Shown: positions 1 through 56,069 of the stretch, piece after piece | Layout: each line of letters begins with the position of its first letter | How positions within the stretch are numbered: position 1 is the stretch's first letter | DNA from: Gemmatimonadota bacterium | GTDB taxonomy: Bacteria; Gemmatimonadota; Gemmatimonadetes; Gemmatimonadales; Gemmatimonadaceae | Reading direction: 5' to 3' | Length of the DNA: 56,069 nt | Assembly: GCA_003141205.1 (NCBI GenBank) | Contig: PLLD01000193.1 | Location: 9,483-65,551, forward strand | Notes under the pieces: model-generated | What the model was told of the DNA's origin: nothing | The model's input: the letters and a program-made list of their open reading frames with translations, nothing else | The model's database searches: none | Program-made: the position numbers and the translations under genes

Positions 1-119
1 AAAAGGGAGCGCTTGGTCAGCACCGTGACCGGCCCTTCGGTCGCGGCCCCCCACGCGGTGCGGAGCCCGGCCACGCCACTCCCGACGACGAGCACGCGCG
101 TCCGAATCCTGTCAGGCAT
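1..119 (-). CDS. FAD-dependent oxidoreductase, N-terminal fragment (L-aspartate oxidase / SdhA-like); continues off the window
   Basis: ATG at 119 on the minus strand gives MPDRIRTRVLVVGSGVAGLRTAW..VTVLTK. This is a GxGxxG dinucleotide-binding N-terminus. Only 39 codons are visible. Confidence 0.4.
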   Translation of the reverse strand, partial: MPDRIRTRVLVVGSGVAGLRTAWGAATEGPVTVLTKRSL

Positions 120-197
120 GGGACACAACTTGGGGCACAGCATGGCGCATTGGGAGCCGCACGGTCCGCGGAATATAACGTTAGATTCTGCCCCACA

Positions 198-1451
198 GTG
201 CACGCGTCACCATCGAAGCTGGCCGTCCTCATCACCACTGCGGGCGTGGATATGTTGGGGACGCTGATGGTGCTGCCGCTCCTGCCGTTCTACGCGACGC
301 GGCTCGGTGCGAATGCGTTCCTCTACGCATGTCTCGTCTCGTCGTTCTCGGTCGCCACGCTCCTCTCGGCGCCGCTCTGGGGCCGCTTTTCCGACCGGTA
401 CGGTCGCCGCCCCGCCCTCCTGATCGCGCTTGGCGCGTCGGCCATCGCGTACGTCGTCTTCGCCTTTGCCAATACCCTGGGAGTGCTCTTCCTCTCGCGC
501 CTTATCCAGGGGGCCGGCGGCGGCACCGTCGGCGTGGTCCAGGCGTATGTCGTCGATACGGCCGCGGAGAAGGACCGGGCCCGCGCCCTCGGATGGCTTT
601 CCGCCGCCACCAACGTTGGCGTGTCACTCGGTCCGCTGCTCGGCTCCTGGGCACTCGTCGCGGGACGGCATCATCTGCTGGTGCAGGGACACGACCTCAC
701 CCTGGGACGTAGCGCCCCCGGGCTCTTCGCGGCCACGATCTGCCTCGCCAACATGTATTTCGCCTGGCGCTTCCTGCGGGAGTCGCACGTCACGACGCAG
801 CACATCGGACCGCATGTGCGCTTCGTATATCCGCGGTCGACGATCTGGCGCGTGATCCGCGACCCCACCGCCACGGCCGCCCGCCTGATCTGGATCTACG
901 CGATCGGCCTCGGCGCCTTCGTGGGGTCGACCGCGATCCTGGCTCTGTTTCTCGCCAAGCGATTCGGCGTCACGGAAGCGACGATCGGCTACTTCTTTGC
1001 CTACGTCGGCGGCATGAACATCGTCGCGCGGGCCGTGCTGCTGGGCCCCGCGGTCGATCGCTTCGGCGAGGCCCGCCTGTCGCGGATCGGGACGGTCCTG
1101 CTCGCGCTGGGCCTCATCCTGCTTCCGCTCGCTCCCACCCTCCCTCTGCTCGCGATCCCCGTCGCGCTGCTGCCACTCGGAACCGCGTTCACCTTCCCGT
1201 GCGTCACGTCGATGCTGTCGCGCGCGATCTCCGCCGACGATCGGGGATTGTACATGGGTGTGCAACAGGCGTTCGGCGGGCTGACCCGGGTGTTCTTCCC
1301 GCTCGCGGCGGGGCTGCTATTCGATCACTTCAATCCCGGCGTCCCCTTCTGGGCGGCGGGAGCGGTCGTCGCCGCCACAATGTTCCTGGGCTTCGGGTTG
1401 GAAACCGCGATGCGGGCCGAGTTGGTGATGACGCGCATCCCGCGCTCGTAG
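198..1451 (+). CDS. MFS transporter
   Basis: ORF 150..1451 has a multi-TM hydrophobic profile. MFS motif A is present (WGRFSDRYGRRP). The GTG at 198 is chosen as start because it follows a TAGATT box; the start is uncertain. Confidence 0.8.
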   Translation: MHASPSKLAVLITTAGVDMLGTLMVLPLLPFYATRLGANAFLYACLVSSFSVATLLSAPLWGRFSDRYGRRPALLIALGASAIAYVVFAFANTLGVLFLSRLIQGAGGGTVGVVQAYVVDTAAEKDRARALGWLSAATNVGVSLGPLLGSWALVAGRHHLLVQGHDLTLGRSAPGLFAATICLANMYFAWRFLRESHVTTQHIGPHVRFVYPRSTIWRVIRDPTATAARLIWIYAIGLGAFVGSTAILALFLAKRFGVTEATIGYFFAYVGGMNIVARAVLLGPAVDRFGEARLSRIGTVLLALGLILLPLAPTLPLLAIPVALLPLGTAFTFPCVTSMLSRAISADDRGLYMGVQQAFGGLTRVFFPLAAGLLFDHFNPGVPFWAAGAVVAATMFLGFGLETAMRAELVMTRIPRS

Positions 1452-2659
1452 GTGAAATAGGCGAAGGCCCACTGGACGAGCACCGTCACGCGGTTGCGGA
1501 AGCCGACCAGATACATGATGTGGACGAAGAGCCAGAGAAACCACGCGAAGAATCCGCGGACGCGGATGAACCCGAAATCCGCGACCGCGCGATGCCGACC
1601 GATCGTCGCGAGATTCCCCTTGTTGATATACCGAAAGGGGCGCCGCGGCTGATTGCCGACCGTTGCCAGGATGTTCCGGGCCGCCGCACGTCCCTCCTGA
1701 TTGGCGGCCGGCGCCACGCCGGGGACCGGGGTCACACCGTCGCGCTGGACCGTCGCCGCGAGATCCCCGACGACGAAGACCTCGGGATGCCCCGGCACGC
1801 TGAGATCGCGCTCGACCTCGACACGTCCGCTGCGATCGAGCGGTACGCCGAGCGAGCGACCCAAAGGCGAGGCGGCGTTCCCCGCGGCCCAGAATACCGT
1901 GCGAGCCGGGATCCGCTCATCACCGACGTAGACCGCGTCGGACTCGATCCGCGTGACCATCGCGCCCGTGCGCACCTCGACGCCCAGCTGCTCGAGGTCG
2001 CGCCGCGCGCGATCGGCCAGCGCGTCCGGAAAGGATGTCAGGATCCTGGGAAGTCCCTCGAGCAGGATCACCCGCGTCTCCCGCGTGTCGATGTGCTTGA
2101 ACTCGCGATGGAACCCGACGCGCGCAACGGCCGGGATCGTACCGGCGAGCTCGACCCCCGTCGGCCCGCCCCCGACGATGACGAAGGTCTGGAATGCCCG
2201 GCGCGCGGCCGGATCCTGCTCTCGCTCGGCCTCCTCGAACGACATGAGGAACCGATTTCGTATATCGAGGGCATCCTCGATGCTCTTGAGGCCCGGCGCA
2301 AGCGCTTCCCATTCGGGATGCCCGAAATACGAGTGCCGGGTCCCCGTGGCCACGATGAGGAAGTCGTAGGGCAGCACGCTGGCGCCGCCATCCAGCGTCA
2401 CCGTCCTGCCCTCGACGTCGATCGCGGTCGCCTCGCCGAGCAGGACCGTCGCGTTGTGTTGATTGCGCAGGACCCACCGAATCGCGACCGCGATGTCGCT
2501 CGGGGCGAGCGTGGCGCTCGCGACCTGGTACAGCAACGGCTGGAAGAGGTGGTGATTCGTCCGATCGATGACCGTCACATCCACCGGCGCGCCCTTCAGC
2601 TCTCGCGCCGCCGCGTACCCACCGAACCCGCCCCCGATGATGACGACGCGCGGCTGCAT
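1325..2659 (-). CDS. ndh: Type II NADH dehydrogenase (NDH-2)
   Basis: This is the C-terminal 444 aa of ORF 1325..3796, from MQPRVVIIGGGFGGYAAA. A second Rossmann motif is FVIVGGGPTGVELAG. The upstream part of the long ORF overlaps the MMPL gene and is spurious. Confidence 0.9.
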   Translation of the reverse strand: MQPRVVIIGGGFGGYAAARELKGAPVDVTVIDRTNHHLFQPLLYQVASATLAPSDIAVAIRWVLRNQHNATVLLGEATAIDVEGRTVTLDGGASVLPYDFLIVATGTRHSYFGHPEWEALAPGLKSIEDALDIRNRFLMSFEEAEREQDPAARRAFQTFVIVGGGPTGVELAGTIPAVARVGFHREFKHIDTRETRVILLEGLPRILTSFPDALADRARRDLEQLGVEVRTGAMVTRIESDAVYVGDERIPARTVFWAAGNAASPLGRSLGVPLDRSGRVEVERDLSVPGHPEVFVVGDLAATVQRDGVTPVPGVAPAANQEGRAAARNILATVGNQPRRPFRYINKGNLATIGRHRAVADFGFIRVRGFFAWFLWLFVHIMYLVGFRNRVTVLVQWAFAYFTYERGMRVITNSARIAVSNPKPRNIVAATTAPAAQKGTPGLK

Positions 2660-2670
2660 AGAAAACGAAG

Positions 2671-4917
2671 CTATCGGCCGGGCCACCAGTTCCATCGACC
2701 GGCCAGGCGAAGGAGCGCCGGCCCCACGGCGATCCGAACCAGCGTCGCGTCCAGAAACACCGCGACGGCGAGCGCCAACCCCAGGATCTTGATCAGCAGG
2801 AAATCGCTCAGCGCACACGCCGCAAAGACCACGATCATCACGGCGGCCGCGCTCGTGATCACGCCGCCCGTCTGGCCCAGCCCCTCGGCGACGGCATCCG
2901 TCGCGTTCAAACCGGCCCGGTGCGCTTCGGCCACCCGGGCGACCAGAAAAACCTCGTAATCCATGCTCAAGCCGAAGACGACGCAGAACACGATGATCGG
3001 CACGGCGGGAAACAGCCCGTCGATCGGCCCGGGAAGCCCGAGCAGACGCACCCCGAAGCCGTCCTGAAAGACCAGTACGGTAGCGCCCAGCGCGGCCGCG
3101 ACCGAGAGCAGGTTGAGCACCACCGCCTTGAGCGGAACGATGACCGAGCGAAAGCCCGCGAAGAGGGCGATGGCCGTCCCCGCAATGACGAGGAGGATGA
3201 TCCGGCCGGCGCGCGCCCCGACCGCATCCTGGTATTCGGCGTTGAACGCGGGGAGCCCTCCCACCAGCACCTGCGCGCCCGCAAGTCCGGTGAGGGAGAC
3301 CGGATCGGTCCCGTGCACCTGCCGCACGAGCGCCACGATCGCGCTGAGCGACGCCCCCTCTCGCGGGATCACCTCCACGATCGCCGTCCGCTGATCCCGG
3401 CTCACGAAGGTGCGGATCGCCTCCGGCGAGAGAACGGCGAGAAAGTTCGGCGACGGCCGTACGGCACCCGTCACGGTGGGCAGCGACCGGACGGTGGCCA
3501 CGCGTGGGTCGGCCGCCAGCTCGTGGGCGACCCGGGCCGTCGCGGTCCAGCCGGAGGGCGTGAGGGCCCGCGCGCTGTCGGGCAGGACGACGAGCACGCG
3601 CAGCGCATCGATCAGTCCGCTCTTGCCCATGACGGCGAGCGAGCGGGCGGCTTCCGCCGATTCCGCGTGACGCGGCAGCCAGTCGCCACTCGGTATATCG
3701 GAGTCGAGTCGACGGACCTGAATCCCCAGCGCCACGAGCGGAATGGCGCCGAGTGTGAGGGTGATCCAGGGATGCGCGACGGCCCAACGCGCCCACGCCT
3801 GCCAGGCGGAGCTCCGCCGCGGCCCCGGCGATTCCGCGACGGCTGCGGTCCCGGCGCCGGCGGCGCGCCGGACGCGGCGCGGCCAGAGACGGGCGAATTC
3901 GAGGCGCGGCCCGAGCGACGCGAGAAGCGCCGGGATCAGCGTCGTCGCGATCAGCGCCGCGGCGCCGATCACGAGCAGGCCGCCCGTCGCGATGGAGCGA
4001 AGCTCGGCCGCCGGAATGAGAAGCAGCGCGCCAAAGCTGACGACCACCGCCGCGGCCGACACGAGGACCGTGTGGCCCGCATGGCGCAGCGCGTATTCCG
4101 CTGCGTCGAGCGGGTCGCGCCCCTGCGCCGTCCCCTCACGGAACCGACTGACCATGAGAAGGCCGTAGTCCACGCCAACGCCCAGTCCCATCATCGTCGC
4201 GATGTTCCGTACGATGAGAGTGAGCGGCCAATGCCCCGCCAGGTGGGCCGCGAGCCCGAGGCACACGACGATCGCCAGCCCCGCCGCGATCACCGGGATG
4301 ACGGCGGCGATGACGCTGCCGAATACCAGCATGAGCAGCACGAGCGTGATCGGGATGATCCGGCGCTCGGCGCGCGCGGCGTCCTCCTCCGTCGTCGCGC
4401 GCACATCGTAGTTGAGCGCCGCATTCCCGGTCCATTGCAGGGAGATCGCGGGGTACCGGACGCGGAGCGAGTCCTGGACGTGACCGCCGATCCGACGCAG
4501 GCCGACGATCCAGTCGTCCGTGCTGCGGCTCTGTGCGGACAATCCGACGACCACGAACGTCCCGTTCGGGCCGAGAAAGGTCGTGTCCTGCGTCGACAGA
4601 AAGGAGAGCGTGCGAGTGACGCCCGGGGCGTGACCGAGCGCGCGGGTGATGGCGGACAGCGCCGCTCCGCCGTCGGGCGTCGTGGGCTGGGGGATTCCGG
4701 TCGCCACCAGCACCGCGTATCGCGCATAGGGCGAGGCGAAGTCCGTCGCGAGGCGCCGCTCCACATCCGCTGCTTCGCTACGCCCCGACCGGGCACCGGC
4801 CACCATCAAGACCGAGTCGATGCGGCGCGCCGCAGGCAGCAGCCCCGCGGCGATCGCGACCCAAGCGGCGATGACCCAGACGCGGTATCGAACGATCGTG
4901 CCCGCGAGACCACTCAT
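2671..4917 (-). CDS. MMPL-family (RND superfamily) membrane transporter
   Basis: Two repeated MMPL halves are present (GVGVDYGLLMVSRFRE and GLSMDYEVFLVARV), each with multi-TM blocks. Start taken at the internal ATG (MSGLAGTIVRYRVWV). Confidence 0.85.
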   Translation of the reverse strand: MSGLAGTIVRYRVWVIAAWVAIAAGLLPAARRIDSVLMVAGARSGRSEAADVERRLATDFASPYARYAVLVATGIPQPTTPDGGAALSAITRALGHAPGVTRTLSFLSTQDTTFLGPNGTFVVVGLSAQSRSTDDWIVGLRRIGGHVQDSLRVRYPAISLQWTGNAALNYDVRATTEEDAARAERRIIPITLVLLMLVFGSVIAAVIPVIAAGLAIVVCLGLAAHLAGHWPLTLIVRNIATMMGLGVGVDYGLLMVSRFREGTAQGRDPLDAAEYALRHAGHTVLVSAAAVVVSFGALLLIPAAELRSIATGGLLVIGAAALIATTLIPALLASLGPRLEFARLWPRRVRRAAGAGTAAVAESPGPRRSSAWQAWARWAVAHPWITLTLGAIPLVALGIQVRRLDSDIPSGDWLPRHAESAEAARSLAVMGKSGLIDALRVLVVLPDSARALTPSGWTATARVAHELAADPRVATVRSLPTVTGAVRPSPNFLAVLSPEAIRTFVSRDQRTAIVEVIPREGASLSAIVALVRQVHGTDPVSLTGLAGAQVLVGGLPAFNAEYQDAVGARAGRIILLVIAGTAIALFAGFRSVIVPLKAVVLNLLSVAAALGATVLVFQDGFGVRLLGLPGPIDGLFPAVPIIVFCVVFGLSMDYEVFLVARVAEAHRAGLNATDAVAEGLGQTGGVITSAAAVMIVVFAACALSDFLLIKILGLALAVAVFLDATLVRIAVGPALLRLAGRWNWWPGR

Positions 4918-4924
4918 CGAGCGA

Positions 4925-5566
4925 TCACGACGCGCCCGGCCGGAACGCACGACGAAGCGCGTGCGCGACCAGCAGGCCAAGCGCCGCGCCCGCGACGACG
5001 TCGCTCAGGAAATGCGCCCCGCTGAGCAGTCGTGTCACCGCGCACCCGATGGCGAGACCATACCATACGACCGCGGTTTCCGGGAAGCAGCCGGCCAGCA
5101 CCGTCGCCGCGGCGAACGCCTCGACCGCGTGACTGCTCGGCATCCCGAAGCCGCTCGTGCTGAATGGCCGGTCGGTCCACGCGCGAAAGACATACAGCCC
5201 CGAGTCGGCGCCGGGACGCTCGCGCCGAATCAGCAGCTTGAGGAGCTCGGCCGCGATCCCCGCGACGGTGACGGCGCCGACGAGCCACGCCGCCTGCCAG
5301 CGGGAGCGCGCACGTCGGTCCGGCTGCTGCCCCGACCCCTCGCCGTGCCGCCAGATCGCGAACGCGACAATCGCCCAGAGCGGCCAGTAGCCCATGGTGC
5401 GCAGTGCGCGCCCCCAATCCGTGTCGTAGACGCGCGGTAGGGAGACGTGATGGTACGTCCAGACATCGCCCAGCGACGCCAGGGCAACGCACGCCAGACT
5501 GGCCACGATCGCGGCGACCCAGCGCATCGGCGCGGCACGCAACCTTTCAGGCATGCGCCTTCTCAA
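4925..5566 (-). CDS. PAP2-family phosphatase (membrane)
   Basis: All three acid-phosphatase motifs are present: KLLIRRERP, PSSHA and SGAHFLSDVVAG. Confidence 0.8.
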   Translation of the reverse strand: MRRRMPERLRAAPMRWVAAIVASLACVALASLGDVWTYHHVSLPRVYDTDWGRALRTMGYWPLWAIVAFAIWRHGEGSGQQPDRRARSRWQAAWLVGAVTVAGIAAELLKLLIRRERPGADSGLYVFRAWTDRPFSTSGFGMPSSHAVEAFAAATVLAGCFPETAVVWYGLAIGCAVTRLLSGAHFLSDVVAGAALGLLVAHALRRAFRPGAS

Positions 5567-5578
5567 GCATGCGCCTTC

Positions 5579-7243
5579 TCAGGCACGCGCCCTCTCGCGC
5601 GCGGCGAGGGTGAAGAGGAAGACGATCGCGATGAGCAGCGTGCTCTCCGCGGCGGCCGAGCCGAACGCGAAATCACGCATCTGGGCGAGGATGTCGATCG
5701 AGATCGGTCGATTGGCGTGGGTGTACAGGACGACGCTCGCGACGAACTCGCCCACCGCCGTGATGGCGGCCAGCGTCGCACCGGCCACCAGCCCGGGCCG
5801 CGCCGCCGGCAGGATCACGCGGCGCAGCACCAGCCACGCATTCGCGCCGAGCCCGCGAGCCGCGTCTTCGAGCGAGGCATCCATCTGACGCAGGGAGCTC
5901 TCGACGGCCGATGTCACGAGCGGCACGCCGCGAATGAAATAGGCGAGGGGCAGGATCCAGAACGTGCCGATGAGAAGGATGCGGGCCGTCGGGAGATCCG
6001 TCCGGTTGAACGTCGAGGCGAGCCCGATCGCGATTGCCGTCGCGGGGACCGCCCACGGCAATGCCGCGAGCGCGGCCAGGAGACCCCTGCCGGCGAACCG
6101 GCGGAGCACGATGAGAATCGCGACCGCCGTACAGACGATGACGTTCGCGGTCGTCGCGAGAAGCGTCATGGCGACGCTGTTGCGCACGGGACTGAGGAAG
6201 GCCGGATCGGTCGCGAGCCGCCGAAAGTTGTCGAGCGTGTAGACCGGCGGGAGGATCTGCGTCGTCCATGCGCCGTCGCGGGCGAACGCGACGAGAATGA
6301 CCATGAGATGCGGCAGCACCAGGACGAGCACGATCGCCGCCGCGAGCGGCGCGACGGCCAGGCGCAGAGCGGGCGAGCGAAAGCGCCGGCGCGCGGGCCG
6401 TCCACCGCCCTTGGACGGCAGGACGTACTGGCGGCGGCGCTCGAGCCAGCGAAAGAGCACGAGCGCGACGACGGCGCTCAGCGCCAGGACGGTCGTCTCG
6501 ACGTACGACACCCCGACCGCTCCGTTCAGTCGCGTGGTCACGATCTGCGTCGCCAGGACGCGGAGGCCCCCGCCAAAGATGTACGGAGCCGTAAAAGACC
6601 CGAGCGAGGCCATGAAGACGAGGAGCATGGCCGCGGCGAGCGCTGGCATGAGGAGCGGCAACGTGATGCGGACGAGCCGCCGCACGCGTCCGGCCCCAAG
6701 CCCGGCCGCAGCCTCATCGAGCGCCGAGTCGTAGTTCTCCAGCCCCGCGGAGATGAACAGGAAGACGTAGACATACAGCGTGTACGCGTGCACGAAGATG
6801 ATCGCCCAGGCGCCGCTCAGGGACCACGGGGGCGTCTCACGATGCAGCACCGCCTGAACGGCGCGCGTGATGACGCCGCTCTCGCCGTAGAGAAAGATGA
6901 ACGCGACGACACCGACGAGCGGAGGCAACGCCGCCGGAAGCGTCGCCACCGCGCGCAGGGCGCGACGGCCGGGGAATTCGCGTCGCGCGAGCAGGAACGC
7001 GAGCGGAACGCCGATCGCGCAGGCCGCGACGACGGACACCACGGAGATCCAGACGCTGGTCCACAGGGCCTCGCGGTCTGCGGGACTCTCGATGAAAGCC
7101 CGCCAATAGCCAAGTCCGTGCGCGAAGCTGCCCGCGACGACGGCGGCGTTCGGGTAGGCCACGCTCCAGAGCAGCACCAGGATGAGCGCCCACGCGGCGA
7201 GACGCGTGCTGACGGCCAATCGTCGCGCGGGTGCGGGCGCCAT
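5579..7243 (-). CDS. ABC transporter permease, fused two-domain (Fe3+/thiamine-type importer)
   Basis: 554 aa with two EAA-loop regions (LDEAAAGLGAGRVRRL and LEDAARGLGANAWLVL) and about 12 TM segments. Confidence 0.85.
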   Translation of the reverse strand: MAPAPARRLAVSTRLAAWALILVLLWSVAYPNAAVVAGSFAHGLGYWRAFIESPADREALWTSVWISVVSVVAACAIGVPLAFLLARREFPGRRALRAVATLPAALPPLVGVVAFIFLYGESGVITRAVQAVLHRETPPWSLSGAWAIIFVHAYTLYVYVFLFISAGLENYDSALDEAAAGLGAGRVRRLVRITLPLLMPALAAAMLLVFMASLGSFTAPYIFGGGLRVLATQIVTTRLNGAVGVSYVETTVLALSAVVALVLFRWLERRRQYVLPSKGGGRPARRRFRSPALRLAVAPLAAAIVLVLVLPHLMVILVAFARDGAWTTQILPPVYTLDNFRRLATDPAFLSPVRNSVAMTLLATTANVIVCTAVAILIVLRRFAGRGLLAALAALPWAVPATAIAIGLASTFNRTDLPTARILLIGTFWILPLAYFIRGVPLVTSAVESSLRQMDASLEDAARGLGANAWLVLRRVILPAARPGLVAGATLAAITAVGEFVASVVLYTHANRPISIDILAQMRDFAFGSAAAESTLLIAIVFLFTLAARERARA

Positions 7244-8307
7244 CAGTCTCCGACCACGGCGACCGGCTCCCGGATGATGCCGACACGCACCCGGTCACCC
7301 TCGGCGGCGACGCGCTCCGGCGCCGCCACCTCGACATCGGTGCCATCCGCGAGTCCGACATGATACGCGTACGCCGCCCCGGCGAAGCGGAGCGACCGGA
7401 CGATCCCGGGCCAGGTGTCGGGCTCTCCGGCATCGGCGGGCGACAGCGAGAGGGCCTCGGGTCGCAGCACGGCGAATACGGCACCGGTCAGCGGTGCGCC
7501 GTCCGGCGTCGCGACGCGGACCCGGCGTGCGATGCCGCCAATCGTCACGGCGGCCAAGCCGCCCTCGGCCTGCGCGGGCACCAGCGTCGCGCGTCCGACG
7601 AACGCCGCAACGGCGCGACAGGCCGGGGTGGCGTACAGCGCGTCGGGCGTCCCGACCTGGAGGACGCACCCCAGACGCATCACGGCGACGCGATCGGCGA
7701 TCGCGAACGCATCCGCCTGGTCGTGGGTGACGAAGAGCGCCGTCAACCGCTGGTGCCGGAAGAGCGCCCGCAACTCCTCGCGCATCGTCTCGCGCAGCGT
7801 CGGGTCGAGGTTCGACAGCGGCTCGTCGAGCAGGAGCACGCGCGGCTCGATCACGAGAGCCCGGGCGATGGCGACGCGCTGCTGTTCCCCACCGGAGAGC
7901 GATTGGACCGTGCGCGGTCCGGCGCCGGCGAGGCCGACCGTCGCGAGCACCGCGCGCGCGCGCGACAGGCGCTCGGGACGCGCGACACCCCGCGCTTCCA
8001 GCCCGAAGGCGACGTTGTTCTCGACCGACAGGTGGGGGAACAGGGCGTATTGCTGGAAGACCATCCCGAAGTTGCGATGCTGCGGCGGGCGCAGCGTGAT
8101 GTCTTCGCCATCGAGTAACACCGATCCGGCGTCGGCCGGCTCGTACCCGCCCGCAATCCTCAGCGTCGTGGTCTTCCCCGATCCCGATGCGCCGACGATC
8201 GCGAGGAGCTCGCCCTCCGCGATCTCGAGGCACACGCCGTCGACGGCGACGGTATCGCCGAATCGGCGCGTGATACCGCGCAGCGCGAGCGATCCGGCGC
8301 CGGCCAT
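7243..8307 (-). CDS. ABC transporter ATP-binding protein (FbpC/PotA-like)
   Basis: Walker A GASGSGKTT, signature LSGGEQQR and Walker B LLLDEP. A C-terminal TOBE-like domain follows. Its stop overlaps the permease start by 1 nt. Confidence 0.9.
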   Translation of the reverse strand: MAGAGSLALRGITRRFGDTVAVDGVCLEIAEGELLAIVGASGSGKTTTLRIAGGYEPADAGSVLLDGEDITLRPPQHRNFGMVFQQYALFPHLSVENNVAFGLEARGVARPERLSRARAVLATVGLAGAGPRTVQSLSGGEQQRVAIARALVIEPRVLLLDEPLSNLDPTLRETMREELRALFRHQRLTALFVTHDQADAFAIADRVAVMRLGCVLQVGTPDALYATPACRAVAAFVGRATLVPAQAEGGLAAVTIGGIARRVRVATPDGAPLTGAVFAVLRPEALSLSPADAGEPDTWPGIVRSLRFAGAAYAYHVGLADGTDVEVAAPERVAAEGDRVRVGIIREPVAVVGD

Positions 8308-8314
8308 CGGCCGC

Positions 8315-9358
8315 CTATCCGCCCCGCCGGACGTGCGCGTCCCAATACTGCATCCAGCTGTCGAGACTGTCGGCGAGGAGCGCGCGATCGATCGGCAGCG
8401 GCCGGATCTGTCGGCGCGCCATCCGAATCCACCCGGGGAGTGAATCGTCGGCGAGGTCGATGCGGGCCGGGATGCGCAGATGATCGCGCGCGGCCACCAG
8501 CAGCATCGCGGGCGTCCCGACGAATTCCTCGAACCACTGCGCCTCGGCGACGTGGTGCGTCCCGTGCACCACGGCGATGGCGTCGACGACGAGCGGGGTC
8601 CCGCTCGTGGGGATGGCGAACTTGACGGGGATGTGGACGCGCTGCTCCAGCGTCGCGAGGTCGGGCATGTTGTAGATCGTCACGAGGGCTTCGCCGCGAC
8701 CGAGCTTCTGATAGAGCACGGTCGGCTGAAAGGCATACTCCTTCGTACTCTTGTCGAGACGGCGCAGCCACTGCCATCCCGCGGCCGTCGACCCCGTCGC
8801 CGCGACGGAGCGGGCCAGGATCGCGCCAAAGACCTCCTTCATGCTCCCCGACTCGACCGGATCGCGCAAGATGATCTTCTGCCGCCAGCGGGGCAGGAGC
8901 AGGTCGTCCCAATCCTTCGGCGCGACGGAATCGGGGACGAGCTGGCTGTTGTAGCCGATGACCTCGGGCGTCAGGTACGTCCCATACCATCGCTCGGCCG
9001 AATCGTGCGCTTCGGGCGGAACCTCGGCGGCCCACGACGGCGTGAAGGGATCCAGGAGCCCATCCCGCGCCGCGCGCGCGAACAGATCCGATGGCGCGCC
9101 GAACCAGATGTCCGCCTGCGGATTCGGAGCCTCCGCGCGCACGCGGTCGAGCACCGTCTGGGACGGCATGTCCTCCCATTCCACGTGCACGTGGGGATAC
9201 GCCCGCTCGAACCGGGTCGCGACATCCTGCAGCAGCTCCTTGCCGTGCGGGGAATACACGAGGATCGTCGTGCGCCCGTCGTGCGCGCAGGCCGCCAGAA
9301 CCAGCACACCGACCGTGGCGCCGGACCAGGCCACGGCCCGCGCACGCGCGGCGATCAC
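8315..9358 (-). CDS. Extracellular solute-binding protein (Fe3+/thiamine family), probable lipoprotein
   Basis: N-terminal signal with lipobox LAAC. The gene heads the ABC operon. Family assigned from overall similarity recognised by eye. Confidence 0.75.
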   Translation of the reverse strand: MIAARARAVAWSGATVGVLVLAACAHDGRTTILVYSPHGKELLQDVATRFERAYPHVHVEWEDMPSQTVLDRVRAEAPNPQADIWFGAPSDLFARAARDGLLDPFTPSWAAEVPPEAHDSAERWYGTYLTPEVIGYNSQLVPDSVAPKDWDDLLLPRWRQKIILRDPVESGSMKEVFGAILARSVAATGSTAAGWQWLRRLDKSTKEYAFQPTVLYQKLGRGEALVTIYNMPDLATLEQRVHIPVKFAIPTSGTPLVVDAIAVVHGTHHVAEAQWFEEFVGTPAMLLVAARDHLRIPARIDLADDSLPGWIRMARRQIRPLPIDRALLADSLDSWMQYWDAHVRRGG

Positions 9359-11646
9359 GGCCGTCCGGCGGCCAGGAGATTCACGAAGAGCCGGGCGGCT
9401 CCGGGGACGCCGGCCGGAAGCTGCCGGAAAAAGGCGAGCGTCGTGTAGATGTACGTCCCCCGGCCGAGCGGGGTGACGAGGATCGTTCCGTCATTCGCGG
9501 GCTCGCCGGGATCGTTCATCGACAGCACGGCGTGATACTGCTTGTCGAACGTATGCGGCATGTACAGCGAGCGATCCTGGATCCAGCCGGCGAAATCCGC
9601 GTCCGTGATCCGGTTGGGCACCAGCAGGACGGGTGAGCGGGCGTCGAGCACGCGCACGGGCGCGTTTTCATCCGTGACCCGGTCGTGCGGACGGCTGAGC
9701 GTGATCGGATAGGGCATGAGGGCGCCATCGGTCATCTCATACTGGCCGTACTGCACCACCAGCGTGCCGCCCCGCCGGGCGTAGTCGAGCAGCCGCGCGT
9801 TGTTGGCGCGAAGGTCGGCGCTCGCTTCATACGCCCGGGGCCCCACCACGACCGTGTGGAACCGCGAGAGGTCCGTGGTGCCGAGCGTGGCGGGATCGAC
9901 GACCGTGACCCGCAGCCCGATCTGCTCGAGCGCCGGCTCGACATTGTCGCCCACACCCGGGATGTACGCGACGGAGAGATCGGCCGGCACCGTGATGTCG
10001 ACCGCGTGGAGGTCGATCGTCGCCGGACGGTACAGCTTCTGCGGCCGAATGTGGTCGTACTCGATCGGGATGTAGCCCGCCCCAAAGGTTTGCCCATCGC
10101 ACGTCACCGTCACGCTGAGCTGGGTGCTCCCGGCGCCGAGCGTCCCGTGGACGGGGACATCGACCCGCCGAACGCCGAAGGGCGCCAGCGTCATGTGCCA
10201 CGTGGCCGAGTCGGTCGCCAGACCCGTCGGCAGGTGCATCGACAGCGCGACGTCGCGCGGGCGCGGCGATCCCGAGCGGAGCAGGACGTGCAGCGTCCGA
10301 TCGACGCGCGCGCGAGCCGGGACGTACGCGACGACCTGGTCGAGCGTCACGGAGACCGTCGGCACGATGGCGAGCGGGCGGTCGACCTCTCCCCGAGTGG
10401 GGTCTCCGCTGCGGCGCTCCACCGGCACGTCGAGCGTGACCGGAGGATCGTCCATGTGAACGTGCTCCATGGGCGACGCAACACGCGCATCCTCCGCGAC
10501 CCGTGACACCGGCACGGTATACAGGTCGCCGGCCCGCGGCGTGGCCAGCCACCACGGGGCGGTCAAGTGCGCTCCGACGACCGGATGGACGGTCGTCGAC
10601 GCGAGATGGCCTGCGGCCACGACACGCACCGTATCCTCCGCGGTGTCACCCAGCGCGAGCTCGGCGCGGTCCGCGGCCGTCGTCACCACCACATCGTTCG
10701 CCACGGCGACAGCGCGTCGAAACCGGTCCGTCGCGCACGCCGTGCAATCGCCGGACGCCATGGAGCTGTCCGTGTCGAGGCCGTCGAAGACCGAGCGCTC
10801 CGCCTTGGGATCCGTGCCCGCGTTCACACGCGTGGCGTCGCGGCGCAGGTACCCCATGACCGGTCCCGCGGGTGGCACGATGCTGCCAAAGCCCTGGGAT
10901 CTGTGTTGGCTGCGCGCCCGCGCGGCGACCGCGGCGTACGACTCGTGGAGCAGGGTGCTGTACTCGCCGACGTCGATCGAGAGCGTCGCGTCCTCGCCGC
11001 CCCAGTACGACCGGTCCCGGTAGAACTTGGAGACCGTCCACGCCGGGCCGAAGCGAGCCACTGGAAAGCGGACGGTATCGCCGGATTGGTCGAACGCTTC
11101 ACGCGCCAGGATACCGGCCACCTGATGCTGTCCATGGCCATCGCGCGGCGTTCCGGAGAACACCGAGATGATGATCTGCGGGCGAAAGGCCCGAACGATC
11201 GTGACGACATCGTTCAGGACGGAATCGTGCGGCCAGTGCTGGAACGATTCCGCGGCGCTCTTCGAGAAGCCGAAGTCATACGCCCGCGTGAAATACTGAT
11301 GCGCGCCATCGATGCGACGGGCGGCGAGCAGCTCTTCGGTCCGCAGCACGCCGAGCGCCTCATCCAGCTCGTTGCCGATGAGGTTCTGCCCGCCTTCCCC
11401 CCGGTTCAGGGAGAGGTACGCGGTTTCGACGTGGCGACCCCGTGCGAACCACGCCAGCATGCGATTGTCTTCGTCGTCCGGGTGCGCCCCAATCATGAGA
11501 ACCCGCGCGCTCGATCCGAGGCCCGCGACCAGCTCACCGAGCGGCAGCCCGGTGCGTTCCTGCGCGACCGCGCGGCGCGGCAGGAGGGATCCGGCCGCCA
11601 GCGCGGCGAGGAGGATCGCCGCGCGGGGGCGGCGGCGCATCGGCAC
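9355..11646 (-). CDS. PIG-L/LmbE-family deacetylase with large C-terminal extension (class-I amidotransferase-like end)
   Basis: Signal peptide followed by the LmbE motif MIGAHPDDEDN. 763 aa in total. The C-terminal ThuA-like segment begins VVVGPRAYE...LVVQYGQ. Confidence 0.7.
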   Translation of the reverse strand: MPMRRRPRAAILLAALAAGSLLPRRAVAQERTGLPLGELVAGLGSSARVLMIGAHPDDEDNRMLAWFARGRHVETAYLSLNRGEGGQNLIGNELDEALGVLRTEELLAARRIDGAHQYFTRAYDFGFSKSAAESFQHWPHDSVLNDVVTIVRAFRPQIIISVFSGTPRDGHGQHQVAGILAREAFDQSGDTVRFPVARFGPAWTVSKFYRDRSYWGGEDATLSIDVGEYSTLLHESYAAVAARARSQHRSQGFGSIVPPAGPVMGYLRRDATRVNAGTDPKAERSVFDGLDTDSSMASGDCTACATDRFRRAVAVANDVVVTTAADRAELALGDTAEDTVRVVAAGHLASTTVHPVVGAHLTAPWWLATPRAGDLYTVPVSRVAEDARVASPMEHVHMDDPPVTLDVPVERRSGDPTRGEVDRPLAIVPTVSVTLDQVVAYVPARARVDRTLHVLLRSGSPRPRDVALSMHLPTGLATDSATWHMTLAPFGVRRVDVPVHGTLGAGSTQLSVTVTCDGQTFGAGYIPIEYDHIRPQKLYRPATIDLHAVDITVPADLSVAYIPGVGDNVEPALEQIGLRVTVVDPATLGTTDLSRFHTVVVGPRAYEASADLRANNARLLDYARRGGTLVVQYGQYEMTDGALMPYPITLSRPHDRVTDENAPVRVLDARSPVLLVPNRITDADFAGWIQDRSLYMPHTFDKQYHAVLSMNDPGEPANDGTILVTPLGRGTYIYTTLAFFRQLPAGVPGAARLFVNLLAAGRP

Positions 11647-11649
11647 GTC

Positions 11650-14508
11650 CTACGCGGGCGTGCCGAGCGCGGGCGCCGTCACCGTGGACCCCCGCGCAAC
11701 CGGCGGCGGCCCGCTCCCCGGCGGCAGCGGCTCGAGGACCTCCGCGACGATCCGGGCCTGCTGCTCCTGATGCGATGCCAGGTATCCCTCGGCGGGGCTC
11801 GCTCGCTCCGGGCGCCCGACATACCGCGGCGCGACACCGGAGGGTAGCTGCGCGCCGAGCCGCGGCGCCACGAAGGCCCACGCGCCCATGTTCTTCGGCT
11901 CTTCCTGCGCCCACACGACATCGGTGACGGCGGGGTAATGGTCGAGGATCCACGCGACCCCCTCGCTCGGCCACGGATACAGCTCCTCGATGCGCACGAG
12001 CGCGACATGCGGGGGGCGCTCCGGCGCACTGAGATCGTAGTAGACCTTTCCGCTGCAAAAGACGACGCGCCGCACCTCCTCGGCGCGCTCGGGGCCGGCG
12101 GATGCGATGGGATCATCGATCACGGAGAGGAAGTGCCCGTTCGCGAGGTCCGGAACCGAGGACGCGGCTCGATCGAGCCGCAGCAGGCTCTTGGGGGTGA
12201 AGAGCACGAGCGGGCGCCGCGGCCGCGCCAGGGCCTGGCGCCGCAGGATGTGGAAATACTGCGCGGCGGTCGTCGGGTACACGACGACCATGTTCCCCTC
12301 CGCGGAGAGCGACAGAAAGCGCTCGAGACGCGCGCTCGAGTGCTCGGGCCCCTGCCCCTCGTAGCCGTGCGGCAGAAGGAGCACGACTCCCGTGTCCTGC
12401 CCCCACTTCGCGTGGTCCGCGGCGATGAACTGGTCGATGATCGGCTGCGCGACGTTGGCGAAGTCCCCGTATTGCGCCTCCCACAGAACGAGCGTTTCCG
12501 GTGCCGCCGAGCTGTAGCCGTACTCGAACCCCAGCACCGCCGTCTCGGAGAGCGGACTATTGTAGATCTCGAACCGCGCGCCGCCGTCCACGTGCTGGAG
12601 CGGCGTGTACGTGGCGCCGGTCGTCACATCGTGCAGCACCGCGTGCCGCTGGGAGAACGTGCCGCGCTCGACATCCTGACCGGTGATCCGCACGGGGACC
12701 CCGTCGGTGAGCAGCGAGCCCCACGCCAGCGCCTCGGCGTGCCCCCAGTCGATGGCGCCGTGCGCGCCTTCCGCCGTGACCAGCGCGTCGCGACGCCGCG
12801 TGAGCTGGCGGGCGAGGCGGGGATGCACCGCGAAGTCCGCCGGCCAGTGCAACAGGCGCTCGTTGAGGACCGACAGGCGGTCGGCGGCCACCTGCGTCTC
12901 GAGGGGGCGCGGGGGACGCACGAGCGGTGCGCGGAGGGGATCGTGGGTGCGGGGCTGCGCGGCGTCGTTTCGCGCGCCAAACTCCTCCTGTATCGCCGCG
13001 AGGCGATCACCCACCGAGCGCTCGGCAGCTTCTACCTCCGCGGCCGTCATGACACCCTCCGCGACCAGCTGCGCTCCCCAGAGCGCCCGGACCGTGGGAT
13101 GCGCCTTGATGGCCGCCGCCTGCATCGGCTGCGTGAATGCTGGCTCATCCCCTTCATTGTGGCCGTACCGCCGGTACCCGACCAGATCGATCAGGAAGTC
13201 CTTGCCGAATTGGGCGCGGTACGCGACGGCGATCCGAACCGCGGTCACGCACGCCGCGGGGTTGTCGGCGTTGACGTGGATGATCGGAACGTCGTACCCC
13301 TTGGCGATGTCGCTCGCGTAGTGGGTCGAGCGTCCATCCATCGGGTCAGTCGTGAATCCGACCTGGTTGTTGACGATGAGATGCAGTGTGCCGCCGACGG
13401 CGTAGCCGCGCAACCGAGAAAGGTTGAACGTCTCGGAGACGACCCCTTCTCCCGGGAACGCCGCATCGCCGTGCACGCAGACCGGGATCACCCGCTGGGT
13501 CGCGAGGGCCGCGCCGTCGCGCTCGAAAGCCCGCGCCAATCCCGCGAGCACGGGATTGACGAACTCGAGATGGCTGGGGTTGGGGGCGAGCCGGACCTCC
13601 ACCGTTCGGCCATCCTCGAGCACCCGCCTCCCGGTGAACCCGAGGTGGTATTTCACGTCCCCGGTCCCGCTATCGGGGTCGCGCCCTGCGGGCTTCCCGG
13701 TGAACTCCGCCAGGATCGCCGCGTACGACTTTCCGAGGATGTGCGCCAGGGTATTCAGCCGCCCGCGATGCGCCATGGCGATCACGACGCGCTCGGCTCC
13801 GGCGGCGGCCCCTTCGGTCAGAACGGTGTCGAGCATCGGCACGAGCGCATCGGTGCCTTCGATGGAGAACCGCTTGGCCGTCGGGAAGGCGCGCCCGATG
13901 AACCGCTCGAGGCCATCGACCTCCGTCAGCCGGAGCAGAACCGCCTTTTTCTCCTCCGGCGTCAGGGAGCGCGTGAGCTCCTCCGCCGTGAGCACCCGAC
14001 GGAACCATTTGCGCTCGGCTTCCGCCGCGAGGTGCGTGACCTCGATCCCGAGGGCTGTCGTGTAGCGGAGGCGGAGGCGGCGGGCGACATCGGCCACGGT
14101 GGCCATGTGCGGGAAACCGACGACGCTGCCCGGAATCAGATCGAGATCGGCTTCCGTGATGCCATGAAATTCCGGCGTGAGCTCCGCGGCGCCCAGCGGT
14201 GGGGCTCCGAGCGGGTCGAGCGGGACGGCAAAGTGCCCGTATTGGCGGATCGCCTGCATGAAGGCGCCCGCACCGGCCGCCTTCTTGAGCAGCGCCGCCG
14301 CGACGTTCGGGGCTGACGTGGGGACGACCGGGACGCTGGTGCCTCCGGACGTCCCCGTGAGGCGTTCCGCCAAACCGAAGAATTCGCGCCACGACGTATC
14401 CACCGACGCGGGATCGCGCCGGAAGGCATCGTAGAGATCGGCCACGTAGGCATCGTTGAACGAGCCGCTGACCGGTAGTCCGCGGCTCGCCGAATCGGCA
14501 TCGGACAT
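11650..14508 (-). CDS. sucA: 2-oxoglutarate dehydrogenase E1 component
   Basis: 952 aa. The N-terminus is SFNDAYVADLYDAFRRDP. The ThDP region contains HRGRLN and GDAAFPGEG. Confidence 0.92.
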   Translation of the reverse strand: MSDADSASRGLPVSGSFNDAYVADLYDAFRRDPASVDTSWREFFGLAERLTGTSGGTSVPVVPTSAPNVAAALLKKAAGAGAFMQAIRQYGHFAVPLDPLGAPPLGAAELTPEFHGITEADLDLIPGSVVGFPHMATVADVARRLRLRYTTALGIEVTHLAAEAERKWFRRVLTAEELTRSLTPEEKKAVLLRLTEVDGLERFIGRAFPTAKRFSIEGTDALVPMLDTVLTEGAAAGAERVVIAMAHRGRLNTLAHILGKSYAAILAEFTGKPAGRDPDSGTGDVKYHLGFTGRRVLEDGRTVEVRLAPNPSHLEFVNPVLAGLARAFERDGAALATQRVIPVCVHGDAAFPGEGVVSETFNLSRLRGYAVGGTLHLIVNNQVGFTTDPMDGRSTHYASDIAKGYDVPIIHVNADNPAACVTAVRIAVAYRAQFGKDFLIDLVGYRRYGHNEGDEPAFTQPMQAAAIKAHPTVRALWGAQLVAEGVMTAAEVEAAERSVGDRLAAIQEEFGARNDAAQPRTHDPLRAPLVRPPRPLETQVAADRLSVLNERLLHWPADFAVHPRLARQLTRRRDALVTAEGAHGAIDWGHAEALAWGSLLTDGVPVRITGQDVERGTFSQRHAVLHDVTTGATYTPLQHVDGGARFEIYNSPLSETAVLGFEYGYSSAAPETLVLWEAQYGDFANVAQPIIDQFIAADHAKWGQDTGVVLLLPHGYEGQGPEHSSARLERFLSLSAEGNMVVVYPTTAAQYFHILRRQALARPRRPLVLFTPKSLLRLDRAASSVPDLANGHFLSVIDDPIASAGPERAEEVRRVVFCSGKVYYDLSAPERPPHVALVRIEELYPWPSEGVAWILDHYPAVTDVVWAQEEPKNMGAWAFVAPRLGAQLPSGVAPRYVGRPERASPAEGYLASHQEQQARIVAEVLEPLPPGSGPPPVARGSTVTAPALGTPA

Positions 14509-14520
14509 GACCGTAATCTA
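14509..14520 (-). promoter_or_regulatory. -10-like TAGATT box 6 nt upstream of the sucA ATG (candidate leaderless promoter)
   Basis: The minus strand reads TAGATT-acggtc-ATG. The TAG is also the stop codon of the upstream methyltransferase. Confidence 0.4.
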
Positions 14521-15714
14521 AAGGTGGCCGGCACCGGCGGAGCCCGGAACGCGCGCGACGAGAATGTCGACCGGGAGCCCGCCGTGAGTGGTGTGCAGCT
14601 GCGGGGTGAACGGAAGGCCGGTATGTCCGGCCAGCATCCGATCGCCGGAGAGAATCGCGACGGTCCACCCGGCGCACCGCGTGCGCGCGACGTCACCCAA
14701 CCGCGCGTACAGATCGCGGAGGCCCTCCCGTTCGCCGATCCGCACCCCGTACGGCGGATTCGTGACGAGCCACCCGGGCCCCGCGGGCGGGGCGAGGGCC
14801 GAGAGCGGCCGCACGGCGAGCTCGATGTCCTGGCTAACCTCCGCACGCTCCGCGTTGGCCTCCGCCGCCGCGACGGCACCCGCGTCGCGATCGGACGCAT
14901 GGATGCGCGGCGTGCCGGCCACGGGGATCCGCTCGCGCGTCCGGGCCTCCGCTACCACGCCGGCCCACGCCTCCGGGACGAACTCGGGCCAGCGCTCGAA
15001 TGCGAAGGTTCGCCCCAAGCCGGGCGCCCGGCCGCGCGCGATCAGCGCCGCTTCGATGGCGATCGTTCCCGCGCCGCACATGGGATCGACCAGAGGCGCC
15101 GACCCCGCGGCATCCCAGTCGCTCGCGAGCAGCAGCGCCGCCGCGAGAGTCTCCCGCACGGGGGCCTTCGCGGTGGCGCGACGGTATCCGCGGCGGTGCA
15201 GCAGCGCGCCCGAGGAGTCGACGCTGACGGTGCAGTGGTCCCGCACGAGGCGAACGACCACGATCTGCGCAGCCACGTCGGCCGCATCCGCGCCGTCGTC
15301 TTCGCCGCGTGCGGCGGCAGTGCGAGCGCCCGTCGCGGCCGCCATCACGCGCATCACCCGCTCGGCGACTGCATCGGAATGATACAGGCGGGATTTTCGG
15401 CACGTCACGCGCACGTGGACTGGCACATCCGCGCTCAGGAATCGCTCCCACGGGAGCCGGGCGGCGCGGCGCTCGAGCTCATAAAAGGCGCTCGCGCGAA
15501 ACGCCCCGATGCGCACGAGGACGCGGCTCGCGACGCGCGACCAGAGGTTCGCGGCGTAGAGCGCGGACGCGGATCCGGTGAAGTTGACCCCGTCGTGCTC
15601 GACATCGGCGACCGTGACGCCGATCGTCGACAGCTCGCGGGCGACGAGTGGTGCGAGCCCGGGAGCTGTCGACGCGAAGCACACGTATCCGCCCTCGGGC
15701 GTGCGTTCCTGCAT
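14518..15714 (-). CDS. THUMP-domain class I SAM-dependent RNA methyltransferase (RlmL/Trm-like)
   Basis: N-terminal THUMP-like region, an AdoMet-binding motif DPMCGAGT, and the catalytic motif TNPPYG. Confidence 0.8.
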   Translation of the reverse strand: MQERTPEGGYVCFASTAPGLAPLVARELSTIGVTVADVEHDGVNFTGSASALYAANLWSRVASRVLVRIGAFRASAFYELERRAARLPWERFLSADVPVHVRVTCRKSRLYHSDAVAERVMRVMAAATGARTAAARGEDDGADAADVAAQIVVVRLVRDHCTVSVDSSGALLHRRGYRRATAKAPVRETLAAALLLASDWDAAGSAPLVDPMCGAGTIAIEAALIARGRAPGLGRTFAFERWPEFVPEAWAGVVAEARTRERIPVAGTPRIHASDRDAGAVAAAEANAERAEVSQDIELAVRPLSALAPPAGPGWLVTNPPYGVRIGEREGLRDLYARLGDVARTRCAGWTVAILSGDRMLAGHTGLPFTPQLHTTHGGLPVDILVARVPGSAGAGHL

Positions 15715-15718
15715 CCGT

Positions 15719-15724
15719 TAGATT
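15719..15724 (+). promoter_or_regulatory. -10-like TAGATT box 7 nt upstream of the recQ GTG
   Basis: TAGATT-tctaccg-GTG. It lies in the 17-nt gap between the divergent methyltransferase and recQ. Confidence 0.35.
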
Positions 15725-15731
15725 TCTACCG

Positions 15732-17273
15732 GTGAGTGACTTCCTGCCAGTCTCGCCCGGGATCTCGCGTTCGCCGGCCAGGGAAGCCTCCGTCGCGGCC
15801 CTGCTCGGGGAGCGCTTCGGGCACACGGCGTTCAACCCCGGTCAGCAGGAGTCCATCCGCGCCGTGCTGCTCGGACGCGACGCGGTGGTGGTGATGCCGA
15901 CCGGCAGCGGCAAGTCGCTCATCTATCAGCTTCCCGCGCTCATATTGCCCGGGCTCACGGTCGTGGTGAGCCCTCTCATCGCGCTCATGAAGGACCAGCA
16001 GGACAAGATGGTGGCGCAGGGCGTCGGCGCGCTCGCCGTCCATTCGCACCTCACGGACGCGCAGTCGCGCGAGGCCGCGCGCCGGATCGCGTCGGGCGAG
16101 GGGGACATCCTCTACGTGACGCCCGAGCGCTTCAAGGACCGCGCGTTCTTCGCCGGCCTGCTCGGGCGTCCGATCAGTCTGTTCGTCGTCGACGAGGCGC
16201 ATTGCGTGAGCCAGTGGGGCCACGATTTCCGTCCGGATTATCTGACGCTGCACTCGATCGCCGAGCGCCTGGGGCGACCGCCGATCCTGGCGTTGACTGC
16301 GACGGCGACCGTCGACGTGCGCGCCGACATCGCGCGCCAGCTCGGCATGCGCGACCCGTTCGTCGCGGTCATGGGGTTCGCGCGCCCCAATCTTCGCTTC
16401 GAGGTGCGCCGCACGGTCAACGTGGTGGAGAAGGATGCGGCGGTCCGCGAGATCCTGGCAGGGGCGCACGCGACCCGCGGCGCGGGAATCGTCTACGTCG
16501 CGACGGTGAAGGAGGCCGAGCGCCTCTACGCGCAGCTCGCCGAGGATTTTCCGGTGGCCATGTATCACGGCAAGATGCCGACGGCGGAACGTCGCGCGTC
16601 GCAGGACGCCTTCATGGCGCACCAGCGGTGCGCCATGATTGCGACGAACGCGTTCGGCTTGGGGATCGACAAGCGCGATCTGCGTTTCGTGGTGCATTAC
16701 CATTTCCCCGGATCGATCGAGTCGTACTATCAGGAAGCGGGACGCGCCGGGCGCGATGGATTGCCGGCCGTCTGCACGATGCTCTATCGCGTCGAGGACC
16801 GGCGCATCCAGTCCTATTTCCTCGGCCACCGATATCCCGAAGTCGCCGAGGCGGCCCGCGTCGCGCTCGTGCTCGAGCGATATCCGGAAGACGCCGTGGT
16901 GCCGCTCGAGACGATCGCCGAGCAGGCGGGCGTCGCGCAACGCAAGGCGCGCGTCGTCTTCCAGCTGCTGAAGCGGCACGGGGTGGTCCGCGAGCACCGC
17001 AACGCCCGCTGGCAGCGTCTGGCGTCCCACCTCACGCGGGTGGATCTCAGCGCGGATCTCATCGACTACGACGACCGGCGCGCGCGGGACCAGGCCAAGT
17101 TGCGGTCGATCATCCACTTCTGTCAGACGACGGGCTGCCGCACCCGGGTCATCCTCGAGTATTTCGGCGAAGACGTCCCGCCCGACTGGGGCTGCATGGC
17201 CTGCGACGGGTGCGATGCAGGGCGCGCGGCCGCCGCCCGGGTCGCGGCGCGCCGCTCCCCCGCCGCCGCGTAG
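15732..17273 (+). CDS. recQ: ATP-dependent DNA helicase RecQ
   Basis: MPTGSGKS, DEAH box VVDEAHCVSQWGHDFRPDY, and a Zn-finger C-x-C cluster (FCQTTGCR..CMACDGCD). The GTG at 15732 is in frame with ORF 15648..17273 and avoids overlapping the divergent gene. Confidence 0.88.
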   Translation: MSDFLPVSPGISRSPAREASVAALLGERFGHTAFNPGQQESIRAVLLGRDAVVVMPTGSGKSLIYQLPALILPGLTVVVSPLIALMKDQQDKMVAQGVGALAVHSHLTDAQSREAARRIASGEGDILYVTPERFKDRAFFAGLLGRPISLFVVDEAHCVSQWGHDFRPDYLTLHSIAERLGRPPILALTATATVDVRADIARQLGMRDPFVAVMGFARPNLRFEVRRTVNVVEKDAAVREILAGAHATRGAGIVYVATVKEAERLYAQLAEDFPVAMYHGKMPTAERRASQDAFMAHQRCAMIATNAFGLGIDKRDLRFVVHYHFPGSIESYYQEAGRAGRDGLPAVCTMLYRVEDRRIQSYFLGHRYPEVAEAARVALVLERYPEDAVVPLETIAEQAGVAQRKARVVFQLLKRHGVVREHRNARWQRLASHLTRVDLSADLIDYDDRRARDQAKLRSIIHFCQTTGCRTRVILEYFGEDVPPDWGCMACDGCDAGRAAAARVAARRSPAAA

Positions 17274-17313
17274 CGGAACGCCGTCGCTGTACGGCGCGCG
17301 GCACCCCCCGCGC

Positions 17314-17319
17314 TAGATT
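17314..17319 (+). promoter_or_regulatory. -10-like TAGATT box 6 nt upstream of the mscS-family GTG
   Basis: TAGATT-ggccgt-GTG. Confidence 0.35.
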
Positions 17320-17325
17320 GGCCGT

Positions 17326-18399
17326 GTGTCCGTCCTCGCTGCCCTTGTCACCGTGAAAGACCCGCTCGCCTGGCAGCTGTACCAGAACACGATCGCCGAA
17401 TGGCTCACCGCGCTGGCGATCGCCGTCGGTACCGTGGCGGCCATTCTCACGCTCCGGCGGTTCGCCGGCCGGCGGCTGCTCGCCACGGCGCTGCGTACCG
17501 TGGGCGCGGCGCGGGACGCGGACGAGCTGGCGGCCGACATCGTCCGCCGGATACGCGTCTGGTTCATCAGCATCCTCGCGCTGGCCCTCGGGCGGCTCGT
17601 GCTCACGCTGCCGCCCCGCTGGGATCGCACCCTCGATGTGGTCTTCATCGTTGGCCTGCTGCTGCAGGTGGCGAGTTGGGCGAACGGGCTCATCACGCAC
17701 ACGGTCAATCACTACGCCGCGTTGCGGACCACGCCGAGCGACGACGGGCCGCCCACCGGTCCCTCCGCCGCGACGGTCCTCGCGCTCACGTTCATGGCGC
17801 GGATCGTCCTCTGGATGATCCTGGGGCTGATCGCGCTCGACAATCTCGGCATTCACATCACGACGCTGATCGCGGGCCTCGGGATCAGCGGGATCGCGGT
17901 GGCGCTCGCCGTCCAGAACATCCTCGGCGATCTGTTCGCGGCGCTCGCCATCGTGCTCGACAAGCCGTTCGTGGTGGGGGATGGGATCACCGTCGACGCC
18001 TTCAGCGGAACGGTCGAGCGGATCGGTCTCAAGACGACGCGCGTGCGCGGGCCGACGGGAGAAGAGATCATCTTCTCGAACGCCGACCTGCTCAAGAGCC
18101 GGATCCGCAACATGCAGCGTCTGCAGGCGCGCACGGTCGTGCTGACGCTCGCGCTCGACGGCAGTACGCCCGCGGACCAGCTCGCCCCCTTCCCCGTCCT
18201 GGTTCGCGAGGTCATCACCGCTCAGCCCCAGGTGCGATTCGAGCGCGCGCACCTGACCGCGATCACGAAGGGGGACGTGGGCTTCGAGGCCGTCTACGTG
18301 GTGCTCACCCAGGACTACGTCGCCTTCCTCGATGCACAGCAGGGGATCACGCTGGGTGTGCTGGAGCGGTGCCGCCAACAGGGGCTGCGACTCGTGTAA
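17326..18399 (+). CDS. Mechanosensitive ion channel (MscS family)
   Basis: N-terminal TM helices followed by the MscS core GLGISGIAVALAVQNILGDLFAA..DKPFVVGDGITV. Confidence 0.85.
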   Translation: MSVLAALVTVKDPLAWQLYQNTIAEWLTALAIAVGTVAAILTLRRFAGRRLLATALRTVGAARDADELAADIVRRIRVWFISILALALGRLVLTLPPRWDRTLDVVFIVGLLLQVASWANGLITHTVNHYAALRTTPSDDGPPTGPSAATVLALTFMARIVLWMILGLIALDNLGIHITTLIAGLGISGIAVALAVQNILGDLFAALAIVLDKPFVVGDGITVDAFSGTVERIGLKTTRVRGPTGEEIIFSNADLLKSRIRNMQRLQARTVVLTLALDGSTPADQLAPFPVLVREVITAQPQVRFERAHLTAITKGDVGFEAVYVVLTQDYVAFLDAQQGITLGVLERCRQQGLRLV

Positions 18400-19672
18400 T
18401 CACGTCCACCGCGATGTCGACTCCGCGCTCCGCCCGAAGGACGGCGCCGAGGGCGGCCGCGGTGGAGCGCATGACCGGATCCCGAACGGCTCGCGCGATC
18501 GCGGCGGCCAGATTCTCGGCCGACAGATTGCGCCGGTGGATCGGCGGCGGTCCCACACCAAGCGCGGCGACGCGCCGCGCCCAAAACGGCTGATCGAATC
18601 CGAGCGGAATCACGATCGACGGGACGCCCGCACGCAGCGCCGCCGCCGTGGTCCCGCACCCTCCGTGATGCACGACGGCGGCCATCCGCGGAAAGAGCCA
18701 TTCGTGCGGCACGTCGTCGATGCCGAACACGGTGTCGGGGAGAGCACGGTCGGCCCCGAGTCCGCCCCAGCCCCGCAGGAGCACTCCGCGCTGGCCGGCT
18801 CGGCCAAGTGCCTCGAGGGCGATCGCGGTAAGCCGCTCGCAGTGTGCGGGCGTCATGCTGCCGAAACCGATGGAGATCGGGGGGGGACCGGCGGCAAGGA
18901 AATCCACGAGGGCGACGGGCGGCCGCCAGGACGGATCGAGTGGAACGATCCAGTACCCCGTAACGTGCGTCGCAGGGGGCCAATCGCCGGGCCGCGGAAC
19001 GACGTGGGGACTGAAGCCGTACAGGGTCGGCGTCGTGGGCGGACCCATGAGCGATACGGCGCTGCTCGCGGGATACGGAGGGAGGCCGAGGGTGGTCCGG
19101 CGCCACGCGTTGACGGGACGCCGCACGGACCACCACGCCACGCGCCCCGCCACGCGATGCGTCAGCGCATTGAATCGGGCGCCGAGACGCGGCAGAGTCG
19201 GCAGACCGATCGCGGGAAAGGCCCGCGTTGGGTGCAGCGGCTGCAACAGCGCGGCGACGGCCGGAATCCCGAGGCGCTCGGCCACGCTCCGCGCGGGGGC
19301 CGCCACCGCGGAATAGATGAGGAGATCGCTCTCTTGCGCGACCCGCCAGACGTCCGCGAGAAGGCGCTCGACGAAATCCGGCACGGCCCGCAGGAAGGCG
19401 CGCGCCGCGGGCAGAAGGTGGCGTGCGCGTCCCGTGTCGAGCCAGCGGTCCCCCCGCGGGTCCGTGAGGAGCGCCCGCGGATCCCCCGCGATCGGCGCAA
19501 ACGCGAGTCCGTGGTCCGCGACGAGTGCGCGAAACAGCTCATGCGTCGCGATCGTGACGTGGTAGCCCACACGCTGCAGTCCGAGGGCAAGCGCGACGTA
19601 CGGCTGCACGTCCCCGCGCGAGCCGACGGTGACGATTGTGATCTGCCGCGGGCGGCCGCGATATTCCGGCAT
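18347..19672 (-). CDS. GT1-family glycosyltransferase (MGT/UDP-glycosyltransferase type)
   Basis: N-terminus ITIVTVGSRGDVQPYVALA and C-terminal UDPGT signature HHGGCGTTAAALRAGVPSIVIPLGFDQPFWA. Start taken at the internal ATG (MPEYRG). Its 3' end overlaps mscS convergently by 53 nt. Confidence 0.8.
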   Translation of the reverse strand: MPEYRGRPRQITIVTVGSRGDVQPYVALALGLQRVGYHVTIATHELFRALVADHGLAFAPIAGDPRALLTDPRGDRWLDTGRARHLLPAARAFLRAVPDFVERLLADVWRVAQESDLLIYSAVAAPARSVAERLGIPAVAALLQPLHPTRAFPAIGLPTLPRLGARFNALTHRVAGRVAWWSVRRPVNAWRRTTLGLPPYPASSAVSLMGPPTTPTLYGFSPHVVPRPGDWPPATHVTGYWIVPLDPSWRPPVALVDFLAAGPPPISIGFGSMTPAHCERLTAIALEALGRAGQRGVLLRGWGGLGADRALPDTVFGIDDVPHEWLFPRMAAVVHHGGCGTTAAALRAGVPSIVIPLGFDQPFWARRVAALGVGPPPIHRRNLSAENLAAAIARAVRDPVMRSTAAALGAVLRAERGVDIAVDVITRVAAPVGGTAPAHPA

Positions 19673-20147
19673 GGCCGACGAAGAAGGACCGGCAACCGCG
19701 TCCGCCGCTCCGCTGCCGCCGACGATCGACCGCGTGCTCAAATATTTCCGCGCGCTGTCACGCGAGGAGAAAATGCAGGCGCTGGTGCAGTATTCGAAGC
19801 GGCTCGAGCCGATGCCGGAGCGCTTGCAGGGGATCGACCGGACGGAATACGCCGTCCCCGAATGCCAGACGCGGGTGGAGCTGGTTCCCGAGGTACACGA
19901 CGGCCTGCTGCACTTCTACGCCGACCTCGATGCGCGCCGCTCGCCCACGATCGCGGCGTTCCTGGCCATCCTGTTGTCGGCGATCAACGATCACCCGCCT
20001 GCCACGACGCTGGCGATCCCCTCGGATTTCGCGCGGCAAGTGATGGAGAGCGTGGGACTCGGCGCCCGCGAAGTCGGGCTCAACGCGATGCTCGTGCGGC
20101 TCAAGCGGTACGCGGCGCTCGCCGCGGCGGGCGCGCCCCTGAGCTGA
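19671..20147 (+). CDS. SufE-like cysteine desulfuration protein
   Basis: The SufE-like core is VPECQTRVELV..HFYADLDA..LAILL. It has a conserved Cys in an ECQT context in place of GCQS. Start at the internal ATG (MADEEG). Confidence 0.6.
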   Translation: MADEEGPATASAAPLPPTIDRVLKYFRALSREEKMQALVQYSKRLEPMPERLQGIDRTEYAVPECQTRVELVPEVHDGLLHFYADLDARRSPTIAAFLAILLSAINDHPPATTLAIPSDFARQVMESVGLGAREVGLNAMLVRLKRYAALAAAGAPLS

Positions 20148-20159
20148 ACGCCCCTCGGT

Positions 20160-20651
20160 TCACGCCAACAGCGCGTGGTGCCAGGAGCGTCCCGCGGTCG
20201 TCTCGAAACGCTCCCGCCATTCCGCCGCCGTGGCCACGGTGGGATCGAAGACCGTCGTCTCCGCCGTGACGGCGCCGCTTGCGCCCAGATCCGCGAATGC
20301 GTCACGCGTCACTGCCCGAATGTCCCCGCCGGGGTCGCGATAGTGCACGCACCCTCCGGGAAGGAGGGTCGTGCCGAGGACCGGGCGGAGCAGCTGAAGG
20401 GTCCGAAACAATCCGTCGATGGAGCACCCGGACGCATACGCATCCGTCTGATCGACGCCCACGGCCAGAAACCGGTCGTCGCGCCACGTGCGCGCGGACG
20501 TGAGGGGTTGCCCGTGCGCCTGCCATTTCGCGAGATACGCGTCCACGGCACCGAGCAGCTGATCGCGCGCAGATTCGGTGAGCGGCTCCTCGCTGGCGAA
20601 CACCCACACGCGCGCGCGGTCGGGCAGCGCCTCGAACGGGATGACCGGCAT
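20160..20651 (-). CDS. Conserved hypothetical protein
   Basis: 163-aa ORF with sensible codon use. From memory it resembles a roughly 160-aa family (W.AHG..L...CSIDG....SWH at the C-terminus) that is often mis-annotated as an ABC ATPase. Confidence 0.55.
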   Translation of the reverse strand: MPVIPFEALPDRARVWVFASEEPLTESARDQLLGAVDAYLAKWQAHGQPLTSARTWRDDRFLAVGVDQTDAYASGCSIDGLFRTLQLLRPVLGTTLLPGGCVHYRDPGGDIRAVTRDAFADLGASGAVTAETTVFDPTVATAAEWRERFETTAGRSWHHALLA

Positions 20652-20665
20652 GCCGAAAAGCTAAC

Positions 20666-21574
20666 CTACCAACGGTCGAGCGCCGCCCGCAGCGCCTCCG
20701 CGAGTCCCGGGTAGCGAAACGTGTACCCCGCGCGCTCGAGCGCGCGGGGGAGGACGCGCTGGCCGGAGAGCAGGAGCTCCCGTCCCATCTGGCCGAAGAG
20801 GAGACGCACCGTCCACGCGGGTACGGGCAGCAGCGCCGGACGCCCGAGTACCTGACCCAGCGTCGCGGCGAAGATCGCGTTCGGGACGGGGGCGGGCGCG
20901 GTGAGGTTGATCGCGCCGACCAGCGTTGGCGTGTCGAGCGCGAAACGCATCGCACGGATCGCATCCTCGAGAGCGATCCAGCTCATCCACTGCCCACCGG
21001 TCCCGATCGGTCCCCCCAGCCCGAATCGAAAGACCGGCACGAGCCGCGCAAGCGCCCCGCCCGCCGCGCTGAGAACCATGCCACACCGTGCATGTAGTAC
21101 ACGCATCCCGGCCGCTTCCGCGGGCGCGGCGGCCGCCTCCCAGGCGCGGCACACCTCCGCCACGAAGCCGGTCCCGGGCGGGCTCGACTCATCGAGCACG
21201 GCGTCGCCACCATCGCCGTAATAGCCGATTGCGGATGCGGCGAGGAAGCTGCCGGGCGGCTGCGGCAGCCCGGCGACCGCGCGCGCGAGGAGAGCGGTCG
21301 ACGCGACGCGACTGGTCACGATCGCGCGCCGATGGCGCGAGGTCCACCGGCGGTCGATCCGCGCGCCGGCCAGGTGCACGACGGCATCGAGGGGCGGGAG
21401 CCGCTCGAGCGCCGCCCGGTCCAGAACGTCCCGTTCGGGCGCCCACCGAATGACGTCGGGACCGGTCGCGGCGCCATGCGTGAGCCGCACCACCCGCACT
21501 CCGTCCGCCGCGAGCGCGCGGACCAGGGCGGAGCCGATCAGCCCCGAGGATCCCGATACCAGGACGCAGGGCAT
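20666..21574 (-). CDS. TIGR01777/YfcH-family NAD-dependent epimerase/dehydratase (DUF1731 C-terminus)
   Basis: N-terminal VLVSGSSGLIGSAL Rossmann motif and a characteristic C-terminus (LLSGQRVLPRALERAGYTFRYP). Confidence 0.85.
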   Translation of the reverse strand: MPCVLVSGSSGLIGSALVRALAADGVRVVRLTHGAATGPDVIRWAPERDVLDRAALERLPPLDAVVHLAGARIDRRWTSRHRRAIVTSRVASTALLARAVAGLPQPPGSFLAASAIGYYGDGGDAVLDESSPPGTGFVAEVCRAWEAAAAPAEAAGMRVLHARCGMVLSAAGGALARLVPVFRFGLGGPIGTGGQWMSWIALEDAIRAMRFALDTPTLVGAINLTAPAPVPNAIFAATLGQVLGRPALLPVPAWTVRLLFGQMGRELLLSGQRVLPRALERAGYTFRYPGLAEALRAALDRW

Positions 21575-21579
21575 CGCGG

Positions 21580-22101
21580 CTACAGGATCGTCGCGATCGC
21601 CTCGGTCAGGGAAGCGACGTCGCGCGCCCCATCGTACCGCGCGCCGTTAATGAAGAAGCTGGGCGTCCCGTTCACGCCGCTACGAACCCCGCCGCGAAAA
21701 TCCTCGCGCACGCGCGCCGCGAAGGTGTGCGCCACGAGGCCGTCGCGCACCGCCGCGGGATCCGCCCCCGCCGACTCGGCATGCACCAGGAGATCGGCAT
21801 CCGTCAGCGTGTCCTGATGGGTATACAGCAGATCGTGCATCTCCCAGAACTTCCCCTGGGCGCCGGCCGCCTCCGCCGCCTCGGCGGCGTGCTCGGCATG
21901 CGGGTGCGCCTGCGTCAGGGGAAAGTTGCGGAAGACGAAGCGCAGCGCGCGCCCGAAGTCACGCTCGACCGCACGGACCACAGGGTACGCGTCCCCGCAG
22001 TAGGGACATTCGTAGTCCCCGTATTCGACGAGCGTCACCGGCGCGGACGCGGGCCCGCGGGCGTGGTCGTCCGGGCCGACGGGGACAGCGAGAGCGCTCA
22101 T
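21580..22101 (-). CDS. DsbA-family thioredoxin-fold protein
   Basis: CPYC active site preceded by VTLVEYGDYE; DsbA-like length. Confidence 0.8.
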   Translation of the reverse strand: MSALAVPVGPDDHARGPASAPVTLVEYGDYECPYCGDAYPVVRAVERDFGRALRFVFRNFPLTQAHPHAEHAAEAAEAAGAQGKFWEMHDLLYTHQDTLTDADLLVHAESAGADPAAVRDGLVAHTFAARVREDFRGGVRSGVNGTPSFFINGARYDGARDVASLTEAIATIL

Positions 22102-22604
22102 CGCGCGGCGCCGGCCGCGGGCCGGGCGGTCAGATCATCCAGTGCCGTCAGGATCCCGTCGGCCCCGGGATTCACGCCCACGGGTGAGACGTAGCTCCAG
22201 GTGATCACGCCCTCCTTGTCCAGCACAAACAGGGCGCGCTCCGTGAATCCGTCGTTCGCCCGAAAGACCCCGTACTGTTTGGCGATCGCGCCCTTTGGCT
22301 CGAAGTCGGCCAACAGGGGAAAGTGCAGGTGGCGCGCCTCCGCGAACGCGGCGTGGCACCATGAGCCGTCCACCGAGATCCCGAGCAGCTCGGCCCCATG
22401 CTTGTGAAACTCGGGGAGCACTTCATTGTAGAGACCCATCTGATCGCCGCATACCGGACTCCAATCCGCCGGATAGAAGGCGAGCACCACGGGATGCCCG
22501 CGCAGCTCGCTCAGCGTGACGGTCTGATCCGGCGTGCAATGCAGCGTAAAGTCCGGGGCCTGCGTCCCAACGGCGAGGGGGCCGGTCGACTGGAGCGGGG
22601 TCAC
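22098..22604 (-). CDS. Peroxiredoxin (AhpC/TSA family, AhpE-like)
   Basis: APDFTL..VVLAFYPADWSPVCGDQ contains the peroxidatic Cys motif. The GTG at 22604 forms a GTGA overlap with the doxX stop, and an ATGA overlap links it to dsbA downstream. Confidence 0.85.
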   Translation of the reverse strand: MTPLQSTGPLAVGTQAPDFTLHCTPDQTVTLSELRGHPVVLAFYPADWSPVCGDQMGLYNEVLPEFHKHGAELLGISVDGSWCHAAFAEARHLHFPLLADFEPKGAIAKQYGVFRANDGFTERALFVLDKEGVITWSYVSPVGVNPGADGILTALDDLTARPAAGAAR

Positions 22605-23041
22605 GTGGGATCCACGCGTCCATGCCGCCGCGATGCGATCACGGCGTCGAGAGAATATGGGCCCGCGCCGGCGGCGGCAAAGAACAAAAAGATGAAGCAC
22701 AGAGCGACGGCGAGCTCCCCCTTGTTCTCGATGGGCCAGAATCCGCGCGGGAAATGCACCGTGAAATACGCGACCGCCATCTCCCCCGACGCGATGAACG
22801 CGACGACGCGGATGAACAATCCGGTCAGGATGCAGCCGCCCCCGACGAGCTCGATGATTCCGGCGATGAGCACACGCGTCGGCAACCCATGCCCCCCCCC
22901 ATGCATCGCCGGATCCGCGAAAGCGCCGAGCAGCTTCTGCGCGCCGTGTTGCATGAATATGCCGGCGGCGAAAACGCGCAGCAGCGTCTGGGCGATCCCG
23001 GCGAAGCGACCGGACGGGGCCTGTGAGGCAAACGATGTCAT
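22601..23041 (-). CDS. DoxX-family membrane protein
   Basis: 146 aa with 4 TM segments and the motif LLRVFAAGIFMQHGAQKL. Confidence 0.8.
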   Translation of the reverse strand: MTSFASQAPSGRFAGIAQTLLRVFAAGIFMQHGAQKLLGAFADPAMHGGGHGLPTRVLIAGIIELVGGGCILTGLFIRVVAFIASGEMAVAYFTVHFPRGFWPIENKGELAVALCFIFLFFAAAGAGPYSLDAVIASRRHGRVDPT

Positions 23042-23075
23042 GGCGGTAAGTGGAAGGATGAGAGGACGATTGGGC

Positions 23076-23103
23076 TTGACGGCTACACCCGAGCCGTTAA
23101 GTT
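23076..23103 (+). promoter_or_regulatory. Candidate sigma70-type promoter of the cimA-leuCDB operon (TTGACG-N16-TAAGTT)
   Basis: The hexamers and spacing were read directly. The architecture is nearly identical to the box in front of the ilv leader at 35419. Confidence 0.35.
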
Positions 23104-23122
23104 GGCCACTTCACGTAAGAAT

Positions 23123-23215
23123 ATGAATCCCGCGATCGCTGAACCGACTCCCGCGCCGATCCTTCGGTCGATTATTCGCCTCCCCCTGGGAGGCGGTGCG
23201 CCCGCGCACGGATAG
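23123..23215 (+). CDS. Candidate leader peptide (30 aa, MNPAIAEPTPAPILRSIIRLPLGGGAPAHG) upstream of cimA
   Basis: Short ORF 19 nt downstream of the -10 box with an Ile/Leu cluster (ILRSIIRLPL). It overlaps or precedes hairpins at 23177-23195, 23219-23237 and 23258-23280. Confidence 0.3.
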   Translation: MNPAIAEPTPAPILRSIIRLPLGGGAPAHG

Positions 23216-23303
23216 AATCGTCGGCTCGAATCCGACGCTCCATTCGGCACCGGCACGCGGCTTCCCGATCTCGGGGGCCGCGTTGTGATTTCAGGAGCCC
23301 GAT

Positions 23304-24902
23304 ATGCTCTCACCGGTATTTAGACCCACCGTCCAGCTGTACGACACCACGTTGCGCGATGGCACGCAACGCGAAGGGATCTCCCTGTCCGTCGCGGACA
23401 AGGTCAAGATCGCGCGCGAGCTCGACCGCGCCGGGATCGGCTACATCGAGGCCGGGTGGCCGGGCTCCAACCCGAAGGACGCCGAAGTCTTCCGGCAGCT
23501 GGCCGCCAATCCCTTGGCGCAGGCCCGTCTCGCCGCGTTCGGGAGCACGCGCCGCGCGGGCGTCGCCGCGGAGGCCGATGCGAACCTGCGCGCGCTCATC
23601 GACGCTCGCACCCCCGTCGTCACACTCGTGGGGAAGAGCTCGGTCGTCCACGTGGAACAGATCCTCGAGACGACGCGCGAGGAGAACCTGGCCATGATCC
23701 GCGACAGCGTCGCCTGGTGCACCGCGCAGGACCGCGAGGTCATCTACGACGCCGAGCACTGGTTCGATGGGTTCCACGCTGATCCCGAGTACGCACTCGC
23801 CACGCTCCGCGCTGCCGCGGACGCGGGCGCCAACCGCCTCGTCCTGTGCGACACGAATGGGGGCACGCTGCCGGACGCGGTGGCCGCAAGCGTGCGCGCC
23901 GTTCGCGCTGTCCTCCCCGACGTCCCCCTCGGGATCCACGCACACAACGACTGCGGGCTCGGCGTCGCGAACGCTCTCGCCGCCGTGGCCGCCGGCTGTA
24001 CGCAGGTGCAGGGGACCGTCAACGGCTACGGCGAGCGCTGCGGCAATGCGGATCTCCTGGTCATCGCCGCCACGCTCCAGCTCAAGCTCGGCCGGTCGTG
24101 CGTCCCCCCCGGCGCGCTGGCGCGATTTGCCGCCTTGTCGGCCTTCGTGGCGGACGTCGCCGGCCTGCCGCCCGACGACCATGCGCCGTACGTGGGACGG
24201 AGCGCGTTCGCCCACAAGGGTGGTCTCCACGCGGCCGCGGTCGCCAAGATCCCGGCGAGCTATCAGCACATCGATCCGGCGGTCGTGGGCAACAGCCCGC
24301 ACATGGTCGTGAGCGAGCTGGCGGGACGCGCGAGCGTGCGACTCAGCGCGACCGCGCTCGGGCTTCCGCTCGACGGAGCCGACGCGGAAGTCCTGCAGCG
24401 CGTCAAGGAGCTCGAGGCGCGTGGCTATCAGTTCGAGGGCGCGGCCGGATCGTTCGAGATGCTGCTGCGGCGCACGCGCCCCGGCTACGAGCCGCCCTTC
24501 GTCCCGATCGACTTCACGATCGTGACGGAGCAGCGGGGCGGCGGCGCATTGCGCGCCCAGGCGATCGTCAAGCTGCGCATCGATGGCGCAGTCACCCACA
24601 CGGCCGCAGAGGGGGCGGGACCCGTCAACGCGCTGGATCGCGCGCTGCGCACGGCACTGCTCCCCCGCTATCCGGACCTGGCCGACGTCCAGCTCGTGGA
24701 CTATCGCGTCCGGATCGTGGACGAACACCTCGGAACGGCGGCTCGGCCGCGCGTCCTGATCGAGTCCACCCGGGGATCGGGTCACGGCGAGGACCGGTGG
24801 CGCACGGTTGGCTGTTCCGAGGATATCATTGAAGCCAGCTGGCTGGCGCTCATCGACAGCCTGGAGCTACCGCTGGCCCGTTTGAAGGACTCCCGAGCAT
24901 GA
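23304..24902 (+). CDS. cimA: (R)-citramalate synthase (long LeuA-family enzyme with C-terminal regulatory domain)
   Basis: [39 protein letters not shown], 532 aa. From memory this closely matches the Geobacter-type CimA pattern. SD AGGAG sits 7 nt upstream. Confidence 0.85.
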
Positions 24903-26344
24903 CTTCTCCACGATCTACTCTCTCGCCCACGCCACGGACGCTGTTCGACAAGACGTGGGGCGCGCACGTCGTCCGCCCCGAGACGCCCGCGACGCCGGCC
25001 GTCCTGTACGTCGATCTCCATCTCGTGCACGAGGTGACGTCACCGCAGGCGTTCGCGGGGCTGCGCGCCCGCGGACGGACCGTCCGGCGCGCGGACCGCA
25101 CGATCGCGACGATGGATCACTCGACGCCGACGATCCCGCGCGCGCGCGGGTCGATCCCGGTGGTGGGCGGGGACCAGGGAGCCCAGCTGGCGCAGCTCGC
25201 GCGCAACTGCGCGGAGTTCGGCATTCCGCTGTTGGCTCTGGGCAACGATCGCCAGGGGATCGTGCACGTGATCGGACCGGAGATGGGGCTCACCCAGCCC
25301 GGCATGACCATCGTGTGCGGCGATAGCCACACGAGCACGCACGGCGCGTTCGGCGCGCTGGCCTTCGGGATCGGCACGTCGGAGGTCGAGCACGTCCTCG
25401 CGACCCAGTGCCTCCTGCAGCGCAAGCCACGCACGATGGCCGTGCGCGTGGATGGCCGGCTCCACCCGGGCGTATCGGCCAAGGACATCATCCTCGCCGT
25501 CATCGCGCAGGAAGGGGTGGATGGCGGGACGGGCCACGTCTTCGAATACATGGGCGAGGCGATCCGGGCGCTCTCGATGGAAGAGCGGATGACGGTGTGC
25601 AACATGTCGATCGAGGGGGGAGCCCGCGCGGGGCTGATCGCGCCGGACGACACCACGTTCGAATACATCGCCGGCCGCCCGGCCGCACCCGAGGGGGCCG
25701 CCTGGGACGCCGCCGTCGCCGAATGGCGGCAGTTGCCGAGCGACGACGGGGCGAGCTTCGACCGAACCGTCACCCTCGACGCGTCGCAGCTGGCGCCGAT
25801 GATTACGTATGGGACCAACCCCGGGATGGGGATGCCGATCGACGCGCGCGTCCCCGACCCCAGCGCGGCGCCCGATGCCGGACGGCGTCAGGCGCTCGAC
25901 AAGGCGCTCCATTATATGGATCTCCGCCCCGGCGAGCCGCTCCTCGGGAAACGGGTGGATGTCGTCTTTCTCGGCAGCTGCACGAACTCCCGCATCTCGG
26001 ATCTCCGGCAGGCGGCGGCGCTCATGCGCGGACGCGCGGTCGCCCAGGGCGTGCGCATGCTCGTCGTCCCGGGCTCGCAGCAGGTCAAGCGCCAGGCGGA
26101 AGCCGAGGGACTCGACGCCGTCTTCCGGGCCGCGGGCGCGGAATGGCGCGAGGCGGGCTGCTCGATGTGTATCGCGATGAACGACGATCGGCTGGCCCCC
26201 GGACAGTATGCGGTCAGCACCAGCAATCGGAACTTCGAAGGGCGCCAGGGGAAGGGGGGGCGAACCTTCCTCGCGAGCCCGCTGACCGCCGCGGCCACCG
26301 CGATCACGGGCGTCATCACCGACGCACGGACAATGGTGCATTGA
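24899..26344 (+). CDS. leuC: 3-isopropylmalate dehydratase large subunit
   Basis: Aconitase-family motifs ([23 protein letters not shown]). ATGA overlap with cimA. Confidence 0.95.
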
Positions 26345-26444
26345 GGATGCCCGATATGAGGATGCCCGATATGAGGATGCCCGATATGAGGATGCCCGAT
26401 ATGAGGATGCCCGATATGAGGATGCCCGATATGAGGATGCCCAT
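26343..26444. repeat. 15-bp tandem repeat (gaggatgcccgatat), 6 perfect units plus one 1-nt-shorter unit, filling the leuC-leuD spacer
   Basis: Read directly. The first unit overlaps the leuC TGA and the last unit supplies the SD of leuD. Confidence 0.97.
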
Positions 26445-27128
26445 ATGACGCTGACAGCAGAGAGGGGGGGGTCGGAGACCGCGCGCAATGCAGATGGGTC
26501 GGAGGTCCGCGCACGCATCGTGCGATTCACGGCGCCCGCCGTCCTGCTGCTCGCGAACGACATCGATACCGACCAGATCATCCCGGCCCGGTATCTCACC
26601 ACCACGGACAAGACCGGACTCGGCGACAAGCTGTTTTCCGATTGGCGCTATGACGCGAACGGGCAACCGAAGCCGGACTTCGTTCTCAACCGCCCGGAGG
26701 CGCGCACCGCGCAGGTCCTCGTGGCCGGATACAACTTCGGCTGCGGCTCCTCGCGCGAGCACGCGCCGTGGGCGCTCGTGGGGTTCGGATTCCGGGCGGT
26801 CGTCGCGCGGGACTTCGCCGACATCTTTCGCAACAATGCGCTCAAGAACGGTCTCCTGCCCGTCGCGATCGACGCCGCCGCGCACGAGCGGCTGGTCGCG
26901 TCGCTCACGGCGACACCGGGCGCGTCCGTAACCATCGACCTCGCCGATCAGACCATGACCCTTCCCGACGGGACGAGCGCGTCCTTTCCCGTAGACACGT
27001 TCGCGCAACACTGCCTGCTGTCCGGTATCGACGAGCTGGGATACCTCCTCACCGCCGACGCCGACATTCGGGCCTACGAAGCGGGGCATCCAGGACGGAT
27101 CCGGACCAGCGGCGTGGGAGCCAGCTGA
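26445..27128 (+). CDS. leuD: 3-isopropylmalate dehydratase small subunit
   Basis: [34 protein letters not shown] lies 7 nt upstream of the ATG. Confidence 0.9.
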
Positions 27129-28222
27129 TGCACGCGACGATCGTACTCCTCGCCGGCGACGGGATCGGCCCCGAGATCGTCGCGGAGGCGACGCGCGTCC
27201 TGCGCGCCATCGGCACCACGTGGGGGCACACCTTCTCCTTTGAGGAGGCGCTGATCGGCGGCAGCGCGATCGACGCCACGGGGGAAGCGCTCCCGGGCGA
27301 CACGCTCGCACGATGCCGGCGGGCGGACGCCATCCTGCTGGGCGCGGTCGGCGGCCCGCGCTGGGACAACCCCAACGCGACCGTGCGCCCGGAGATGGGA
27401 CTCCTGGCGATCCGGAAGGAGCTGGGCCTGTTCGCAAACATCCGGCCGGTGACGGTGCAGCCGTCCCTCGTGGATTCGTCCCCGCTCAAGGCGGAGCGCT
27501 TGCGGGGAGTCGACCTCGTGATCGTCCGGGAGTTGACCGGGGGGATCTATTTCGGCGAGCAGGGACGCGGTCCCCTGCCTGGGGGCGGCGAGCGCGCCTT
27601 CGACACCTGTGTGTACACGACGGCCGAGGTGGAGCGTGTGGTGCGGGTCGCGGCCCTGCTCGCCCGCCGGCGGCAGCGCCGGCTGACGTCGGTCGACAAG
27701 GCCAACGTCCTCACGACGTCCCGGCTCTGGCGGAGCGTCGCGACACGCGTCGTCCACGACGAGTTTCCCGACATCACGCTCAATCACATTCTGGTCGACG
27801 CGTGTGCGATGCACCTCATGCGAAGCCCGGCCGACTTCGACGTCATCGTGACCGAGAACATGTTCGGCGACATCCTGACCGACGAGGCATCGATGCTCGC
27901 GGGATCGCTGGGGATGTTGCCGTCGGCATCCCTCGGTGATGCCGGATCGGGACCCACGCGGATGGGACTGTACGAGCCGATCCATGGGTCGGCACCGGAC
28001 CTCGCCGGGCGCGGCGTGGCGAACCCCTTCGGGACGATCCTGAGCGCCGCGATGCTGCTGCGCCACTCGCTGCAGCTCGAGGCGGAAGCGCTCGCCGTCG
28101 AAGAGGCCGTCAGCGAGACGATCGACGACGGCATCCTCACGGCGGACCTCGTGGAGCCGGGAGCCCGCGCGGCAACGACGCATGAGGTGGGGGAGGCCGT
28201 GGTGGCGGCGCTCGGCGGATAA
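27128..28222 (+). CDS. leuB: 3-isopropylmalate dehydrogenase
   Basis: The internal ATG of ORF 26768..28222 gives [18 protein letters not shown]. Other motifs are NMFGDILTDEASML and GSAPDLAG. A TGATG overlap links it to leuD. Confidence 0.95.
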   Translation: MHATIVLLAGDGIGPEIVAEATRVLRAIGTTWGHTFSFEEALIGGSAIDATGEALPGDTLARCRRADAILLGAVGGPRWDNPNATVRPEMGLLAIRKELGLFANIRPVTVQPSLVDSSPLKAERLRGVDLVIVRELTGGIYFGEQGRGPLPGGGERAFDTCVYTTAEVERVVRVAALLARRRQRRLTSVDKANVLTTSRLWRSVATRVVHDEFPDITLNHILVDACAMHLMRSPADFDVIVTENMFGDILTDEASMLAGSLGMLPSASLGDAGSGPTRMGLYEPIHGSAPDLAGRGVANPFGTILSAAMLLRHSLQLEAEALAVEEAVSETIDDGILTADLVEPGARAATTHEVGEAVVAALGG

Positions 28223-28264
28223 GCCGGTTGTCGCGGACGGGGGGAGCCGGGGACGCGTACCGGC
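28223..28264. terminator. Candidate bidirectional hairpin between convergent leuB and ompA-family gene
   Basis: gccggt..cgcg...cgcg..accggc forms an imperfect GC-rich inverted repeat. There is no clear U-tract. Confidence 0.25.
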
Positions 28265-28282
28265 TGCCATCCTGTCGACCCT

Positions 28283-28864
28283 TCACTTCTGGATGACGAT
28301 CTCCACGCGCCGATTTTTTTGCCGACCGACGGGATCGTCCGAGCCGTCGGTCTTCGTATTGGGCGCCACGGGGTTGGCCGCCCCGAATCCGCGCGTCTCG
28401 AACGTGACGTTATGGATGCCGCCTCTCGTGACAAACCACGTCTTCACCGCATCCGCGCGGCGAACCGACAGTCGTTGATTGTACGGGGCGGACCCTTTCG
28501 CATCGGTGTAGCCATCGATGCGGGCGGTCGATTTCCCCTTGTCGCGAACGACCTGTGCCGCGCGGGCGAGCGTGGAGTCCGCCCGCGGCAGGATGTCGGC
28601 CTTGTCGAAATCGAAGAGCACATCGGCCGACAGATCGATTCGGACCTCGGTCGGCAGCTCCTTGATCTCGATGTCCTTGACCTTGCCCCCCATATCCTGC
28701 ACACGATCGCTGACGGCCACGATCTTGTCCCGGATCTCCAGCGTGCGCGACGCGGCCTGCTGGGCGACCGCGCCGCCCGGCGTCGCCAGCAGCCCGACCG
28801 ACACCAGGACCGCCAGCATGACGACCAGCGGGAATTGCGTGCCGACGATGTCGCGGGGCAGCAT
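28283..28864 (-). CDS. OmpA-family protein (N-terminal TM/signal, C-terminal OmpA peptidoglycan-binding domain)
   Basis: VLFDFDKADILP...IDGYTDAKGSAPYNQRLSVRRADAV...NRRVEI. Start at the internal ATG (MLPRDIV) with GGAG upstream. Confidence 0.85.
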   Translation of the reverse strand: MLPRDIVGTQFPLVVMLAVLVSVGLLATPGGAVAQQAASRTLEIRDKIVAVSDRVQDMGGKVKDIEIKELPTEVRIDLSADVLFDFDKADILPRADSTLARAAQVVRDKGKSTARIDGYTDAKGSAPYNQRLSVRRADAVKTWFVTRGGIHNVTFETRGFGAANPVAPNTKTDGSDDPVGRQKNRRVEIVIQK

Positions 28865-28893
28865 GGGATCGGATCTCCAACCGCGGCGCCGCG

Positions 28894-29556
28894 TCACTGG
28901 CCGATCGGGATGTTCTCCATGGGCACGAAATGGGGGATGACGACGGTCATCGCGCGCACGTCCGGCGGCGGCGCCGGAAACTTCGCCCACAGAGTCGCCT
29001 GGGATTGCGGATCGATGTCCGGGACAGCCCGGCTGCAGAGACAGGTGCCATCAGCATCCCGTTGGGTGAAATATTTCCGCTTGTTGGCGGCATCGTGAAG
29101 ATTCGTCCCCCCGATGGATCGATACTCCCCTCCCACGCTGCTCTCACCAAAGTTGGCGCCGAGGTTGAACGCGCTCTTGGAATTATTGATGAGCACGAAG
29201 CGCAGGGTGACGGCATTCGGTCCGCGCGTGAGTGATTGAATGGCGACAGATATTCCCGGATAGTCGCCGTCACCCGTCGCGAGCGGCCCGGCCGACGACG
29301 CGGCCGCCGGTGGTGTCGGTGCCGGTGGTGTCAGTGCTGGCGGCGGAGGCGCGGCTGCCTGCGGGGTGGGAGCCGGTTGGGATGACGGTGCCGCTGCCGA
29401 AGGTGCGGCTGCCGAAGGTGCGGCTGCCGAAGGCGCGGCTGCCTGCGGTGGAATCGCTCGCGCGGAATCTCCGCTCTTGCCGCACGCGGCGATTGCGCCC
29501 AGCGCCAGCGTGGCGATGACGGAGATTCCCACACCACGCATCCTCGAGCCTGACAT
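28894..29556 (-). CDS. Lipoprotein of unknown function (Ala/Pro-rich linker plus beta-rich C-terminal domain)
   Basis: Signal peptide with lipobox IAAC. APSAA is repeated three times. SD GGGAGGAG lies 4 nt upstream of the ATG. Confidence 0.65.
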   Translation of the reverse strand: MSGSRMRGVGISVIATLALGAIAACGKSGDSARAIPPQAAAPSAAAPSAAAPSAAAPSSQPAPTPQAAAPPPPALTPPAPTPPAAASSAGPLATGDGDYPGISVAIQSLTRGPNAVTLRFVLINNSKSAFNLGANFGESSVGGEYRSIGGTNLHDAANKRKYFTQRDADGTCLCSRAVPDIDPQSQATLWAKFPAPPPDVRAMTVVIPHFVPMENIPIGQ

Positions 29557-29610
29557 ACGCTCCTCCCGACCGGTTGACCCGTTGCGCGGGACCCGCGCGC
29601 GGATACGTAT

Positions 29611-29637
29611 GTCGCCGATGCCGGGGAAGCGTTACGG
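29611..29637 (-). promoter_or_regulatory. Candidate ECF-type promoter (CCGTAACGC-N12-GGCGAC) in front of the lipoprotein-ompA pair
   Basis: The same bipartite motif, at the same distance from the ATG, occurs in front of the RDD gene (33796..33822). Confidence 0.4.
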
Positions 29638-29668
29638 TCCGGCGCGACGGCCGGGGGCCCGCGTGGGA

Positions 29669-32425
29669 TCAGCGGACTCCGCCGACCAGTACAAAGGGCG
29701 CCCAGCGCGAGGGATGTGCCATCGGGCCCGCCATCGCCAAACGGGCGCGCCGGACGGTGAGGAGGGCGGCCGCCGGTGTGCTGCCGGATCGCACCTCGCG
29801 ATAGAAGGCGCGCATGAAATCACCGGCGGAGCGATCGGTCACACGCCACAGCGTGACGACGACCCCCCCGGCGCCCGCGGCGAGAAACGCATGCGGAAGA
29901 CCGAAAACTCCCTCTCCGCGAACTCGGCGTCCGAGACCGGTCTCACAGGCGGAAAGCGTCACGAGATCCGATGTCAGATCGAGCCGGCGAATCGCCGGTA
30001 GGTCCAATACGTGGCCGCCCAGCACGAGCGCGTCGGCTTCCGGATTGCGCTCGCTGACCGTGGCGTGCGCCGCGAAGTGGAGGTAGCGGTAGCGCTCTGG
30101 CTGGAGGCGCCGCCACCGGTCGAGCGTCGCGTCCGCTCCGACGAGCACATCGGCACCCTGAGCCTGGAAGAGTGCCGCCACATCTCGAGCCTCCCCCGCC
30201 GCGTACGGCAGCGGGTCCCACACCGCCCGGCCGCGCGCGGAAGGATCGGCCAAAGCCGGCGCCGCGACGGGCGTGGGATCACCCAGCGCCAGCATCGCCC
30301 GCGACCAGTTCGCGCGCCCGGTTGCGCGCCCGGTTGCGCGCCCGGTTGCGCGCGCGAGCGCCGTCAGGACGGCGGAGGAGGGACCGTAGGCGAACTGACG
30401 CACGGCGCCCCAGGGCAACGCGCCCGCACGCGGCACGAACACTTCGAGCGGGACGTAGGCGAGCGGCCCATCGGGCACCACGAGAACCTCACCGGCCGAA
30501 TCCGGCACGAGAGGCGCGATAAACGTCGCGTACGCGCGCTCGGCGGCCGCCGCCCAGGGAGCGGCGCTCGTCGGATCATCCACCGCATCGCGCAGAAAGC
30601 TCACCAACGCGGCCAGCGAGTCTGCGCCTCCGATCCGCGCGGCGCGGACGGCGGAGCCGCTGACCCACCAGCCATACACCGCATCGTCGCCCCAAAAAAA
30701 TGTCACGAGCGCGCGACCCGGACCCAGCAGCTCGTGCTGGACCGTGGCGAGCGAGGCCGGCGCGGGAGAGCGCACGAGGTGCGCGGGATCGCCATTCCGG
30801 GCCGCACTGTCCAGCCGCTCCAGGGAATCGGTGAGCACCGCGATCTCGCGCTCCACGGCGGGCCGCTCCGCGACGGGCCGATCGCCCGCTTCGGCGAACC
30901 GCTCGCGCAGGCGCTCCCGCAGTTCCTCCCCGGGCGAATGCGCCGCACCCGCCGCGTGCTCCGCCATCAACTCGAGCAACAGCCGCGCGTGCGCGTGCTC
31001 CGCCACTTCGAACGCCTCGGCCACCCGTCGCTGGCGCAGCAGGATGCGGATCGCGCCTTCGTACGACGCTAGGCGCGGCTCGGCGACGCCCATCCGAAGA
31101 TCGCCGAGCGCGAGCCGCCCGCGCCACGATTCGAGCAGGGCGATCGTGCTCCGGTATTGAGTCAGCGCGTCGGCGCGGCCGGCGGCGTCGAGCGCCGCCG
31201 CATACGCTTCCCGCGCCTCCACCTCGGCGTCCGGGTCGCCCAACGAATCCGCAACGCGCACGGCTCCGCTGCCCCACGCGACGGCCGCATCCGGCTCACC
31301 CAGCATGGCCGCCGCGCGCGCGAGACCGGCGCGCGATGTGACACGCTCACGCCCGAAGCCCGCGGAGTCGGCCAAACGGCGCGCCGAATCGAGCACCGCG
31401 CGGGCCACCCCGGCGCGGCGATCGGCGAGCTCGACATGCCCGAGTGCGTCGAGGGACTGGACCCGGCCGTACGCGAAAAATCCGTTCCGGTTCAGCGCGA
31501 GACCCGTCGCGAGATGCTGGCGCGCGGCGGCGAGATCGCCCGAGCGCACGTACAACTCCGCGAGATCGCCGTGCACGTACACCTCGCCCCGGACGTTCGT
31601 CGTCTGCTCCGCCCCCCGAAGCGCGTCCGTCATGAGTGGGAGCGCACGGGCGTCATCGCCGATCGCGACGTAGACGTTCGCGAGATTCGCGGAGACGCGC
31701 GCGATCCCCTCGGGATTGCGGCGGGCGCGTTCGAACTCCAATGCACGCTCGAACGTGCCTTCCGCATCGGTGAAGCGCCCGAGATGGCGATAGTCGATGC
31801 CCAGCTCGTTCAGCTCGACGGCGACGGCGCGCGACGTGTCGCCGACGCTGGCCCGCTCGAGGGCGAGCGCTCGTGTGTTGTCGTCGAGCGCCTCGCGATA
31901 ATGCCCGGTTAGAGAATGGATCCGCCCCATCGCATGGTACGTGGCGCCCTCAAGCAGCCCGTCGCGAGCGATCCGCGCCGCCGCCTGCGCGCGGGTCGCC
32001 TCGGCGAACGCCGTGTCGAATTTTCCCTGCCGGTCGAAAAAGATGCTGCGCACGTGGTGCGTCCATCCCTGGCGATCCGGATCGGCTCCCGCGAGCGCAA
32101 GCGCGCCGTCGAGCATGCTCCGGGCGCTGTCGCGCCGACCGAGATGCGTGAGGGCGTCCCCCCACCAGAGCTGGGCGCGCCACAGATTGGCCGAGTCGTG
32201 GACCACGGCAAAGGAATCGCGCAGAGTACCGTACCGGAGCGCGGCCTCGGCCGACCGACCCTCGCGCCGCAGGCTATCGGCGGCCGCGAAAGCCGGCGAC
32301 GGGGCGAGCGGTCGGTCGCGCGCGCATCCGGACACCCCCGCTGAGAGCACGAGGCCGTACGCCAGACGGCAACGGCGCGGCACTGGACGAGGCGCGCGGA
32401 AGGTCGCGCCCGGCCCCCCGATCAT
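29669..32425 (-). CDS. TPR-repeat CHAT-domain protease, probable lipoprotein
   Basis: N-terminal signal with lipobox VSGC and a long TPR-like helical-repeat region. The C-terminal CHAT region has His (YLHFAAHA) and Cys (VTLSACETG) dyad motifs. An ATGA overlap links it to the anti-sigma gene. Confidence 0.85.
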   Translation of the reverse strand: MIGGPGATFRAPRPVPRRCRLAYGLVLSAGVSGCARDRPLAPSPAFAAADSLRREGRSAEAALRYGTLRDSFAVVHDSANLWRAQLWWGDALTHLGRRDSARSMLDGALALAGADPDRQGWTHHVRSIFFDRQGKFDTAFAEATRAQAAARIARDGLLEGATYHAMGRIHSLTGHYREALDDNTRALALERASVGDTSRAVAVELNELGIDYRHLGRFTDAEGTFERALEFERARRNPEGIARVSANLANVYVAIGDDARALPLMTDALRGAEQTTNVRGEVYVHGDLAELYVRSGDLAAARQHLATGLALNRNGFFAYGRVQSLDALGHVELADRRAGVARAVLDSARRLADSAGFGRERVTSRAGLARAAAMLGEPDAAVAWGSGAVRVADSLGDPDAEVEAREAYAAALDAAGRADALTQYRSTIALLESWRGRLALGDLRMGVAEPRLASYEGAIRILLRQRRVAEAFEVAEHAHARLLLELMAEHAAGAAHSPGEELRERLRERFAEAGDRPVAERPAVEREIAVLTDSLERLDSAARNGDPAHLVRSPAPASLATVQHELLGPGRALVTFFWGDDAVYGWWVSGSAVRAARIGGADSLAALVSFLRDAVDDPTSAAPWAAAAERAYATFIAPLVPDSAGEVLVVPDGPLAYVPLEVFVPRAGALPWGAVRQFAYGPSSAVLTALARATGRATGRATGRANWSRAMLALGDPTPVAAPALADPSARGRAVWDPLPYAAGEARDVAALFQAQGADVLVGADATLDRWRRLQPERYRYLHFAAHATVSERNPEADALVLGGHVLDLPAIRRLDLTSDLVTLSACETGLGRRVRGEGVFGLPHAFLAAGAGGVVVTLWRVTDRSAGDFMRAFYREVRSGSTPAAALLTVRRARLAMAGPMAHPSRWAPFVLVGGVR

Positions 32426-33054
32426 CGCGTCGGCCCGAGCGGCGTGACCGCGACGAGGGACGATCGGGCGAGCGATTGGCGTGTCGCATCGAGAGCGTCG
32501 ACGCTCCAGAAGGCGGCGCGTGCCCGCGCCCCCGCGGACAGCGAGTCACGCGGGATGCCGACGATCGTGTCCGTCACGGTGCGCTCGATGAGGACCGTGC
32601 CATCGGGCGCAAAGAGGCGGACGCGATACCGCTCGGCGCCATGCACCGGGAGCCATGTCAGCACAAGGGCATTGGCGTCGGTGGACGCACGCACCGTCAT
32701 CGCGGTCGCGCGACCGCGTTCCGTGTCGTCCGCGGCGGGACTCCGGCGGAGGTCGCTCGTGAGTCGCGAGCTCGCGGCAACGACGAGAACGATCGACGCG
32801 GCAACCGCCAGCGGCCACCTCGCCTGCGTCGCGCGACCGCGTGAGATCCAGCGCCGGGTGGCCGGAGCCTCGGCCATGCCGCTGAACGCGGCCCGCTGCT
32901 CGATTGCGCGCTGAAGGGAGGCCCAGCACCGATCGCACGCGAAATAGTGCGCCTCGAAGGCCTCGGCGTCGGCTTCGGTCAGGGTTCCCCGGAGATAGGC
33001 CCGCTCGATATCCGTGGCATCCACGAGATCGCAGTTCAGCTCCACGTCCGCCAT
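32422..33054 (-). CDS. Zinc-finger (zf-HC2) transmembrane anti-sigma factor
   Basis: HxxxCxxC motif (HYFACDRC) and one TM segment (WPLAVAASIVLVVAA). A roughly 110-aa extracytoplasmic domain follows. The gene lies 5 nt downstream of the ECF sigma gene. Confidence 0.75.
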   Translation of the reverse strand: MADVELNCDLVDATDIERAYLRGTLTEADAEAFEAHYFACDRCWASLQRAIEQRAAFSGMAEAPATRRWISRGRATQARWPLAVAASIVLVVAASSRLTSDLRRSPAADDTERGRATAMTVRASTDANALVLTWLPVHGAERYRVRLFAPDGTVLIERTVTDTIVGIPRDSLSAGARARAAFWSVDALDATRQSLARSSLVAVTPLGPTR

Positions 33055-33059
33055 GGCTC

Positions 33060-33674
33060 CTAGGTTCCCGATGCCAGCAGGGCGTTGCCCGCGGATGCCG
33101 GCACGAGATGGTCCGCCAGCCGACGCAGCGCCCGGTGCTTCCGCACGCGCACTGCCCCGGGCGTGCTATTCAGCCGCGCGGCGATCTCATCGGCGCTCAA
33201 CTGGTCGTAATAGGCGAGTCGCAGCAACTCGCGATCGGCGCGGTCGAGAGCCGCGAGCGCCGTGCGAACCGCCATTCGGCGCTCGTCGACGATCAACGCC
33301 GTCAGGGCATCGCTGGGATGTCCGTGCGTCGCCTGATCTCCCGACACCCGCTCGAGCGCCCGGTGTTCCCGGGCCTTCGATCGGTGCAACTGCATGCAGA
33401 CGTGACGCGCGGTCTGAAAGACGAACGCGGCAAGCGCGGGCGGGTGCTCGATTCGCTCCGTGCGGAGCGCGTGGCCGACACGGCGTAGCGTCTCCTGCGC
33501 GACATCCTCCGCCCCTTCCACATTCCCGAGCCGCCGCGCGGCAAAGACGCGAATACGATCCCAAAAGCGGTGGGCCAGCTCACCTTCGGATGGCATCGCC
33601 GCCGGTGCGGCCGGGCCCGGCTGCGGGACGGCCGGCATGTCCGCCGGACCCACGCTCGAGTCTGCTACTGGCAT
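33060..33674 (-). CDS. ECF-family RNA polymerase sigma-70 factor
   Basis: Region 2 (AEDVAQETLRRV..FVFQTARHV) and region 4 (LSADEIAARLNSTPGAVRVRKHRALRRL). The start is uncertain, with in-frame ATGs at 33674, 33638 and 33596. Confidence 0.85.
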   Translation of the reverse strand: MPVADSSVGPADMPAVPQPGPAAPAAMPSEGELAHRFWDRIRVFAARRLGNVEGAEDVAQETLRRVGHALRTERIEHPPALAAFVFQTARHVCMQLHRSKAREHRALERVSGDQATHGHPSDALTALIVDERRMAVRTALAALDRADRELLRLAYYDQLSADEIAARLNSTPGAVRVRKHRALRRLADHLVPASAGNALLASGT

Positions 33675-33795
33675 AACCCCCCCGGCACCGCCTGCGAGCC
33701 GATCCGTCGGCGCCTTCGCACATCGCGCCCGTGGTCCCGTTAACCCTGCAGGCCAAGGTATTACCCCCTTTCGGCATTGGGAAGGAACCGGCTCG

Positions 33796-33822
33796 CCGTA
33801 ACGCGGCGCGGCTTGCGGCAAC
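33796..33822 (+). promoter_or_regulatory. Candidate ECF-type promoter (CCGTAACGC-N12-GGCAAC) in front of the RDD gene
   Basis: Bipartite motif shared with 29611..29637. It lies 53 nt upstream of the ATG, versus 54 nt at the other site. Confidence 0.4.
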
Positions 33823-33875
33823 TCCGGTGGGCCGGACGAGTCCGCGTTCGGCCGGAAACCCGATAGGGGGGGTGC

Positions 33876-35345
33876 ATGACCGCGACCGATGCGACCGATT
33901 CAGCCAATCACGGGACGCCATTCACCGCGAGCGCCGCGCCGTCGCCGACCGGCGCCGACTCGACGGTGGAAGGACAGATCGCAGGATTCGGCGATCGCGC
34001 GCTCGCGCTGATCCTCGATACTGTCTTCTGCATTCTCGCATTCGCGGTCATTGGCAACTGGGCCGCCATCCGTTGGGGCGGGGCGACCAGCAGTGGGTTC
34101 AACCTTTCGGGGCTCCCCGCGCTCGTGACGATCTCCCTGACAGGGCTGGTGTGCTTCGTGTACTACTGGATTCTGGAGGGCACCCTTGGCGCGACGCTCG
34201 GCAAGGCCATCGTCGGCATACGCGTGCGTCGCGTCGACGGGGCGAAAGCCGATCTGCGGGCATCGCTCATACGCAACCTCCTGCGCGTCGTCGATGGGCT
34301 CGCGGTCTACCTCGTCGGCTGGATCATCGCCGCCTTCTCCCGTCTCCGACAGCGGCTCGGCGATCGCGTTGCCGGCACGGTCGTCATCCGGGCCCCCGGG
34401 GACCGCACCATCCGGTACGCGGGGGGCATCGCGCTGGCCGCAGCGAGTGTTGCGGCGATCATCGCGATCATATCGATTCGGCATGCCGCTGCGCAGACCA
34501 GTGTCGCGCCGCAAGCCGGATCGAGCCCGCCGGCTATCACCTCGACGGCGGCACAGGGGGACGCCCCGCCCCCTGCGGGGGGAGATGGCCTCACGCTGAG
34601 CACCATCACCTGGATGAGCGAGGCGGGTGGCGCGCCGCACAGCGGACCGTATACACCCGGCAGCCATGTGTTCGCGAAATACGAGATAACGGGTTTCGCG
34701 CACGGCCCGCAGGGACAGGTCAAGGTCGCGATCCGCATCCTCGCCGTCGATCCGACTGGCCTCGCCATGGGGGATTCCATTCCGAGCGATGTCGATGCGA
34801 CGGACCCGACGAGCGCTCCCATCTACGGCCATTTCGACATCCAGCTGCCTGATTACGCGCCTGCGGGCGGGTATGCGGCGCACCTCCATGTCCACGATGC
34901 GATCGGCGGTCGCGACGCGACGTTTGCGCCACCGTTCAGCGTGACTGCGCCTCCGGACGCTCCCGCCAGCAAGCTGGAAATGCGGGACCTGGGCCTTTCG
35001 ACGACCGACGGCGGCCAGGTACTCGCACACCCCGTATTTCATGCGGGCGAGACAGTGTACTTCACCGGTCGCGCGTTCGGCGTGCAATTCCGCGACGCCA
35101 ATCCGGATTTTCACGTCGACGTCCTCCTGCTCGGGCCGTCGGGGTCGACGATCCTGGGAAAGACCGATTGGGGCAAGATGATCGGCGCGGTCAATTATCG
35201 GCCGGCGACGTTCTTCGTCCCGGTCGACGGGACCGTCACGCTTCCCGCCAAGGCGGCGCCGGGCCCGTACGTGATCCGTCTTGGACTCCGAGACCTCGTG
35301 GCGCAGGCATCGCTGAATGCCGATGTCGCGTTCGATATGCAGTAG
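33876..35345 (+). CDS. RDD-family membrane protein with two C-terminal beta-sandwich-like extracytoplasmic domains
   Basis: RDD core: AGFGDRALALILD..YYWILEGTLGATLGKAIVGIRV..RNLLRVVDG. A further TM segment is followed by a roughly 270-aa repeated domain. Confidence 0.75.
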   Translation: MTATDATDSANHGTPFTASAAPSPTGADSTVEGQIAGFGDRALALILDTVFCILAFAVIGNWAAIRWGGATSSGFNLSGLPALVTISLTGLVCFVYYWILEGTLGATLGKAIVGIRVRRVDGAKADLRASLIRNLLRVVDGLAVYLVGWIIAAFSRLRQRLGDRVAGTVVIRAPGDRTIRYAGGIALAAASVAAIIAIISIRHAAAQTSVAPQAGSSPPAITSTAAQGDAPPPAGGDGLTLSTITWMSEAGGAPHSGPYTPGSHVFAKYEITGFAHGPQGQVKVAIRILAVDPTGLAMGDSIPSDVDATDPTSAPIYGHFDIQLPDYAPAGGYAAHLHVHDAIGGRDATFAPPFSVTAPPDAPASKLEMRDLGLSTTDGGQVLAHPVFHAGETVYFTGRAFGVQFRDANPDFHVDVLLLGPSGSTILGKTDWGKMIGAVNYRPATFFVPVDGTVTLPAKAAPGPYVIRLGLRDLVAQASLNADVAFDMQ

Positions 35346-35378
35346 CGATGCCGTAGCGATGCCGTAGCGATGCAGTAG
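35333..35378. repeat. 11-bp direct repeats (cgatgc[ca]gtag), about 4 units, overlapping the RDD stop
   Basis: Read directly. TAG triplets at 35343, 35354, 35365 and 35376 cover all three frames. Confidence 0.9.
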
Positions 35379-35418
35379 CGCGGACCGGCGCGCGTCGGTG
35401 CGAACGTGGGGACTCAGC

Positions 35419-35446
35419 TTGACAGGACCCGCTCCCCATGTAAGTT
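35419..35446 (+). promoter_or_regulatory. Candidate sigma70-type promoter of the ilv operon (TTGACA-N16-TAAGTT)
   Basis: Consensus -35 hexamer. The -10 box ends 9 nt before the leader-peptide ATG. Confidence 0.45.
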
Positions 35447-35455
35447 GCCCTGATC

Positions 35456-35551
35456 ATGCTGCCGTCCGCCGCGAGCCTTCTCCTCGTCCTCCTTATTGTC
35501 GTCCTGCTTATTGCGCAGGACCGTTCGGCGTTGGGGAGGCAGGCAGAGTAA
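35456..35551 (+). CDS. ilv leader peptide (31 aa, MLPSAASLLLVLLIVVLLIAQDRSALGRQAE)
   Basis: Twelve consecutive Leu/Val/Ile codons. The ORF lies between the promoter and a terminator hairpin, directly upstream of ilvD. Confidence 0.6.
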   Translation: MLPSAASLLLVLLIVVLLIAQDRSALGRQAE

Positions 35552-35575
35552 GCGGAGCAGTTCGACGGAAGCCGC

Positions 35576-35610
35576 AGCCCCTCCCCGACCGGGAGGGGCT
35601 GTTTCGTTCG
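35576..35610 (+). terminator. Attenuator terminator hairpin upstream of ilvD
   Basis: A perfect 10-bp stem (agcccctccc / gggaggggct) with a 5-nt loop, followed by gtttcgttcg. The competing anti-terminator pairing is 35533-35539 (ggggagg) with 35580-35586 (cctcccc). Confidence 0.6.
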
Positions 35611-35632
35611 TAGGCGCTTTACCCAGGAGATC

Positions 35633-37387
35633 ATGCGCTCCGACACAATCAAACGCGGGTTCGAGCGGGCACCGCACCGGAGCCTGCTGCGCGCGACGGG
35701 TCAGATCCGGGACGCCAGCGACTTCGACAAGCCCTTTGTCGCCGTCTGCAACTCGTACGTCGACATCATCCCGGGACACGTCCACCTGCAGGAGTTCGGC
35801 CGCGTCGTCAAGGCGGCAGTCCGTGCGGCCGGCGGTATCCCGTTCGAGTTCAATACGATTGGCGTCGACGACGGAATCGTGATGGGACACGAAGGGATGC
35901 GGTATTCCCTCCCCTCGCGCGAGCTGATCGCCGATTCGGTCGAGACGATGGCGCGGGCGCACTGCTTCGATGCCATGATCTGCATTCCCAACTGCGACAA
36001 GATCGTCCCGGGGATGCTCATGGGGGCCGCGCGGGTCAACATCCCGACGATCTTCGTTTCGGGCGGTCCCATGGCGGCCGGGACCGACCGCTCGGGCAAG
36101 GCGATCGACCTGATCTCGGTCTTCGAAGGGGTGGGTCAGCGCGCGGCGGGCACGATCGACGATGCCCGGCTCGAGGAGCTCGAAACGCTCGGCTGTCCCA
36201 CCTGCGGCAGCTGCTCGGGGATGTTCACGGCGAATTCGATGAACTGTCTGTGCGAGGCGCTGGGCGTTGCGCTGCCGGGGAACGGGTCGATCCTGGCGAC
36301 CTCGCCCGACCGCCACGCGCTGGCGGCCGAGGCCGGGCGCCGGCTGATCGAGCTGTGCCGGACCGATGTCCGCTTCCTCGATCTCGTCACCGCCCACGCG
36401 ATCGATAACGCGATGGCCCTCGACATGGCGATGGGCGGCTCGACCAACACCGTCTTGCATGTCCTCGCGATCGCGATCGAAGCCGGGGTCGAATATCCCA
36501 TCAGCCGATTCAACGCCGTGGCGGAGCGCATCCCCCACCTGGCCAAGGTCTCCCCCGCCTGGGATGGGCCTCGGCAATGGCACATGCAGGACGTCCATGC
36601 CGCGGGGGGCGTGCCGGCGATCCTCAAGGAGCTGTCGACCGTTCCGGGTGCGCTGCACCTCGACGCCCCCACGGTCACCGGGAAGACGCTCGGTGAGAAC
36701 CTCACGAGCGTCGTGAACCGCAATCCCGCATGCATCCGGCCCGCCGCGCACCCCCATTCGGCGCGCGGGGCGCTGTGCATCCTGTTCGGCAGCGTCGCGC
36801 CCGACGGCGCCGTGATCAAGGTGGGCGCCGTCGACCAGCACGAGATGACCTTTCGCGGGCCCGCTCGCGTGTTCGAGTGCGAGGAGGACGCCCTCGACGG
36901 GGTGCGCGCCAATGCGATCCAGTCCGGCGATGTCGTGGTCGTCCGCAACGAGGGGCCGCGCGGCGGGCCGGGGATGCGCGAGATGCTGTCCCTGACGAGC
37001 ATGCTCAAGGGGATGCCGTTGGGCGACGAAGTCGCCCTCCTCACCGATGGCCGCTTCTCGGGCGGCACGCGAGGGCTCTGCATCGGACACATCTCGCCCG
37101 AAGCGGCCGAAGGAGGGCCGATCGGACTCGTGCGCGACGGGGACATCATCACGATCGACCTGGCCGCGCGGGCACTCGAGATCGAGGTTTCCGCAGCGGA
37201 GCTCGCGGACCGCCTCGCGCGCTGGCGGCCGCCCGAGCGCAAGTATCACCGTGGGTGGCTCGCCCGCTATACGGCGATGGTGACGAACGCGAGCCGGGGG
37301 GCGGTACTCGAGGTCCCGGGCGATGGGACGCCGCGCGCCGCGAACGGCGCCGGCCGCGGCGCCATGCTGACCGAGGCGATGGCGTGA
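35633..37387 (+). CDS. ilvD: Dihydroxy-acid dehydratase
   Basis: [56 protein letters not shown] upstream. Confidence 0.95.
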
Positions 37388-39168
37388 GCGCACCCGCGCC
37401 GGACGCGCGCCGCACCGGGGCGCAGATCATGTGCGAAGCCCTGATCCGCGAGGGAGTGAACATCATCTTCGGGATCCCGGGAGGCGCCATCATGCCGTTC
37501 TACCACGCACTCCCGGAATACAAGGACCGCCTCCATCACGTTCTGTGTCGCCATGAGCAGGGAGCAGGGCACGCGGCGGAAGGGTACGCGCGCTCGACCG
37601 GGCGTGTGGGGGTCTGCGTCGCGACGAGCGGGCCGGGCGCCACGAACCTCGTGACGCCGATCGCCGATGCCTGGATGGACTCGACCCCCCTCGTTGCCAT
37701 CACCGGGCAGGTCTCCAGCCTCGTCCTCGGGCGGGACGCGTTCCAGGAAACCGACATCACCGGAATCTCCGTACCAATCACGAAGCACAACTATTTGGTA
37801 AAGCGGGTCGAGGAGATCCCCGCGGTCATGCACGAGGCATTTCATCTGGCGTCGACGGGACGGCCGGGCCCGGTCCTGGTGGACATCACGAAGGACGCGC
37901 AGCAAGCGCACACGATCCCCACGTGGGATGCGCCACTGTCGCTGCCCGGTTACAAGCCCACGCTCGAGGGGCACAAGCGGCAGGTCCGTGAGGCCGTCGC
38001 GGTGATGCTGTCCGCAGAGCGCCCCCTGATCCTGGCGGGAAACGGCGTGATTCAATCCGGCGCCAGCGCCGAGCTGCGCGAATGGGCGGAGCTCCTCGGC
38101 GTGCCGGTGATCACGACGCTGCACGGACTCGGCGGATTCCCCGAGGAGCACCCGCTGAGCCTGGGGATGCCCGGGATGCACGGCTGGGTGCACGTGAACC
38201 GTGCGATCCAGGAATGCGATGTCCTCTTCAACATCGGCGGTCGATTCGACGACCGCGTGACCGGGAAGGCGTCGTCCTTCGCCCCCCGGGCCCGCGTCAT
38301 CCACGTCGACATCGACCCGTCCGAGATCGGGAAGAACGTCGCGGTCGCGGTGCCGATCGTCGGCGATGCACGCCGCGTGCTCCGAGCCCTTCTCGACGAC
38401 CTCGCGCACCGGCCCGGGCCTGCGGTCGAGGCACGCCGCGCCGCGCGCGCGACGTGGCTCACGCATATCCGCGACATGCAGGATCGTTTTCAGGGGCGGC
38501 ACAAGGAGTTGAACCGGCCCGAGACCACATCGCTCATGCCGCATGATGTGTACGCGGCGCTCAACCGCGCGTTCATCGAGCACTCGGCCCGGGGCGAAGG
38601 ATACCGCGTCGTGTCCGACGTGGGGCAGCACCAGATGTGGGCCGCGCAGCTGCTCGATTGGCGGCGCCCGCGCACCCACATCACGAGCGGGGGTGCGGGC
38701 ACGATGGGGTTCGCGGTGCCCGCCGCGCTCGGTGTCGCGCTCGCACATCCGGACGAGACCGTCTGGGCGATCGTCGGCGATGGCGGCTTCCAGATGACGA
38801 ATCAGGAAATCGCGACGATGGTGCAGGAAAAGGTGCGCAACGTGAAGATCGCCATCGTGAACAACGGCTACCTCGGCATGGTGCGCCAATGGCAGGAGCT
38901 GTTCGAAGGGAAGCGGTACAGCGGGACGCCGCTCACCGGGCCCGACTTCGCGGCATTGGCGAAGGCCTACGGCGTGCGCGGTGTGACGGTGGAGCAGGTC
39001 GGGGACGTGGATCCCGCGATCGCGTCGGCGTGGGCGCACGACGGCGTGGTGCTGCTGGATTTCCGCGTCGAGCGCGAGGTCAACGTGTTCCCCATCGTGC
39101 CGCAGGGACAGAGCATCGGGCAGATGCTCGTCGCCGTGGGCGAGCACGCCGAGGGGGACGACACGTGA
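37384..39168 (+). CDS. ilvB: Acetolactate synthase large subunit (biosynthetic)
   Basis: The GTG forms a GTGA overlap with the ilvD stop. Motifs are [24 protein letters not shown] and the ThDP motif [23 protein letters not shown]. Confidence 0.92.
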
Positions 39169-39758
39169 CGCATACGATCGTCGCCCTGGTCCAGGACCAT
39201 CCCGGCGTCCTGCACCGCGTCATCAGCCTCATCCGCCGTCGCGGATACAACATCGAGAGCCTGACCGTCGGCCACAGCGAGACGCCCGGTGTGAGCCGCA
39301 TGACTCTGGTCGTGGAAGCGGAGAACGTGGAGCAGGTGACGAAGCAACTCAACCGATTGATCGAGGTGCTCAAGGTGTTCGACGTGACGAATGACCCGAC
39401 CGTGGAGCGCGAGACCGTGCTCGTCAAAGTGCAGGCGCCGGCCTCGGCCCGGGCCGGACTGATCGCCCTGACGGAATCCGCCGGTGCGCGCGTCGCCGAT
39501 GTCGGATCCAATACGATGGTGCTCGAGGTCACGGACCTCCCGGAGAAGGTCGAGGCATTCATCGACCTGTGCCGCCCGCTCGGCATCAAGGAGATGATCC
39601 GGAGCGGCCGGATCGCGATGACGCGTGGATCGGGCGGCGGCGCGGGCGCCCGCGCGACCGGGACACCGGGTGGCGCCGCCGGCCGGGCGGCCCCCACCGG
39701 CCAGCCGGTGGATTCGAGTCCCCGGCCGTATCGCGCGCAAGCCGACGGCGACGAATAA
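39165..39758 (+). CDS. ilvN: Acetolactate synthase small (regulatory) subunit, with Gly/Ala/Pro-rich C-terminal tail
   Basis: The GTG forms a GTGA overlap with the ilvB stop. The ACT domain reads HTIVALVQDHPGVLHRVISLIRRRGYNIESLTV. Confidence 0.9.
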   Translation: MTHTIVALVQDHPGVLHRVISLIRRRGYNIESLTVGHSETPGVSRMTLVVEAENVEQVTKQLNRLIEVLKVFDVTNDPTVERETVLVKVQAPASARAGLIALTESAGARVADVGSNTMVLEVTDLPEKVEAFIDLCRPLGIKEMIRSGRIAMTRGSGGGAGARATGTPGGAAGRAAPTGQPVDSSPRPYRAQADGDE

Positions 39759-39802
39759 CTCTTTTTTTCTCTCTCCTTTCTCCTCTCTCCCTCCTCCTCT
39801 CT
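39759..39802. other. 44-nt uninterrupted polypyrimidine (C/T only) tract filling the ilvN-ilvC spacer
   Basis: Read directly. Every base from the ilvN stop to 1 nt before the ilvC ATG is C or T. There is no purine-rich SD. Confidence 0.97.
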
Positions 39803-39803
39803 A

Positions 39804-40825
39804 ATGGCTAGACTGTACTACGACGCAGATGCCGACCTCGGCCGGCTCGCCAAGCGCACGATCGCCATCATCGGCTTCGGCAGTCAGGGACACGCCCACG
39901 CCCTCAACTTGCGTGACAGCGGGCTCGACGTCCGGGTTGGACTGCACCCCGAGTCGAAGAGCCGCGCGAAGGCGGAGGCGGCGGGACTCGTCGTCCGATC
40001 GGTCGCGGATGCCGCGCGCGATGCCGACATGATCATGCTGCTGACGCCGGATACGGGACAGGCCGCGCTCTACAAGACGAGTATCGCGCCGCATTTGACG
40101 GCGGGGAAGACGCTGATGTTCGCACACGGCTTCAACATCCGGTACACGCAGATCGTCCCCCCCGCGACTGTGGATGTGAGCATGGTCGCGCCGAAATCGC
40201 CGGGGCACCGGGTGCGGGAGTTATACGCGCAGGGTGGCGGCACGCCGGCGCTGGTCGCCGTGGAGCAGGACGCGAGCGGTGGCGCGCTGGCCGACGCCCT
40301 GGCCTATGCCAAGGGGATCGGATGCACGCGGGCGGGCGTGCTGGAGACCACCTTCACCGAGGAGACCGAGACCGATCTCTTCGGGGAGCAGGCGGTGCTG
40401 TGCGGCGGGGTGTCCGCTCTCGTGAAGGCCGGCTTCGAGACGCTCGTGGCGGCCGGATATCAGCCCGAGGTCGCCTACTTCGAGTGCATGCACGAGCTCA
40501 AGCTCATCGTCGACCTCATGTATCAGGGCGGGCTCAACTACATGCGGTACTCCGTGTCGGACACGGCGGAGTACGGCGACTACATCGCCGGCCCGCAGAT
40601 CATTGGACCGGAGGCGCGGCTGGCCATGCAGAAGCTCCTGGCCGATGTCCGGAACGGGACCTTCGCAAACAATTGGATCGCCGAGAACGTGAATGGCCGG
40701 CCGGCGTTCAACGCGTACCGGCGGCAGGACGTCGAGCACCCGATCGAGCGGGTCGGTCGCGAGCTCCGGCGGATGATGCCCTTCGTGCAGCCCAAGGAAG
40801 TCGTTCCCGGAGCGGGAGGCGCCTA

Positions 40826-40826
<1 letters not shown>
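39804..40826 (+). CDS. ilvC: Ketol-acid reductoisomerase (class I)
   Basis: [33 protein letters not shown]..; 340 aa. Confidence 0.95.
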
Positions 40827-42055
<1,229 letters not shown>

Positions 42056-42114
42056 CGGACGCAGCCGGGCCGTTTTGGTTCCAACTGACCTAACCCGCGC
42101 GGAGGAGGCCTGTC

Positions 42115-43389
42115 ATGCCCGGACGCAATTTCCTGTTCGTTCCCGGTCCGACCAATGTCCCGGATCGCATCCTGTCGGCGATGCACCGGCCGATGGAGGA
42201 TCACCGCTCCTCCGTCTTTCCGGAGCTGACGCGCGGGATCCTGCGCGATCTCAAGGCCGTCTTCCGGACGGACCGCGGACAGGCATTCGTCTTTCCGGCC
42301 ACCGGAACGGGCATGTGGGAAACCGCCCTGGTGAACACGCTGTCGCCCGGCGACCGCGTCCTCGCCCCGCGCTTCGGACAATTCAGCCATCTCTTCATTG
42401 ATTGCGCGCAGCGGCTCGGTCTGAAGGTCGATGTGCTCGAGACGCCGTGGGGCGAAGGCGCGCCGCCCGATCGGATCCGCCAGGCCCTGGCCGCGGACAC
42501 CGCGCACGAGATCAAGGGCGTGCTCATCGTGCACAACGAGACGGCGACGGGCGTGACCAGCGACATCGCCGCCGTCCGCACGGCGATCGATGCCGCGAAG
42601 CATCCCGCCCTGCTGTACGTGGATGGCGTAAGCGCGATCGGCAGCTTGCCCTTCGAGATGGACGCCTGGGGTGTCGACGCTGCCATCACGGGCTCGCAGA
42701 AGGGGTTCATGCTGCCCGCGGGCCTCGGGATCATCGCCATGAGCGAGCGCGCGCTCGCTCGGCGCGAGACGGCGAAATGCGCCCGCGTCTTCTTCGATCT
42801 CGGCGACATGATCAAGGCGAATGCGACGGGCTACTTCCCGTACACGCCGTCGATCCCGCTGTTGTACGGGTTGCGCGCCTCGCTCGACATGCTGCTCGAG
42901 GAAGGTCTCGACGCTGTCTACGCGCGCCACCACCGGCTGGCGGAAGGGTGCCGGCGCGCCGTGGCGGCGTGGGGCCTTACGCTGTGTGCGAAGGAGCCCA
43001 AGTGGAACTCCGACACGGTGAGCGCGATCATGGTGCCCGCCGGGATCAACGGGGCGGATGTGATCGACGTCGCGTTTCGGCGATACAACATGGCGCTGGG
43101 CGCCGGCCTGAGCGAAGTCGCCGGCAAGCTGTTCCGCATCGGCCACCTGGGCGATCTCAACGAGCTGATGCTGCTGGGCGCTCTCGCCGGTGCCGAAATG
43201 GCGATGCGCGATGTCGGGATCCAGGTGACGCCCGGGTCGGGCGTCGGAGCCGCGGCGGAGTATTACCGCTCGACGGCTCCCGCGCTCGGCGCGAAGGGAA
43301 ATAGCGCGGTGTCGCCGGATGCGCAGTCCCGCGTGGCGGGCGCGCGACCCACCGGGGCGGACAAGGCCCGCGCCGCGGTCCCCGCGTGA
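42115..43389 (+). CDS. sga: Class V aminotransferase, serine-glyoxylate aminotransferase-like
   Basis: [23 protein letters not shown]...; PLP-Lys region [21 protein letters not shown] upstream. Function inferred partly from neighbours. Confidence 0.75.
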
Positions 43390-44369
43390 GTTTCACTCGG
43401 CACGAGCCCGCCCGCCCGCGCCTGCATCGCAGCGAGCTGGCGGTGCCGGCCTCGCGTCCGGAATTGTTCGCGAAGGCGGTGACGGGCGACGCGGACTACG
43501 TCTTCCTCGACCTCGAGGACGCCGTCGCGCCCGCCGAGAAGGAGGGGGCGCGCGCGCAGGCCATCCGCGGGCTGCGCGAGCACGATTGGCGCGCGCACGG
43601 CAAGACGATCTCGCTGCGCATCAACGGGCTCGACACTCCGTACATGTATCGCGATGTCGTCGATGTCATCGAGGCCGCGGGCGACCGCCTCGACACCGTG
43701 CTCATTCCCAAGGTCGGCACGACCTCGGATGTGTACATGGTCGATGCGCTGCTCACCCAGATCGAGGACGCGCGCGGATTCACGCGCCGCATCGGGCTCG
43801 AGGTGCTGATCGAAACGGCCCTCGGCATGGCGAACGTCGGGTCGATCGCGCAGTCGAGCCGCCGCCTCGAGGCGATGCACTTCGGTGTGGCGGATTATTC
43901 CGCGAGCGTGCGCGCGCGGACGACGAGCATCGGCGGCCTGAACCCGGATTATCCGGGCGACCAATGGCACTTCGCGATCTCCCGCATGGTCGTCGCGTGC
44001 CGGGCGTACGGGCTGCGTCCGATCGATGGGCCGTTCGGCGATTTCAAGGATCCGGACGGGTATGCGGATGCCTGTCGCCGGGGCCGCGCGCTCGGGGTGG
44101 AGGGAAAGTGGGCCATCCATCCCTCTCAGATCGCCGCCGCGAACCAGTGGTTCACGCCGGACGCCCCCGAGGTCGGCCGCGCGCGGCGCATCCTCTCCGC
44201 GATGGCCGAGGCGGCCGCGGCAGGGCGCGGGGCCGTGCAGCTGGACGGCAAGATGATCGACGCGGCATCGGCGCGGCAGGCGCAGACGATCGTCGCGCTG
44301 GCGGACGCGATCGAGGCACGGAGCACTTCCCAGACGCCGCGGCCGCAGATGGCTGCGGCGGCGGGATAG
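43386..44369 (+). CDS. mcl: HpcH/CitE-family lyase, L-malyl-CoA/beta-methylmalyl-CoA lyase-like
   Basis: GTG in a GTGA overlap with sga. Motifs are [30 protein letters not shown] and the WAIHPSQI region. Confidence 0.75.
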
Positions 44370-44377
44370 GAGAATCC

Positions 44378-45610
44378 ATGGACATTCACGAATATCAGGC
44401 GAAAGAGCTGCTCTCGAATTTCGGTGTCCCCGTGCCGCGCGGGAACGTCGCGTACACGCCGGACCAGGCGGTGTATTGCGCGCGCGAGATCGGCGGCAAC
44501 CGGTGGGTGCTCAAGGCGCAGATCCATTCGGGCGGGCGGGGACAGGCGGGCGGGGTCCGCGTCTGCGGGAGCGAGCACGAGGTGCACGCGGCGGCGAGTG
44601 AGCTCCTCGGGGCACGGCTGGTCACGAAACAGACCGGCCCGCAGGGCAAGCTCGTCCAGCGGCTGTACGTCGAGGCGGCGGTGCCGATCGCGAAGGAGCT
44701 CTACATCGGATTCGTGCTCGACCGCCGGTCGGAGCGCGTGTGCGTCGTCGCGACGCCCGAGGGAGGGATGGAGATCGAAGAGATCGCGGCGCAATCCCCG
44801 GAGAGTCTCCTGCGGGTCGTGATCGAGCCGGCCGTTGGGATGCAGGCGTTCCAGGCGCGGGAGCTCTGCTTCGGACTCGGCATCGAGGCCGCGCAGCTGC
44901 CGGACGCCACGCGCGCCGTTCTCGGCGCCTACCGCGCGTTTCGCGACCTCGACGCCACGATGGTCGAGATCAACCCGCTGGCCGTGACGGTCGATGGGCG
45001 CGTCCTCGCGCTCGACGCGAAGATGACCTTCGACGACAACGCGCTGTTCCGCCGCCCGACGGTGCGCGAGCTCCGGGACTATACCGAGGAGGACCCGCGC
45101 GAGGCGGAAGCCTCGAAGCACGGACTCAACTACGTCGGCCTCGACGGCGAGATCGGCTGCATCGTCAACGGCGCCGGACTCGCCATGGCGACGATGGACA
45201 TGATCAAGCTGGCGGGGGCCGAGCCCGCGAACTTCCTGGATGTCGGGGGCGGCGCCTCGCCGGAGCGCGTCGCGGCCGCGTTCCGCATCGTGCTGGGGGA
45301 CCCGCGCGTGAAGGTGGTGCTCGTCAACATCTTCGCCGGGATCAATCGCTGCGACTGGATCGCGCAGGGTGTCGTGCACGCCGCACGGGAGCAGCACATC
45401 AGCATCCCGATCGTCGCACGCCTCGCGGGCACCAATGTGGAGGAAGGGCGCCGCATTCTGCGGGAGAGCGGGCTCAGCATCATCACGGCGGATACGCTTG
45501 CGGACGCGGCGCAAAAGGCGGTGGATGCGTTGCATTCGGTGACGGGGGGACCGGCCCGCCTGAATGGCGCCGTCCCCGGTGCGCCGACGCTGGCGGGGGC
45601 CGCACGATGA
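44378..45610 (+). CDS. mtkA: ADP-forming acyl-CoA ligase beta subunit, malate-CoA ligase (malate thiokinase) MtkA-like / SucC paralogue
   Basis: The internal ATG of ORF 43319..45610 gives [20 protein letters not shown], an ATP-grasp N-terminus. Specificity is inferred from context. Confidence 0.7.
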
Positions 45611-46518
45611 GCATCCTCATCGACGGCTCCACGCGCGTCATCCTCCAGGGTTTCACGGGGGACAAAGCGACGTTCCACGCGAAGGAGATGATCGCGTACG
45701 GGACGACGCTGGTCGGCGGGGTCACCCCCGGCAAGGGCGGCACGACCCACATCGGGCTCCCGGTCTTCAACACCGTCAAGGACGCGGTCCGCGAGACCGG
45801 CGCGACCGCCACGGGGATCCTCGTACCCGGCCCGTTCGCGGCCGACGCCATCATGGAGGCGGCCGACGCGGGGCTGCAGCTGATCGTCGCGATCACGGAC
45901 GGGATCCCGGCGCAGGACATGATGCGCGTCAAGCGTTACCTCAAGCGGTACCAGCGCGAGCGCCGCTCCACCCTCATCGGCCCGAACTGCGCCGGCGTGA
46001 TCAGTCCGGGCAAGGCGATGATCGGGATCATGCCGGGGCACATCTACAAGGAAGGGCGCGTGGGGATCGTCGGTCGCTCCGGCACGCTGGGATACGAGGC
46101 CGCGGCCCAGATGGCCGCGCTCGGGATCGGCGTGAGCACGAGCGTCGGGATCGGCGGCGATCCGATCAACGGCTCGTCGTTCCTCGATATCCTCGAGCGG
46201 TTCGAGCAGGACAGCGAGACGGACGCGGTGCTCATGATCGGCGAGATCGGAGGGCCGCAGGAAGCCGAGGCCGCGCAATGGGTCAGCCAGAACATGTCGA
46301 AGCCCGTCGTCGGGTACGTCGCGGGCCTCTCGGCCCCGACCGGCCGCCGCATGGGCCACGCGGGTGCCATCATTTCCGCGTTCGGCGACAGCGCCGCGGA
46401 GAAGGCGGAGATCATGCGAAGCTCGGGGCTCGCGGTGGCGCCCAGCCCCTCGGAGCTGGGCTCGACGATGGCGCAGGTCCTGGCGCGGACCGGACGGTCC
46501 ACGCCGGCGGTGGCCTGA
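45607..46518 (+). CDS. mtkB: Acyl-CoA ligase alpha subunit, malate-CoA ligase MtkB-like / SucD paralogue
   Basis: ATGA overlap with mtkA. Motifs include [28 protein letters not shown] and the phospho-His loop GHAGAI. From memory, [17 protein letters not shown] and [14 protein letters not shown] resemble methylotroph MtkB rather than SucD. Confidence 0.75.
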
Positions 46519-46520
46519 GC

Positions 46521-47492
46521 GTGGCCGTGCGACCACGCGTCGTGGTGACCCGCCGCGTGCCCGCGGCGGTCGAGGATCGCGCCACGGCGCTATTCGACGC
46601 GACCCTCAACCCGACGGACACGCCGTTCACCATGGGGCAGCTCCAGAACGCGATGCGCACGGCCGATGCCCTCCTCCCGACCGTGACCGATAAGATCACG
46701 GCCGAGGTGCTCGGGACGACGCCGCGGCGCGCGAAGATCGTCGCGAACTTCGGGGTGGGCTTCAACAACATCGACGTGGCCGCGGCCAAGCAGAATGGGA
46801 TCGTGGTCACGAATACGCCGGATGTGCTGACCGACGAGACCGCGGACACGGCGATCGCGCTGCTGCTCATGGTGGCACGCCGCCTGGGCGAAGGGGAGCG
46901 CGAGCTCCGCGCCGGGAAGTGGACCGGCTGGCGTCCAACGCATCATCTCGGGACCAAGGTGACGGGTAAGACGCTGGGCGTGATCGGGCTCGGACGGATC
47001 GGGCGTGCGGTGGCGAAGCGCGCGTCGGCGGGGTTTGGGATGCGGGTGGTGTACTACGATCCTCCGGTGTCGGCGGCGGATGGGAAGGCCGTCGGGGCCG
47101 AGCCGCGTGACTCGCTCGAGGCGGTATTGCGCGAGTCGGACTTCGTCTCGCTGCATGCACCGGCCCTGCCGGAGACCCGGCATCTCATGAACGCCGAGCG
47201 GCTGGCGCTGATGCAGCGCCACGCGTTCCTGATCAATACGGCCCGCGGCGACCTGGTCGATGAGGCGGCGCTGGTGCGTGCGCTGCAGGCGAAGACGATC
47301 GCGGGCGCGGGACTCGATGTGTTCGAGAAGGAGCCGGTGGTCACGCCCGAGCTGCTGGCCATGGAGAACGTGGTATTGCTGCCGCACCTCGGAAGCGCGT
47401 CGACGGAGACGCGAGTGGCGATGGGGATGCGCGCGCTGGACAACCTCGAGGCGTTCTTTTCCGAGAAGCCGCCGCGCGACCGCGTGGCGTAG
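46521..47492 (+). CDS. hprA: D-isomer-specific 2-hydroxyacid dehydrogenase, glyoxylate/hydroxypyruvate reductase-like
   Basis: GTG 2 nt after the mtkB stop. NAD motif GVIGLGRIGRAVAKR and catalytic region NTARGDLVDE..LPHLGSAS. Confidence 0.75.
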   Translation: MAVRPRVVVTRRVPAAVEDRATALFDATLNPTDTPFTMGQLQNAMRTADALLPTVTDKITAEVLGTTPRRAKIVANFGVGFNNIDVAAAKQNGIVVTNTPDVLTDETADTAIALLLMVARRLGEGERELRAGKWTGWRPTHHLGTKVTGKTLGVIGLGRIGRAVAKRASAGFGMRVVYYDPPVSAADGKAVGAEPRDSLEAVLRESDFVSLHAPALPETRHLMNAERLALMQRHAFLINTARGDLVDEAALVRALQAKTIAGAGLDVFEKEPVVTPELLAMENVVLLPHLGSASTETRVAMGMRALDNLEAFFSEKPPRDRVA

Positions 47493-47740
47493 GAGGCAAC
47501 GGGGCCGCCATGATCCCTGCCAGCGTGCATGGGCAAAGCTGCTAAGTCAGCGGCTTTCCATGTCTAGAGCGTCATGACATCGCACTGCGCCAACTGCTTC
47601 TCGATTGGCTGATCAAGCTGCAACATGTATACGGTCACCCAGAGTTCGAGTGGTCGCGCGCCGACTTTTAAGTGGCTGCGAAGTTGTCGTATCTCACCCT
47701 ACGGAGGGTGATGATCTTACAACGACGCGCCGGCCCGCTG

Positions 47741-47746
47741 TAGATT
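47741..47746 (+). promoter_or_regulatory. -10-like TAGATT box 6 nt upstream of the MNT ATG
   Basis: TAGATT-gttggc-ATG, preceded by a nested inverted repeat at 47686-47726. Confidence 0.35.
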
Positions 47747-47752
47747 GTTGGC

Positions 47753-48154
47753 ATGCCACACGCGCAGACCGGCCGAATCGCCCGCGGGGCCGCGCTGGCG
47801 ATCCCCGACGGGGCGCTCGACGAAGCGGTCACCCGTCTCGTTGCGACGTTTGCCCCGACGCGCATCTATCTATTCGGTTCTCGAGCCCGTGGTGACGCCG
47901 GCCCGGATAGTGATTACGATCTGCTGGTCGTCGTCCGGGCTTCAAGCGTCCCTGGATTCCGGCGGGATCAGGTAGCGTATCGGGCACTCCGAGGCATTGC
48001 GCTGCCCAAAGACGTGATGGTATGGACGGAGGCGGAGTTCGGGGATCGGGTCGGTTTCCCGGCTTCACTTCCGGCAACTGTTGCACGCGAAGGCCAGGTT
48101 TTGTACGAGCCTGACGTCCCGAGTGAGACGGGTGGGAGATCGGGTGCCCTCTGA
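47753..48154 (+). CDS. Nucleotidyltransferase-domain protein (MNT antitoxin of an HEPN/MNT pair)
   Basis: LFGSRARGDAGPDSDYDLLVV is the pol-beta-type NTase motif (GS..D.D). 133 aa. Confidence 0.8.
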   Translation: MPHAQTGRIARGAALAIPDGALDEAVTRLVATFAPTRIYLFGSRARGDAGPDSDYDLLVVVRASSVPGFRRDQVAYRALRGIALPKDVMVWTEAEFGDRVGFPASLPATVAREGQVLYEPDVPSETGGRSGAL

Positions 48155-48578
48155 GCCGCCCGCGCCGTCAGGGCTGACGAAGCTGTCAAAGAAAGCCGCG
48201 ACGCGTGAGTGGTTGGTCAACGCCGAACACGACCTACGCGCGGCTGAATTGCTGGCCGCCGCGACTAGTCCGTTGCCGGACGTGGCAGTGTATCATTGCC
48301 AGCAGGCAGCCGAAAAGGCGCTCAAAGCGTTCCTGTTCCACCGCGATATCCCGTTTCGCAAAACCCATGATCTCGCCGAGCTGGGAGACGAGCGTGTGCG
48401 TCTCGATGCGTCGTTGGCTGAAGTAGTCGACCGGGCCGTCGACCTGACGCCGTTTGCGTGGCAGTTCCGCTATCCCGCCGCAGACCGGGGTGAGCCATCG
48501 GCCGAAGACGCGCAAGAAGCGATTGAGACGGCTCAGGCCACATACGACGCGGTTCGCACCCGGATTGGAGCGGCGTAA
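48144..48578 (+). CDS. HEPN-domain protein (putative toxin of the HEPN/MNT pair)
   Basis: WLVNAEHDLRAAELL..YHCQQAAEKALKAFL..FRKTHDL contains an R-x4-H motif. A GTG at 48144 with GGGAGA 5 nt upstream overlaps the MNT gene by 11 nt. ORF-track start is 48081. Confidence 0.75.
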   Translation: MPSEPPAPSGLTKLSKKAATREWLVNAEHDLRAAELLAAATSPLPDVAVYHCQQAAEKALKAFLFHRDIPFRKTHDLAELGDERVRLDASLAEVVDRAVDLTPFAWQFRYPAADRGEPSAEDAQEAIETAQATYDAVRTRIGAA

Positions 48579-48759
48579 CATCTCCACCGGTCGCCCGAAC
48601 CGCGCAGCCTAACTTGGTGTCCACGAAGCCGGGGGCAATTCCACACCGTGGAAGGCCCTTACGTCGCGCGACGCGCAAACGGTCGTGACCGGAGGATGGA
48701 TCGATCTCGACGACGATCTTCTTGACGACAGCGCTCGGCGCCTTACGGCGCCCGGGGCA

Positions 48760-48900
48760 TCAGAGCTCGATGTCGCGCGGTCGCAGCGGAATGCGCTCGA
48801 TCTCGTTGCCCGCGCATCCGGACTTCGGAACGGTGCGCAGGAACGCTTCGAACGATAGGCGCGGCACCTCTGCGCCTGTCTGTGTTTTGGCCGCCGTCAT
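48760..48900 (-). CDS. Candidate 46-aa orphan ORF (MTAAKTQTGAEVPRLSFEAFLRTVPKSGCAGNEIERIPLRPRDIEL)
   Basis: ATG preceded by GAGGGGAG. The C-terminus resembles the tail of AbrB/VapB-type antitoxins. Not in the ORF track because it is under 60 aa. Confidence 0.2.
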   Translation of the reverse strand: MTAAKTQTGAEVPRLSFEAFLRTVPKSGCAGNEIERIPLRPRDIEL

Positions 48901-49066
48901 CTCCCCTCAGCGTGAATTGGCAGGCCGAGTAGTCTAGCGACGCAGCGCCCACGTCACCATCTGGGGCGTCGCACCGGGCGACATCGCCCGTTGCCGCATC
49001 CAGCAGGCCATTCCTAGATTGCCCGCCTCCTGCTCGACCTGCGTCCAATGTTTCGATGAACAGCCC

Positions 49067-49380
49067 ATGCCAACACGGCCCCAGCATGCGCGCATAGCTG
49101 CGCCGATCTCCCGCCGCCTCACGGCCGACGATCTGGATAGCCTCCCGGATGGCGGACGTTTCTACGGGATCGTCGATGGCGCGACGATGTACCTCAAAGA
49201 GCCGGATTGCCGGCACGGATTCTACACCTACCGTCTCCTCCAGTACCTCGGGTCGTACATTGACGCGCACCGACTGGGCTTTATCGGCCCCGAAATACAC
49301 GTCGTGCTCAACCCGCAGAGAACAACTGTTCTCGTACCAGATATCGCGTTCTTCACGGACCCGGGCGCTACTTCCAGAAT
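49067..49380 (+). pseudogene. Uma2-family (DUF820) endonuclease, 3'-truncated at the CRISPR trailer
   Basis: LTADDLDSLPDGGRFYGIVDG..RHGFYTYRLLQYL..LVPDIAFF matches the N-terminal half of Uma2 proteins. The frame then runs straight into the first CRISPR repeat with no C-terminal half. Confidence 0.55.
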
Positions 49381-51240
49381 CGGTTCATCCCCGCGCGCGC
49401 GGGGAACGCTATGCCCTCGTGTTGCTAGACCGGGATGCCAGCGGTTCATCCCCGCGCGCGCGGGGAACGCGTCCGGTGCCGATACCGCCTTTTGCCGCCC
49501 ATGCGGTTCATCCCCGCGCGCGCGGGGAACGCGCGAGTTGCCCCGGGGCGCCGAGGAAGATATCCGGTTCATCCCCGCGCGCGGGGGGAACGCGTGAGCG
49601 TCGCCGATGTCGACGAGGGAAGTGCCGGTTCATCCCCGCGCGCGCGGGGAACGCTCCGATGCCGGGGCGGTTGCACGCCGTGCCGCCGGTTCATCCCCGC
49701 GCGTGCGGGGAACGCTGGGGGAAGCACCGCGGTCGTGGGCTGCGCGACGGTTCATCCCCGCGCGCGCGGGGAACGCTACCAAACCGCGCCGACCGCGATC
49801 CACAGGATCGGTTCATCCCCGCGCGCGCGGGGAACGCTCGACGAGCCCGGTACATACCCCAATCCCAATCGGTTCATCCCCGCGCGCGCGGGGAACGCCA
49901 GAGTCGGCACACCTGGATGCCAACCTGTTTCGGTTCATCCCCGCGCGCGCGGGGAACGCCGTCGCCCGAATCGCGCGCTTACCCCGCGTGACGGTTCATC
50001 CCCGCGCGCGCGGGGAACGCCCAACCTGCAACATCATCCCGGGCTGCGCCGTCGGTTCATCCCCGCGCGCGCGGGGAACGCTGGTGTTCCCGGTGAGGCC
50101 ACGGAAGGTGTGCCGGTTCATCCCCGCGCGCGCGGGGAACGCTCGTCTACCCGCGTCTCGGGAACAGGTGTTTGCGGTTCATCCCCGCGCGCGCGGGGAA
50201 CGCCAAGAGCGGCTCTACGACGGCGTGCGCACGGTCGGTTCATCCCCGCGCGCGCGGGGAACGCGACCCACAAACCGGCCAGAGTTCCGGTATTGCCGGT
50301 TCATCCCCGCGCGCGCGGGGAACGCCCTACCGCCTGGAGCTTCTTCAGCCCCTGATACGGTTCATCCCCGCGCGCGCGGGGAACGCGGCGCCCGAGCCAC
50401 TTGCACACGTTCAACAGACGGTTCATCCCCGCGCGCGCGGGGAACGCGGTATCGAGACCCTTCGAGAGCTGTTCGATCGCGGTTCATCCCCGCGCGCGCG
50501 GGGAACGCGGCAACTCGTCCATCGTTTCCTTGACCTGCTCGGGTTCATCCCCGCGCGCGCGGGGAACGCCTGCATGACGCACGCGTCGATGATCGGAAGG
50601 GCGGTTCATCCCCGCGCGCGCGGGGAACGCCCTGTGTACGCCGATCCGGACGGAAACGAATTCGGTTCATCCCCGCGCGCGCGGGGAACGCCCGCGACAC
50701 AGAAATCACAGCGCTGACTGTCACGGTTCATCCCCGCGCGCGCGGGGAACGCGGCGCGATCACGCTCGACACCACGAGCCTGACCGGTTCATCCCCGCGC
50801 GCGCGGGGAACGCCGTTGCCGTCTATGGCGAGAGAGGGTATAGCGCGGTTCATCCCCGCGCGCGCGGGGAACGCATGTCACTCGTCGGTATTCTGATTGC
50901 GCTCATCGGTTCATCCCCGCGCGCGCGGGGAACGCTGCATGAAGGGGCTGGTGCAAGGCGGCCTCGTCGGTTCATCCCCGCGCGCGCGGGGAACGCGACA
51001 TCCACAAGTGCCAAGCGTGCGGTGAGTACGGTTCATCCCCGCGCGCGCGGGGAACGCGCATGACCGAAAGGAAGTTCGCCGTGCCGAAGCGGTTCATCCC
51101 CGCGCGCGCGGGGAACGCGAGTGGAGATAGACCATTGCGGCATCTTCCGGCGGTTCATCCCCGCGCGCGCGGGGAACGCTCCGCCGAGTTGGCGACACTA
51201 CCCGGTGGGGACGGTTCATCCCCGCGCGCGCGGGGAACGC
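49381..51240 (-). CRISPR. Type I-E CRISPR array: 31 repeats of 29 nt, 30 spacers (29 of 32 nt, one of 33 nt)
   Basis: The minus-strand repeat is GCGTTCCCCGCGCGCGCGGGGATGAACCG, in canonical I-E form and orientation. Periodicity is 61 nt. The array is adjacent to cas2. Variant repeats lie at the cas-distal end. Confidence 0.97.
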
Positions 51241-51315
51241 TCTTGTTACCATCACAAAGCCTACCAACCACTTACCCGTACACGAAAAATCTACCGGACG
51301 TTGGGCCGCGGAATA
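51241..51315 (-). promoter_or_regulatory. CRISPR leader (75 nt, AT-richer) with TAGATT -10-like box (51293..51288)
   Basis: It lies between the cas2 stop and the first repeat. TAGATT sits about 47 nt upstream of repeat 1. Confidence 0.55.
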
Positions 51316-51624
51316 CTACGAGGCAGCCGCTTGGTCGGCGGAAGGCAGCGGCGCGTCAAAACGGACCAGCGTGAGCCCGTCAAAGTCGATCGGCTCCCGA
51401 CGATTCGGTCCCACCGCGGCGAATGCGAAGCCCGAATCCGTTGGCGCAGACCACGCGATGACCGCTGATCCATCGCCGATCAGCAGCTGGACTTCGTCCC
51501 AGATACGGTCGCGCGTTCGGGCGGAATAGTTGCCGACGTACACCCCGGCCCGGATCTCGGCTAGCCAGAGCGAGAGACGTCCTCGAAGCCGCGGCGGTGC
51601 ATTCTCAACCACGATGGCCATCAT
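51316..51624 (-). CDS. cas2: CRISPR-associated endoribonuclease Cas2 (I-E type)
   Basis: MMAIVVENAPPRLRGRLSLWLAEIRAGVYVG matches the Cas2e pattern. It overlaps cas1 by 20 nt. Confidence 0.9.
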   Translation of the reverse strand: MMAIVVENAPPRLRGRLSLWLAEIRAGVYVGNYSARTRDRIWDEVQLLIGDGSAVIAWSAPTDSGFAFAAVGPNRREPIDFDGLTLVRFDAPLPSADQAAAS

Positions 51625-52543
51625 CGCCAGATCTCTCCTCGGGGAGCGCGGGAGGTTGTCCTTCGGGCGCGTCAAGGGGCGCCGATAATCCGCTCGCCAC
51701 CAGCAGATCGCCGATCGTCGGAATGACACGCTCCAGCAGGTTCGTGCGGCGAAAGGCATCGCGGCACGCGATGCGAACTTGGCGCTCTACAGGCTCACGC
51801 GGCGCCTGCCCGCGCTGGATACGAGCGGCAACCGCAAATGCCGCGGGCACCACCGTCTCAAACTTGAAAATGTCGGCAATGTCGTAGACGAAGCTCAGGG
51901 GCTTGCCACTGTGGAGAAAGCCTATCGCGGGCGCGTATCCCGCCGCTAAGACCGCCGCTTCACACAGGCCATACAGGCATGCCGTGCCGGCCGATAGGCA
52001 GCGATTCGGTACATCGGCAGCCTCCCAGGCTTCGGGATCGTAGCGCCGCGCCTCCCACGTCACGCCGTGGACACGTGCGAACTGTTGGTACATCCGTTTC
52101 ACGCGAGCGCCTTCGATGCCGCGCAGCTGGTCCACCGATCGGCGCGCCGGCGGTTCTTCGCCGAAGCGCAACGTATACATCGCCCGAACGACACGCAGCC
52201 GCGCCGCGTCGTCGAGCGCAGCACGCGCCTGGTACAGAAGACGGTCAGCCCGGGCCCCGCCCGGCTGGCCAGATGCATAGAGGCGCACACCGGCCTCACC
52301 CACCCACACCAACAGGCATCCGACCCGCGCGGCGAGCGCGACCGCGGCGTGCGTAATTCGGGTTCCGGGCTCGAGCATGAGGCAGCTCAGACCACCGATC
52401 GGTATCTGAACCCGAGCGCCGTTCTGGTCGACGAGCACGAACGCACCGTCGATCACGTCGATCTGGCCGTACTCCAGAAAGACGATCGCCGCTCGATCCT
52501 TGATCGGGATCGGCCGCAGCGGCACGTACGGCGTGTCCGTCAC
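51605..52543 (-). CDS. cas1: CRISPR-associated endonuclease Cas1 (I-E type)
   Basis: 312 aa. PIKDRAAIVFLEYGQIDVIDGAFVL..LMLEPGTRITHAAV is Cas1e-like. Confidence 0.93.
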   Translation of the reverse strand: MTDTPYVPLRPIPIKDRAAIVFLEYGQIDVIDGAFVLVDQNGARVQIPIGGLSCLMLEPGTRITHAAVALAARVGCLLVWVGEAGVRLYASGQPGGARADRLLYQARAALDDAARLRVVRAMYTLRFGEEPPARRSVDQLRGIEGARVKRMYQQFARVHGVTWEARRYDPEAWEAADVPNRCLSAGTACLYGLCEAAVLAAGYAPAIGFLHSGKPLSFVYDIADIFKFETVVPAAFAVAARIQRGQAPREPVERQVRIACRDAFRRTNLLERVIPTIGDLLVASGLSAPLDAPEGQPPALPEERSGDDGHRG

Positions 52544-52550
52544 GGTGTAA

Positions 52551-53270
52551 TCAAACCCGCCGAATCAGCATCAATCCGCAGCCGAATGCCTTCGCCCTCC
52601 CGAATCCCGTCCCTATCGTCTCGATTAACAACGCCGGATCACGCACCTCGAGAACACCCTCGAAGTCGAGTACGCCGAGCCTCGCTGGCGCGCCCGGTCG
52701 TTCGATGGCAAGCGTGCGGTAGGTGGTGACGGAAACGGCCGTTCCTGATGCACCGGCGCCGCCAGTGCCAACGTCGGGCAGTACAAATCCGGCTTTCGCA
52801 CCCTGCGCGGCCAGCCACGCGATACCTGCGCTCTCAATTGCCGAACGCCGCGCCAGCGCCCGCTCAGGGCCGTGCGTCTGATAGATCGCATCCATCACGA
52901 CATCACACCTGACCCCCCGTCTCTTCGTTCGGTCTTGACGGGACACGGTGGCATTTGCTCGAAGCATAAACGTGAGACGGTCACCGACGCCGAGTCGTGG
53001 AGAGAATACTTTCGACTGATCGACGTCGAACAATCCATGCCGATCCTCCGGCCGGCGTCTCGAGAGCAGGTAGAATACGCCGGTATCTGCCTCACGCCAC
53101 AAGAAATCGCGTTCACGGTCGGGCGCATCGGCAAAAAGGGTCCACACAAGCCGATGCGTGGCGAGCGTTCGCGCCGATACGTCCGGCGGGATGAACATCG
53201 CACGAAGAGCGGAGGCAGGTGCGTCCCGACGCAGGCGTATGCGCGTCAGATACTGTATCGTCGACATCAT
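52551..53270 (-). CDS. cas6e: Cas6e (CasE/Cse3) pre-crRNA endoribonuclease
   Basis: YLTRIRLRRD...THRLVWTLF... with C-terminal GRAKAFGCGLMLI. Position is between cas5e and cas1. Confidence 0.88.
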   Translation of the reverse strand: MMSTIQYLTRIRLRRDAPASALRAMFIPPDVSARTLATHRLVWTLFADAPDRERDFLWREADTGVFYLLSRRRPEDRHGLFDVDQSKVFSPRLGVGDRLTFMLRANATVSRQDRTKRRGVRCDVVMDAIYQTHGPERALARRSAIESAGIAWLAAQGAKAGFVLPDVGTGGAGASGTAVSVTTYRTLAIERPGAPARLGVLDFEGVLEVRDPALLIETIGTGFGRAKAFGCGLMLIRRV

Positions 53271-54033
53271 GCACCCAGGGTACCGTGACCGCTACCCGGC
53301 TCGATCAGGCCAACATCAATTGGCCGCTCGCGAAATTGCCATTGGGTACGATCTGCGTGTGCGTCACGGCGCGTCTGTCGCCGTAGCGGACGCAGTCCGG
53401 ACGAGAAGCCGTCACAGGGATCGTGCGTGACCTCCCGGCCCCATCCCTGTACCGGCCGGACCGCGACCGCTGCAATACCGCGCGCCGGATCCCGTCGCTG
53501 AGTGAAGGCATCCGCGAGCGTGGCAGCTGTCACGACCTCCGGGCCAAGGGGCAGACCGAAGGCGTTGGACTTGCGGCCAGCGTACAGGACGAAGGCGGGG
53601 CGGCGCAGCGCCTCCGCCAGATGGGCCAGCGACCATGCACCACTCGCCCGCGACCATATTGCGACGGTTGCCAAGGCATCCTGCCGATAGGCGCGCCGGG
53701 AGATGATAGTCGCGCGGTCGCTCGTATTCAATAAGGTGGCGCGCGTTATCGGCCCGCGCTCCGCCACACGCTTCACGGCCGACGCTGCCACGGCCTGCGC
53801 GGTGTGGTAGTCAGTGACCGGCGTCCCAGGCGCGTCGAGCCTGACCGCGAATCCATAGCCGCTGTCGAGCGCGTTGTGCGCCTCCTGATCGTCACGAGTG
53901 ATGCCGAGTGCCGCGGCTATCAACCCCAGGATCGCCGAGCGGCTCGGCTGAACCCACGATCCCCGGGCCTCGCCAACGGCGATGTCGCCCCAGCTTACCA
54001 GAGGCGCGTACAGCGTCAGCAGTAGAAACTCCA

Positions 54034-54034
<1 letters not shown>
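53267..54034 (-). CDS. cas5e: Cas5e (CasD)
   Basis: The internal ATG gives MEFLLLTLYAPLVSWGDIAVGEARGS..PSRSAILGLIAAALG. A TGATG junction links it to cas7e. Confidence 0.88.
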
Positions 54035-55822
<1,788 letters not shown>

Positions 55823-55826
<4 letters not shown>

Positions 55827-56069
55827 GCGGCCGCCTCCGGCTCTTTCCCTTGCTTGCGGGGCCGTGGAGCCCGCTGGCGATCATCCAGCGGCATGCCCAG
55901 CATCGTGAACATTTTCTCTCCCAGTTTCGAATGCCCATTCAAAGTCGCGACGAGATAGAACCGCGCCGTTACAAGCCGCCGCACAGTATCGATCGGCAGG
56001 CTCTCCATTGAGCACCACCTGTCAAAGATCTCCGCCGCCTTTCGCGCCAGCGTTCTGATAAAGCGTTCG
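55823..56069 (-). CDS. cas8e: Cas8e (CasA/Cse1) C-terminal fragment; continues off the window
   Basis: The open frame runs to the window edge and its stop overlaps the cse2 start. Identity is assigned by position in the I-E operon only. Confidence 0.55.

Follow-up and report, generated by a model that had tools for sequence, protein, structure and literature searches.

Do CHAT proteases trigger the release of ECF sigma factors? The locus described here lets this question be tested directly. In the window, that is, the whole 56,069-nt stretch of Gemmatimonadota DNA that was analyzed, five ORFs encoding an ECF sigma factor, an anti-sigma factor, a TPR-CHAT protein, a lipoprotein, and an OmpA-like protein are located on the minus strand between positions 28283 and 33674 (table 1). 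A sequence-only reading had placed five co-directional genes there, and all ORFs were recovered at these coordinates. When the junctions were re-read from the sequence, the spacings that it had proposed were also found, that is, 5 nt between the sigma and the anti-sigma gene, an ATGA in which the anti-sigma stop overlaps the CHAT start, and 112 nt between the CHAT and the lipoprotein gene. The lipoprotein and OmpA-like genes are 29 nt apart. Profile searches (Pfam and NCBIfam) matched the expected domains of an ECF sigma factor, zf-HC2, TPR-CHAT, and OmpA. The locus is flanked by leuA-D, ilvD, and ilvB, together with an RDD gene. No CBASS or CRISPR genes were found near the locus, where PADLOC returned only generic TPR and MotB-like matches.

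Table 1. Positions in the window of the genes, domains, and candidate sites of the locus
Feature	Position	Strand	Basis
RDD-family membrane protein, divergent from the sigma gene, loosely linked	33876..35345	+	RDD E 2.7e-19
ECF (group 4) sigma factor, 204 aa	33060..33674	-	Sigma70_r2, Sigma70_r4_2, TIGR02937 matches
Single-pass ZAS (CHCC-type) anti-sigma factor, 210 aa	32422..33054	-	zf-HC2 match, ligand conservation
Predicted cytoplasmic anti-sigma domain, residues 1-61, ligands C8/H36/C40/C43	32872..33054	-	AF2 helices 8-61, pLDDT 76-93; DdvA ZASD alignment
Predicted anti-sigma TM helix, residues ~82-101	32752..32811	-	Hydropathy maximum at residue 82; AF2 helix 84-101
Arg113-Gly114, candidate scissile bond, end of disordered juxtamembrane linker	32713..32718	-	Conservation; linker pLDDT < 50
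Predicted periplasmic FN3-like beta-sandwich of anti-sigma, residues 117-203	32446..32706	-	AF2 pLDDT > 90; Foldseek
Exported TPR-CHAT caspase-like cysteine protease, predicted lipoprotein, 918 aa	29669..32425	-	CHAT, TPR_12; AF2; Foldseek
Predicted lipoprotein signal peptide of CHAT protein, lipobox V-S-G-C34	32324..32425	-	Arg-rich n-region, hydrophobic core, lipobox
TPR solenoid, residues ~47-552	30770..32287	-	Continuous helix-turn-helix repeats (AF2); TPR_12, TPR_10, TPR_7 matches
CHAT protease domain, residues ~570-915	29681..30718	-	Profile match; His787 codon 30065-30067, Cys827 codon 29945-29947 (codons verified)
Lipoprotein, 220 aa, neighbor rather than fixed part of the module	28894..29556	-	Lipobox IAAC25; no Pfam match
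OmpA-like peptidoglycan-binding protein with signal peptide	28283..28864	-	OmpA E 5.7e-19

Products encoded at the locus

On its profile matches, the sigma factor is a member of the ECF (group 4) sigma-70 proteins (Pfam Sigma70_r2, 29.7 bits against a cut-off of 24, and Sigma70_r4_2, 47.8 bits against 25.7; NCBIfam TIGR02937 sigma70-ECF, 69.6 bits against 42.9). Every NCBIfam subfamily match fell far under its cut-off, and in the PDB the ECF sigmas SigE, SigD, and SigL match best. The start of the gene is uncertain, since the reading frame continues without a stop beyond the ATG at 33674 as far as 33821.

The anti-sigma factor passes the Pfam cut-off for zf-HC2 (26.1 bits against 22.2). It carries an H-x3-C-x2-C motif with a fourth ligand and is encoded directly after the sigma gene, which by sequence makes it a ZAS (class I) protein. 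Residues C8, H36, C40, and C43 are 94-100% conserved among 149 family representatives; zinc binding and sigma contact are the functions predicted for this domain. Hydropathy and the AF2 model indicate one TM helix followed by 109 extracytoplasmic residues, in agreement with the domain of roughly 110 aa expected earlier. In Foldseek, this ectodomain matched fibronectin type III folds with TM-scores of 0.6-0.69 (normalized to target). Between the membrane and the FN3-like domain lies a variable linker of low model confidence, at the end of which Arg113 and Gly114 are conserved in 97% and 85% of the family, respectively; in the anti-sigmas from loci of Gemmatimonadota and Acidobacteriota, Arg113 is present in 23/23. 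A separase-like ExxR would also require an acidic P4 residue, and only 39% of the 149 family representatives have one. Alternatively, the Arg-Gly pair may serve to cap the FN3 domain structurally. The family comprises at least 232 clusters (50% identity, E <= 1e-30), and the best PDB match of its profile is the N-terminus of DdvA (residues 11-97, E 0.008).

The third gene encodes the CHAT protein, which has the length of 918 aa, the lipobox VSGC, the TPR region, and the His and Cys motifs (within LHFAAHA and LSACETG) described in the sequence-only reading. Its CHAT domain is full length (Pfam PF12770, E 4e-55, 187.7 bits, profile positions 3-288 of 289). All of the 26 CHAT homologues compared retain His787 and Cys827, and the family profile aligns these residues to H862/C907 of DdvA and to the dyad of Csx29. 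The dyad thus occupies the catalytic positions, as had been supposed, and an active protease is likely. The AF2 model (a monomer, pLDDT 83.8) found DdvA as its best Foldseek match in the PDB (8rw5/8rot, E 4e-15), followed by separase and Csx29. Searched against the PDB, the family profile gave E values of 2.8e-7 for DdvA and 0.015 for Csx29, a ranking that places the protein closest to DdvA only coarsely, because the PDB holds just three CHAT lineages.

The lipobox VSGC34 fits the pattern [LVI][ASTVI][GAS]C, and lipidation is predicted. Cys34 is at least 90% conserved in the 26 homologues, and distant TPR-CHAT relatives also carry lipoboxes or signal peptides. Because this lipoprotein signal is conserved, the CHAT protease should share the compartment of the anti-sigma C-terminus, anchored in either the inner or the outer membrane. 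This topology, deduced from sequence, supports the earlier suggestion that the protease sits on the same side as the anti-sigma ectodomain.

Of the two downstream products, the 220-aa lipoprotein consists of a lipobox (IAAC25), an Ala/Pro-rich repeat linker, and a C-terminal domain of ~120 aa, and it matched no family in Pfam or NCBIfam. The OmpA-like protein scores 68.7 bits for OmpA (Pfam cut-off 27.2), with partial YiaD- and YfiB-like NCBIfam matches under their cut-offs.

Conservation of the gene arrangement

The conserved unit consists of the sigma, anti-sigma, and TPR-CHAT genes only. All 14 of the close loci with an upstream flank, which belong to Gemmatimonadota and two acidobacterial MAGs, have the three genes side by side, with order and strand unchanged. 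In all close loci, a sigma orthologue lies directly 5' of the anti-sigma gene, and the anti-sigma homologue is full length. The order is also kept in L001 and L003, as well as in six distant loci of Acidobacteriota (L027, L029, L041, L063, L073, and L078), where identity between the CHAT proteins falls to 24-29%. Frequently, the anti-sigma stop and the CHAT start overlap, or the two genes lie 0-4 nt apart. Starting from the anti-sigma side, a TPR-CHAT gene is next in two of the three relatives looked up. Chance falls far short of explaining an order found repeatedly in independent genomes from two phyla, and the neighborhood of CHAT with ECF/anti-sigma pairs proved to be strongly kept.

There are a few departures from this order. 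In L002, 2.8 kb and two opposite-strand genes separate the CHAT gene from the sigma/anti-sigma pair, and in L086, a short contig, the gene after a related anti-sigma does not encode a CHAT protein. In four loci of Bacteroidota (L037, L050, L035, and L075), an exported TPR-CHAT gene is convergent to or divergent from the pair. Apparent anti-sigma/TPR-CHAT fusions in related loci were rejected; the long ORFs were artefacts of upstream starts, and in all loci the two genes are split.

A proposed signaling step and its alternatives

To the reading preferred here we give about an even chance. The three genes would form an envelope-signaling module, in which the CHAT lipoprotein cleaves the anti-sigma linker as the site-1 step. 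At rest, the zinc-binding cytoplasmic domain of the anti-sigma would hold the sigma factor at the inner membrane, while its periplasmic part would expose a disordered linker, ending in the nearly invariant Arg-Gly, and then the small FN3-like domain. The TPR-CHAT protein would be secreted and lipid-anchored, with its protease domain facing the compartment of the anti-sigma ectodomain. A signal sensed through either the TPR solenoid or the FN3 domain would lead the protease to cut the linker, with Arg113-Gly114 as the most probable site. The stub would then be cleared by an RseP-type site-2 protease and by cytoplasmic proteases, and the sigma factor would be released to its presumed regulon. 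Overall, this would be the DdvA design of Myxococcus, except that the sensor/protease would be a lipoprotein of its own.

It is also conceivable, though rather unlikely, that the TPR-CHAT lipoprotein is a sigma-induced output instead of the switch, co-transcribed with the pair and degrading or processing other envelope proteins, such as damaged ones, those of competitors or phages, or surface structures. Genes 3' of sigma/anti-sigma pairs are often targets of the regulon and not regulators, and many ECF operons carry target genes after the anti-sigma. The ECF re-classification warns that context cannot separate the two; the convergent or divergent CHAT gene of Bacteroidota fits a regulated neighbor as well as a regulator, and the detached CHAT gene of L002 points the same way. 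The anti-sigma would then be inactivated otherwise, for example, by a DegS/Prc-type protease or by oxidation of the zinc site; the ZAS CHCC site of DdvA has been discussed as a possible redox sensor (PMC11506125). On the contrary, the fusion of a ZAS anti-sigma and a TPR-CHAT module in DdvA argues for a direct physical partnership. In addition, in both phyla the CHAT gene is accompanied by the anti-sigma ectodomain with its Arg-Gly, and the coupling of translation by ATGA and similar overlaps suggests that the two proteins are made in matched amounts.

A quite improbable alternative keeps the partnership but assigns to the TPR-CHAT protein the role of a co-sensor, either non-proteolytic or only self-processing, so that the signal would be the release of a complex and not cleavage of the anti-sigma. 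It might bind the FN3 domain and shield the anti-sigma from another site-1 protease, as RseB shields RseA, or the protease might be kept inactive by the anti-sigma ectodomain, acting as a pseudosubstrate in the manner of securin. A TPR solenoid is a scaffold for binding other proteins, and AF2 models the well-conserved FN3 domain with high confidence. The pseudosubstrate securin holds separase inactive, and the bulky periplasmic domain of DdvA sterically blocks RseP (PMC11506125). Nevertheless, none of the 26 homologues departs from the His/Cys dyad or the motifs around it, which speaks for selection on catalysis.

It is very improbable that all five genes, including those for the lipoprotein and the OmpA-like protein, form one operon and one machine, since most relatives have no such pair near the trio. 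In the closest relative (L001, 80% identical), the pair has the inverted (convergent) orientation, and in L012 it is found beyond the divergent RDD gene. In the window, the genes are co-directional, the gap between CHAT and lipoprotein genes is short, and no terminator-like site was found in it. The lipoprotein and OmpA-like genes travel together in the window locus, L001, and L012 only, the same three in which the RDD gene is divergent from the sigma gene; within these, the pair stays a few kb from the trio despite rearrangement, so shared regulation is possible, but a search for a shared promoter motif found none. The sequence-only reading therefore stood in its linkage of TPR-CHAT with the ECF/anti-sigma pair, the dyad, the shared compartment, and the Csx29 precedent, and failed in its five-gene unit.

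Returning to cleavage of the anti-sigma by the CHAT protein, a broader form of the proposal is possible but tentative, that is, that the lipid-anchored CHAT would be the dedicated site-1 protease of a widespread ECF pathway, cutting the anti-sigma in trans at the Arg-Gly beside the FN3 sensor. If so, the DdvA principle, regarded as limited to Myxococcota, would be common in split form in Gemmatimonadota and Acidobacteriota, and perhaps in Bacteroidota, and a caspase-fold enzyme would join the short list of bacterial routes for signals across the inner membrane. The split system widens the known range of the design from a few Myxococcota to the 232 or more clusters of the anti-sigma family, in abundant soil phyla little studied experimentally. 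The key experiment is simple, because the split yields two pieces expressible in soluble form, the mature TPR-CHAT and the 109-residue ectodomain with the candidate site.

Comparison with known systems

Among the group descriptions in the supplement to the ECF re-classification, that of ECF54 is the only one to mention CHAT (Huang et al. 2015; Casas-Pastor et al. 2021). This group is restricted to Actinobacteria, has no anti-sigma, and carries its CHAT gene at +3 or -2, with subtilase and carboxypeptidase-regulatory-like genes (Casas-Pastor et al. 2021). The window shares with it a CHAT/TPR gene in an ECF sigma context but has an anti-sigma and no subtilase or CarboxypepD_reg gene nearby.

The CHAT-fold protease separase cleaves a disordered segment, with Arg as the residue before the cut (PMC11506125). 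Like the TPR-CHAT protein, it combines a helical-repeat solenoid with a caspase-like domain (Foldseek E 1e-12). However, it is eukaryotic and nuclear, its identity to the TPR-CHAT protein is only 10-12%, and the acidic P4 of its ExxR is kept in a minority of the anti-sigma family.

The logic proposed for the window locus is that of RseA-DegS-RseP in the sigma-E system of E. coli, where a single-pass anti-sigma receives a periplasmic site-1 cut and then an intramembrane site-2 cut. In contrast to DegS, a PDZ serine protease encoded elsewhere, the proposed site-1 enzyme would be a caspase-fold cysteine protease lipoprotein within the operon, and RseA, unlike the window anti-sigma, is not a ZAS protein.

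In type III-E craspase, Cas7-11 acts with the TPR-CHAT protein Csx29, which cleaves Csx30, an inhibitor of the ECF-type CASP-sigma (PMC10028731), so that the precedent named in the sequence-only reading is a real one. In both cases, a TPR-CHAT protein is linked to an ECF sigma inhibitor, and the Csx29 dyad aligns and its fold matches, although the inhibitor would be a substrate in the window by inference only. Craspase is cytoplasmic and RNA-activated via Cas7-11, whereas the window TPR-CHAT has a conserved lipoprotein signal, is less similar in sequence to Csx29 than to DdvA, and lies among metabolic genes. As had been noted, the TPR-CHAT/ECF pairing occurs here without Cas7-11: no gene of that size is present in the 56-kb window, whose largest ORF has 952 aa. 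Csx30 is unrelated to ZAS anti-sigmas.

A much closer precedent than Csx29, missing from the sequence-only reading, is DdvS-DdvA of Myxococcus xanthus, in which an ECF sigma is paired with a transmembrane ZAS anti-sigma that carries a periplasmic TPR-CHAT in the same polypeptide (PMC11506125, PMC6061681). Structures of DdvA are available (PDB 8ROT, 8RW5, and 8RLZ). Loss of its periplasmic domain was shown to permit RseP-dependent degradation, and DdvA is proposed to cleave itself before RseP acts, the CHAT cut being a hypothesis for DdvA too (PMC11506125). The fused type has been reported from Myxococcota and one Comamonas only (PMC11506125). DdvA-type features further include a dimeric arrowhead assembly and a CHAT site without the three-helix motif.

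The window locus resembles this system in the ECF sigma adjoining a single-pass anti-sigma with a CHCC-type zinc site, in the TPR-CHAT module with a canonical His/Cys dyad, predicted here to be periplasmic, and in the flexible juxtamembrane linker as the proposed target of a CHAT cut, to be followed by RseP. There are also differences. DdvA is one polypeptide, whereas the anti-sigma and the TPR-CHAT are encoded here by two genes overlapping at ATGA; the TPR-CHAT is a predicted lipoprotein, and an FN3-like ectodomain belongs to the anti-sigma itself. One protein would cleave another here, in contrast to a cut within a dimer. The hosts are Gemmatimonadota and Acidobacteriota, and the neighbors are leu and ilv genes, in contrast to the CBASS/CRISPR defense island that DdvA controls next to it. 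Because the output is seemingly not a local defense island, the system may serve another biological purpose than DdvA does. Since DdvA is the closest solved relative of both the TPR-CHAT and the anti-sigma N-terminus, the locus, as judged from sequence and models, looks like a split, two-gene version of a DdvA-type sigma switch.

Gene layout and conservation of the trio

The ECF sigma factor, the zf-HC2/ZAS anti-sigma factor and the exported TPR-CHAT lipoprotein (hereafter the trio) form a real, conserved three-gene signalling module. In the window (G+C about 70%), their genes are the first of five minus-strand ORFs located between the leuCDB genes and ilvD. The ORF positions, spacings and domains assigned in the sequence-only reading were all confirmed by the ORF map, profile searches and re-reading of the junctions. 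In detail, the sigma and anti-sigma genes are 5 nt apart, the anti-sigma stop overlaps the CHAT start (ATGA), and gaps of 112 and 29 nt precede the lipoprotein and the OmpA-like genes, respectively.

Coordinates of genes, repeats and other elements (in the window unless a related locus, L, is named)
Feature	Position	Strand	Description
ECF sigma gene	33060-33674	-	Sigma70_r2/r4_2 and ECF superfamily model above threshold
Anti-sigma gene	32422-33054	-	zf-HC2
CHAT gene (918 aa)	29669-32425	-	near full-length CHAT (E 4e-55), long TPR region N-terminal to CHAT
Lipoprotein gene (220 aa)	28894-29556	-	no Pfam or NCBIfam family
OmpA-like gene	28283-28864	-	OmpA profile match
RDD-family membrane protein gene	33876-35345	+	divergent from sigma gene
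RDD-family gene, L001	3083-4558		divergent from sigma gene
RDD-family gene, L012	3318-4718		divergent from sigma gene
TTGTTC-N14-15-CGTAA-like element	about 33715-33790		homologous regions in L001, L002, L003, L006, L013
15-nt tandem repeat TGAGGATGCCCGATA	26342-26448		7.2 copies, 98% matches; occupies interval from leuC stop (26344) to leuD start (26445)
15-nt tandem repeat	29387-29443		3.8 copies; AAPSA repeats of lipoprotein linker
12-nt tandem repeat	30300-30353		4.4 copies; (ATGR)x3 insertion inside CHAT gene
11-nt tandem repeat	35337-35380		4 copies; 3' end of RDD gene, adjoining ilvD
Third anti-sigma relative, L086	1110-3310		next gene encodes unrelated 413-aa protein
Sigma/CHAT genes, L077	3400-7506		ECF sigma, 162-aa protein, 935-aa TPR-CHAT

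A scan covering one genome per GTDB species gave 80 loci with a relative of the CHAT protein; all ORFs of these loci were translated and searched with profiles for sigma, CHAT and anti-sigma that had been built by iteration. Fourteen loci are close relatives with an upstream flank (CHAT identity 41-58%), that is, 11 Gemmatimonadota MAGs, one Thermoanaerobaculia, one Acidobacteriota and one labelled Gammaproteobacteria (L012). All 14 carry an ECF sigma gene and a full-length anti-sigma homologue directly upstream of the CHAT gene on the same strand, often overlapping or spaced by 0-4 nt. Genes for sigma, a ZAS anti-sigma and an exported TPR-CHAT protein follow one another in this order also in six distant Acidobacteriota loci, whose CHAT proteins are only 24-29% identical to that of the window. 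Conservation of this neighbourhood, proposed in the sequence-only reading as a check, thus holds in both sets. The trio is also present on the contigs retrieved by exact protein look-up, except L002, where two opposite-strand genes lie between the sigma/anti-sigma pair and the CHAT gene. More broadly, of 83 distinct loci (leaving out L005, whose contig is identical to that of L003), 36 have an ECF sigma gene no more than 6 kb from the CHAT gene, which is far above chance from ECF gene density.

In the reciprocal search from the anti-sigma side, a TPR-CHAT gene is next in two of the three relatives looked up. The protein encoded next to the third (P0132 of L086, on a 4.5-kb contig) has no CHAT or other Pfam domain. 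P0132 itself is an FN3-type relative in which Arg-Gly is retained.

In Bacteroidota (L037, L050, L059 and L066 of Flavobacteriaceae; L035 and L075; L028), an ECF sigma gene and a non-zinc anti-sigma-like gene lie beside exported TPR-CHAT genes, with sigma and CHAT genes in three arrangements (co-directional, convergent and divergent). The CHAT-ECF link may therefore reach a third phylum with a different class of anti-sigma.

A fused anti-sigma/CHAT protein was absent among the loci examined. Fused ORFs of 1039-1291 aa (L001, L010, L018 and L073) were rejected as artefacts of choosing the most upstream start in GC-rich DNA; the real CHAT starts in these loci correspond to a lipobox-containing signal peptide.

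Some loci show features of their own. Despite its Gammaproteobacteria label, L012 (DATLFD010000046.1) encodes the trio, with a CHAT protein of 47% identity, and shares its RDD, lipoprotein and OmpA genes with the Gemmatimonadota window and L001; mis-binning or horizontal transfer may account for this. In L077, a Pyrinomonadaceae MAG, the 162-aa protein is devoid of a TM segment and the TPR-CHAT protein of a signal peptide, and this locus may, judging from its sequence, represent a cytoplasmic version of the sigma/CHAT pairing. A conserved N-terminal extension, MSP[IM]xGERY..., precedes region 2 of the sigma factors of L002, L003, L006, L010, L012, L013, L014 and L016 and is missing from those of the window and L001.

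Neighbouring genes and upstream regions

The lipoprotein and OmpA-like genes move together and are found near the trio at only three places. In the window, they are downstream of the CHAT gene on the same strand; in L001 (an 80%-identical relative) they are inverted and convergent with the CHAT gene; and in L012 they follow the RDD-family gene. The five genes had been read as one operon, which is therefore unsupported as a conserved unit. The proximity of the two genes despite rearrangement could reflect shared regulation within the subclade, and they are best described as neighbours of uncertain relevance to the trio.

Two-block motif enumeration in 17 sigma upstream regions performed no better than shuffles. 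Six of these 17 loci, the window among them, have an element of the form TT[GC][TC][TC]C-N14-15-[CG]GTAA at a distance of 80-115 nt upstream from the proposed start of the sigma gene. This element may be an ECF promoter under autoregulation, but it is statistically inseparable from shared ancestry. Upstream of the lipoprotein gene there is no convincing copy, and the aligned upstream regions of this gene (window, L001 and L012) are conserved only in the ribosome-binding region. An ECF promoter common to the sigma and lipoprotein genes was rejected, as no shared motif was found. In the 112-nt gap, nothing rose above background, whether in consensus scans for terminators and promoters or in folding.

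The TPR-CHAT protein and the anti-sigma factor

More than 300 full-length proteins are closely homologous to the CHAT protein, the named ones being from Gemmatimonadaceae or Gemmatimonadales MAGs. An alignment of 26 of them (46-81% identity) shows no variation at His783, His787 or Cys827, and at least 90% keep the lipobox Cys34. The (ATGR)x3 insertion is missing from 25 of 25 aligned homologues and forms a loop with pLDDT <50 (residues 722-734).

A single-sequence search of the PDB with the whole protein returned TPR proteins only. A profile built from the C-terminal 360 residues was required to reach DdvA, the Myxococcus xanthus anti-sigma factor fused to a periplasmic TPR-CHAT (8ROT, E 2.8e-7, the best solved relative), and Csx29, the TPR-CHAT protease of type III-E CRISPR (second, E about 0.02). 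In the profile alignment, His787, the second His of LHFAAHA, aligns with H862 of DdvA, and Cys827 with the Cys of the ACE motif in DdvA and Csx29. The catalytic dyad of DdvA is H862 and C907 (PMC11506125); the caspase-like His and Cys motifs noticed in the sequence-only reading are therefore at catalytic positions.

The AlphaFold2 model (pLDDT 83.8) consists of a disordered signal region, a TPR solenoid (~47-552) and an alpha/beta CHAT domain (570-915). Foldseek against the PDB placed DdvA first (E 4e-15), human separase second and Csx29 third; the whole-chain TM-scores are low (about 0.3), which is normal for solenoids that are long and flexible.

DdvA is also the best PDB sequence match of the anti-sigma family profile (E 0.008), through residues 11-97, which comprise its ZAS domain and TM helix. 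C8, H36, C40 and C43 are 94-100% conserved, and this CHCC pattern is the one described for DdvA (PMC11506125). The AlphaFold2 model shows cytoplasmic helices, a TM helix (84-101), a low-confidence linker and a confidently folded beta-sandwich (117-203) which matches fibronectin type III domains in Foldseek. When 1.8 billion cluster representatives were scanned in full, 232 clusters matched with E <= 1e-30 and 1712 with E <= 1e-10, so this type of anti-sigma is common.

Conservation of the periplasmic part across 149 full-length representatives is highest at Arg113 (97%), Gly114 (85%) and Trp134 (97%). Arg113-Gly114 ends an otherwise variable linker and Trp134 is within the FN3-like domain; the linker Arg is retained in the six distant Acidobacteriota loci. 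An acidic residue three positions before Arg113 (P4) is present in 17 of 23 locus-derived anti-sigmas and in only 39% of the 149 representatives. For this reason a full separase-type ExxR motif was rejected, and the claim was narrowed to the invariant Arg-Gly.

Proposed mechanism and comparison with known systems

In the cryo-EM structure of DdvA, the active site of the periplasmic TPR-CHAT faces a flexible linker beside the TM helix, and DdvA lacking its periplasmic domain is a stub that becomes an RseP substrate (PMC11506125). Its authors propose, without having observed it, that signal-induced CHAT autoproteolysis is the site-1 step (PMC11506125). The best-supported interpretation of the trio is a split version of this design, in which adjacent, translationally coupled genes encode the DdvA-like parts. 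Since the protease is a predicted lipoprotein, it should reach the compartment of the anti-sigma linker and FN3 domain. There it would cut the anti-sigma in trans as the first proteolytic step, probably at Arg113-Gly114, and site-2 and cytoplasmic proteolysis would then release the sigma factor; we give this site-1 model an even chance. A rather unlikely, though serious, alternative is that the sigma factor controls the protease, which would be an effector acting on other substrates. A role as a binding partner, with CHAT either shielding the anti-sigma or being inhibited by it, seems improbable.

The precedent invoked in the sequence-only reading stands, in that the substrate of Csx29 is Csx30, which inhibits an ECF-type sigma factor (PMC10028731). 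However, that system is cytoplasmic, dependent on Cas7-11 and more distant in sequence from the window protein. The window has no ORF longer than 952 aa and no specific matches to PADLOC defence-system models.

The group descriptions that supplement the ECF re-classification hardly cover Gemmatimonadetes, and they mention 'CHAT' under ECF54 only, an actinobacterial group without an anti-sigma and with different neighbours. Full-text searches on CHAT combined with ECF or anti-sigma found only the DdvA and CRISPR papers, and the two DdvA papers cited here do not mention a split form (PMC11506125, PMC6061681). The split sigma/FN3 anti-sigma/lipoprotein TPR-CHAT module is thus undescribed in the searchable literature, an online ECF Hub entry being possible.

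The closest known system is DdvA, although its defining single polypeptide is absent from the window locus; the fused type is reported from Myxococcota and one Comamonas only (PMC11506125). The trio carries this very recent, mechanistically unfinished discovery into abundant soil phyla, and it is a cleaner experimental handle than DdvA, because the enzyme is encoded apart from its presumed substrate and the candidate cleavage site is sharply defined.

Follow-up and report, generated by a model that had tools for sequence, protein, structure and literature searches.

A serine-cycle gene core next to an ilv-leuA operon in a peat-soil Gemmatimonadota lineage: probable juxtaposition by deletion

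Five genes for predicted serine-cycle enzymes, sga-mcl-mtkA-mtkB-hprA, follow an ilvDBNC-leuA operon on the same strand of a 56,069-nt stretch of Gemmatimonadota DNA (the window). The block corresponds to the core of the Gemmatimonadota serine-cycle cluster. Its position 59 nt behind leuA is probably the result of a lineage-specific deletion, in which one peat-soil lineage lost the DNA that separates the two units in relatives, with the module now most likely read through from the ilv promoter. The features are listed in Table 1.

Table 1. Features of the ilv-leuA operon and of the serine-cycle module (window positions)
Feature	Coordinates	Strand	Remarks
Promoter-like TTGACA-N16-TAAGTT	35419..35446	+	Putative, function read from sequence
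Leader peptide ORF	35456..35551	+	Rich in Leu/Ile/Val, MLPSAASLLLVLLIVVLLIAQDRSALGRQAE
GGGGAGG	about 35533-35539		Possible alternative pairing partner for the attenuator
Attenuator terminator	35575..35608	+	CAGCCCCTCCCCGACCGGGAGGGGCTG then TTTCGTT (G+C hairpin and T-run)
ilvD, dihydroxy-acid dehydratase	35633..37387	+	Pfam ILVD_EDD, on the identical L001 gene
ilvB, acetolactate synthase large subunit	37384..39168	+	TPP_enzyme N/M/C; 4-nt overlap with ilvD
ilvN, acetolactate synthase small subunit	39165..39758	+	ACT, ALS_ss_C; 4-nt overlap with ilvB
ilvC, ketol-acid reductoisomerase	39804..40826	+	KARI_N, KARI_C
leuA, short 2-isopropylmalate synthase catalytic core, 400 aa	40853..42055	+	Without the LeuA_dimer regulatory domain
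leuA-sga spacer, 59 nt, probable deletion scar	42056..42114	+	Holds CCGTTTTGGTTCC and the ribosome-binding site GGAGGAGG
sga, serine-glyoxylate aminotransferase (class V)	42115..43389	+	
mcl, malyl-CoA lyase	43386..44369	+	
mtkA, malate-CoA ligase beta subunit	44378..45610	+	
mtkB, malate-CoA ligase alpha subunit	45607..46518	+	ATGA overlap with mtkA
hprA, D-2-hydroxyacid dehydrogenase, glyoxylate/hydroxypyruvate reductase type	46521..47492	+	

A sequence-only reading of this DNA had named the five genes as signature enzymes of the serine cycle; all five plus-strand ORFs are present, and comparisons with NCBIfam, Pfam, and PDB bear the names out. Of the internal junctions that it described, the GTGA overlap of sga and mcl and the ATGA overlap of mtkA and mtkB stand; the gap between mcl and mtkA is 8 nt, not 9, and the 2-nt gap between mtkB and hprA holds only if hprA starts at the GTG at 46521, with gene callers placing the start 6 or 21 nt downstream. 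Sga is predicted to convert serine and glyoxylate to hydroxypyruvate and glycine, and HprA to convert hydroxypyruvate to glycerate; MtkAB is predicted to form malyl-CoA from malate, and Mcl to split malyl-CoA into acetyl-CoA and glyoxylate. The same enzyme set is found in the classical serine cycle of Methylorubrum extorquens.

Succinyl-CoA synthetase (SucCD) has the same fold and domain set as MtkAB (ATP-grasp_2, Ligase_CoA, CoA_binding), at ∼51% identity, but the window ligase differs from it in model score, tree position, and a motif of the CoA-ligase domain. MtkA scored 685 bits on the NCBIfam model for the malate-CoA ligase beta subunit (NF010647; cutoff, 604) and 550 bits, i.e., 135 fewer, on the SucC model. 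It is 64 to 71% identical to the cluster-linked MtkA of Methylocapsa, Methyloversatilis, Hyphomicrobium, and Hansschlegelia, versus about 51% for solved SucC, and carries in its CoA-ligase domain an 11-residue MtkA-specific motif from which the SucC motif differs. The phylogeny of ligase subunits against SucCD and MtkAB references that had been proposed as a check came out on the MtkA side: in a neighbor-joining tree, MtkA groups with MtkA sequences, apart from three solved SucC sequences. For MtkB, generic SucD models were the sole models at hand; the protein is 66 to 78% identical to the product of the mtkA-adjacent gene in methylotroph-named genomes. Ligase homologues in Gemmatimonadaceae carry the name malate-CoA ligase. 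Were the ligase an ordinary SucCD, the block would not be a serine-cycle module. This would accord with the generic SucC and SucD models, which likewise exceed their cutoffs, with the PDB matches of MtkA (430 bits), for which SucC structures are the only ones that exist, and with the presence of sucA in the window, where a second sucCD was not seen in 56 kb. A search of the ∼170 fetched loci likewise found no second SucCD-like paralogue. Given the MtkA-specific model score, the identities and motif, and the linkage of the ligase to mcl, sga, and ppc, which is constant across 90 loci, we consider an ordinary succinyl-CoA synthetase highly improbable.

The best PDB matches of Mcl are 5UGR, a malyl-CoA/β-methylmalyl-CoA lyase (396 bits), and 4L9Y (306 bits), against ≤125 bits for entries of CitE, the citrate lyase beta subunit; these scores rule out CitE or RipC. 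Mcl is also 59 to 65% identical to the product of mcl in the clusters of methylotroph-named genomes. These comparisons settle the annotation question in favor of malate thiokinase over SucCD for the predicted ligase and of malyl-CoA lyase over CitE for the predicted lyase, the names that the sequence-only reading had given. Sga is a predicted serine-glyoxylate aminotransferase: its best PDB match is the SGAT 6PK1 (476 bits; next class V aminotransferases, ≤162), and it is 55 to 68% identical to Sga of the methylotroph-named clusters. The top NCBIfam model for Sga is BhcA, the aminotransferase of the β-hydroxyaspartate cycle, but its best solved relative is SGAT. We rejected BhcA because the score (596 bits) lies under the cutoff of 650 and because the neighbors, mcl, mtkAB, and hprA, are the wrong ones; none of the annotated ORFs of the window has a bhcB, bhcC, or bhcD function. 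HprA belongs to the D-2-hydroxyacid dehydrogenase family and is of the glyoxylate-reductase type, with glyoxylate reductases as its best matches (PRK13243 glyoxylate reductase, 324 bits, below that model's cutoff; PDB 5AOV, 259 bits); 1GDH, a D-glycerate dehydrogenase, scored 227 bits. It may act as a hydroxypyruvate reductase; it is only 32 to 38% identical to the hprA-like dehydrogenase of the methylotroph-named clusters.

The order sga-mcl-mtkA recurs in 90 non-self loci, with ppc after hprA in 48 and a divergent gck upstream in 32. The block is the predicted standard serine-cycle cluster of Gemmatimonadota, usually a divergent gck followed by sga-mcl-mtkAB-hprA-ppc. The window shares with this cluster the five genes, their order, and the tight or overlapping junctions, and the proteins are 69 to 91% identical; it differs in having no adjacent gck or ppc and in having ilvDBNC-leuA 59 nt upstream. 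In the window's subclade, gck and ppc lie apart from the block, whereas more distant Gemmatimonadota keep them within the cluster. Relative to the nearest subclade, the window also lacks a small upstream ORF and a downstream blaI-like gene. The serine pathway has already been reported for soil Gemmatimonadetes (Butterfield et al. 2016; PMC5103831). The host of the window is an uncultured peat Gemmatimonadaceae bacterium. Clusters in the methylotroph-named genomes (Methylocapsa, Methyloversatilis, Hansschlegelia, Hyphomicrobium) have the same enzyme set (MtkA, 64 to 71% identity; MtkB, 66 to 78%; Mcl, 59 to 65%; Sga, 55 to 68%), but most show another order, sga-hprA ... mtkA-mtkB-ppc-mcl, and their HprA falls in a different 2-hydroxyacid dehydrogenase subgroup. 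Two Hyphomicrobium loci (L070 and L084) have sga-mcl-mtkA-mtkB, as in the window.

The neighborhood upstream of sga is a different matter. The sequence-only reading had called the joining of this module to branched-chain amino acid (BCAA) biosynthesis nonstandard, and it is: ilvDBNC-leuA stands upstream of the block in only 1 of 75 informative relatives (90 loci overall), namely, L172, and there with a gap of 1.9 kb. The synteny thus barely extends beyond the window lineage. The nearest relatives carry both units on one strand, with anti-sigma/sigma, VIT-VWA, and phosphoesterase genes between them, as well as a small, Cys-rich ORF and its hairpin just before sga. The intervening genes are intact in L090, L004, and L169, and in L171 they are found downstream of leuA. 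In L172, ilvDBNC-leuA is followed by phosphoesterase fragments (a pseudogene), the small conserved ORF, and sga. The window has neither the small ORF nor the region upstream of it; its DNA homology to close relatives runs from the sga ATG to the hprA stop, and CCGTTTTGGTTCC in the spacer resembles the sequence that follows the relatives' hairpin. With remnants in L172 and whole genes in other relatives, the window looks like the last step in a series of deletions, which would have led from full intervening genes through 1.9 kb of remnants to 59 nt; the ancestral gap of roughly 8 to 12 kb is pieced together from several contigs and is seen in no single record. An assembly chimera at leuA-sga was excluded, the junction being identical in three independent assemblies (L001 to L003) and crossed by single DNA contigs from two further peat runs (X1, 38228-45204; X2, 40493-43839).

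The upstream operon begins with the sequence anatomy of an attenuator, as the sequence-only reading had proposed. A promoter-like site, a leader peptide, and a hairpin with T-run precede ilvD, and all three are conserved in L170, which has the promoter layout TTGACA-N16-TAGCTT and the leader peptide homologue MSVASGLLLSLIVVLLIVIGRDHLSLGRRTG. Classical enterobacterial ilv/leu operons are controlled by leader-peptide attenuation. The layout here resembles such operons in its promoter, short ORF with Leu/Ile/Val runs, alternative hairpins, and terminator placed before ilvD; it differs in its Gemmatimonadota host, in having no Rfam family, and in that the operon may extend into five unrelated genes. 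An Rfam scan of 33 to 49 kb gave no match at an E value of ≤1; the ilv leader therefore falls outside the described RNA families. At the other end of the operon, LeuA scored 599.6 bits on NF002086 (cutoff, 532), yet covers only profile positions 4 to 382 of 516, with HMGL-like and HCS_D2 as its only Pfam domains. The nearest LeuA homologues are likewise short, and truncation by the deletion was rejected as the cause: L170, L171, and L172 share the short form despite their other downstream context.

The ten genes from ilvD to hprA lie on one strand with gaps of ≤59 nt. The sequence-only reading had module and operon translationally chained; this does not hold at leuA-sga, where the leuA stop (42055) and the sga start (42115) are separated by the spacer and sga would be translated with a ribosome-binding site of its own. 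Co-transcription of the module from the ilv promoter and attenuator is plausible, since the native upstream region has been lost and no other promoter-like site was seen. On the plus strand of 35000-47500, TTGnnn-N15-18-TAnnnT is matched just once, at the ilv leader promoter, although a missing motif is weak evidence because the promoter consensus of Gemmatimonadota is not established; a sigma-70 consensus scan of 35 to 48.5 kb gave no match. That region also holds no canonical terminator, and its three terminator-like matches are fewer than expected from shuffling. Having lost its own upstream region, the module would most likely be reached by read-through from the ilv promoter, which would subject it to the attenuator with its Leu/Ile/Val leader peptide. 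A hairpin left over at the leuA end may damp this read-through.

That hairpin, at ∼42023-42070 and followed by UUUUGGUU, could instead terminate the ilv transcript, and sga-hprA would then be driven separately by a cryptic promoter, located either in the spacer or at the 3′ end of leuA. Of four metatranscriptome runs compared with the junction, three gave no contig and one gave a single 189-nt contig (42101-42289). It begins inside the spacer, which would be equally consistent with an independent 5′ end; no RNA contig covers the leuA 3′ end or crosses 42055-42115. But one such contig from a sparse metatranscriptome cannot define a 5′ end, 41500-42114 is without a promoter-like motif, and the terminator scan did not call the hairpin, a branched structure whose folding is no better than that of shuffled sequence (z = 0.9). 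We therefore regard separate transcription of the module as unlikely, though a serious alternative to read-through.

The sequence-only reading had offered a metabolic logic for the arrangement, linking glyoxylate and malyl-CoA metabolism to BCAA synthesis. As a selected operon, the fusion would put malyl-CoA cleavage under BCAA attenuation and supply acetyl-CoA to LeuA and CimA when BCAA are scarce. The tight spacing and matching strands would suit such a design, as would cimA-leuCDB in the same window and the adjacency of the units in two lineages, the window's and L172. However, adjacency occurs in just 1 of the 75 informative relatives, and the L172 gap contains decaying pseudogene fragments, the signature of neutral deletion. 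L170 and L171 have the same short-leuA operon followed by unrelated convergent genes, and acetyl-CoA is a central metabolite that is normally not limiting for LeuA. We saw no sign of selection in an adjacency that is nearly unique to one lineage and probably arose by deletion, and a selected operon is very unlikely. There is a slim chance that deletion created a very young chimeric operon in which the module, now under the Leu/Ile/Val attenuator, is kept as useful, e.g., by coupling glyoxylate/acetyl-CoA supply to BCAA. If so, it would be a natural, datable case of operon birth by deletion, with intermediates visible in relatives.

What the module does in this organism is a separate issue. The sequence-only reading had suggested looking for the remaining serine-cycle genes: gck and ppc gave no tblastn match in the 56-kb window, and no glyA, methylene-H4F supply, or methanol/formate oxidation genes were found in it. 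If the cycle is complete, gck and ppc must lie elsewhere in the genome. Instead of assimilating C1 units, the module might interconvert glyoxylate and glycolate, or glycine and serine, a role compatible with the anatomy described above. The unlinked gck and ppc of this subclade, the glyoxylate-reductase type of HprA, and a window free of methanol and C1 genes point that way. On the other side, distant Gemmatimonadota have gck and ppc inside the cluster, and published Gemmatimonadetes genomes pair the pathway with a PQQ methanol dehydrogenase and tetrahydromethanopterin formaldehyde oxidation (PMC5103831). A role outside C1 assimilation is therefore possible, but we do not favor it.

The apparent coupling of BCAA and glyoxylate genes, as the probable product of a lineage-specific deletion, should not be taken for a metabolic design that is conserved; the ilv-leuA link is probably an accident. 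The window and its relatives are further evidence for a wide distribution of serine-cycle genes among the Gemmatimonadota of soil and peat, and they present successive stages of two neighboring operons fusing through loss of the intervening DNA.

Ten closely spaced genes lie on the forward strand between 35.4 and 47.5 kb of the window, the G+C content of which is about 70%: ilvDBNC-leuA and, behind it, the serine-cycle-type module sga-mcl-mtkA-mtkB-hprA (see the table). Within the module, sga and mcl overlap by GTGA, mtkA and mtkB overlap by ATGA, and hprA begins 2 nt after mtkB, all as described in an earlier sequence-only reading; the mcl-mtkA gap is 8 nt, however, not 9 nt. The same reading had the module translationally chained to ilv-leuA, which is not the case. 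A 59-nt spacer separates leuA from sga, and its 3' end reads GGAGGAGG-N8-ATG; sga is thus served by a ribosome-binding site of its own, and its translation is not coupled to that of leuA. An assembly artifact at this junction was ruled out, since the junction sequence is identical in three independent assemblies and is contained in single DNA contigs from two other peat metagenome runs.

Positions of features in the window and in related loci
Feature	Locus	Position	Strand
sucA	window	11650-14508	-
cimA-leuC-leuD-leuB operon	window	23304-28222	
Genes between leuCDB and ilvD	window	28283-35345	
11-nt tandem repeat	window	35337-35380	
ilv leader	window	35419-35608	
Promoter-like site TTGACA-N16-TAAGTT	window	35419-35446	
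31-codon leader ORF	window	35456-35551	
Terminator hairpin and T-run	window	35575-35608	
ilvD	window	35633-37387	+
ilvB	window	37384-39168	+
ilvN	window	39165-39758	+
ilvC	window	39804-40826	+
leuA	window	40853-42055	+
Branched hairpin	window	~42023-42070	
Metatranscriptome contig	window	42101-42289	
sga	window	42115-43389	+
mcl	window	43386-44369	+
mtkA	window	44378-45610	+
mtkB	window	45607-46518	+
hprA	window	46521-47492	+
Nucleotidyltransferase and HEPN-domain genes	window	47753-48578	
CRISPR array	window	49504-51120	
Type I-E cas genes	window	51560-56069	-
Short leuA	L170	7975-9198	
Short leuA	L171	3495-4718	
Short leuA	L172	4097-5218	
Phosphoesterase-gene fragments	L172	5594-6549	
Small ORF	L172	6786-6986	
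Small ORF	L004	7515-7703	
Small ORF	L167	5327-5518	
Small ORF	L169	7422-7613	
Small ORF	L006, L086, L087, L089, L090		

The ligase had been read as MtkAB rather than SucCD, and the model score, identities, tree, and motif all agree with that assignment. MtkA reaches 685 bits on the NCBIfam model for malate-CoA ligase beta (NF010647; cutoff, 604) versus 550 on the SucC model, and it is 64 to 71% identical to the serine-cycle-cluster MtkA of Methylocapsa aurea, Methyloversatilis, Hansschlegelia, Hyphomicrobium, and Paraburkholderia; its identity to three SucC proteins of solved structure is about 51%. A neighbor-joining tree with SucC and MtkA references places it with the MtkA sequences, and it carries an 11-residue motif, the counterpart of which in SucC proteins is NIFGGIVRCD. 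Mcl matches the solved malyl-CoA/beta-methylmalyl-CoA lyase 5UGR (396 bits) and the entry 4L9Y (306 bits), while citrate lyase beta entries score at most 125 bits. Among solved structures, Sga matches 6PK1, a serine-glyoxylate aminotransferase, at 476 bits, with all other class-V aminotransferases at or below 162 bits; its top NCBIfam model is BhcA, yet the match falls under the cutoff. HprA falls in the D-2-hydroxyacid dehydrogenase family, with glyoxylate reductases as its nearest matches and a further match to 1GDH, a D-glycerate dehydrogenase entry; the hprA-like dehydrogenase of methylotroph-named genomes, to which it is 32 to 38% identical, is of another subgroup. The nearest proteins come from Gemmatimonadaceae metagenome-assembled genomes and already carry the name malate-CoA ligase at NCBI and JGI.

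A complete "malate-intermediated serine pathway" was reported in soil Gemmatimonadetes in 2016 (PMC5103831), and the module itself is therefore of an already known kind. A survey of one genome per species plus metagenome contigs, with genes mapped by tblastn, found the sga-mcl-mtkA order at 90 non-self loci. The most frequent full layouts were sga-mcl-mtkA-mtkB-hprA-ppc, with or without a divergent glycerate kinase gene (gck) in front; ppc (phosphoenolpyruvate carboxylase) lies 3' of hprA in 48 of the 90, and a divergent gck lies upstream in 32. The same gene order is also found in a few Alpha- and Gammaproteobacteria. Most methylotroph-named genomes instead have sga-hprA ... mtkA-mtkB-ppc-mcl; in the Hyphomicrobium loci, the order is sga-mcl-mtkA-mtkB, as in the window. 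Runs containing the window sequence are peat and permafrost metagenomes.

Of the 90 loci, 75 extend 1.5 kb or more 5' of sga and were informative; L172 is alone among them in having ilv/leuA in that position. The window and its closest relatives are homologous at the DNA level from the sga ATG (22 nt earlier in L172) to the hprA stop codon. In the nearest subclade (MtkA 85 to 91% identical to that of the window), sga is preceded by a conserved 62- to 66-amino-acid Cys-rich ORF and a G+C-rich hairpin, and a BlaI-type repressor gene lies 3' of hprA; farther upstream are a gene for a phosphoesterase-domain protein of about 825 amino acids, a VIT-VWA gene, and an ECF sigma/anti-sigma pair. The relative L171 has ilvBNC-leuA, two convergent pmbA/tldD genes, and then these same sigma/anti-sigma, VIT-VWA, and phosphoesterase genes. 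The closest relative of the window module is L172 (identities: Sga, 87%; Mcl, 84%; MtkA, 90%; MtkB, 86%; HprA, 82%), where ilvDBNC-leuA is followed, after 1.9 kb, by sga-mcl-mtkAB-hprA-blaI. This gap contains a 60-amino-acid ORF, three out-of-frame fragments of the phosphoesterase gene, which is intact in L004, L090, L169, and L171, and then the small ORF and the hairpin. The L172 pseudogene marks an intermediate deletion stage. In the window, the intervening genes, the small ORF, and the hairpin are all gone, leaving 59 nt that include CCGTTTTGGTTCC, which resembles the stretch immediately 3' of the relatives' hairpin. These states are most simply read as a deletion series, from intact intervening genes through the 1.9-kb remnant to 59 nt; a composite of overlapping contexts from different contigs would put the ancestral distance between ilv-leuA and sga at about 8 to 12 kb. 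The operon fusion is real as DNA, and it is a rare, recent deletion product.

The small ORF of the nearest subclade (…LNERxKALQRAVYYLVWKRTGFGExCxHC…YPxHxxxCKAAEVExLVR) matches no NCBIfam model, and the window lacks it. Its product may be a small zinc-binding regulator; alternatively, the ORF may serve as a leader for the serine-cycle module.

The downstream flank of the window has also been replaced, by an island of lower G+C content (0.64 to 0.67 in the CRISPR/cas region). Directly 3' of hprA, in the place of the relatives' BlaI-type repressor gene, is a pair of genes for a nucleotidyltransferase, which weakly matches the MntA antitoxin model, and a HEPN-domain protein. Beyond them is a CRISPR array with a 29-nt repeat, CGGTTCATCCCCGCGCGCGCGGGGAACGC, and a 61-nt period, within which the called ORFs are probably spurious, adjoined by type I-E cas2, cas1, cas6e, cas5, cas7, and cse2.

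The attenuator that had been proposed ahead of the ilv operon is seen in the sequence, with classical anatomy: a promoter-like site, a leader ORF rich in Leu, Ile, and Val codons with SLLLVLLIVVLLI, a candidate antiterminator pairing of GGGGAGG with CCTCCCC, and a terminator hairpin with a T-run. All of these elements are conserved in L170, another locus with a short leuA, and Rfam gave no family for the leader. Just 5' of the promoter-like site, an 11-nt unit, ATGCAGTAGCG, is present in four tandem copies.

This promoter-like site is the sole match on the forward strand to a loose TTGnnn-N15-18-TAnnnT pattern across 12.5 kb. In several relatives, only about 15 nt separate the end of the hairpin from the sga ATG, so their promoter must lie upstream of the small ORF, in the region lost from the window. 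Transcription of sga-hprA would then occur by read-through from the ilv promoter, and the module would be subject to branched-chain amino acid attenuation. We lean modestly toward cotranscription of the module with ilv-leuA. That sga-hprA has an independent transcription start is the less probable alternative, to which we give limited credence. Metatranscriptome coverage of the junction region consists of a single contig (189 nt, depth 9) from peat run X18. It starts within the spacer, 14 nt 5' of the sga ATG and short of leuA, and such sparse coverage does not define a transcription start. Partial termination could occur at the end of leuA, where a branched hairpin precedes UUUUGGUU; the hairpin shows no folding advantage over shuffled sequence, and a terminator scan made no call there.

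The leuA of the ilv operon encodes a 400-amino-acid catalytic core without the LeuA_dimer regulatory (allosteric) domain. The gene is also short in L170, L171, and L172 and in the five closest LeuA homolog clusters (73 to 80% identical); the next homologs, at 73% identity or less, are mostly full length (about 550 amino acids), with a few further short forms. The distribution suggests that one Gemmatimonadaceae subclade has an isopropylmalate synthase insensitive to feedback. CimA was correctly recognized from the sequence: a citramalate synthase (TIGR00977, 632 bits; cutoff, 450) heads a separate cimA-leuCDB operon, and the match points to a citramalate route to isoleucine. In L170, leuCDB directly abuts ilvD, whereas an insertion of about 7.4 kb separates them in the window, with OmpA-family, CHAT-TPR, anti-sigma/ECF sigma, and RDD-family genes.

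The sequence-only reading had suggested that malyl-CoA cleavage supplies the acetyl-CoA consumed by LeuA and CimA, tying branched-chain amino acid synthesis to glyoxylate metabolism. The adjacency is found only here and in L172, where the gap DNA is decaying, and the same short-leuA operon has unrelated neighbors in L170 and L171; selection for such coupling is unsupported. It is improbable that the fusion is an adaptive, newly formed chimeric operon controlled by the leader peptide. Within the window there is no gck, ppc, glyA, C1-oxidation gene, or separate sucCD. The window does carry a gene for the 2-oxoglutarate dehydrogenase E1 component (sucA), from which a need for a succinyl-CoA synthetase in this organism would be expected; apart from MtkAB, the window encodes none. 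From family knowledge and the relatives, the module could serve C1 assimilation, or glyoxylate/glycolate and glycine-serine metabolism.
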